The notes under the pieces are model-generated. The model did no database searches, was not told the origin of the DNA, and saw nothing but the letters and a program-made list of their open reading frames with translations. Positions 1-64,000 of a stretch of DNA of 64,000 bases are shown here, piece after piece. The position numbers and the translations under genes were made by a program. This DNA comes from Haliotis cracherodii (lineage: Eukaryota), in contig NW_027266330.1 of NCBI RefSeq assembly GCF_022045235.1, positions 40,796,001-40,860,000 on the forward strand. The letters are read 5' to 3'. Within the stretch, counting starts at the first letter, position 1. Each line of letters begins with the position of its first letter.

Positions 1-120
1 ATCAACTTCTTTTGTATGTCAGTGCTTCACGTTCCTGGTACACGTGTTACCTAAAGTACTTGTATCTCTAGAGTTGTAATGAAACGACAAGCGTTGAAGT
101 CCTTAAGTCCTTAACCGGTC

Positions 121-366
121 TTTGTTTGATTGATTGTTTGTTTGTTGTTTAACACCGCACTCAGCAACATTCCAGCTATATGACTGCGGTCTGTAAATAA
201 TTGTTCTGGACCAGACAACCCAGTGATTGATGTGATGAGCATCGATCCACGCGATTGGAATACGATGACATGCATCAACCAAGTGCGCAAGCCTGACCAC
301 CCGATCCCGTTAGACTCCTCTTACGACAAGCATGGGTTAGTGAAGACCTATTCTACCCCGGATCTT
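121..366 (-). mobile_element. SINE-like family A copy
   Basis: Similar to 47808-48073, 51165-51395, 54168-54422 and 60764-60989; (AAAC)n tail. Confidence 0.85.
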
Positions 367-461
367 CCCTGGTCTCAAACCTGTTTTCACTCAATTGCAA
401 TTGAAGTTTTTTATATATATTTTGCATTTCATGGAAGATTATACTGGGGTGTGACTCCTAC

Positions 462-648
462 CTTGACAATAAAAGTGTGACATTCCTCCACCTCCTCCGA
501 CACAACCTCCTCGGAGGTCGTCTCCTCATGCTGTGTCTCCACGGTCACCTCACTACTGACTGGCATCGCCTCCCGTGGCGTCTCGTACAGCGCCAGCGAT
601 GCTTGCGACTTCTTGATGTCTTCAATATCCAGGTGTGTGTCCCAGAAC
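462..648 (-). CDS. Plakin-family gene, last exon in window (FWDTHLDIEDIKK...EEVEECHTFIVK); gene continues left of window
   Basis: tttgtcAG acceptor (650-649), AAG|gtagga donor (461-460); phase matches the preceding exon (AA+G=Lys). Confidence 0.85.
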
Positions 649-880
649 CTGACAAACATACACACAGTTACGATCCATCCAAGAATACACCCCTGAGTAC
701 ATCTGACAAACACACACAGTTACCATCCATCCAAGAATACACACACTGAGTACATCTGACAAACATACACACAGTTACCATCCATCCAAGAATACACACA
801 CTGAGTACATCTGACAAACATTCACGCAGTTACCATCCATCCGTGAATACAAACCCTGAGTAAATCGGACAAACACGCAA
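649..880. repeat. ~54-bp tandem array (4-5 copies) containing the plakin splice acceptor
   Basis: CTGACAAACA at 649, 703, 756, 811; degenerate at 866. Confidence 0.85.
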
Positions 881-1111
881 ACTTCCATGTACCAATTATC
901 CATCCATGAAGACAAACGCTGTTTAAATTTATACCCATTTCTAAACGACTTGATGAACCTTCTAGTGCATACAAATACTGAGATCATATTGTTGTAGTCT
1001 TATGAACTAATGACAGTGTGTGACAGTGTAGTGGCATTTGATATTGTTACTTATCACTAATCAGTAACAGCGACAAGTTGTTAAGTGGCAGGATGAGGAA
1101 TGTGGACTGAC

Positions 1112-1233
1112 TTGACGAAGTGGGCTGTTGTGATGTATCGGAGCTGGTCCCACTTGTCACACACCAGCAGGTGCTTGGGCTGCTTCAGAAGCTCCACGAT
1201 CACCTTGAACGTCTCCCAGTACGCCCAGAAGTC
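1112..1233 (-). CDS. Plakin-family exon (DFWAYWETFKVIVELLKQPKHLLVCDKWDQLRYITTAHFV)
   Basis: AG/GT boundaries, open frame, phase 0 in / phase 2 out, consistent with neighbours. Confidence 0.85.
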
Positions 1234-1914
1234 CTACATCAGCAACACAAGTCAAGCATGATAGTCAGATACACTGAGCTGAATCTTTTGCATCTCTGAT
1301 CAGACAATAAATGAATATATCTTAACTACACATGTGCTTTTATTCGTCATTATAGTGTAAGAGTCTACTATAACCCCTTGAGCATTTTAATGTTAAGCTC
1401 ATTTAAGGAACTATATGTCCATACACTTTTTACTTTACGAGTAGTTATTGCTATGAACTATATTTGAACGTATGATATGATTAAGTACATAACTTTGCCT
1501 AAATGTGTAAGAAAGGTTGATTTCGACCTATTAGGGAACATCTAAAGAAGAGAAAGAGATCTTTTACTACAGGTATGTTTTATTTCTTAACCAACATCTC
1601 CTTTGAAAATTACCCCAAGTCTCACTCTTAAGTGACATAAAACGCTTCACAAAAGCCTAAAGTATTCACACTTTTGAAATATTTTGGCCTAACATATTCA
1701 TTTGGTGTTGTAAGTCCTGCACGTATTGAAAAATGATGACAAGAACTCATTCCCTTCCGTGCGAACACATCTTATTAAATATTAAGGTTAAAAACATCTA
1801 TTTCTAACGTAGATGTCACTTGTCGGGGGGACAAGTGTCGTTATCATACGTGGTCGAATGTCTGTGTGCGATCTATACACCAAATGCTATGTTAATCCAT
1901 GTCGATGTACGTAC

Positions 1915-1982
1915 ACTGTATTTCATCAGCATCTCCTCCAGTGTCTTGATCTGCACCACGACAGTCGACAGCAGCTCGTCAT
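1915..1982 (-). CDS. Plakin-family exon (DELLSTVVVQIKTLEEMLMKYS)
   Basis: gttgcAG acceptor, gtacgt donor, phase 1 in / 0 out. Confidence 0.82.
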
Positions 1983-2149
1983 CTGCAACCCACCAACATG
2001 TCCATCAGTTACATCCATCCACCTGTCACCCTACTCGGGTTTTCTGGCCACATAACGAATACATACACACCAATGATCTGCATCAATATATTGATGTCTG
2101 TGTCAGTAAGACAGATATACGCGCTTCTATACACGCAGTTTCTCCATAC

Positions 2150-2327
2150 CGGAAACACCCCCTTCCGGCGCCTCTTCCAGGATCATACGCAGTCTTGCCA
2201 TTCGTTCCTCCAGCTCGCTGTAGTCGGTGTAGCCTGTCCAGTTCTTGCCCAACGTGTCCTCGATGTACTTGAGTATGCGCAGAAGCTCCAGCTTGTCCGT
2301 CTCCTTCATACACTGGAGGATGGACAC
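2150..2327 (-). CDS. Plakin-family exon (VSILQCMKETDKLELLRILKYIEDTLGKNW...EEAPEGGVS), helical spectrin-repeat-like
   Basis: Within ORF 2127..2402(-); gtccAG acceptor, G|gtatgg donor. Confidence 0.87.
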
Positions 2328-2914
2328 CTGGACACACGTGACGTGATACATCAGTGAGGTGGACATGAGAGGAGAAGTAACAAGGACATAACAACTAGTC
2401 ATTTAACAGGCAGGTTGCCATGATAAATCTTATTTACACCACGTTTTATGTGGAGAGAATATTTACACCTATCATTGTAGGATAAAGTTACAAGAAGTAT
2501 CTACAAAGGAGGTATTCACACAATATTTTTGACAACATACCTCTTTATCTTTATTGTAAAGTTTGGTGAATTTTAACAAGAAGCCTTGGGAAATATGTTC
2601 TTCCGCAGCCACTGTACAAACAGTTTGGTTAGTACAAATCACAAAGATGATCAACACCGAAGTGAAATTGTTAGTAAAAATGTGGGTGAGGACAATAGCG
2701 AGCTGTGTTGTGAAAGTCTTCAGGTAAAGTATGCGTTGATGTTACCGTGGATCCCTGCAGCCACTATCATTTGTTACCGAATATTTCAATTGACCATAAG
2801 TGTAAATGATTATGTGTAAATCGTTATGTATTGTGATGGTTTATAATGACTCCTTTCAGCAATACCTTACGTTCTGCTAGTGCATTCGAAATCTACAATT
2901 TATCTGCCAGAAGA

Positions 2915-3340
2915 GGAATGGGGTGTTGAATTGTCTTGTGGATGAATGGAATTGGGTGTAGGATTGTCTTGTGGAAGGAAAGAATAGGGTGTATGATTGT
3001 CTTGTGGAAGGAAAGAATAGGGTGTAGAGTTGTCTTGTGGAAGGAAAGAATAGGGTGTAGAGTTGTCTTGGGGATGGAAAGAATAGGGTGTAGAATTGGC
3101 TTGTGGATGGAAAGAATAGGGTGTAGAATTGGCTTGGGGATGGAAAGAATAGGGTGTAGAGTTGTCTTGGAGATGGAAAGAATAGGGTGTAGGATTGGCT
3201 TGGGGATTGAGAAATAGGGTGTAGAATTGGCTTGCGGATGGAAAGAATAGGGTGTAGAATTGGCTTGGGGATGGAAAGAATAGGGTGTAGGATTGGCTTG
3301 GGGATTGAGAAATAGGGTGAAAGATTGGCTTGGGGATGTG
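2915..3340. repeat. 33-bp minisatellite, ~12 copies
   Basis: GGAAAGAATAGGGTGTAGAATTGGCTTGTGGAT. Confidence 0.9.
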
Positions 3341-3456
3341 TGGATGGAATGGATGAGATGTGGGACTGGCGTGTAGCTGGAGTAGATCGGTTGTAGGTGT
3401 GGCTGTAGACGGAAGGCAGTGTGTGCCTCGTGATAGTTGATACAATGCAGATGTCG

Positions 3457-3895
3457 AAAGAACGACGTAAGAGAAATAATGGCCGGTCCCTATATGATAG
3501 TCTTCAAAGGTACCATCAACAGATATTCCTAGAAAGTATGAGTAGATACAAAGAACGACGTAAGAGAAATAATGGCCGGTCCCTATATGATAGTCTTCAA
3601 AGGTACCATCAACAGATATTCCTAGAAAGTATGAGTAGATACAAAGAACGACGTAAGAGAAATAATGGCCGGTCCCTATATGATAGTCTTCAAAGGTACC
3701 ATCAACAGATATTCCTAGAAAGTATGTGTATATACAAAGAACGACGTAAGAGAAATAATGACAGGTCCCTATATGATAGTCTTCAAAGGTACCATCAACA
3801 GATATTCCTAGAAAGTATGTGTATATACAAAGAACGACGTAAGAGAAATAATGGCCGGTCCCTATATGATATTCCTAGAAAGTATGTGTATATAC
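3457..3895. repeat. 93-bp tandem repeat, ~4.5 copies
   Basis: AAAGAACGACGTAAGAGAAATAATGG... repeated; explains ORF 3421..3936. Confidence 0.92.
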
Positions 3896-4938
3896 CAGGG
3901 TTGATTGACAGGTTCAAGTGCGTTATAGTGAAATAATTTATTGTAGACATCACATGATGTCATGGAGGTACTAGTATATCCACAAAACTGTAGTCAACTG
4001 AGCAAATGGTTTCGCTGTGACATCCACCTGTCATAAAATAAGCAGCGGTCTGTGAATACACTATGTGCTACAAATAGCGTGATGTGTCGGTTGTGCCAAA
4101 GAAAGGATGCTAAATTGGACAAACTTGAGGAACGTGCTTAGAACTTATCAATCAACCCTCGTGAGTATATATTTACAAAATAAATTTATTCAATTCAGAT
4201 AAATATCTCCCCAAGAGTGCGTAATTCAACAAAAGCCTAGGCGATAACACAACAGTGCGCGTCGACAACACAACATTATCACATCAACACAACGTAATTG
4301 ACACATGCACAGTCAATGGAAGAAAGCATCGCAAACACAACATTTTAAAATGAACATTTGTAACCAGATTTGATATGCCTATCACGTTTATCTTATGCGC
4401 TTTAGAAACACCAGAACCTTGGTTGAGGCCGGCCACCGAGTATACACATGCACAGTCTGCATACAATAGTTCTATGATACAAATCAACAGTTTGCATCCC
4501 ATAATAGTCGTGTCCTTAGCCCGAAACATTACTTTCACCTTTATACATTTCTTATGATTATTACTGCGCACTTAACGTGTTACAATATGTGTTTGATATA
4601 GAGGAGTTCCAAATACGTGGAAAACGTGTTGTTACATTGTGATACACGACACAGGACGAGCTGGAGACAACACAGACAAGCACATGGCCCGTTACCTTGT
4701 CCTTAGAGTTGGCATTCTGCGTGAAGAGATTAGGTTATCAGTTTATGGAGATCAACAGTACGTCAATACAGGATATAATGCATACCATAGATGGACATAG
4801 GGCATCAAGTTAACACAGAGAAGCGTCATTCTCCTATCTCGTGCATGGTATAGCACAGCAACAAAGCAGACATAACCAGCAAAGCTTGTACATGTGGCAA
4901 TACCCTAGACAGCGAGGAGCATACCACCCTCAACAGTC

Positions 4939-5051
4939 CAGGGCCCCTTTCCACAAAGCGATCTTAGCGCTACGATTGTCGTAAGTCAGTGTTAAAAAAT
5001 GGGAGTTACGATCGACTTAGCGCTAAGATCGCTTTGTGGAACGGGGCCCTG
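4939..5051. mobile_element. Palindromic MITE
   Basis: ~35-bp terminal inverted repeats CAGGGCCCC...CCACAAAGCGATCTTAGCGCTA / TAGCGCTAAGATCGCTTTGTGG...GGGGCCCTG; related ends near 28051 and 52316. Confidence 0.8.
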
Positions 5052-5117
5052 AACTTCCCTGTAGAGGTTATGTTAACCGTGGCGTGCTTCCGTCTCATTA
5101 TGTTAGTATAGATGCCT

Positions 5118-5720
5118 CTCCCCCTCTCCTCAAGTCTGTGACACCTAGGTGCTGCATGCTTAAGTCTCATTATGTAACTGCTGATCGATGCTTACCCACA
5201 CTCCCTCCCTCTCCATAAAGTCTGTGACTCATAGGTGCTGCATGTTTAAGTCTCATTACGTAACTGCTGATCGATGCTTACCCACACCCCACACCCCCCC
5301 TCTCCTCAAGTCTGTGACTCCTAGGTGCTGCATGCTTAAGTCTCATTATGTAACTGCTGATCGATGCTTACCCACACTCCCTCCCTCTCCTAAAGTCTGT
5401 GACTCATAGGTGCTGCATGCTTAAGTCTCATTATGTAACTGCTGATCGATGCTTATCCACACTCCCTCCCTCTGAGTCTCTTTAAGTCTGTGACTCCTAG
5501 GTGCTGCATGCTTAAGTCTCATTATGTAACTGCTGATCGATGCTTACCCACTCTCCCTCCCTCTCTTAAAGTCTGTGATTACTAGGTGCTGCATGCTTAA
5601 GTCTCATTATGTAACTGCTGATCGATGCTTACCCACACTCCCTCCCTGTCTTTAAGTCTGTGACTCCTAGGTGCTGCATGCTTAAGTCTCATTATGTAAC
5701 TGCTGATCGATGCTTACCCA
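5118..5720. repeat. ~86-bp tandem repeat, 7 copies
   Basis: AAGTCTGTGACTCCTAGGTGCTGCATGCTTAAGTCTCATTATG... Confidence 0.92.
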
Positions 5721-5925
5721 AACGCTCTTCACACCTGCCACTACTAGGTGTTGCATGGTGCAGATGTTTTGCACACGGTTAAAACTCACCATGATACAAA
5801 TCCATTTCTTAATCTCAAATATATACTTTAAAGGCAGGTGGCAACGACAAAGTTGTATTTAAGAGGAGGAGGCTACTGTAACTATAAGGGGAGACTACTG
5901 CTCCCATCTGTCCCCGGCCACCTAC

Positions 5926-6031
5926 CTCATCCTCGTCCCAGTCCTTGAAGACGATTAGCATGAAGGCCAGCATCTGGTACCCAAGGCGCTTCACTGAAGT
6001 CGTCCACAGTGACAACAACTGCAGTCGGAGT
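5926..6031 (-). CDS. Plakin-family exon (RLRLQLLSLWTTSVKRLGYQMLAFMLIVFKDWDEDE), post-SH3 helix
   Basis: gtccAG acceptor, GAG|gtaggt donor; phase 2 in. Confidence 0.87.
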
Positions 6032-6356
6032 CTGGACAACACAAACAGGGTCGTCACTTTAGTGTAAGACAGGTTGGCATGATTTAGACAGTTCGTAGAA
6101 ACGAGTGCGTTTGGGTAGATGCCGCTTTTAACATTATAACAGTTTTATATCATGAGGTTCAATGCGGTCGTCTAGCGTGAATCCGAGGGTACATAAGGGG
6201 CTGATTCAGGCGGTAAAGGGACATAACTCTGCTCAGCGGGTTGTGTTGCCCTAAACCACTATGGACCCATTGTAGACGTGTCCATGTGATGGAAATAAAT
6301 TACTGTGTCGCAGTAAGGGAAGACAATTACCTTATTGTAATGATTTATTTCAGTAC

Positions 6357-6448
6357 CTGATCGCAGCGTCCACTGCCTCGCCGGACGGCCCCGGGATCAC
6401 CAGTATTACGGCCGGCACTTCTCCAGTCTGACCACGACTGTTGGTCAC
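6357..6448 (-). CDS. Plakin-family exon, SH3 C-terminal half (VTNSRGQTGEVPAVILVIPGPSGEAVDAAI)
   Basis: G..G.VP.V motif typical of the plakin SH3; tttgttAG / AG|gtactg. Confidence 0.9.
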
Positions 6449-6469
6449 CTAACAAAGCACCAGGTAATA

Positions 6470-6920
6470 ACTAACGTCACTACCATCCTGTACAATAATA
6501 ACATACCGTCACTAACATGTTGTACAATAATAACATACCGTCACGAACCTGATGTAATATAATAGCATACCGTCACAAGCATCCTGTACAATAATAACAT
6601 ACCGTCAATAGCATGTTGTACAATAGAAACATACCGTCACTAGCATCCTGTACAATAATAACATACCGTCACTAGCATCCTGTACAATAAAAACATACCG
6701 TCAATAGCATCCTGTACAATAGAAACATACCGTCACTAGCATCCTGTACAATAATAACATACCGTCACTAGCATCCTGTACAATAATAACATACCGTCAC
6801 TAGCATCCTGTACAATAGAAACATACCGTCACTAGCATCCTGTACAATAATAACATACCGTCACTAGCATCCTGTACAATAATAACATACCGTCACTAAC
6901 ATCCTGTACAGTAATAACAT
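6470..6920. repeat. 32-bp minisatellite, ~14 copies, starting ~20 nt from an acceptor
   Basis: ACATACCGTCACTAGCATCCTGTACAATAATA. Confidence 0.92.
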
Positions 6921-7053
6921 ACAGAACCACTCATCGATGTTGGACAATCAAACATGCAGTTACGTATCAGTTGAAACACTGGCAAATATTGGTTAGCGAG
7001 CTGAGAACCACAAACTTATGTGTTTCGTCTGAATCTGAAAAGCGCATGCTTAC

Positions 7054-7116
7054 CCTCCACTTCCGGCGGTTGGTGTTGTCAACGACGGTAATAGTCTCCC
7101 CTTCATTCAGCTCGAT
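7054..7116 (-). CDS. Plakin-family exon, SH3 middle (IELNEGETITVVDNTNRRKWR)
   Basis: SH3 motif with conserved W; cttgcAG / gtaagc. Confidence 0.9.
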
Positions 7117-7227
7117 CTGCAAGCACACGTAGATATGATTGGTCAGTGAAATTAGCTTAATTTGTCAGTTGGAACCATTAGCTCCACATAACAGAATTCC
7201 GCCAGGTACACTGGGTGACAGTCTTAC

Positions 7228-7374
7228 CTCGTCTGAGCGGAAGTCGGTCAGCACCAGAGCAGGACGTGGGTCAGTCAGCTTCTTGAGCCTCAGCGGCACG
7301 GGGACTATGTTCCTGCTGCGGTCAAACAGATTGTCCACCTTGGTCTGCCACTGTAGGTAGGCCAGGAGCACGTC
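7228..7374 (-). CDS. Plakin-family exon (DVLLAYLQWQTKVDNLFDRSRNIVPVPLR...ALVLTDFRSDE), SR5 into SH3 start
   Basis: IVP..LR linker followed by a DF motif as in plakin SR5/SH3; gtccAG / GAG|gtaaga. Confidence 0.9.
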
Positions 7375-8136
7375 CTGGACACAGACACGGGGGTATTATA
7401 ATACATTCTACCATGGATTTGCCAAAACATACCTGAATCGGACTGGTAAGTCAGAAGGTTCAATTACAATTACCAAGTTTGGTTGAAACAGCAGATTTGA
7501 CGTCTGCATCGCCGCCACAGCCGACATCAAATAAAAGAGTACTTCTTCATTTGCCATACTCGGTAGGCATTTTGAAGTAGTAATAAAAACAATAATTATA
7601 GGTTATAAGGTGCAGAATTGTGGTAAAATAGTTAAAGTATTACATCTTGGGAAAAGACGTCAGCAATCGACTAGTGCAACGAGAGTGTAAATTAAGTATG
7701 TTGACAACCGAATGCGTGTCAAACATTTTTTTGTCACAGAGCGATGGAACGACTTTATTTATGATCGAATTAAAAAACAATGTTTGACGATCTACTGTTA
7801 TATAAGTTTACATGTTTTAATTGATGTTTATTCAAGACATTCAAAAGACTGGACACAACCCATGCCGCTTAACTCAATATTCACGTTTTATATTGTCATG
7901 GTAGAATGGAGACTAAGATGCCATTTTCTCAATGGTGAGGTATGTTACCTGAAGACTTAACCGCACTGATACGCACACAGTACGTTTATCCCCAACTTTA
8001 CCACAATGTTGTCAATAAAAAGGGATTTAGGGTTATTGAATCCTTTATTCCAAACGCCTCGATGTATCGACGTTCTGTGGGTTGTGCAATGACACAGTTG
8101 ACATTACACCAAGTTGATGAGTCCTTGTGGACCTAC

Positions 8137-8265
8137 CCTGATCTCATTCAGAATGGCTCTGGCGTCCGCCCTGTCTCCATGGAGCTTCTGTCGGTCGAAC
8201 GAGAGATGGATCCGGGACAGTGTGGTGTTCATCCAGTACTCCGCCTCCTCCACCTCGTGGAAGTA
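8137..8265 (-). CDS. Plakin-family exon (YFHEVEEAEYWMNTTLSRIHLSFDRQKLHGDRADARAILNEIR)
   Basis: Spectrin-repeat helix A; gttgcAG / AGG|gtaggt; 129 nt, phase 0-0. Confidence 0.9.
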
Positions 8266-8267
8266 CT

Positions 8268-9495
8268 GCAACACCAGCCACACTCAACACAAAGCACGGG
8301 GAACCGTTACATGGCAACACCATCCACACTCAACACAACGCTCGGGGAACCATTACATGGCAACACAATCCACACTCAACACAACGCTAGGGGAACCATT
8401 ACATGGCAACACCATCCACACTCAACACAACGCTCGGGGAACCATTACATGGCAACACCATCCACACTCAACACAACGCTCGGGGAACCATTACATGGCA
8501 ACACCATCCACACTCAACACAACGCTCGGGGAACCATTACATGGCAACACCATCCACACTCAACACAACGCTCGGGGAACCATTACATGGCAACACCATC
8601 CATACTCAACACAACGATCGAGGTACAATTACATGGCAACACCATCCATACTCAACACAACGATCGAGGTACAATTACATGGCCACACCATCCATACTCA
8701 ACACAACGATCGAGGTACAATTACATGGCAACACCATCCATACTCAACACAACGATCGAGGTACAATTACATGGCAACACCATCCATACTCAACACAACG
8801 CTAGGGGAACCATTACATGGCAACACCATCCACACTCAACACAACGCTCGGGGAACAATAACATGGCAACACCATCCATACTCAACACAACGCTCGGGAA
8901 CACTTACATACTTACATGGCAACACAACGCTCGGGAACACTCACATGGCAACACAACGCTCGGGAACACTTACATACTTACATGGCAACACAACGCTCGG
9001 GAACACTTACATATTTACATGGCAACACAACGCTCGGGAACACTTACATACTTACATGGCAACACAACGCTCGGGAACACTTACATATTTACATGGCAAC
9101 ACAACGCTCGGGAACACTTACATGGCAACACAACGCTCGGGAACACTTACATACTTACATGGCAACACAACGCTCGGGAACACTTACATACTTACACGGC
9201 AACACAACGCTCGGGAACACTTACATGGCAACACAACGCTCGGGAACACTTACATACTTACATGGCAACACAACGCTCGGGAACACTTACATACTTACAT
9301 GGAAACCCAACGTTCAGGGGAACACTTATATGGCAACACAACGCTCGGGAACACTTACATACTTACATGGCAACACAACGCTCGGGAACACTTACATGGC
9401 AACACAACGCTCGGGAACACTTACATACTTACACGGCAACACAACGCTCGGGAACACTTACATACTTACATGGAAACCCAACGTTCAGGGGAACA
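8268..9495. repeat. Compound minisatellite (46-bp unit shifting to 35/23-bp units) abutting an acceptor
   Basis: CAACACCATCCACACTCAACACAACGCTCGGGGAACCATTACATGG and derivatives. Confidence 0.92.
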
Positions 9496-9644
9496 CAGCG
9501 CAAGCAGGATAACACATGTAGGTTTACAGTAGTTAGTACACGTTAGTGTGTGCACTATGTCATTGTACAGGTGACGCCAAAACTAAATTTTGGATGGCTT
9601 CCATACGTTAAATATTTCGCACTTATATAGAAAGTAGCCTGCGT

Positions 9645-10733
9645 GCTGGTAGGATGGTGCCTGATGTTGTGTGATAGTACTGACCTCCTGGTAGGATGGT
9701 GCCTGATGTTGTGTGATAGTACTGACCTCCTGGTAGGATTGTGCCTGATGTTGTGTTATAGTACTGACCTCCTGGTAGGATGGTGCCTGATGTTGTGTTA
9801 TAGTACTGACCTCCTGGTAGGATGGTGCCTGATGTTGTGTTATAGTACTGACCTCCTGGTAGGATGGTGCCTGATGTTGTGTTATAGTACTGACCTCCTG
9901 GTAGGATGGTGCCTGATGTTGTGTTATAGTACTGACCTCCTGGTAGGATGGTGCCTGATGTTGTGTTATAGTACTGACCTCCTGGTAGGATGGTGCCTGA
10001 TGTTGTGTGATAGTACTGACCTCCTGGTAGGATGGTGCCTGATGTTGTGTATAGTACTGACCTCCTGGTAGGATTGTGCCTGATGTTGTGTTATAGTACT
10101 GACCTCCTGGTAGGATGGTGCCTGATGTTGTGTTATAGTACTGACCTCCTGGTAGGATTGTGCCTGATGTTGTGTTATAGTACTGACCTCCTGGTAGGAT
10201 GGTGCCTGATGTTGTGTTATAGTACTGACCTCCTGGTAGGATGGTGCCTGATGTTGTGTTATAGTACTGACCTCCTGGTAGGATGGTGCCTGATGTTGTG
10301 TTATAGTACTGACCTCCTGGTAGGATGGTGCCTGATGTTGTGTATAGTACTGACCTCCTGGTAGGATTGTGCCTGATGTTGTGTTATAGTACTGACCTCC
10401 TGGTAGGATGGTGCCTGATGTTGTGTATAGTACTGACCTCCTGGTAGGATTGTGCCTGATGTTGTGTTATAGTACTGACCTCCTGGTAGGATGGTGCCTG
10501 ATGTGTGATAGTACTGACCTCCTGGTAGGATGGTGCCTGATGTTGTGTATAGTACTGACCTCCTGGTAGGATTGTGCCTGATGTTGTGTTATAGTACTGA
10601 CCTCCTGGTAGGATGGTGCCTGATGTGTGATAGTACTGACCTCCTGGTAGGATGGTGCCTGATGTTGTGTTATAGTACTGACCTCCTGGTAGGATGGTGC
10701 CTGATGTTGTGTATAGTACTGACCTCCTGGTAG
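9645..10733. repeat. 42-bp (39-42) array, ~26 copies, containing the plakin splice donor
   Basis: Minus strand CCTACCAGGAG|GTCAGTACTA repeated. Confidence 0.95.
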
Positions 10734-10819
10734 GCTGCTGCGTTCTTCAGTTGGACCTCAGCACACTGCATCGTGGTCAGGATCCACTTCCAGTTCTTCC
10801 TCACAGCCGTGATGCAGTT
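10724..10819 (-). CDS. Plakin-family exon (NCITAVRKNWKWILTTMQCAEVQLKNAAAYQE)
   Basis: Matches the plakin hallmark W.W......C.E..LK...AY at the SR4/SR5 boundary; tgtgtAG / GAG|gtcagt. Confidence 0.92.
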
Positions 10820-11360
10820 CTACACATTGAACACACTGTTCACTTCCCGGAAACAAAACATGCAGCCTACCCCATGGTGATACACACATGCATTTAACTA
10901 TACTCACGAAAAAGAGAAACTGTGCTTCATAAATATTTCAATAAAAATTTATTCTGAAATTAAATAATGCATCTTTCAATACAAGGCATCTAATCTCGTC
11001 GTGATTCACAATTGGCACGTGCATGTCAAAGCACGTAGCACAATTTGGATGTTCGCGTGTTTGTCGGGAGCATGTTATTTACACCCGTCGTTCTTAAATG
11101 TGAACAGCACACAATGACTCTTTAGTTGTCAGGTGCTCCTAACAACACCTTTGTTTAATCGTAAATAACGCATAAGCGAAGCCCCCTTATGCGGTTGGTG
11201 CATCTACAGAATCGATAATACATTGATCTGACGAATGGCCAAATATTATGTTGTTATTTTCAATAACATAACAGTTACATGTCACATGCCTTTTGTCCTT
11301 TTTCTAACTGTGACTATCTATTACTGTTCGGTGTATGATGACTCAGCTAGCAAGGAGTAC

Positions 11361-11474
11361 CTGTGCAGTTCTTGCCATGCTCTCGTTAGTTTGGTCAACG
11401 CTGCCCTTGGTTTTTCCAGCCTCCCCGGTGTTGACGAGGTGCACGGCCCGGGAGTCGAACTCGGTGGACATGTT
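11361..11474 (-). CDS. Plakin-family exon (NMSTEFDSRAVHLVNTGEAGKTKGSVDQTNESMARTAQ)
   Basis: ctacAG / CAG|gtactc; 114 nt, phase 0-0. Confidence 0.8.
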
Positions 11475-11569
11475 CTGTAGTACAGGAAGCAGGGACACGT
11501 AATCAATACGGTTCGTGTACAATATCATCTTGGATAGAATGTCATATAAATCTAATGAATATTACTTAC

Positions 11570-11641
11570 CTCAACCAATTCCTGCAGCCCTGAGATTTGC
11601 GAAATGACCTCAAAGCATGAACCTCGTTTGGATGACAGCGC
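11570..11641 (-). CDS. Plakin-family exon (ALSSKRGSCFEVISQISGLQELVE)
   Basis: tgacAG / GAG|gtaagt; 72 nt. Confidence 0.82.
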
Positions 11642-11915
11642 CTGTCAGATATAGAAACAACAATAATAACAAAAACAACAATAATAATAAACAATAAAAT
11701 AAAAACATTGTTTAACATAATGTCATAGTAGTGAAATATTCATGTAAAATAACATTCTTTATGGGCAGGTAGGATATCAGACTGCATATGACACGCCTGG
11801 TACACAAATTGATAGAAACAGGTAGTACGGACTAAGAGTGAACTTGCTCCACGGCACAGGTAAGGACATTTGAGCCCAATTCTGAAAGGCGATACTTCAA
11901 AGTTGTCTCCCTTAC

Positions 11916-11969
11916 TTCTACTGAGCTGTATCTGCCCTTCAGATCAACCGCCTCATCATCGCCAACCTT
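11916..11969 (-). CDS. Plakin-family exon (KVGDDEAVDLKGRYSSVE)
   Basis: tttgacAG / GAA|gtaagg; 54 nt. Confidence 0.8.
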
Positions 11970-12149
11970 CTGTCAAATGAAAAGAAATACAGAGGTCATT
12001 TATTCAATATCATTACGGTGTCTATATTCATAAAATATGACAAGGCTTATGCATACTGTTCACTTAAAAGTTAAGATTCATTGCGCTTGTGACTTTTCTC
12101 CAAATGTGATATTGTTGACTGTTATGTGATGGTGGTAGAGAAGACTCAC

Positions 12150-12278
12150 CGGGTTCTGAACGAGCTTGTCTATCTGCTGACTGAATTCTTTGATCTGGAC
12201 CGCCTTCGCTCTCTGCAGACCCAGTGCCCGAATGACACCGCTCTCCCCCTGGCCGAAACTGGCGCACTCCAGTTCCCC
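12150..12278 (-). CDS. Plakin-family exon (GELECASFGQGESGVIRALGLQRAKAVQIKEFSQQIDKLVQNP), SR3-like
   Basis: ctgcAG / CCG|gtgagt; resembles plakin SR3 helices A-B. Confidence 0.85.
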
Positions 12279-12289
12279 CTGCAGATAGA

Positions 12290-15200
12290 GAGTGACAGCT
12301 TACTCGTGGTGTGATACGATACACATATAGCTCAGTCGCTGCGTTATACATTGACAGCTTACTGTGGTGTAATACAGTGACAGCTAACTGTGGTGTTATA
12401 CAGTGACAGCTTACTGTGGTGTTATACAGTGACAGCTAACTGTGGTGTTATACAGTGACAGCTTACTGTGGTGTTATACAATGACAGCTAACTGTGGTGT
12501 TATACAGTGACAGCTTACTGTGGTGTTATACAGTGACAGCTTACTGTGGTGTTATACAGTGACAGCTTACTGTGGTGTTATACAATGACAGCTAACTGTG
12601 GTGTTATACAGTGACAGCTTACTGTGGTGTTATACAGTGACAGCTTACTGTGGTGTTATACAGTTACACCTTACTGGGGTGTTAGTGACAGCTTACTTGG
12701 GTATTATACAATGACAGCTTACTGTGGTGTTATACAGTGACAGCTTACTGTGGTGTTATACAGTGACAACTAACTGTGGTGTTAGTGACAGCTTACAGTG
12801 GTGTTATACAGTGACAGCTTACTGTGGTGTTATACAGTGACAGCTTACAGTGGTGTTATACAGTGGCAGCTAACTGTGGTGTTATACAGTGACAGCTTAC
12901 TGTGGTGTTATACAGTGACAGCTTACTGTGGTGTTATACAGTGACAGCTTACTGTAGTGTTATACAGTGACAGCTTACTGTGGTGATATACAGTGACAGC
13001 TAACTGTGGGGTTATACAGTGACACCTAACTGTGGTGTTATACAGTGACAGCTAACTGTGGTGTTATGCAGTGACAGCTTACTGTGGTGTTATACAATGA
13101 CAGCTTACTGTGATGTTATATGGTGACAGCTTACTGTGATGTTATATGGTGACAGCTTACTGTGATGTTATATGGTGACAGCTTACTGTGATGTTATATG
13201 GTGACAGCTTCCTGTGGTGTTATACAGTGACAGCTAGCTGTGGTGTTATACAATGACAGCTTACTGTGATGTTATATGGTGACAGCTTACTGTGGTGTTA
13301 TACAGTGACAGCTTACTGTAGTGTTATACAGTGACAGCTTACTGTGGTGTTATACAGTGACAGCTTACTGTGGTGTTATACAATGACAGCTTACTGTAGT
13401 GTTATACAGTGACAGCTTACTGTAGTGTTATACAGTGACAGCTAACTGTTGTGTTATACAGTGACAGCTAGCTGTGGTGTTTTGCAGTGACAGCTTACTG
13501 TGGTGTTATACAGTGACAGCTTACTGTGGTGTTATACAGTGACAGCGTACTGTGGTGTTATACAGTGACAGCTAACTGTGGTGTTATACAGTGACAGCTT
13601 ACTGTTGTGTTAGTGACAGCTTACTGTGGTGTTATACAGTGACAGCTTACTGTGGTGTTATACAGTGACAGCTTACTGTGGTGTTATACAGTGACAGCTA
13701 ACTGTGGTGTTATACAGTGACAGCTTACTGTTGTGTTAGTGACAGCTTACTGTGGTGTTATACAGTGACAGCTTACTGTGGTGTTATACAGTGACAGCTT
13801 AATGTGGTGTTAGTGACAGCTGACTGTGGTGTTAGTGACAGCTTACTGTGTTGTTATACAGTGACAGCTAATTGTGGTGTTATACAGTGACAGCTTACTG
13901 TGGTGTTATACAGTGACAGCTTACTGTGGTGTTATACAGTGACAGCTTACTGTGGTGTTATACAATGACAGCTTACTGTAGTGTTATACAGTGACAGCTT
14001 ACTGTGGTGTTATACAATGACAGCTTACTGTGGCGTTATACAGTGACAGCTTACTGTGGTGTTATACAGTGACAGCTTACTGTGGTGTTATACAATGACA
14101 GCTTACTGTAGTGTTATACAGTGACAGCTAACTGTGGTGTTATACAGTGACACCTTAATGGGGTGTTATACAGTGACAGCTAACTGTGGTGTTATGCAGT
14201 GACACCTAACTGTGGTGTTATACAATGACAGCTTACTGTGGTGTTATACAGTGACAGCTTACTGTAGTGTTATACAGTGACAGCTTACTGTGGTGATATA
14301 CAGTGACAGCTAACTGTGGTGTTATACAGTGACAGCTTACTGTGGTGATATACAGTGACAGCTAACTGTGGGGTTATACAGTGACACCTAACTGTGGTGT
14401 TATACAGTGACAGCTAACTGTGGTGTTATGCAGTGACAGCTTACTGTGGTGTTATACAATGACAGCTTACTGTGATGTTATATGGTGACAGCTTACTGTG
14501 ATGTTATATGGTGACAGCTTACTGTGATGTTATATGGTGACAGCTTACTGTGGTGTTATACAGTGACAGCTAGCTGTGGTGTTATACAATGACAGCTTAC
14601 TGTGATGTTATATGGTGACAGCTTACTGTGGTGTTATACAATGACAGCTTACTGTAGTGTTATACAGTGACAGCTTACTGTAGTGTTATACAGTGACAGC
14701 TAACTGTTGTGTTATACAGTGACAGCTAGCTGTGGTGTTTTGCAGTGACAGCTTACTGTGGTGTTATACAGTGACAGCTTACTGTGGTGTTATACAGTGA
14801 CAGCTTACTGTGGTGTTATACAGTGACAGCTAACTGTGGTGTTATACAGTGACAGCTTACTGTGGTGTTAGTGACAGCTTACTGTGGTGTTATACAGTGA
14901 CAGCTTACTGTGGTGTTATACAGTGACAGCTTACTGTGGTGTTATACAGTGACAGCTAACTGTGGTGTTATACAGTGACAGCTTACTGTTGTGTTAGTGA
15001 CAGCTTACAGTGGTGTTATACAGTGACAGCTTACTGTGGTGTTATACAGTGACAGCTTAATGTGGTGTTAGTGACAGCTGACTGTGGTGTTAGTGACAGC
15101 TTACTGTGTTGTTATACAGTGACAGCTAATTGTGGTGTTATACAGTGACAGCTTACTGTGGTGTTATACAGTGACAGCTTACTGTGGTGTTATACAGTGA

Positions 15201-15848
15201 CAGCTTACTGTGGTGTTATACAATGACAGCTTACTGTAGTGTTATACAGTGACAGCTTACTGTGGTGTTATACAATGACAGCTTACTGTGGTGTTATACA
15301 GTGACAGCTTACTGTGGTGTTATACAGTGACAGCTTACTGTGGTGTTATACAATGACAGCTTACTGTGGTGTTATACAATGACAGCTTACTGTAGTGTTA
15401 TACAGTGACAGCTAACTGTGGTGTTATACAGTGACACCTTAATGGGGTGTTATACAGTGACAGCTTACTGTGGTGTTATGCAGTGACAGCTAACTGTGGT
15501 GTTATACAATGACAGCTTACTGTGATGTTATACAGTGACAGCTTACTGTGGTGTTATACAGTGACAGCTTACTGTGGTGTTATACAATGACAGCTAACTG
15601 TGGTGTTATACAGTGACAGCTAACTGTTGTGTTATACAGTGACAGCTTACTGTGGTGTTATACAGTGACAGCTTACAGTGGTGTTATACAATGACAGCTT
15701 ACTGTGGTGTTATACAGTGACAGCTTACTGTGGTGTTATACAGTGACAGCTTACTGTGTTGTTATACAGTGACAGCTTACTGTGGTGTTATACAGTGACA
15801 GCTTACTGTAGTGTTATACACTGACAGCTTACTGTGGTGTTATACAGT
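12290..15848. repeat. 26-bp minisatellite, ~135 copies, filling almost the whole intron
   Basis: GTGACAGCTTACTGTGGTGTTATACA. Confidence 0.97.
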
Positions 15849-15872
15849 AGTTTGCATAGAGAGTGCACTCAC

Positions 15873-15929
15873 CTGTTGTTCAAACAGCCAATCCAGGCAT
15901 TTCTGTACCTCAGACTTCGCCATTTTCCT
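15873..15929 (-). CDS. Plakin-family exon (RKMAKSEVQKCLDWLFEQQ); internal ATG at 15923
   Basis: ttttctttcAG / CAG|gtgagt; L.W helix A of SR3. Confidence 0.85.
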
Positions 15930-15955
15930 CTGAAAGAAAACGATAGCCCGATTAT

Positions 15956-16566
15956 ACACATGACAGACAAGAGTCTGAAACAGATGCAGTCACACACATG
16001 ACAGACAAGAGTCTGAAACAGATACAGTCACACACATGACAGACATGAGTCTGACACAGATACAGTCACACACATGACAGACAAGATTCTGAAACAGATA
16101 CAGTCACACAAATGACAGACAGAAGTCTGACACAGATACAGTCACACACATGACAGACAAGAGTCTGACACAGATACAGTCACACACATGACAGACAAGA
16201 GTCTGACACAGATGCAGTCACACACATGACAGACAAGAGTCTGACACAGATGCAGTCACACACATGACAGACATGAGTCTGACACAGATGCAGTCACACA
16301 CATGACAGACATGAGTCTGAAACAGATACAGTCACACACATGACAGACATGAGTCTGACACAGATGCAGTCACACACATGACAGACAAGAGTCTGACACA
16401 GATACAGTCACACACATGACAGACATGAGTCTGACACAGATGCAGTCACACACATGACAGACATGAGTCTGAAACAGATACAGTCACACACATGACAGAT
16501 ATGAGTCTGACACAGATGCAGTCACACACATGACAGACAAGAGTCTGACACAGATGCAGTCACACA
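15956..16566. repeat. 38-bp minisatellite, ~16 copies
   Basis: CACACATGACAGACAAGAGTCTGACACAGATGCAGTCA. Confidence 0.95.
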
Positions 16567-19423
16567 GAAGACTACAGCATTGATGGTAGCAGTAGATACC
16601 GACTGGGTGCAAGTGACAGGAAGCGAGTGTCACACCCTGTCGGACTGACATTTAGAGGGAGTCGTGTGCAGGCAGCTGGGTGTTCTGCTACCACTGCCGT
16701 ACACCGGCACACTACAGGCACAACAATACATATAGCTCCGTGGTCATAACTGTCCATTGTCGGGAACCCGATGAAACATCCTGTATACAGTATATAATGA
16801 CACAGCTCCCTTTCAGCTAAAGGATCGACACATACGTGTAGGTTCACTTCAAGACAGGACACACAGGTTGAATGGAGGCTTGTCTAAAGCACGGGGCCTA
16901 CTCTATGCCTACTCTATGCCTACTCTGTGCCTTGAATGCTGTCAGTGTTGTGAAGCTGTTTGAAGTGCACAGACCATATCATTGTTACCTCTGTTCTATG
17001 ACAACACAGCCTTTATACGCAACATCTCCTGCACCGTACTCGCACTCACTATACAGCTATATAATCACAGCTAACCATTTCTATTCAGTGATCAGAATCG
17101 CATCAGCTTAAGGTAAAGATTAACCTAGACGTGTCGTAATGGGTAAAGTTAATACACCACGTGTACCCTGTAAGTAGACCTCATTCGCAGAATACTAGAC
17201 TGGTGACGATCTCTCATTGAAGTCGGTGATGACTACGCCAGTCTTACATTCACCAAATGAAGTGAGTGCCACATAAGGTACGAATGCAGTACTTCTCACT
17301 GCCCTACCCCTGAACACGACCCCTATAATTCAGTCGTAAGCTCATTATGCGAAAGTTTCAGCGGGCTAATTTATTTACAATGGATTCTAACACCAGACAC
17401 CGACCTGGTTTCTCTATTTGCTGAATAACACGTAAATTATGAGAGCCTGTATCCATGGAAACTGACGCCCTAAGTTAACCCTGGAGCGTAGTGCAAGTTA
17501 AAATATAACAAAACCGAAACCTGTGTATGGACGAGAATGATCTGTCGCCTCTACCACGTGTCCATGTCTGTCTTTTATATTCAGTAAGGTTTTGGATAAT
17601 ATTTTGGTTTAATCATTTTGGATTATGTGTTGCGCTCTGAGTACCCACTAATCCTCTGGTTTTAATAAGATCATATAAATCTGGTCCTGGTACTGACTAT
17701 ATATTTACACCTGCCCCACCTGTGGAATGACACATCAGTGTCTGTCCCGGCACAGGTTAATATTGAGTTAATAAACACTCGCTGAGTGTGGCGGCAGTTT
17801 CACCTGTCCCTGTACAGTTCTACAAACCAGTCCTACGGGTTTTCTCTCTCACTACACACACTCCAATACATCCACAGAGTTATGTGGCATTAAGTTATCA
17901 CAAAGAAAGGACCCCTTTAAAAAGCCATTGGTTTAGACCATATACCCCCCCCCCCCCACGTACCTGGACTATAACCAGCAGGGCGGAAACCACTTCAACG
18001 GAACGTAATATGTACGGAATGTGAATTATTTCAGTAATTCCATCCCGTATTTAATAATCCCTGAATATGTTACATTACATTTTGTATGACGTGGTGTAAA
18101 AGCATTATTATCCAAAAGATTTCAGGTTATAAATTTCTAACACTCAAATCAATTCAACAACCTGAAAGCGGTCACATTTGAGACTCGACTGTAACATTGT
18201 ATAACACGGGTCAAGTATGGCTTCTCTGCTCCAAACACTGGGGGCTGGTATGAGCAATACTGAGTATCAACCTATTCCAAAGACGATATCTCAAGAGTCG
18301 CCACGTACTCCTGTCTGACATATAAACTCGGGAACATTACTCTACTGATCTATGTATGAATGATATCAACGATGTAATACTTACATGTCTATACCCGTGG
18401 GGTGTCGGCGATGGTGAGCGTGTGTCTGTGTGGTGCTGTGTTGTACTGCCTCGATAACCCGACACACCTATGCGACTATTGCATGACCTCCTTAAGCTTT
18501 CAAAAATACCAGAAGGCGGTTTGATCTCCGTGTAGACCACTTTTCCTCTTTACGTGTGAGTTAGCTATAAGGTGTAGCACTTGACTTGGGTATTGTTATT
18601 TGGACATGCTCAACATACTCACGAGTTATTTATCCTTACATGCATTGACTTGTCTTTTTCAAAATGCATTGTACTGATGAACACAGCAGCTAGGAGTGGT
18701 TAATTGTATATCTGTATATCACATAACCTAATGGAAACGTCAGTCATTGTGTGTTTTTTTCTAGCCTGTTAAAAATGTTATTGAGGACAGATTTCCCAAA
18801 TATGGACATACTATCCTGGGCCAGGTAGAGCTGCTGCTGATGTCAATCAGGCCTTCCAGCTTGAAGCACGGGTGGGCGGAATTGTTTGCTTTGTAGATTT
18901 TGCGGTGCGTTAAACCACTCACCTCACCATCAAACACTATTGTGCAAGGCACGGACAGTATTTTATTTCTTGAATTCGGCCAAATATTGAATTCAGGTAT
19001 AAGGTATTTGTCTTAGTACCTGTTTTAAAACATTAAATATGGATCGATATTCTTACAGTCCTGGGCGGACGGATACAAGCTTGTTAGGTACTGAAATGTA
19101 CATTTCGAATAATCTTGTCTAGAATGATGAGAATTCTTAATCCATCCTCACCAGAGCCCAGTCAGAGCCGCCTTGTCCGGCCCACAATACCCACGCCGGG
19201 GGAGAGCGTGTCAACAGCCCAGAGAAAACCCGTTGTCAATATACCTGACATGGTCAATAGAGAGGGACGGTCGGCGCACTTGAATCACAAACCACATACA
19301 TCAATCTAACCCTCTTTCATATACATGAGTGTCTACTCAGTAAAGCAGAACTACAACATTCCCAGTGTAATGAATCGTAGCCCTGGTTTCCAATTTTAAA
19401 TAAAACGCAAATATTTCCCTCAC

Positions 19424-19511
19424 CTCTGAGCTTGACATAACTGGAGTGGTCTCCCCTTTGTCTGAGTAGGTGTAACTATTGCGCGTGTACCCTCTGTTCG
19501 AGAGGACTCTC
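19424..19511 (-). CDS. Probable plakin 5' exon (RVLSNRGYTRNSYTYSDKGETTPVMSSSE)
   Basis: cctgcAG / GAG|gtgagg; phase 2 in, phase 0 out, in frame with exon 15873-15929. Confidence 0.6.
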
Positions 19512-20029
19512 CTGCAGGTGACATATAGTTTAGACCCCTGGAGATGGGTGATTGACACATTGATGGATATGTTGCTAATGTCCTGGCAGCGGCGTGGATG
19601 GAATGTCCACGACTAACACTGTGCTGCCTCCAGCACTCACACAATTACTTACTCACCTGTAACAAATTTATGCCCCGATTGATCATCCCTGTCTCATGTT
19701 GTTTTAATGTTTTCCCAAAGCCATCTAATGAGGCAACTCGTTATATTCATCCGTCTATACCAGAAATATGGACACTTTAGTGGCTCGATAACTGCTTGAA
19801 CCGCTGTGCCCCTGTACGGACGTTACTCCACGTGACGGTTATCTATTAGTAACACAGGCGTCATTTCAAGGCAATTTCTTGAATATTATGCTCAATTCTA
19901 TCAAACATTTTGATGGCCAGGAAATGCCAGAATTCGTAGACCGTGTTATGAAAGGGAATAATAAGATGTAGAAGTGCTGAATAAATCAGGTATTTTCGAG
20001 TAGTGGTTAATGTAGCGTAAACCTGCTCA

Positions 20030-21580
20030 CTCACTGTATTCCCCGATCTACAGTAGTGAGATATGACACTAATCCCAACGAATGTCCCACTATATTCACC
20101 GATCTACAGTAGTGAGATATGACACTAATCCCAGCGAATGTCTACCTACATTTATAAACATCGAACTACAGTAGTGAGATATGATACACATCCCGACGAA
20201 TGTCCCACTATATTCCCCGATCTACAGTAGTGAGATATGACACACATCCCGACGAATGTCTCACTATATTCATCGAACTACACTAGTGAGATATGACACA
20301 TCCCGACGAATGTCTCACTGTATTTATCGAACTACCGTAGTGAGATATGATACATATCCAGACGAATGTCTCACTATATTCATCGATCTACAGTAGTGAG
20401 ATATGATACACATCCCGACGAATGTCTCACTATATTCATCGAACTACCGTAGTGAGATATGACACACATCCAGACGAATGTCTCACTGTATTCCCCGATC
20501 TACAATAGTGAGATATGACACACATTCCGACGAATGTCTCACTATATTCCCCGATCTACAGTTGTGAGATATGACACACATCCCGACGAATGTCTCACTA
20601 TATTCCCCGATCTACACTTGTGAGATGTGACACACATCCAGACGAATGTCTCACTATATTCCCCGATTTACAATAGTGAGATATGATACACATCCAGACG
20701 AATGTCCCACTATATTCCCCGATCTGCAGTAGTGAGATATGATACACATCCCGACGAATGTTCCACTATATTCCCCGATCTACAGTAGTGAGATATGACA
20801 CACATCCCGACGAATGTCTCACTATATTCATCGAACTACACTAGTGAGATATGACACATCCCGACGAATGTCTCACTGTATTTATCGAACTACCGTAGTG
20901 AGATATGATACATATCCAGACGAATGTCTCACTATATTCATCGATCTACAGTAGTGAGATATGATACACATCCCGACGAATGTCTCACTATATTCATCGA
21001 ACTACCGTAGTGAGATATGACACACATCCAGACGAATGTCTCACTGTATTCCCCGATCTACAATAGTGAGATATGACACACATTCCGACGAATGTCTCAC
21101 TATATTCCCCGATCTACAGTTGTGAGATATGACACACATCCCGACGAATGTCTCACTATATTCACCGATCTACACTTGTGAGATGTGACACACATCCAGA
21201 CGAATGTCTCACTATATTCCCCGATCTACAATAGTGAGATATGATACACATCCAGACGAATGTCCCACTATATTCCCCGATCTGCAGTAGTGAGATATGA
21301 TACACATCCCGACGAATGTCCCACTATATTCATCGAACTACAGTAGTGAGATATGACACACATCCAGTCGAATGTCCCACTATATTCCCCGATCTACAGT
21401 AGTGAGATATGACACACATCCGGACGAATGTCTCACTATATTCACTAATCTACAGTAGTGAGATAAGACACATTCTCGACGAATATCTCACAATATTCCC
21501 CGGTCTACAGCAATGAGATATGACACACATCCCGACGAATGTCTCACTATATTCCCTATTCTACAGCAATGAGACACGAC
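20030..21580. repeat. 56-bp hairpin-containing minisatellite, ~27 copies
   Basis: CAGTAGTGAGATATGACACACATCCCGACGAATGTCTCACTATATTCCCCGATCTA. Confidence 0.95.
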
Positions 21581-22415
21581 AAACGTTCTTGTGAATATCT
21601 GAATATACTCTCATCAGCAATTGCTCATAGTATTTACTTTAACATACTAGACCAAACATTGATCAGTAACCAGAGATTTTAGATATGTTTAGATATATCT
21701 GAACACTAGAACACACCTTTCATGTTACAGTTTTATTCTAATTTATGGTTACAGGTTACTGGTGCCAAACACCGGACGTTACCCCCCATCTGGCGCAGCT
21801 GACAATCTCTCACACAACATGGCTGTTGCAGGGGAATACAAACAGGAATTATGGATCCGGACCATATTTCAATTTCAATATTTCCATGGATTAAAAACTG
21901 CCAGTGCTACATATCCTCTATTACAGCGGTATTCAATTATTCCTGTGACTGGCCAATGCATGTGTCTGTATCATATTTGACGCTGTGTTCAATCAAACTA
22001 TAACTGGACCGATGCTGTCAATCAAGCTGCCAGAGGCAATATCGTGCATTTGATCACCATTTATGACGATACAATCTAGCTAATACAGTAATATTCTATT
22101 ACCATGGCAACACGAGGGAGACTGATGGCTCGTCAGTGATTACCTTGTTCTGCTGGCTTTATGGGGGCCCCTGAGGCTTTATGTAGCACCCCCCAGCTGG
22201 GTGTGCGGCGAATTGAGGAGGTAGAAGGCAGGGTGCGGAGTAAAGCTATATATGTACTCCCAAGGTACAGCTAGAGGCATACCTTGAAACGTGTTTTCGC
22301 CTTTACATAGACAATGATCCATGTAATAAATTCAGATTGTTCGGAAGGCCACATGCAGGATAGGAATGTCCATCTGTTTTCGATCACCTGCTGTGCCCAT
22401 ATGCCAAGCATAAAC

Positions 22416-22687
22416 TGAGTGAGTGAGTTGGTTTTAACGCCGCTTTTAACAGTATTCCAGTTATATCGCGGCCTGTCAGCTTAATGTGGGAGGAAAGTCC
22501 GAAGTGATGCAGGTCTTAGATATTTACCACTTCGGTGAAACTCACGAGCACGTGTATGGTGCTGACAAACCGAGAAACATAATCGGGGCGATCCTGGATT
22601 CGAACCCACAATCATAGGTTTCTGGCGTGCCTGAGGGACGCAACTCTGCACAGCGAATCGCGTCGCCTTAGACGACTGGGCCACCCG
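22416..22687 (-). mobile_element. tRNA-derived SINE family C
   Basis: B box GGTTCGAATCC, TTTCCTCCCAC body motif, same 3' tail and (ACTC)n end. Confidence 0.75.
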
Positions 22688-22704
22688 TTACCCCAATCGA
22701 AGGA

Positions 22705-23375
22705 CGGGGTGTACACTGTCTGTCTGAGACAGCACGTGGGACAGGGTGTACAGTGTGTGTCTGAGACACAGCAAGGGGGCCGGGGTGTACAGTGTGTGTC
22801 TGAGACAGTACGGGAGCCGGGGTGTACAGTGTGTGTCTGAGACAGTACGGGAGCCGGGGTGTACAGTATGTGTCTGAGACAGCACGGGGGACGCGGTGTA
22901 CAGTGTGTGTCTGAGACAGTACGGGAGCCGGGGCGAACAGTGTGTGTCGTGAGACAGCACGGGGGCCGGGGTGTACAGTGTGTGTCGTGAGACAGTACGG
23001 GGGCCGGGGCGAACAGTGTGTGTCTGAGACAGTACGGGGGCCGGGGCGAACAGTGTGTGTCGTGAGACAGTACGGGGGCCGGGGCGAACAGTGTGTGTCG
23101 TGAGACAGCACGGGGGCCGGGGTGTACAGTGTGTGTCTGAGACAGTACGGGGGCCGGGGTGTACAGTGTGTGTCGTGAGACAGTACGGGGGCCGGGGTGT
23201 ACAGTGTGTGTCTAAGACAGCACGGGGGACGGGGTGTACAGTGTCTGTCGTGCGACAGCACGGGGGCCGGGGTGTACAGTGTGTGTCGTGAGACAGCACG
23301 GGGGCCGGGGTGTACAGTGTGTGTCTGAGACAGTACGGGGGCCGGGGTGTGTGCTCTGGTGTACAGTGTGTGTCT
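22705..23375. repeat. GC-rich 38/40-bp minisatellite, ~17 copies
   Basis: GGGCCGGGGTGTACAGTGTGTGTCTGAGACAGTACGG. Confidence 0.93.
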
Positions 23376-25282
23376 GGAGGGCTTGGCGACTGTGTTGACA
23401 CTCGACACTTACATATTCAAGGCTTGTCTTATATTAAATACAGTGGTGGTGTGAATCGGTGAGAATTAACGGGATAAATGTTTTGATTTCACCTTTATGT
23501 GTGATTTATTGTATGTGGCTATTATGCAGTGGGACTGAATCAGCAGCATGTGGCGTTGCAGAATGTCTTCCCGAAGGAGTTCTCGATTGCCGGGTGTATG
23601 CAGGCGAGAGTGATCATCATAAGATGGGGAGGGGTGACGGTGGGGGATGTAAATGGGTTGATGATATCAATGGTTCATGCTCTGATAGTTAGTGATTAGA
23701 TATGCTTTGTTTGTAATTGACAGTTGCTGTTAACAATAAATTCCGGAAGGTATTAATGTATTAATGTATTAATGGCCTCAACTTGCCTTTTGTCAGCCGG
23801 CCCTGTGACTAAGCAGGGTGAGATAAAAGCACCCCTCTTCACTTCAAAGGGTTACATAAACATATATAGGTCTGTGGTGACACGTAGCCCTAGCCCCTCC
23901 CCCACCTCCACCACCACCCCGAGTAGCAGATAAGGTAGCTAGGGTCGTGTCAGGTGAGACGGGGGAACACTCGTCGTACATCACACTTACCCCACCTGCT
24001 TCAAATAACAATAATGTAACCGTGGTCGCACGGCCTTCACCCCGGGGCTAAACATATCACAATGTCGCCGTGAGTTGTTTCAATATGAAACCCCAGTGCA
24101 ACAAATTCAACTTTCATCGGTCGGAATTTTCCATCTCCGAACTTTCTGTTAACTAATTCAATGATAAGATTGCATTTGTCTGTGAGCTTGAAGACGATGA
24201 CGATGTGCCAGTGACATGCGAGCGGTAGATATACCGCCCCGTTGAGGGCGCGCTACCAATGCCGTCTTGTTGGAACGGTCATTAAATCCAGCTTCTGTAG
24301 CTTCTCATTGATGGCACATGACTCTTTTCATGAATCTGATAAACATGCAGATCGATTTCGAACCTATTTAGCGATACGTCAGTTCCCAAGGTGTTTGCTA
24401 TCCGATAACACTGCGTGAATAGACCTCATTTGCCACCAGAGTCTGTTACAAAGAAAGGTAGATAATCTGCTGTTTCCATACGCACACAGTTCGACCTTGG
24501 TCTCAAAGTACAGTGATGTGCAAATAATGGTCCAGGCTAGTAGTAGAAGTTGTGTGTGAATCGGTGCACAGCTTCAGTATAGACACTTTACGATGTGTAC
24601 TGAAACACTGCATACTTTGTGGAGTCATTGGACCTTCTCCTCCGCGCCCAAGTTGGTCTGAAGCTGACTCCAACAAGCCTGTATGATGTTCCAGGCTGTA
24701 TGTGCTCGGCATTCTGGTGGACCACAGCTGCACGGGGACAGGGACATGCTGCCTATAGTGTTCCAGTAAATCAGCAACCGGTTTGGGGTTTGTGTTAGGT
24801 TTCTGGACAAGCAAGATTATTCAGGTATAAATAATCCCGACAAGGAAATAGTACAAGAATAAAACATGGGTGTTCACTGGTCGGACGCAGGTCACATTCT
24901 TGGCCATGTGCCGGCTACACATGACACAGTCAAAACTCCAGAATATTTCATGGCCATGATGTAAGATAAACCATTTCTAGTCCACCTTTACCAGGCTGGT
25001 GTTACCTTGTCTCCATGCATGACAGCACAGGGAATCATTTACGAGCACCAATAACATAGTTAATGCAGTAAGCAATACATACACACTCTAGCTGGGAACA
25101 TGCTGGATGCCGGGTAGGTGACACGCCGCATAAAGAACGTCAAACATTAAACTTTAACGCTTTGCTAAGTCAAAAGGAAATGCCCAAATGTTCTTATCGT
25201 TGCCTGGGAAAGGGGGAGGGGTCGGTGGCGGGTAGCTCTAGGGTAGTTCACGAGGTACGGTGAACGGGTAGGTCTGACTCAC

Positions 25283-25338
25283 ATCCGTGTTTGCTCTTTA
25301 CATGCTTGTTCACATTGTGTGCAGCTCAATGTCGTCAT
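25283..25338 (-). CDS. Candidate alternative first coding exon of plakin gene (MTTLSCTQCEQACKEQTR)
   Basis: ATG, open frame, AT|gtgagt donor in phase 2, in frame with exon 19424-19511. Confidence 0.4.
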
Positions 25339-25836
25339 GTGAATGTCCAGAGGTAGTATACCCAGTTGTGGACACTATATGAATGGATTTACAGTTATGA
25401 TACAGTGGTGCCCCATTCTGTCAAATACATTCGCTGTCCGTGTCGATGTCTAATAACAATTCATCCCCGCATAGTTTGCATAGCACATAATATAAACTAA
25501 TGTAGATAAGGACTCGCATCGATACTAAGTGTATAGTCTGTCTGACGCATACATTTAAATAATGTCAAGTTGCAGTATTGACGCACACCGTATATTTGCT
25601 TAATCCATCGGCTAACAGAAGCCGGTGTAGAGGTGGGGCACCTAGCGGAGACCGGAATGTAATATAGATATAGACGCAATGACTTATGGCATGGACTTGA
25701 CGTGGATACAAACATGGATATCTTTTGACCTGATACAAACATAGATATATTTGTACCTGACCTGATACAAACATGGATATATTTGTACCTGACCTGATAC
25801 AAACATGGATATACATATGTATGTGGACTTGGCTTG

Positions 25837-25999
25837 NNNNNNNNNNNNNNNNNNNNNNNNNNNNNNNNNNNNNNNNNNNNNNNNNNNNNNNNNNNNNNNN
25901 NNNNNNNNNNNNNNNNNNNNNNNNNNNNNNNNNNNNNNNNNNNNNNNNNNNNNNNNNNNNNNNNNNNNNNNNNNNNNNNNNNNNNNNNNNNNNNNNNNN
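25837..25999. other. Assembly gap (N run)
   Basis: 163 n characters. Confidence 0.99.
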
Positions 26000-26157
26000 T
26001 CAATGCCAGAGAACAACCAGTCTCGATTATCCAACCAAAGCGATTCCATTGAGCGTAAAAGCCAAAATAGGGGGGGGGGGGGGGGGGGGGGTCAGTATAC
26101 GAAGTCATCACCTACAGTCAGCGATGAGAACAGTGGTGTTCGCGAAAAGGGTGAAAC

Positions 26158-26296
26158 GGGTATATATGACGTTGAATGGAACACAACATGGGTATATATG
26201 ACGTTGAATGGAACACAACATGGGTATATATGACGTTGAATGGAACACAACATGGGTACATATGACGTTGAATGGAACACAACATGGGTACATATG
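26158..26296. repeat. 32-bp tandem repeat, ~4 copies
   Basis: GGGTATATATGACGTTGAATGGAACACAACAT. Confidence 0.9.
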
Positions 26297-26711
26297 TCTG
26301 TCATAACAGTGGAGAAAAAGGTAAGAAGAAGTCATCACGTCTAGAGTAAACAGGCAAGCTGATGGAACGCTTTTATGGACAAAACTCTACCACCATTAAG
26401 AAGGAAGAGCTGTTCCATATTAATCTATACAGCGCATTATTTTTATCTCAAAACGTGATTTCTGTAACAGAGGGTTATTGATGTACAAAGGGAATGATTT
26501 CCAATATTTCCAATATGAACTTACCCACAGTTACAGAATTACGTAGTTGAAGATGATACAGCTGCATGCAGAGTGTTGGGACCCAGGTGCACACAAGCTA
26601 TGCCCGGTCACAAATTAAACACATACTGTTTGTTTAAGGCAGTTGTAACAATTACAAAGCAGTGGAGTTATCTCCGCGAGGTGTGTTTCAGATACATAGA
26701 GAAGGTCCTAC

Positions 26712-26835
26712 CTGTGCTGTCCTGTGTGGTGTGTAGTACCCAGCTCACGGTTGTGTGGAGATGCGCGTTGTGCCGTATGTGCCGTGTAGTGTGTGACCAG
26801 TGAAGCCCGACTCCCACACCGCTAGCCCCGCCCCT
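26712..26835 (-). promoter_or_regulatory. Candidate alternative promoter (GC box) and non-coding exon
   Basis: GGGGCGGGGC at ~26826-26835, CAG|gtagga donor at 26711. Confidence 0.25.
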
Positions 26836-28077
26836 CGCGGAGACTCTCCCGGACGTTCGTACAAACCCTCCCATCACTCTTACATAACTGACAGGAACAA
26901 AATTACCAAACAAGGGCAAATAGGCAGTCGGAAATTGAAAAGTTGATCAAAATCACATTTGTTAATAAAAAGACCACATGGTATATGTATGGTCACTGGT
27001 TAAACTTTGTAAGTTGTGAAGTTTCTATATATAACTGAATGAAAAGAAGCTAGTCGACATAGTTAGTGGGAACAGGATATCGCTGTGACATTTATGAAAA
27101 TGACATATATAGTTGCCTGTACCGGGGAGCAGCTCAAGAGCGGGGAGGGGGATTAAAGCACAGGTCCTACAGGTTACTAGCTCTGTGGCCCGGGACACAT
27201 AGACTTCAGTCAATTCCTGTCCTGCCACCCAAACAGCTGGACAACGGTGGGGCTTGTATTGGTGATCGCTTTTATCAAATCTCCCATACAGTGTAAAGGT
27301 TTATAGCTGACTTAATGTAAAGATAGCCCTCATTTAGAGTGGCAGACTGGTGTCAGTGCGGTGTGTAGTATTGTTTATCATCTCAGACTACCTGTGGTCT
27401 ATGTGAGTAGTGAACGTGCAGGTGTATTCAGGTAATATGTAGCGTCTGTTCCATCGTTTCCACGGGCAGTGGTCCATGTTAAAACTTCTGTGGAAGCTGT
27501 TAGATGTGTATTCGATTTACTATGCGGGTGGAAATCACGCTAACCTCAGTGATAAATGTTGACTTAATAAATCGTATGTTGGGTTACAATAATATCAATC
27601 ACAATATCGTTGGCAAAATGGACCATGAGTTTGGAGGAAACTTGATCCAGTCAAAGGTTTTAAATCATAGAGACCTGTCTCTGAATAACATAGTCGACTA
27701 CAAGGACACGCTGTTCTGCATTTGACTTTTCTCATACCACATGATGTCCTGTGCAACTTCCGTGCAGCAAATATATTGCCCCAAATTAGTTCTGATCGTA
27801 TGTTTATGATTGTAAAATTCAGACAACTCTATATGTCAGTTTTATTTCTCCCAAACGGCCATATATGTTATTGTTTCTTATCCGTGAAGAGATCACCTGT
27901 ATAATAAACATACAGCTGTATTACACATTATGGAATACCAAAGCGCGTAAGCATAAGCGCTTATGTACTGCTGGAACAAGTTCCACTGACGACAATTGAA
28001 ACTCTCAGCATCTCTTGGCGTATTGAGTGATTGTCACCTTTGTGATGCAAGGTCCCGTTCCACAAGGCGATCGTGAA

Positions 28078-28187
28078 ACTCGTGAAAGGTTCTGGTATCT
28101 GACTCGCTTTCACTCGTCAAATACCAGAACTATTCAGTGGTTTCATAAATTTGGTACTAAACGGGAGCTCGTTTAGTATTCTATATT
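28078..28187. mobile_element. Partial copy of MITE 52571-52726
   Basis: Shared CTGACTCGCTTTC...ACGGGAGCTCGTTT.GTATTCTATATT. Confidence 0.7.
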
Positions 28188-28459
28188 TATCCTCTGTACC
28201 GAAATGTTGTCAGTAATGATGTCAGCTTATACGGATAAGGTAAAAAAGAGATCACGGTACCAGATGTGTAAGGAATCGAAATTCTGACTGGACAAAAGTT
28301 TAGATCATTTGCCATTGACCATGATGTAGATTTACAAACACGTTCTAAAGTTTAATTATATACATACTTTGGATAAGATAGAAAAAGAAATGAAAATATT
28401 ATCGAATTGTTTGATATGCATTACTTAGAAGTTGACGGATGACAAAGTAGACACAGTTT

Positions 28460-29090
28460 ATGGATAACAACTTCTTTCATACTGTAAAGGCGACGTTTCG
28501 GTACAAATCCTTATACCGTTGTCAAGCAAGACTGAATGAAGGACATTGTACAGAATATATATAGTAGGTGGAGGATGAACAGTAGAGGATTAATAGTAAC
28601 AACAATAGCAAATATGAGTGGGTTAACAAGGGTAAGTAATGACAACGGAAGGATAATACTGTCACAACAAGAGGGACAGAGAACCCATGGGTGGAAGCCA
28701 ATGGGACATGAAGCCAATTAAACAGGATGAGCTTGTATAGGTCTAGTGAGTTCATAGTAGGCGGATGGGGTGAAATAGCCTCGATCTGTGGACTAATGTG
28801 GACTACTTTTGTTAGTTTTCTTTTAGTGAAATCATGGAGGTTGTTGGTGAGGATTTGGACGTTGTCCCAGTTGATGTTTTGATTAGGACAGTTGCTGATA
28901 TGGTCCGAGATGACTGATTTGCTGTCTGATATGATGGTTGAGGTTTTGTGCTCTTTGATTCTGGTGTTGATGGGGCGAGATGTTTCACCTACCTAAGACT
29001 GACCGCAGTTGCAGTCAATTATATAAACTACACCTTTAGGCTCTGGGGGTTTGGTTGTGTTCCTGCCGTTGGCTCTTAGTAGGGTAGGGT
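28460..29090 (-). mobile_element. 5'-truncated Penelope-like element relic (GIY-YIG endonuclease pseudogene plus 3' region)
   Basis: Minus-strand translation PKGVVYIIDCNCGQS*VGETSRPINTRIKEHK...SDH...INWDNVQIL; stop replaces the Tyr of YVG. Confidence 0.85.
28488..28530 (-). ncRNA. Minimal hammerhead-ribozyme-like motif (U3-A8 variant) at the PLE 3' end
   Basis: GC-TTGACAA-C-GGTATAA ggat TTGTACC-GAAAC-GTC-GC. Confidence 0.6.
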
Positions 29091-31577
29091 ACTTTGAAAA
29101 TATTATCAATGAGACCTTTAACACATAAAGGCAGAAATGGTGTACTAGAATATTTATCATTACCCAAACTTAATCATATTTTCTGTAGTATTCTTCGTCC
29201 AAGAAAGGAAAGAATAAATACTAATGAGTTGCTGCCGTTTCATTTGGCGAAATAACACAGATAAAACTTTTTGGAAACGTCATGGCATTACAATTTCAGT
29301 CTCAGTACCTGTGCTTGACATATTTCATGTACAGACATTGACGTGGATTGAAAGACTTTTGTGTCTTTTATGTTTAATGTCAATCATATTTGCCCTGCAT
29401 TGTCATTGTTAGTGAAAATAGTGTTCCAGTTAGTGAAAATAGTGTTCCAGTTAGTGAAAATAGTGTTCCAAACTAATAAAAATGTCGTTTTGGAAAGAAA
29501 AAATTATGATATTTTTCCCCCTGAAAAATGTCAAACACAAACTTAACGGAAAGGGAGATATGCTGAGTCAATCTGTGCAGGATGTTAGCAAGATAACATT
29601 TCTCATTGAATTTCTACTTGAATGTTCCAGCTTTCTGACAGAAAGATAGTACTATCTCAACTGTTATTACTATTTAAAGCCTAAGTATTATGAATTACAA
29701 CAGTTATTCTCAAGTAAAAGGATATCTGTGTTAAGGGGGCTGTGTAAAACAATACAATGTACTTATTCACACTTCTGATGTATATCTACCGCCTACTTAT
29801 ACGCAATAAAAATACTGGCATATTCCATGTAACCCTGTGTGGTGTATCATCACAATAAAGAAGAGTTTGGTATCAAAATGATTGTAGAGAAGAGTCTGTA
29901 GTATGTTTCAATTCCAAGAAGTTAGACAGAAACGTCGCGTGAATACAAGTTTCCTTATCTATCAAGATATATAAGATAGCTACGCGATAAATCGCAAAGA
30001 TCAGTTAAGAACGAAGCGTGGTTTATTTCTCGATAAAACATTGTCCTATCATAAAGGTCGTTTCTGGAGATTCGAACACAACTTGATGACGTCATATATT
30101 GAATGACGTTATTTTTGAGAGGGGAGTGCCTGGTGAGGTCTCCCCTGTAGATGTAACTGGGCAACGCAGATAAACGTAGTGGCTTAACGATCGCATCCAA
30201 GGGTGGTAGAGATACCACAATTGGTATTGGGAGAAAAGGTACGGATAGTCGATGTAAGGATTGTGCGAAAATGCGGGCAATACCAAGCTTATCCCACATG
30301 TTCATTAAATGGTCTTATCCGACATTGCCGAGGTCGGATTCTATTCAGGGAGTCATCATTATTTAACTATTAAAGCTTGTACATTTTAATAACATCCTTA
30401 AAGTTACTGTAGAAAATGTTGATATTTCATGAAAGAAATAAACGACTCTTACCTAAAGCCTACAATAAATGATAATAAAACCAATTATGGTATTCCAAGT
30501 ATGCGGAAAGATATGGAAGGAAATTGAAAATCTCTCAAATTGGAAATTTGACGGAAAGGACACTTGATTTTGTTGTGATTTAAAGGTAAAAATAACAATC
30601 AGCTTAATGCAGTAACTATGGTAACAAAACAAATAAATTACAAATCTAACTGAAAAAAATCAAAACACCATTTCATTAATATTACGAAAGGAACAATCAA
30701 ATACTATGAAATTATATACAAGACCTATTATCTGTTCCAATTGTAGTTTTGCTAGCTTCCACGCTTTCTGGTCGTCCTTCAAAACTTTAAATTTATCACT
30801 AATGTTATGAAGATATATCAGCGATATAAGAACAATATTTAAATTTGCTTTTGTTTCACATGGATGTGTTTAAAACATTGACATAAAGGGTATATCATTT
30901 TTAGTTGTTTCCTAGTTAGAAGAGAACGTCCTTTCCTTACTGATCAGACGGGACTGACATACATTCAACATGCCCATATTACTTGGAAACAAATCGTTGC
31001 CTCAACATATTGAAAACATGACGGAATTGATACTATAACAAAGATATCGATATGATGACAACACCAGCTGTTGAGAACCTGTTTGTCCTTCGTCATAGAA
31101 TGTGAACCTGCTGTTAAAGTAAACCTATTGTTTTTTTTGTAATCTTTGACACGTTGGAGGGGAGATGCGCGATCGGTTCTAAATGCAGTTTATTTAGCGC
31201 CGCCAAATTAATATAGGAAGTGGAACTTTCGCTAATCCCTGGATTAAAATTAAACATATACTGCCTTTAAAACGACTGGCATGTTCACAGAAAGTATGTA
31301 TCACGTAGAACGGTCAGGCATGCTGAGCGTACCTATGTGTGGTGCTGTCTGTGACGGGTGTGTGGTGGAAGTGTGTTATCGGTTTCCGACACGTACTGTG
31401 TGGTCTGGTTTGTTCGGTTTGTTCTGAGTGTTGAGATGACTTTATCATAAAAGAAATTCATCAATTAGCAGACGGGGGTTTGATTGAGTGGGATTATATA
31501 AGCGGGATGAGTTTAAACAAGCACGCAGAAAACTTTCTGTATGTTACTGGTGCAATTCTTGATTGTAGAAATAAAAA

Positions 31578-34500
31578 TGAATGTGTGTTTTATATTCCAT
31601 ATCTGAAAGTGTGTTTTATATATACATATCTGAATGTGTGTTTTATATTTCCATATCTGAATGTGTGTTTTATATTTCCATATTTGAATGTGTGTTTTAT
31701 ATTTCCATATCTGAATGTGTTTTATATTTCCATATCTGAATGCTTGTGTTTCATATTTCCATGTCTGCATGTGTGTTTCATATTTCCATATCTGATTGTG
31801 TTTTATATTTCCATATCTAAATGTGTGTTTTATATTTCCATATCTGAATGTCTTTTATATTTCCATATCTGAATGCTTGTGTTTTATATTTCCATATCTG
31901 AATGCTTATGTTTCATATTTCCATATCTGAATGTGTGTTTCATATTTCCATATCTGATTGTGTTTTATATTTTCATATCTGAATGTGTTTTATATTTCCA
32001 TATCTGAATGTGTGTTTTGTATTTCCATATCTGAATGTGTGTTTTATATATTTCAAGATCTGAATGTGTTTTATATTTCCATATCTGAATGTGTTTTATA
32101 TTTCAAGATCTGAATGTTTGTGTTCTATATTTCCATATCTGAATGCTTGTGTTTTATTTTTTCATATCTGAAAATGTGTTTTATTTTTCCATGTCTGAAT
32201 GTTTGTGTTTTATATTTCCAGATCTGAGTGTTTGTGTTCTATATTTCCATATCTGAATGCTTGTGTTTTATATTTCCTTATCTGAATGTGTTTTATAAAT
32301 CCATATCTGAATGTGTTTAATATTTCCATACCTGAATGTTTGTGTTTGATATTTCCATGTCTGAATGCTTGAGTTTTATATTTCCTTATCTGAATGTGTT
32401 TTATAAATCCATATCTGAATGTGTTTAATATTTCCATACCTGAATGTTTGTGTTTGATATTTCCATATCTGAATGCTTGTGTTTTATATGTCCTTATCTG
32501 AATGTGTTTTATAAATCCATATCTGAATGTGTTTAATATTTCCATACCTGAATGTTTGTGTTTGATATTTCCATGTCTGAATGCTTGAGTTTTATATTTC
32601 CTTATCTGAATGTGTTTTATAAATCCATATCTGAATGTGTTTAATATTTCCATACCTGAATGTTTGTGTTTGATATTTCCATATCTGAATGCTTGTGTTT
32701 TATATTTCCTTATCTGAATGTGTTTTATAAATCCATATCTGAATGTGTTTAATATTTCCATACCTGAATGTTTGTGTTTGATATTTCCATATCTGAATAT
32801 TTGTCTTTAATATTTCCACATCCGAATGTTTGTGTTTAATATTTCCATATCTGAATGTTGGTGTTTAATATTTCCACATCCGAATGTTGGTGTTTAATAT
32901 TTCCACATCCGAATGTTTGTGTTTAAAATTTCCATATCTGAATGTTTGTGTTTAACATTTCCATATCTGTATGTTGTTGTTTAATATTTCCACATCTGAA
33001 TCTTTGTCTTTAATATTTCCACATCTGAATGTTTTTGTTTAATACTTCCATATCTGAATGTTGGTGTTTCACATTTCCATATCTGAATGTTTGTGTTCCA
33101 CATTTCCATATCTGAATATTGGTGTTTAATATTTCCATATCTGAATGTTGGTGTTTAATATTTCCATATCTGAATGTTGGTGTTTAATATTTCCATATCT
33201 GAATGTGTTTGATATTTCCATATCTAAATGTTTGAGTTCTACATTTCCACATCTGAATGTTGGTGTTTAATATTTCCATATCTGAATGTTGGTGTTTAAT
33301 ATTTCCATATCTGAATGTTGGTGTTTAATATTTTCATATCTGAATGTGTTTTATATTTCCATATCTGAATGTGTGTTTTGTATTTCCATATCTGAATGTG
33401 TGTTTTATATATTTCAAGATCTGAATGTGTTTTATATTTCAAGATCTGAATGTGTTTTATATTTCAAGATCTGAATGTTTGTGTTCTATATTTCCATATC
33501 TGAATGCTTGTGTTTTATTTTTTCATATCTGAAAATGTGTTTTATTTTTCCATGTCTGAATGTTTGTGTTTTATATTTCCAGATCTGAGTGTTTGTGTTC
33601 TATATTTCCATATCTGAATGCTTGTGTTTTATATTTCCTTATCTGAATGTGTTTTATAAATCCATATCTGAATGTGTTTAATATTTCCATACCTGAATGT
33701 TTGTGTTTGATATTTCCATGTCTGAATGCTTGAGTTTTATATTTCCTTATCTGAATGTGTTTTATAAATCCATATCTGAATGTGTTTAATATTTCCATAC
33801 CTGAATGTTTGTGTTTGATATTTCCATATCTGAATGCTTGTGTTTTATATTTCCTTATCTGAATGTGTTTTATAAATCCATATCTGAATGTGTTTAATAT
33901 TTCCATACCTGAATGTTTGTGTTTGATATTTCCATGTCTGAATGCTTGAGTTTTATATTTCCTTATCTGAATGTGTTTTATAAATCCATATCTGAATGTG
34001 TTTAATATTTCCATACCTGAATGTTTGTGTTTGATATTTCCATATCTGAATGCTTGTGTTTTATATTTCCTTATCTGAATGTGTTTTATAAATCCATATC
34101 TGAATGTGTTTAATATTTCCATACCTGAATGTTTGTGTTTGATATTTCCATATCTGAATATTTGTCTTTAATATTTCCACATCCGAATGTTTGTGTTTAA
34201 TATTTCCATATCTGAATGTTGGTGTTTAATATTTCCACATCCGAATGTTGGTGTTTAATATTTCCACATCCGAATGTTTGTGTTTAAAATTTCCATATCT
34301 GAATGTTTGTGTTTAACATTTCCATATCTGTATGTTGTTGTTTAATATTTCCACATCTGAATCTTTGTCTTTAATATTTCCACATCTGAATGTTTGTGTT
34401 TAATACTTCCATATCTGAATGTGTTTCACATTTCCATATCTGAATGTTTGTGTTCCACATTTCCATATCTGAATATTGGTGTTTAATATTTCCATATCTG

Positions 34501-35790
34501 AATGTTGGTGTTTAATATTTCCATATCTGAATGTTGGTGTTTAATATTTCCATATCTGAATGTGTTTGATATTTCCATATCTAAATGTTTGAGTTCTACA
34601 TTTCCACATCTGAATGTTGGTGTTTAATATTTCCATATCTGAATGTGTTTGATATTTCCATATCTAAATGTTTGAGTTCTACATTTCCACATCTGAATGT
34701 TGGTGTTTAATACTTCCATATCTGAAGGTTGGTGTTTAATATTTCCACATCTGAATGTTTGTGTTTAGAATTTCCATATCTGAATGTTGGTGTTAAACAT
34801 TTCCATATCCGTATGTTGTTGTTTAATATTTCCACATCTGAATGTTTGTCTTTAATATTTCCACATCTGAATGTTTGTCTTTAATATTTCCACATCTGAA
34901 TGTTTTTGTTTAATACTTCCATATCTGAATGTTGATGTTTCACATTTCCATATCTGAATGTTTGTATTTCACATTTCCATATCTGAATATTGGTGTTTAA
35001 TATTTCCATATCTGAATGTTGGTGTTTAATATTTCTATATCTGAATGTTGGTGTTTAATATTTCCATATCCGAATGTGTTTGATATTTCCATATCTAAAT
35101 GTTTGAGTTCTACATTTCCACATCTGAATGTTGGTGTTTAATATTTCCATATCTGAATGTTGGTGTTTAATATTTCCATATCTGAATGTTGGTGTTAAAT
35201 ATTTCCATATCTGAATGTGTTTGATATTTCCATATCTAAATGTTTGAGTTCTACATTTCCATATCTGAATATTGGTGTTTAATATTTCCATATCTGAATG
35301 TTGGTGTTTAATATTTCCATATCCGAATGTGTTTGATATTTCCATATCTAAATGTTTGAGTTCTACATTTCCATATCTGAATATTGGTGTTTAATATTTC
35401 CATATCTGAATGTTGGTGTTTAATATTTCCATATCTGAATGTTGGTGTTAAATATTTCCATATCTGAATGTGTTTGATATTTCCATATCTAAATGTTTGA
35501 GTTCTACATTTCCACATCTGAATGTTGGTGTTTAATATATCCATATCTGAATGTTGGTGTTTAATATTTCCATATCTGAATGATGGTGTTTAATATTTCC
35601 ATATCTGAATGTTGGTGTTACATACTGTGGTAGTAGAATGTTTGTGTTTTATATTTCCAGATTGGAATGTGTTTCATATTCATATCTTCAGATTATAATG
35701 TTTTGTTTTTTCCACATCTGAATGTTTGTGTTTAAAATTGTAATAGCAGAATGTTTGTGTTGCATATCGTTATAGCAAAATGTTTGTCTT
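31578..35790. repeat. AT-rich 25-29-bp satellite with higher-order duplication
   Basis: TTTCCATATCTGAATGT core; near-identical ORFs 32210.. and 33571.. are 1361 bp apart. Confidence 0.95.
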
Positions 35791-36317
35791 TTATTTCCAT
35801 AGTCAAATTTTACCATAGTGTTTTAAATTTCTGTACATGACTAATAGTGTTTTGTATTTCTGTCCATGACTAATAGTGTTTCACATTTCAGAAATCTGAT
35901 TAAAAATTCAGACATGCTTGGTGGGATTGCCCCAGGCTGATGAGCCACCGTATGTTTGTGACGTTGGAAAATCTGTGGACTATTGATGTCTGTCACATAA
36001 GTCACACTTTCACAGTCGCTCGTCGCAGTTGTCTCCCTTCAACTATTAGAAAAACTGTCTGAAGAAAAACACTTTTATATGTAAACACAGAGACCATATA
36101 ACGGTACATGGTCTCCTGTAAACATCAACCACAAGTGACATGAGCTGAGGTCGATCGTCACCATGTGATACTCTCCTAGTGACTTGCATACAACGCCAGA
36201 CTTGACGGGATGTGTTATTGATTGATGCAGTGGCTGATGGGGGTGGGTGTCACGTTCTACTGGGTATGCTACTGAAGTTGGTGTGGGGAGTGAGTGGGAT
36301 GGGGGGAGTGTTCTTAC

Positions 36318-36398
36318 CTGGTGGCGGTACTCGGCACAGTCCAACAGGTAGTTGGCCAGGTCACGAAAGTAGAACCAGATGAGAGCGGCTGTCAGCAT
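36318..36398 (-). CDS. Candidate alternative first coding exon of plakin gene (MLTAALIWFYFRDLANYLLDCAEYRHQ)
   Basis: Kozak-like accaccATG, CAG|gtaaga donor, phase 0; in frame with exon 15873-15929 only if 19424-19511 is skipped. Confidence 0.5.
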
Positions 36399-38794
36399 GG
36401 TGGTAGGTCTGTGTCCTGCGTCTGACCACTCCTCGCCGTGCAGGTGGAGTATCGGGTGCTGGCGAGATCAGCACTGGGGATTTGAGTGGGTGGTGAAAGG
36501 ATCACCACCGTACAGACATTTCTCCTCTCACTAGATACTGTGCCTCCGTAAAACAACTCGAAACGAAATATGGGTCAGGTCGCAACACAGTATCTGTCCC
36601 CTTCAAAGCATTGTTGTAAACACTCAAACACTTTCCGAGGTGGGGAGAGAGTCCGTACTAGTCAAGTGTAGAGTCCGGGACACGCTTTGGACAGTTCGAA
36701 ATTACAATGACTATGCACTCAAAGAAAACTGTGTATCCACAAGGTCACTGAGTAGAACACATGCCTACGCGGCCATGACACATGCATGACTTGCTGTCGT
36801 TCCGGCTGGGCGGATGGACTTAATACGTGGAATATTAAGTATCCAGGGGCAATGCCTAGGGTTACTCGGCACCCTAGTCCGGCCCAGGTCTGTCAGGGGG
36901 GGTTAGTCGGGTCCAGGGTGGGTTCACGTCTCCACGCACACAACGTTTGTCCGTCACTATGGCAGACAAAGTGATACACCTGCTGTTGATGGTGATGATC
37001 AATAACTGGGAGAGATAATTACTGTGTGTAGATAGAGATAGACCAGAGGGTGGGTGGAAGTTCTTACATGTCAGCTGCTTACAGGACACAGAGCTGTTCC
37101 AGAATTAAACTCGGATATATTGCGGAAGCGCGAAGGTTAACGTTTAGAGGATTATCTTGTCATTGTCCAGACACAGGGAAATGAAATACAGAATAACTCA
37201 CAGCCGATAAGGATATGGATAAAAACCATGTATAAATTAATATGAAACAGTTACAGGTTGATGACGTGACGTGGTATGACGTGTGGCGGGTGTGGTGCGA
37301 CAAGGGCCTGACACTTCACGTGTGGTACACTGGTAACATTCTGATGCTGGATTTATAGCTTGGGTACAAAGTTGAGTAATACCTAAACCCCGGTATTATA
37401 AGTACAATAAAAGAAGGTACTTGTAAATCATCTATTTACAAGGATAAGCCCACATAAAATAAGCCTCTTTTCACTAAGCCATTATATTACGCCGAAGGCG
37501 TCGATATCACTTGAAACTTCTGTAAGTGAAGTTTAACACTTATTGTCAGACCAGCACTGGGGGAATGTAGCCTTATAGGTATTCGTTTTATACGTGGACG
37601 CGTGCAACCATCTACATGTCTGACCTAGCCTTGACATATTGTAGACATGATTGATGGCCCTGCAACAGACTGCACCGTTATATGTGGAAACACAAAGCTG
37701 CTGCGTTAAGCTGATGCCATTCAATGCCACTTTGTTTACAGGCAGCTGCTATTTAACGAATTTTATTCTGTGTGCAACAGTGCTAAGTGTTGCGCGTGGA
37801 TAGGAGATCAATGTGTCACAGCCAGGCCCAGCAGCTAGTTAAGGATGGGTTCCACTTGACTGGGGACGGCAATAGATTCCTTGAACAGTTCTTACGATTA
37901 CAAAGAGTTACCATTGATCGTTTCTCTGATAGCTCAGTAAGATGTCCACACTATCTCATACATGTTCTAACCTTGCCAGTCAGCTAGGTACATTATAAGA
38001 CCCATGGCCTTCCTCGTGACGAGTGACTAGACTAACCCACCGCATCAACTCTTTGATAATGCTGTCATTATCTACGTATCACTAGAACCAAGGAGAAGAG
38101 GGAGTGGGCAGTAACTGGATCTACCGCTGTGAGAGGCGATGAACAGCAGCCTCTTCATACAGAATCCCTGCCTGAATATCAACTATGACACAAGATAGCA
38201 ACCGGTAGAGCAGGTCGGGCTCGACATGCGAATGTCATCATTGTCATGTCAGATATCCCATTTACTTTCATCTCTGTTACACAATGTTGTGAATTCAACA
38301 AGAATAGATTTTGTTCATCTAAAACTTACCCAATTGTAGACATAAAATGTACGCAGTAGACATTTGAACTTTCAAAAAGCATATAATGCCATTGTTTACA
38401 TAGTATGACGGAATGAATGGCTGTATGTCTACCTGTAACAGATAGATACCTCTAGCAACCACTCTACACTAGACCACGGATGCAGTCATATGTTAATTAA
38501 AGTATCAGCAGTTGACATCAAGTGCTGGGCATATCAATATCAGGCACAGGGCGTAATGTCAGTCCTGGTGTTCGGTGTATATGCAACACCTCCGTATTGA
38601 TTACAAACACTTCACTTATGTCGTCACGGCATAGGTACACAGGTATAAGGAGTGAAAAACTTCTGATCCAATCTGTTCAAATATTGGCAAAACAAGTACA
38701 ATTTCAAGCTCATAATTTTTATGTAAAATCGAAGATCGTCATCTTTTGAATTGAAATTTTATCTAAGCTATCTTGTTCTGTCACTAAACGCACG

Positions 38795-39069
38795 TGTGGT
38801 TGTGTGTGTGCGTGTGTGTGTGTTAGTGTGTGTGAGTGTGTAGGTAGATGTGTGTGTGTGTGTGAGTGTGCAGGTAGGTGTGTGAATGTGTAGGTAGATG
38901 TGTGTGTGTGTGTGTAGGTAGGTGTGTGAGTGTGTAGGTAGATGTGTGTGTGTGTGAGTGTGTAGGTAGATGTGTGTGTGTGTGTGAGTGTGTAGGTAGA
39001 TGTGTGAATGTGTAGGTAGATGTGTGTGTGTGTGTGAGTGTGTAGGTAGATGTGTGAATGTGTAGGTAG

Positions 39070-39133
<64 letters not shown>

Positions 39134-39256
39134 GTAGATGTGTGAGTGTGTAGTAGATGTGTGTGTTTGTCCGGTAGTGTGATGTCTTCAGGGGAAACGT
39201 GACACTATCAGCTCAGCGAATGATTGAGTGAGTGAGTGAGTGAGTGAGTGAGTGAG
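38795..39256. repeat. Compound (GT)n / GTAG microsatellite followed by (GAGT)n
   Basis: Direct inspection. Confidence 0.95.
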
Positions 39257-39679
39257 GTGCAACATCGGTTTTGTTATGTCAATATGTCAGCAACATTACA
39301 GCTAAAAGCACAAATCATGGGTTTACACATTGCACCATGTATGTATGTATGTATGGCATCAAACTAAGATGTTCCATGTGACACACGTCTCCAGCAACTG
39401 ACTGCCACAGGATGCAACGACATACCGCTCATATATAAGCCTGACAATTTGTCTACCATCTATTCTTGATAACTTGATCTATGTTTAAATATTTATTAGT
39501 TCCAGATATTAAATACTTGAATCTGCATTTAACTTAACACACATTTCTTAGTGTCATTTTCCACATTAACCTTTTAAAACTAACATTAATTAACTAATCA
39601 TTCCTAGCAAACAAAGTCTACCTAAAAATGAAACACAGTGCGTGATGTCAGTGGTACAACATGATGACTTGTAGACAGC

Positions 39680-40610
39680 ACAAAACATGACATTGTTCAT
39701 CCCGTACTAGACAGTGTACAAAACAACCATGACATCGTTCATCCCGTACTAGACAGTGTAGAAAACAATCATCAAATTGTTCATCCCGTACTAGACATTG
39801 TACAAAACAAACATGACATTGTTCATCCCGTACTAGACAGTGTACAAAACAACCATGACATTGTTCATCCCGTACTAGACAGTGTACAAAACAACCATGC
39901 CATTGTTCATCCCGTACTAGACATTGTACAAAACAACCATGACATTGTTCATCCCGTACTAGACAGTGTACAAAACAACCATGACATTGTTCATCCCGTA
40001 CTAGACATTGTACAAAACAACCATGACATTGTTCATCCCGTACTAGACAGTGTACAAAACAACCATGACATTGTTCATCCCGTACTAGACAGTGTAGGAA
40101 ACAACCATGACATTGTTCATCCCGTACTAGACAGTGTACAAAACAACCATGACATTGTTCATCCCGTACTTGGCAGTGTAGAAAACAACCATGACATTGT
40201 TCATCCCGTACTAGACAGTGTACAAAACAACCATGACATTGTTCATCCCGTACTAGACAGTGTAGAAAACAACCATGACATTGTTCATCCCGTACTAGAC
40301 AATGTACAAAACAAACATGACATTGTTCATCCCGTACTAGACAATGTACAAAACAACCATGACATTGTTCATCCCGTACTAGACAGTGTACAAAACAACC
40401 ATGACATTGTTCATCCCGTACTAGACAATGTACAAAACAAACATGACATTGTTCATCCCGCACTAGACATTGTACAAAACAACCATGACATTGTTCATCG
40501 CGTACCAGACAGTGTAGAAAACAACCATGACATTGTTCATCCCGTACCAGACAGTGTAGAAAACAACCATGACATTGTTCACCCCGTACTAGACAGTGTA
40601 GAAAACAAAC
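39680..40610. repeat. 42-bp minisatellite, ~22 copies
   Basis: TAGACAGTGTACAAAACAACCATGACATTGTTCATCCCGTAC. Confidence 0.95.
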
Positions 40611-40785
40611 AGGCTACCATGTCGCCTGATGAAACTACAGTTTGGAATGTGAAGTTTAATGCTAAGATTCTCGTTATTTGGTCGTTGTAGTATCAACTGT
40701 ACGAACATAGCCCTAAAGTTTTGTACAACTGATCGGGTGCACCAGTGATGTAGTCATCACTTTTCACTGCTAAAATGCATGGATC

Positions 40786-43157
40786 GTCAATATCAAGGTA
40801 GTTTCATGACACAACTGCGGGGATAGTCAATACAAAGGTAGTTTTATGACACAAGTGCAGGGGTAGTCAATACAAAGGTAGTTTTATGACACAAGTGCAG
40901 GGATAGTCAATACAAAGGTAGTTTCATGACACAACTGCAGGGATAGTCAATACAAAGGTAGTTTCATGACACATCTGCAGGGACAGTCAATACCAGGGTA
41001 GTTTCATGACCCAACTGCAGGGACAGTCAATACCAGGTTAGTTTCATGACCTAACTGCAGGGACAGTCAATACCAGGGTAGTTTCATGACACAAAGGCAG
41101 GGATAGTTAATACCAGGGCAGTTTCATGACACAACTGCAGGGACAGTCAATGCCAGAGTAGTTTTATGACACACCTGCAGGGGTAGTCAATACCAGGGTA
41201 GTTTCATGACACAACTGCAGGGACAGTCAATACCAGGGTTGTTTCATGACACACCTGCAGGGATAGTTAATGCCAGGGTAGTTTCCTGACACAACTGCAG
41301 GGGTAGTCAATACCAGGGTAGTTTCATGACACAACTGCAGGGACAGTCAATACCAGGGTTGTTTCATGACACAAAGGCAGGGATAGTCAATACCAGGGTA
41401 GTTGCATGACAAAACTGCGGGGACAGTCAATACCAGGGTAGTTTCATGACACAACTGCAGGGATAGTCAATACCAGTGTTGTTTCATGACACAACGGCAG
41501 GGATAGTCAATACAAAGGTAGTTTCATGACACAATTGCTGGGGTAGTCAATATCAGGGTAGTTTCATGACACAAAGGCAGGGATAGTCAATACCAGGGTA
41601 GTTGCATGACACAACTGCGGGGACAGTCAATGCCAGAGTAGTTTTATGACACACCTGCAGGGGTAGTCAATACCAGGGTAGTTTCATGACACAACTGCAG
41701 GGACAGTCAATACCAGGGTTGTTTCATGACACAAAGGCAGGGATAGTCAATACCAGGGTAGTTGCATGACACAACTGCGGGGACAGTCAATACCAGGGTA
41801 GTTTCATGACACAACTGCAGGGATAGTCAATACCAGGGTTGTTTCATGACACAACGGCAGGGATAGTCAATACAAAGGTAGTTTCATGACACAATTGCTG
41901 GGGTAGTCAATATCAGGGTAGTTTCATGACACACCTGCAGGGGTAGTCGATACCAGGGTAGTTTCATGACACAACTGCAGGGACAGTCAATACCAGGGTT
42001 GTTTCATGACACACCTGCAGGGGTAGTCAATACAAAGGAAGTTTCATGACACAACTGCAGGGACAGTCAATGCCAGAGTAGTTTTATGACACACCTGCAG
42101 GGGTAGTCAATACCAGGGTAGTTTCATGACCCAACTGCAGGGACAGTCAATATCAGGGTAGTTTCATGACACAACTGCAGGGGTAGTCAATACAAAGGTA
42201 GTTTCATGACACACATGCAGGGACAGTCAATACCAGGGTAGTTTCATGACACAACTGCAGGGACAGTCAATATCAGGGTAGTTTCATGAGAAACCTGCAG
42301 GGGTAGTCAATACCAGGGAAAGTTCATGACCCAACTGCAGGGGTAGTCAATACCAGGGTAGTTTCATGACCCAACTGCAGGGGTAGTCAATACCAGGGTA
42401 GTTTCATGAGCCAACTGCAGGGGTAGTCAATACCAGGGTAGTTTCATGACACAACTGCAGGGGTAGTCAATACCAGGGTAGTTTCATGAGCCAACTGCAG
42501 GGGTAGTCAATACCAGGGTAGTTTCATGACCTAACTGCAGGGACAGTCAATACCAGGGTAGTTTCATGACACAACTGCAGGGACAGTCAATACCAGGGTA
42601 GTTTCATGACACAACTGCAGGGGTAGTCAATACAAAAGACGTTTCCTGACACAACTGCAGGGACAGTCAATACCAGGGTAGTTTCATGACACAACTGCAG
42701 GGACAGTCAATACCAGGGTAGTTTCCTGACACAACTGCAGGGGTAGTCAATACAAAGGAAGTTTCCTGACACAACTGCAGGGACAGTCAATACCAGGGTA
42801 GTTTCATGACACAACTGCAGGGACAGTCAATACCAGGGTAGTTTCCTGACACAACTGCAGGGACAGTCAATACCAGGGTAGTTTCATGACCCAACTGCAG
42901 GGACAGTCAATACCAGGGTAGTTTCCTGACACAACTGCAGGGGTAGTCAATACCAGGGTAGTTTCATGACCCAACTGCAGGGACAGTCAATACCAGGGTA
43001 GTTTCATGACACAACTGCAGGGACAGTCAATACCAGGGTAGTTTCCTGACACAACTGCAGGGGTAGTCAATATCAGGGAAGGTTCATGACACAACTGCAG
43101 GGGTAGTCAATACCAGGGTAGTTTCATGAAACACCTGCAGGGGTAGTCAATACAAAG
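40786..43157. repeat. 40-bp minisatellite, ~59 copies
   Basis: GTCAATACCAGGGTAGTTTCATGACACAACTGCAGGGACA. Confidence 0.97.
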
Positions 43158-44539
43158 TTAGATGGTAGAAACTGCGATTTCAGCCTACCCACCCTTTACT
43201 ATTAACATTATCAACAAATTTACCTCGATCAGAGATTTAGCACAGTTGTGAAAATATTGCTATGGAATAGACCGCCAGTTTCATGTCGACATGCTTTTTT
43301 CGACGTGATGGAGCCTGAATCTGATAGAAGGACATGAACATGTCTCTACGGGTGGTTTAAAGGTAAAGGTAAAGTATATTTTAAAAAATAATTTGCTCAT
43401 TTCATTGCACCTGGCTGGAATTGCAATCGCCAGTTTAGTGTTGTATCGATGGCAACTATTGATATTCCTTCCGACAATGGACAACTGCAGCTCGGCGATA
43501 TGGCTGGATACATCATGCATTACATCCCTAGTTTCCACACAGTGTGTGTCAAATCAAAATGACTGCTAAGCTTAAAACCTGCGCGGAAGCAACAGTTACT
43601 GTTATATTAGGTTCAGCTTCTTAGACACTGTGCTTTCTGAAATTATGATTGTGTTTGCAACGGAAAAAGCCCTATGGCATTTATATAAGATCACAGGATC
43701 CTACTTTTTAAATGAACTAAAGAACAAGTTTTCAGGGTGTGTTCGCCAACTGATCAATACATTAGGAAAGAGAATTTATGGATGTCAACTTCTTTATTAT
43801 AAGGAACACAACGTTTCGGAGAATATGATAACTCAATCAGGTGAATCAACGCTAGGATGCATAGATTATTGGATTACATATTGTTTTCAGCTCCAACTGC
43901 AAAACCAGATATTTTTAATTAAAACTATGAGCCTGAATATTCTTAAAGAAAAACTCCATCTAACAATGTCAATTTTGTGTCAGATAATTTCTCCATTTGT
44001 TTTCATCAGTCTGAAGCATAATAAAAAAAAATCAAGAATTTGGGGGAACAATGTACCCCAGTAGAACAGGAAACAGTTGAAGGGCTGGAGCTTCATGTGC
44101 AAGATGTTGAGTTACATCAATATGTGCTTTATTATACATGAACATGTTCCCATAACGAGGGAATATATATGATGGATATTGTCATCAAGTCTGTCGCCTT
44201 ATCGGAATGATGAATGCCTGAACCCAGTTATCACTGACAGTAATGTTTGTGTCTCTGGTCAGAGTGTTTGGGTAATCATGCATCCATGCTTGTCGGGCCT
44301 ACGACTAAATGTGGATTGGGTGGGTGCCGCGTGAGACTGACGGCGTGAATCTTTGAGAACAGTAAAGACGACGGGTTTGCCCTGTTCAGACATTGTGTGC
44401 CTTCACTGATGCCTTGTTCATCCTTACAAACAGTTCTACAATCTACCACTGGCACTTGTTCAGTTCGTGGTTCGCGGTTCGTGTAGACATATTAGGGGAC
44501 GGTGTACTGTTAATGAATTTCATGATCGTGGTGTATGAT

Positions 44540-44719
44540 ATGAGTGAGTGAGTGAGTGAGTGAGTGAGTATAGTTTTACGCCGCTTTTAGCAATATTCCA
44601 GCAATATCACGGCGGGGGACACCAGAAATGGGCTTCACACATTGTACCCATGTCGGGAATCGAACCCGGGTCTTCGGCGTGACGAACGTACGCTTTAACC
44701 ACTAGGCTACCTGACCGCC
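44540..44719 (-). mobile_element. tRNA-derived SINE family B
   Basis: A box TAGCCTAGTGG, B box GGTTCGATTCC, 3' tail shared with family A, (ACTC)n end; second copy at 50609-50766. Confidence 0.9.
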
Positions 44720-44883
44720 TATGACGATATGAACATATGAAGAGTTGAATGTGGATTCATTATGACACAGGTCATTCAGCCACCATAGTATTACTAGTAG
44801 GCAAAACTCCACCATAGTCTTGGCAGGTGTAGCTCAGACCTGTTTTACTGTATCAGTTCTCTAAGGTCTTCCCTAGCTGTACG

Positions 44884-46120
44884 CAACAGTCTTACCTCGA
44901 CGCTATCTATAGTTATTACCGAGGTGCACTCAACAGTCTTACCTCGACGCTATCTATAGTTATTACCGTGGTGCACTCAACAGTCTTACCTCGACGCTAT
45001 CTATAGTTATTACCGTGGTGCACTCAACAGTCTTACCTCGACGCTATCTATAGTTATTACCGTGGTGCACTCAACAGTCTTACCTCGACGCTATCTATAG
45101 TTATTACCGTGGTGCACTCAACAGCCTTACCTCGACGCTATCTATAGTTATTACCGTGGTGCACTCAACAGTCTTACCTCGACGCTATCTATAGTTATTA
45201 CCGTGGTGCACTCAACAGTCTTACCTCGACGCTATCTATAGTTATTACCGTGGTGCACTCAACAGTCTTACCTCGACGCTATCTATAGTTATTACCGTGG
45301 TGCACTCAACAGTCTTACCTCGACGCTATCTATAGTTATTACCGTGGTGCACTCAACAGTCTTACCTCGACGCTATCTATAGTTATTACCGTGGTGCACT
45401 CAACAGTCTTACCTCGACGCTATCTATAGTTATTACCGTGGTGCACTCAACAGTCTTACCTCGACGCTATCTATAGTTATTACCGTGGTGCACTCAACAG
45501 CCTTACCTCGACGCTATCTATAGTTATTACCGTGGTGCACTCAACAGTCTTACCTCGACGCTATCTATAGTTATTACCGTGGTGCACTCAACAGTCTTAC
45601 CTCGACGCTATCTATAGTTATTACCGTGGTGCACTCAACAGCCTTACCTCGACGCTATCTATAGTTATTACCGTGGTGCACTCAACAGCCTTACCTCGAC
45701 GCTATCTATAGTTATTACCGTGGTGCACTCAACAGCCTTACCTCGACGCTATCTATAGTTATTACCGTGGTGCACTCAACAGTCTTACCTCGACGCTATC
45801 TATAGTTATTACCGTGGTGCACTCAACAGTCTTACCTCGACGCTATCTATAGTTATTACCGTGGTGCACTCAACAGTCTTACCTCGACGCTATCTATAGT
45901 TATTACCGTGGTGCACTCAACAGTCTTACCTCGACGCTATCTATAGTTATTACCGTGGTGCACTCAACAGTCTTACCTCGACGCTATCTATAGTTATTAC
46001 CGTGGTGCACTCAACAGCCTTACCTCGACGCTATCTATAGTTATTTCCGTGGTGCACTCAACAGTCTTACCTCGACGCTATCTATAGTTATTACCGTGGT
46101 GCACTCAACAGTCTTACCTC
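44884..46120. repeat. 47-bp highly homogeneous array, ~26 copies, containing a minus-strand splice donor
   Basis: CAACAGTCTTACCTCGACGCTATCTATAGTTATTACCGTGGTGCACT; minus strand reads GAG|GTAAGACTGTTG. Confidence 0.96.
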
Positions 46121-46140
46121 AGTGTTGATGTAGAAGTCAT
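46118..46140 (-). CDS. Coding part (MTSTSTL) of 25-nt candidate start micro-exon 46118-46142 of plakin gene
   Basis: tgtgtgtcAG acceptor, GAG|gtaaga donor, phase 2, in frame with exon 19424-19511; donor amplified in the adjacent 47-bp array. Confidence 0.55.
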
Positions 46141-46184
46141 ATCTGACACACACGTTGTCCGGCGCCCCCATCATAAACGTCCCT

Positions 46185-46660
46185 TGTGGATACAGTGTTG
46201 TCACGTCCAGGTGGATAAAGTGATGTCACGTCCAGGTGGATACAATGATACACGTCCTGGTGGATAAAGTGATGTCACGTCCTGGTGGATACAGTGATGT
46301 CAAGTCGTGGTGGATACAGCGATGTCACGTCCAGGTGGATACAGCAATGTCACGTCCTGGTGGATACAGCGATGTTACGTGACGGTGGATACTGTGATGT
46401 CACGTCCTGGTGGATACAGCGATGTTACGTGACGGTTGATACAGTGATGTCACGTCCTGGTGGATACAGCGATGTTACGTGACGGTTGATACAGTGATGC
46501 CACGTCCTGGTGGATACAGCGATGTCACGTCCTGGTGGATACAGCGATGTCACGTGATGGTTGATACAGTAATGTCACGTCCAGGTGGATACAGCGATGT
46601 CACGTCCAGGTGGATACAGCGATGTCACGTCCAGGCGTATACAGTGATGTAGCGTCCAGT
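46185..46660. repeat. 25-bp minisatellite, ~19 copies
   Basis: GGTGGATACAGCGATGTCACGTCCT. Confidence 0.92.
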
Positions 46661-46666
46661 ACTCAC

Positions 46667-46756
46667 GTACACCTGATCACCACACGATGTAACCAATCTT
46701 CGTTATACGGCTAATATATTCCCCTGTTCGATTTGTTATTATCATGCTAAAACTGA
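46667..46756 (-). promoter_or_regulatory. Candidate TSS (Inr TCAGTT, ~46754) and non-coding first exon of plakin gene
   Basis: ATTCAGTT initiator-like motif; AC|gtgagt donor at 46666; lies upstream of the micro-exon; contains a 22-codon uORF. Confidence 0.4.
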
Positions 46757-47496
46757 ATCGCTCCCGAATCGATGTCAAGTCGCGAGGTGACAAGGGGAAT
46801 AACTAGTGTCTTTACCATAAGTAGGAACTAGTGTGTTTATCTTGAATAATGAAAAAGGATATCACCTGTCCGCAGTGGGAATGTTTCATTGGTTGGAGGG
46901 GTGTTCTTGGGCATACATGAAGACTAAGATCCTCCTTCCTACGTTATCAGTGATACCCGGATCAATATCACTCCATCTCGCGCGCTCTCATGCACGAATC
47001 CCAGTTCCGGTCGGCTGCCGAGACAGATGGATAGCGTTACCATAGTGACCGACGTGGGAAGAATGAAACACATTCTGGAACAGGTTTCTGGTGAACGTGC
47101 ACAGAATCATGGCATGGTATAAAGTCCCATAACAACCGCTGTGTGTTTGTACTAGTGAATGAACTGAGTCATATCTCAGAAATATACCTGGTTAAACTAA
47201 CTTTGGGACATCCATATATTATATGATGATTAAATCATGGCTAGCGACCAGAGGCGTGTAGTTACCTGGTGAGTGTTGCTTCAATGGCTACTTTTTAATA
47301 CATGATGGTGTCTTCAGTCTGACAGAGCTCCACCTTCTGGAGTTTGCATTCAGTGTACTGACAGCATAGCTATATTAAAATTAATATATATAAAGACATG
47401 CAAGAAAGTAGAAGATTGCATAAGACGTGATCTTCATGTAGAAACATGCCACATCTAGTGTCACGAGTGTAGTTTCTCATTACCATCCACTACTCA

Positions 47497-47743
47497 AACA
47501 TCATCACTAACATCACCGCTAACTTAATCACTAACATCATCACTAACATCATCACTAACATCATCGCTAACATCATCACTAACATCATCGCTAACATCAT
47601 CGCTAACATCATCATTAACATCAGCACTAACATCATCACTAACATCATCACTAACATCATCACTAAGATCATCGCTAACATCATCGCTAACATCATCGCT
47701 AACATCAGCACTAACATCAGCACTAACATCAGCACTAACATCA
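47497..47743. repeat. 12-bp repeat, ~20 copies
   Basis: AACATCATCACT. Confidence 0.93.
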
Positions 47744-47807
47744 GGTTTCGGGTGAGAGGGTCGGGGTTTCATCAACAGTATCAGTCAATCAGTCATAGCC
47801 AACTGGA

Positions 47808-48073
47808 CCCGTGAAGATCCGGGTTAGAATAGGTCTTCAGCGGACCATGCTTGCTCTAGCGACTATGCTTGTCGTAAAAGGCGACTAATGGGATCGAGTA
47901 GTCAGGCTCGCTGACTTGGTTGATACCTGTCATCGTATCAAAATTGCTTAGATCGATGCTCATGATGTTATTCACTGGATTGTCTAGTCCAGACTCTCGA
48001 TTATTTACAGACCGTCTTCATATAGCTGAAATATTGCTGAGTGCGGCGTTAAACAACAAACAAACAAACAAAC
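47808..48073 (+). mobile_element. SINE-like family A copy, near full length
   Basis: CCCGTGAAGATCCGGG head ... AATATTGCTGAGTGCGGCGTTAAA(CAAA)n tail. Confidence 0.88.
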
Positions 48074-48147
48074 ACTGTTTGAAGTGTACACAGTTGAGGA
48101 GTGTGTTTGGGGTGTGTGTGGGGGGAGGGGGGGGGGGGGGGGTTCTT

Positions 48148-48275
48148 TGATGTGGGAGAGCTAGGGAGGGGGTTCTAAGGTCGTAGACGTTTACCACTTC
48201 AGTGCCTCCCACGGGTACGGGTATGGCGCTGACAAACCGAAGTTTTAATCCACGATCAGCGGGCTCGCAACCACA
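48148..48275 (-). mobile_element. Degenerate fragment of SINE family C body
   Basis: TTTACCACTTC...GTATGG.GCTGACAAACCGA shared with 22520-22575. Confidence 0.55.
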
Positions 48276-48846
48276 TATACTCACATCTTAACAAAAAAAA
48301 TAAACTCAAATTGATATTTTGTTCCTGTGTATTTTGTTAATATGTTACTCTGCTGTGTTGTAAAGGGTGTAACTGTGTAGACATCATGCAGCCCATGCTG
48401 CGTGGTCCACAGCGGGACACCCGACTGTACCCGGCAGGGACAACCACACACACGTACCATACACGCACTATCTTGGGGAATAACAGTCTACAAGCTGGTA
48501 CACTCTCTGCTTTCAGTTCCCTTTCGCAAATACGATATTTAGGTTTATCAGTTTGTGCAAAGCAATCAAGTGGCACATCAGCTAGCATATACTGACTACA
48601 AGTATAGATGTGAGTAGCACGTTGCCTGTGATAGATGTTCTACTGATTGTGTGACAGTTATATTACATGACTGATATATTATCTGTAATACAAGATTTTA
48701 GTGAAGTGTATTTACACAGTCGCGCAACTATCATAGTGTCCACATCACGCCACGAGTCTACCCGGTTCTGCCACTCGCGCGCTTATGGGATTATAATGAG
48801 ATAACAAGAGTACCAGAGTCGCGTCCCTTGTTTCAACTCAGTTGAA

Positions 48847-49586
48847 GGCTCAGTCACACATTCTGGATTTTTACTGTCGTTCTTAACAGGACCATTCCCG
48901 ATTAAAATCTGTCAAAAGTCTGATCAAGATCCTGTGATTCGTGGCGGGAAATTCACAAATAATCAGATAAAGTTCAGGAAGCGTCCCGATTCAGCCGTTT
49001 CCAGCCGAATTCGTCCCGATTCTCCCGTTCTCAATCCGAATCTGATCCGATTTGTATCTTAAGCATGGTAAAAAACGACCGAATCTGTCCCGACTGCGTC
49101 CCGATTCTCCCGAATGCGAACCGACAGAGATCCAACAGTGACCGGACAGTGAACCGACAAAGACGGTTCGCATTCTGGAAGGTCTGGACTCAGTCAACAA
49201 GAAACGGCAATGAAGACTTCATGCCCGTTCATCACGACAGCGTCCCGATCCATAGGACACCGTCCAGACAAGACAGGACATTGTTACGATTTTGATCCGA
49301 TACAGCAGAATTTGTCACGACATAGTAACGATTGTAATCCGACTAGACAAAATCGGCTGCGTTTCCCGAATGTTACGGGACACACCATACTGTCGGGAGT
49401 GCTTGGCCGACCTTTCTGGACCTTTCCCGATCCGTAGGACTCTGTTACGAACGTACACGACTGCGTTCAGACAATAATAGGACATTCCAGATCATTGAGG
49501 ATTGTAATCCGACTTTTTAACTTGTGGTGTCGTATCGCTGTCTGATCTCAAACGGGAGCCATACTCGGCATTGTGTGAACCTGGCC
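48847..49586. mobile_element. Non-autonomous DNA transposon, possibly PIF/Harbinger-like
   Basis: Imperfect TIRs GGCTCAGTCACACA / TGTGTGAACCTGGCC followed by TTA; interior rich in CCGAT/CCGAC motifs. Confidence 0.55.
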
Positions 49587-50214
49587 TTATGCAGCAGTAT
49601 CTATTAAGCAACTTGACTCCATACACTGAAGTACCCACGAGTCGTCGTCACACCCTTTCAGTCGGATCCATTCGAACCCACATTCATTCGTCTACTAGTT
49701 ATGGCGCTGTATTGCACCTGAGTAAGTGTATATTATCACTGATTTTATCCAACACATTAACGCCGTGATATAACGTATTTTTTTTTTTTATTACTGTTAT
49801 TCTTACAGGTACATATATAGGTTCTCTGCTTCATAGCATTATTCACGTAATTAAGGAATAAGTATATACTCCGAAAGGTTGTGTTCCTCATAAGAAAGAA
49901 GTTTACATCCATAAATTCTCTTCCTTATTATTTTTTTTATTAAAGAACGTGGCTTAAGTGACATATCTAATAATGACACATATAAGACAAGTATGTTAAC
50001 TAATAAAGAAATCTGGTAAAATCACACATCAGTATACTATCGTTTTTTAACTTGACCCTAAAACCTAAACCTTAAAATTGTTGTGCATTTATTCGCTAGT
50101 GCTACATGTTATGTCAATTAGGTTTGCGATATTCTTATTATGTGTATATGTATTTATCAATCAGCTGAGGCCTTGAAGGGCCAAATTTCCTTCGGGACAA
50201 TAAAGTGTTCCTCT

Positions 50215-50595
50215 TCTGTACAAAACTCCTTATAAATCCATACAAATCAAGAGAGATATGTTACTGGGTCCAGAAAATGTACCACTAAATCCCTGTCTCA
50301 AAGATCAACCACAACAGTTAATACAATTAGGGAAGGCCTTTCTCTATGTTCACATACTATATTTGAGATAAGAGGAATTCATACCATGTTAATTCTCAAA
50401 ATCTCAAAAGATCTGCTTGAACTTTTGCAAGTTCAATTCTATCGAAACATTGTACTTAAAATTTTGTTCACAACTATCCCACACGACAAACTTCAGGAAA
50501 AGGTTCATTCCTTGATCCATGGGGCATTTTTGATGGTGACCATAATATATATAGTTACACATCTAACTCTAGAGGTTCAGCAAAACTAATTTTGT
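50215..50595 (+). pseudogene. Decayed reverse-transcriptase fragment, probably Penelope-like
   Basis: ILKISKDLLE and LFTTIPHDKL motifs with frameshifted GSRKCTTKSLS upstream; interrupted by SINE B. Confidence 0.55.
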
Positions 50596-50608
50596 CAAAA
50601 ATGAAAGC

Positions 50609-50766
50609 GAGTGAAAGTGAATATATTACGCCGCTTTTAGCAATATTCCAGCAATATCACGGCGGGGGACACCAGAAATGGGCTTCACACTTTCTACCCA
50701 TTTCGGGAATAGAACCCGGGTCTTCGGCGTGACGAGCGAACGCTTTAACCACTAAGCTACCCGACC
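50609..50766 (-). mobile_element. tRNA-derived SINE family B with 13-bp TSD
   Basis: CAAAAATGAAAGC at 50596-50608 and 50767-50779. Confidence 0.9.
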
Positions 50767-51164
50767 CAAAAATGAAAGCAATTGTTATTTCAAGTTTGCT
50801 GAGAATACAATACGTGACTTCCCCAGTGTTGATCTATGTCAGATATTGAAGTAAGACATTAAGGGAAGAGGTGACCACGTGTCCATGATATACATCTAGA
50901 TCTATAGTACAATCGACGCTGCTTTTTGGCAGAGATTTCTTATGAATATGGAGAGGGTTTTGACGCTTTCATTCAGAGACCCATGGGCACTGATCTCAGT
51001 TGTCACCGTGACAGGACACTGCATGAACACTCTAAATTCCACATAGTTGATGCATCTATGCAAGGTTTATGTTACTCGTGAAAATGTCATAAAACGGTTT
51101 TCGATCACGAGTGACATTGAGAAAACGAACCTGAAACAAATAGATAGATCTATGTTTTATATTT

Positions 51165-51395
51165 TTGTGTTTTACGCCGCACTCAGCAATATCCCACAGA
51201 TATAACGGCGGTCTGTAAATAATCGTGTCTGGACCAGACAGTCCAGTGATAATATGAGCATTGACCTACGCAATTGGGATACGATGGCATGCTTCAACCA
51301 AGTCAACGAGGCTGACCACCGATCCCATTTGTCGCCTCTTACGACAAGCATGGCTTGCTGAATACCTTATCTAACCCGGATGGGCTATTCACGTG
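51165..51395 (-). mobile_element. SINE-like family A copy
   Basis: Homology to other family A copies. Confidence 0.83.
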
Positions 51396-51640
51396 TCCGC
51401 GAAACAAGGAATCGATCGATGTAGGACTTTGGTGTGCGGACTTCATGTTTAACAACTGCTATTGCCTATTTTGCTACACACTACTATGGAATTATACGAA
51501 TCATGTATGTTTCTGTCAAAATTTCATGATACTGCTGAAACAAAATAAAAAGTAAGTTTACATCTAACACGGCGATTCTGTAATAGGCTTCCCCGTTCCT
51601 GGTCTGGTCTGCACTCCGAGTTTGCGCGAGACAGGTGCGC

Positions 51641-51653
51641 GTTGTGCAGCAAC
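51641..51653 (+). promoter_or_regulatory. Possible RFX X-box-like motif in ANKRD42 promoter
   Basis: GTTGTGCAGCAAC ~65 nt upstream of the ATG in a CpG-rich patch; imperfect match. Confidence 0.25.
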
Positions 51654-51715
51654 AACGTCAACAAACCCGGACGAAGCAGATCTGTGGTTGGATTTGATCT
51701 CCTCAAGAATACGAA

Positions 51716-51722
51716 ATGCCAG
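51716..51722 (+). CDS. ANKRD42: ANKRD42 exon 1 (ATG CCA G)
   Basis: ATGCCAG|gtaatt gives an MPG start as in vertebrate ANKRD42; phase 1 matches exon 2. Confidence 0.7.
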
Positions 51723-52570
51723 GTAATTCTCGCACTCTTTGTGTCAAATGGATCACTGGAATACTGTAATGTTTTAATGAACACTCATCAACCACTAGAA
51801 ATCTAAGAACAATGTTTCCACCATTGGTTTGTCATTCGCAAGCCCGTGACATGCTCTGTTGTAATCTGTTGTTATTGTAATCCCGTCACTGTCAGTCCTT
51901 GCCTTGCTCCGTGGATTCTCCACACTTTTACATTTTATACCAGACCCGTAACACTCGCACACTAAAGGTTTCTGGGTGAATATCAAAGACTCATTCAAGA
52001 AGACTTAATCGATCAATGATTTTATATAGATCTACATGTCATAATTAATAACTGAACAACAACTGATTTGAGATATTTTAGTTCAGAAACATATCCGAGT
52101 TTTAGCAGTTATTGCACTTGTGCGAGGACCCACCTCCCTGCCATTCATTGACACAATCTACACTCTCAACCAGCATTTTGAGAGCATTTTCTTCCTAGAA
52201 AACCTTGTTGCGAGGCTGACGTCACATGGCATTGTTTCACCGATGGATCTTGCAACAAAATTCCACAAATTACGTCATCGGGTATTGTTACGTTATGGTA
52301 AACTTAGAGATGCAAGGCCCGTTCCACAAGGCGCAACGACAGTCGTTAGTCTAAGTTAAAGTATGTGAGTTGCGATAGTCTTAGACCTACGATAATTTTG
52401 TGTATTCTAAAGGTGGACCGTTGTATGGTATTAAATTCATACGTTTCAACTTTTGACGTGTTTGAAGTATCATTTTTTTAAACTCAATTGGACTATGCCG
52501 TGGATCGTGTAGGTGTCAGCCTATTCATACTCAACAGTATAATTAAAAAAACATTATAAATGGCAAGTAA

Positions 52571-52726
52571 TAAATAAAATACTAAACTCGCTCCCGTGTA
52601 AAACCAATTTTATGAAGCTCGTGAATAGTTGTGGTTTCTGACTCGCTTTCGCTCGTCAGATACCACAACTATTCACTCGTTTCATAAAATTGGTATTACA
52701 CGGGAGCTCGTTTGGTATTCTATATT
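52571..52726. mobile_element. Palindromic MITE, second family
   Basis: Whole element is an imperfect hairpin centred on CTCGCTTTCGCTCG; partial copy at 28078-28187. Confidence 0.8.
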
Positions 52727-53426
52727 CATAACACAAATGTATCCATGAAATAATAATATTTCACAATTATTATATTACTGCTTCACTATATGTAAATACA
52801 TATAAATTTGCCTGCATATCTCGAATTTGAAGTATGAAAACAAAGCACTATCTCGACCCTTGGACACAGTCCCAGCTTTAACTTAACTGTAGAATTTTGT
52901 ACCTTTATCTCGAAGTTGATATTGCCACATGAACAGTTTTGAGAAGCACAAATATATCTAGTATATTTCCCACACATCTCAACCAATTGTTCCACCAATT
53001 ATGTACTTGTGTTTTGATCCAACTGTAGTGGTCATCTTTATTAACAAATAAAACATCATGTGTTGACATGATTAGAAATATATGGCATCACTTACCTGGT
53101 TGCATCAAAAAGTGCCAGTCATATTGTGATTACAGGAATCAAAGCTTCGGGCAGGAGTGGCACTTTGTTGCTTTTGTTAAGTCATTGTTGCTATGCTTAA
53201 TGAGGTACATGGGCACAGTACATACATTGTCACAATTGTTATTGATATTGCCAGCAAAATAATTTCAATTTGTCATCACATGTATACAGGTGTTGTGTTC
53301 TTAGTTTTGCTATTTATCTATAATCCTGTTACTTGATCCAGCTGGATGTTCATGCTCGATTCAACAACATGGCCCTGCTAGGTTCGAGATAATAGGGTTG
53401 GACTGACAACATCAAATCCTCGAAAT

Positions 53427-64000: not shown

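Follow-up and report, generated by a model that had tools for sequence, protein, structure and literature searches.

Minisatellites that reiterate the boundary between exon and intron were described earlier in human genes. According to the accessible part of one report (PMC1557585), the 37-bp VNTR unit of F7 IVS7 spanned the boundary of exon 7, and only the most upstream of the identical donors was used, though the others were functional. The same part described boundary-type arrays in intron 2 of 6-16 (25 pseudo-sites), CBS IVS13, LMNB2 and PDGF intron 4; of these human genes, 6-16 and CBS also made use of the two pseudo-sites closest by. In amphioxus, the "mirages" of Adh3 and of the globin genes BflGb6 and BflGb9 were presented, in the available part of PMC3087553, as tandem duplications of an exon-intron boundary.

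We analysed a stretch of 64,000 nucleotides from Haliotis cracherodii (hereafter the window) that carried a 47-bp array at the end of a plakin first exon, here called exon A. With a probability of about 0.9, this array was a locus-born intronic minisatellite repeating the 5' splice site of an annotated plakin first exon, with the first copy likely taken and the 26 decoys ignored. The features of the array and of exon A were as follows.

44884..46120, minus strand: 47-bp minisatellite, 26.3 copies, 99% match.
44852..44883, minus strand: diverged stub past the last 47-bp unit, which it resembles at 11 of 19 letters, p ~0.002 (20-nt test).
46116..46120, minus strand: real 5' splice site GAG/GT in the first array unit; exon end 46118, phase 0; seen in runs X1 and X4 and in RefSeq isoforms.
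46118..46174, minus strand: exon A coding part; 19 codons from 46174, 18 from 46171; four RefSeq isoforms.
46175..46710, minus strand: exon A 5' UTR; joined to the coding part without a break as far as 46260, with RNA cover resuming at 46649-46678.
46177..46657, minus strand: 25-bp minisatellite, 19.2 copies, 82% match, ATG-free.
15930..46117, minus strand: first intron of the exon A isoform, 30,188 nt; contains first exons B and C.

Each 47-bp unit consisted of GAG, the last three exon nucleotides, followed by the first 44 intron nucleotides, and ATG was absent from it. The 26 full units differed from their consensus at 8 of 1,222 nucleotides, and the differences were confined to three unit positions. 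We counted 27 GAG/GTAAG sites at the array, namely the real donor after 46118 and 26 repeat copies. The earlier note on this DNA had stated that the unit bears a GAG/GTAAGA donor on the minus strand; this held for 20 of the 26 decoys, while the other six read GTAAGG, a change common to the scattered units 3, 9, 10, 11, 14 and 22. Unit 1 was identical to the consensus, and the real donor and the 20 decoys were identical from position -3 onward, all with 8 of 11 matches to the U1 consensus. Thus, donor strength did not decide between these sites, and position probably did. When the 28-nt core of the unit was searched in the 1.18-Gb genome with one mismatch allowed, all 26 matches fell in this array, and the reversed control gave 0 matches genome-wide (1.18 Gb). 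By this search the unit was born at the locus rather than being a dispersed repeat.

Sequence just past the last unit (20-30 nt) was still similar to the unit (p 0.001-0.013 over three lengths, against a background of 5,000 random pieces of the window), while the exon end beyond GAG did not, so the array may predate its apparent uniformity. Accordingly, the earlier reading of a nearly homogeneous, recently expanded array was borne out as to homogeneity, but the diverged stub suggested recent homogenisation of a possibly older array. Assembly polishing may overstate the homogeneity of the 47-bp array, which is known here from one assembly. Separately, we found no support for a candidate stretch of ~17 nt of decayed exon sequence inside the unit, as the likeness of the exon end beyond GAG was not significant (p 0.13-0.45).

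The host gene was a short plakin on the minus strand. Exon 7228-7374, used as a query, retrieved 18 clustered Haliotis proteins and a further cluster from Patella. In XP_071086149.1, the SH3_10 domain (PF17902, E 5.6e-18) and plectin repeats (PF00681, E 4.2e-24) scored above the curated cut-offs, and no hit to an actin-binding domain was obtained in this 817-aa protein. All 817 of its 817 residues were identical to this genome, in 18 segments (window and flank). The remaining features of the gene were as follows.

15873..15929, minus strand: shared second exon, RKMAKSE..., entered from each of exons A, B and C; in-frame ATG at 15923.
36318..36398, minus strand: coding part of first exon B, MLTAALIWFYF...; from annotation, no reads aligned.
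18385..18901, minus strand: first exon C, spliced to 15929 in a contig; likely 5' UTR here.
462..12278, minus strand: 15 further coding exons of this plakin, whose domains are SH3_10 and plectin repeats; the final coding exon falls immediately beyond the window.

An internal micro-exon of 21 nt was also observed at 4716-4696 (window 4693-4716), from which the few-residue length differences between pairs of RefSeq isoforms possibly arise. A plus-strand gene, weakly matching ankyrin, occupied ~53100-64000 and faced the plakin head to head; arrays at 57810-59136 and from 63696 onward began at or near apparent donors, and the array at 61803-63568 ended at an apparent acceptor. A tRNA-like dispersed repeat, by eye probably a SINE, was present in two minus-strand copies at 44720-44600 and 50760-50630.

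The earlier note had placed a hidden 25-nt start micro-exon here; exon A, however, already has a RefSeq annotation in four Haliotis species. Its N-terminus was present in one isoform each of H. cracherodii (X3, XP_071086149.1), H. rufescens (X3), H. asinina (X3) and H. rubra (X4) among the 15 isoforms listed of 18, the other accessions being XP_046337997.2, XP_067668866.1 and XP_046577888.1. Exon, frame and junction were the same in these four records as here, and the arrays are invisible in protein records. The isoforms began with (M)MGAPDNVCVRYDFYIN[T/S]E followed by RKMAKSE, which corresponded to 46174-46118 joined directly to exon 15929-15873, and the frame of exon A was that of MGAPDNVC. 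The ATG at 46171, with A at -3 and G at +4, was a start common to all four species and the annotated start of the H. rubra and H. asinina isoforms.

Transcript evidence for 46108-46260 came from a search of four runs from three studies. The runs carry no RNA label on record, and splicing was read solely from exact exon-to-exon joins; since an exact GT/AG join spanned 30 kb, runs X1 and X4 did yield spliced material. In run X1 (organism A, study P1), a contig of depth 3.7 equalled 46260-46118 with 0 differences in 143 nt, and in run X4 (organism B, study P2) a contig of depth 2141 matched 46228-46118; X4 came from another organism, ~3% different in introns. Both contigs crossed 46142 without a joint and stopped matching at 46118. 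Their loose ends comprised 11 and 255 letters, of which the shown 11 and 30 were the start of exon 15929. Thus, both of the two spliced contigs used the most upstream donor, and no cover was found on the intron side at 46108-46113 in the four runs. Runs X2 and X7 had no cover on 46118-46179, and these blanks were not counted as absence. Rare variants are lost from assembled contigs, and contig depth reflects level poorly; therefore, low-level use of decoys, or rare inclusion of the segment 19424-19511 considered below, was possible.

Upstream, another X4 contig (depth 135) had a loose end whose 30 shown letters matched 46649-46678 and which by its length would extend to ~46710. A donor proposed earlier at 46667 was therefore read through unspliced. 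Exon A was at least 143 nt long and probably ~590 nt or more, 46710 being the extent of this contig rather than a mapped start. The proximal units of the 25-bp array were exonic, in the 5' UTR, and the remaining units probably belonged to the same UTR. Look-alikes of this array were weak (69-77%) and lay on three other contigs. Several of its units contained the acceptor-like motif CCACCAG/G, none of which was seen in use in transcript contigs; a minor isoform with an intron inside the 25-bp array was possible. Short contigs of runs X7 and X2 on this array (mostly 90-95% alike) were left out because they may represent other units or loci.

On the tested features, the 47-bp array belonged to the boundary-reiterating minisatellites of F7, 6-16, CBS, LMNB2, PDGF and the amphioxus mirages: its first unit spanned the boundary, the donor was repeated, the unit was locus-born, and the upstream donor was used (rare use being invisible in contigs). 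As in the accessible description of F7 IVS7, the first unit took few letters from the exon (4+33 in F7, 3+44 in abalone), copies of the donor followed within the intron, and splicing took the most upstream site, in abalone in 2 of 2 contigs that were spliced. With 26 pseudo-sites, the abalone array came close to the 25 given for 6-16 in the same available text. Unlike the F7-type arrays, the abalone array followed a first exon and headed a 30-kb intron. As the available part of PMC3087553 describes them, the amphioxus mirages shared with it an invertebrate host, a duplicated boundary, preserved normal splicing and a homogenised interior with diverged ends. However, the exonic share of the abalone unit was just 3 nt, so that it cannot easily seed a new exon. 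A literature search for junction minisatellites in Haliotis or abalone found no report, which is weak evidence given its incomplete coverage.

A putative course of events can be proposed for this array. It would have started from tandem duplication of the exon A junction (3 exon and 44 intron nucleotides) and would have grown and been homogenised via slippage or unequal exchange. Reasoning from F7 IVS7, splicing would choose the most upstream of the identical donors, probably co-transcriptionally; since 6-16 and CBS also use the two nearest pseudo-sites, "only the first" donor may overstate the case. If splicing leaked to any decoy, the frame would end 8 codons into the array. Counted from 46171, a splice to any decoy would meet a stop at codon 26, so that an upstream ORF of 26 codons would precede MAKSE. 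Such RNA would be degraded, or would re-initiate at MAKSE to give the short isoform listed in RefSeq. Since leak would lead to decay or to a start that annotated isoforms already use, its cost was probably small and the array was probably nearly neutral.

At least three alternative first exons fed 15929, those ending at 46118 and 18385 by contigs and that at 36318 by RefSeq proteins. Among the 15 isoforms listed of 18, four began with exon A, six with MLTAALIWFYF, two with an H. rubra head and three with MAKSE. Exon C was spliced from 18901-18385 to 15929 in a contig of run X4 (depth 21; four runs on 16570-20025), and runs X1 and X2 gave nothing on 16570-20025, blanks that were not counted as absence. 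The 73-residue head of H. rubra isoforms X1 and X2 mapped to 18616-18385 and was frame-shifted in this genome; thus, the annotated head was probably 5' UTR here. Exon B encoded a hydrophobic head of 27 residues (11-residue hydropathy 1.85), conserved in Haliotis, Patella and Gigantopelta (local score 83-105 in the latter two), and was a possible membrane anchor. For the exon A peptide, no counterpart outside Haliotis turned up among the 159 proteins scored (highest local score 25), and its Met-Gly at 46171 was present in 4 of 4 species carrying the exon, in a strong start context. The exon A head presumably fits the loose PROSITE myristoylation pattern, but it contains Pro-Asp and has no Ser at position 6.

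Since several first exons entered one common exon, the gene made N-terminal variants, like plectin. For plectin, variable first exons are described in the available part of PMC8391331; the abalone first exons likewise spliced to one common second exon and gave short distinct heads. In the accessible part of PMC3352950, BPAG1a1, a2 and a3 are N-terminal variants, a2 having a transmembrane head and a3 a myristoylation head; the hydrophobic head B and the Met-Gly head A of abalone might be compared with these two as a resemblance of sequence only. In contrast to plectin and BPAG1, the abalone protein was short (817 aa), with SH3_10 and plectin repeats and without an actin-binding domain hit.

Two further segments had been named as exons in the earlier note:

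46118..46142, minus strand: proposed micro-exon; in fact the 3' terminus of exon A, with an ATG at 46140 that is out of the plakin frame.
19424..19511, minus strand: proposed second exon; good AG/GT flanks, no spliced support.

The segment 19424-19511 might be a cassette (poison) exon that is rarely included, or might belong to the 5' UTR of transcripts from another start site near 19657; on either view it would have nothing to do with the array. Its AG/GT flanks and a strong donor-like site upstream at 19657 agreed with this, and its inclusion after exon A would bring a stop, which in the true frame came after 11 codons. However, none of the four runs gave a contig spliced at this segment; it was covered by unspliced contigs in two of them (X4, 19335-19713; X8, 19310-19553; depths 4.67 and 2.2), at the depth of neighbouring intron contigs. 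We therefore regarded such an exon as rather unlikely.

Could the array instead act as a functional, length-variable switch, in which the nearest decoys turn exon A into an uORF and shift output to the MAKSE isoform or to decay according to copy number? The decoys identical to the real donor, the stop at codon 26 in an ATG-free unit and the existence of MAKSE-start isoforms were compatible with this, as was the use of the nearest pseudo-sites in human 6-16 and CBS, in the accessible part of PMC1557585. On the other hand, no contig entering the array from exon A was seen in the four runs, and a first exon without coding sequence, such as C, already accounted for the MAKSE isoforms. Such a switch was therefore improbable, and we retained the reading of a repeated splice site with ignored decoys.

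Other arrays in this gene also lay beside splice junctions. In the introns of the XP_071086149.1 isoform, 7 of 18 arrays were within 30 nt of a junction (≤30 nt) against 2.2 expected (p 0.00025) when each array was placed at random in its own intron; at thresholds of 0, 10 and 70 nt, the counts were 3, 4 and 7 (p 0.034, 0.016 and 0.0017). The test covered one gene at four thresholds with two adjacent arrays merged, and the array under study had been picked for its junction position (6 of 17 without it). Given one gene, several thresholds and a preselected array, the excess was a lead only. It would be a long shot to propose that splice junctions are the preferred birthplace of minisatellites in abalone introns and that the 26 decoys of exon A form a copy-number dial, diverting transcripts from a Met-Gly, possibly lipid-anchored plakin to a uORF form that yields the headless isoform.

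A second donor-containing array of this gene (9646-10741, minus strand; 42 bp x 26) repeated the donor GAG/GTCAGT and overlapped the end of exon 10819-10724 by ~18 nt. Two more arrays ended at acceptors: the 55-bp unit of the array at 649-875 (minus strand) repeated the acceptor of exon 648-462, and the array at 8268-8909 (minus strand), with a 46-bp unit, ended 2 nt short of exon 8265's acceptor.

The model of the earlier note was a 25-nt start micro-exon (46142-46118, MTSTSTL) fed from 46667 and spliced to 19511-19424 and then to 15929. The letters at 46142-46118 were as written, with AG, ATG and GT in place, and the three-piece join (46118, 19511-19424, 15929-15873) did give an open frame through a second exon with good flanks. 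Three AG..ATG..GT[AG]AG pieces with an open frame and phase 2 occurred on the minus strand of 19512-53000, so this pattern was uncommon but not unique. Of the reasoning that the array reveals a plakin exon, the part that survived was that the array begins at a real, used 5' splice site, while the 5' boundary, frame, start and partner assigned to the exon were wrong. The partner was 15929 across 30,188 nt in contigs of two studies, not 19511 across 26.6 kb, and the joins from 46667 to 46142, from 46118 to 19511 and from 19424 to 15929 were not seen; contigs ran unspliced through 46667 and 46142. The supposed acceptor AG at 46143-46144 was crossed unspliced by two contigs and followed a tract of 40% pyrimidine, compared with 65% at 15929. 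RefSeq isoforms used another frame than MTSTSTL; once 46118 joins 15929, the ATG at 46140 is out of frame, and its frame ends in that next exon. Read-through to a decoy met TAA at once, as had been claimed, in the MTSTSTL frame, but after 8 codons in the true one. With two studies' contigs unspliced over 46142 and joined from 46118 to 15929, one contig unspliced across 46667, 19424-19511 covered unspliced only, two upstream ATGs in another frame, MTSTSTL or the 19424-19511 peptide in 0 of the 15 Haliotis isoforms listed of 18, and, as weak evidence, one protein hit among 7 candidates for the 19424-19612 frame, itself an unspliced read-through ORF past the supposed donor, this model was largely refuted as the main isoform and hardly credible otherwise.

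As it stands, the finding that the array repeats the splice site of exon A matters little, because RefSeq already holds the exon, and arrays of this type are known from humans and amphioxus; what is new here is another example of a known repeat type, after an annotated first exon. In practice, a donor-bearing array serves well to find a real splice site and is silent on exon length, frame and partner. With donors identical to the real one, the locus provides a natural setting in an invertebrate for testing whether donors are chosen first come. Moreover, the excess of arrays at junctions, if genome-wide, would point to a link between splicing or transcription and minisatellite birth.
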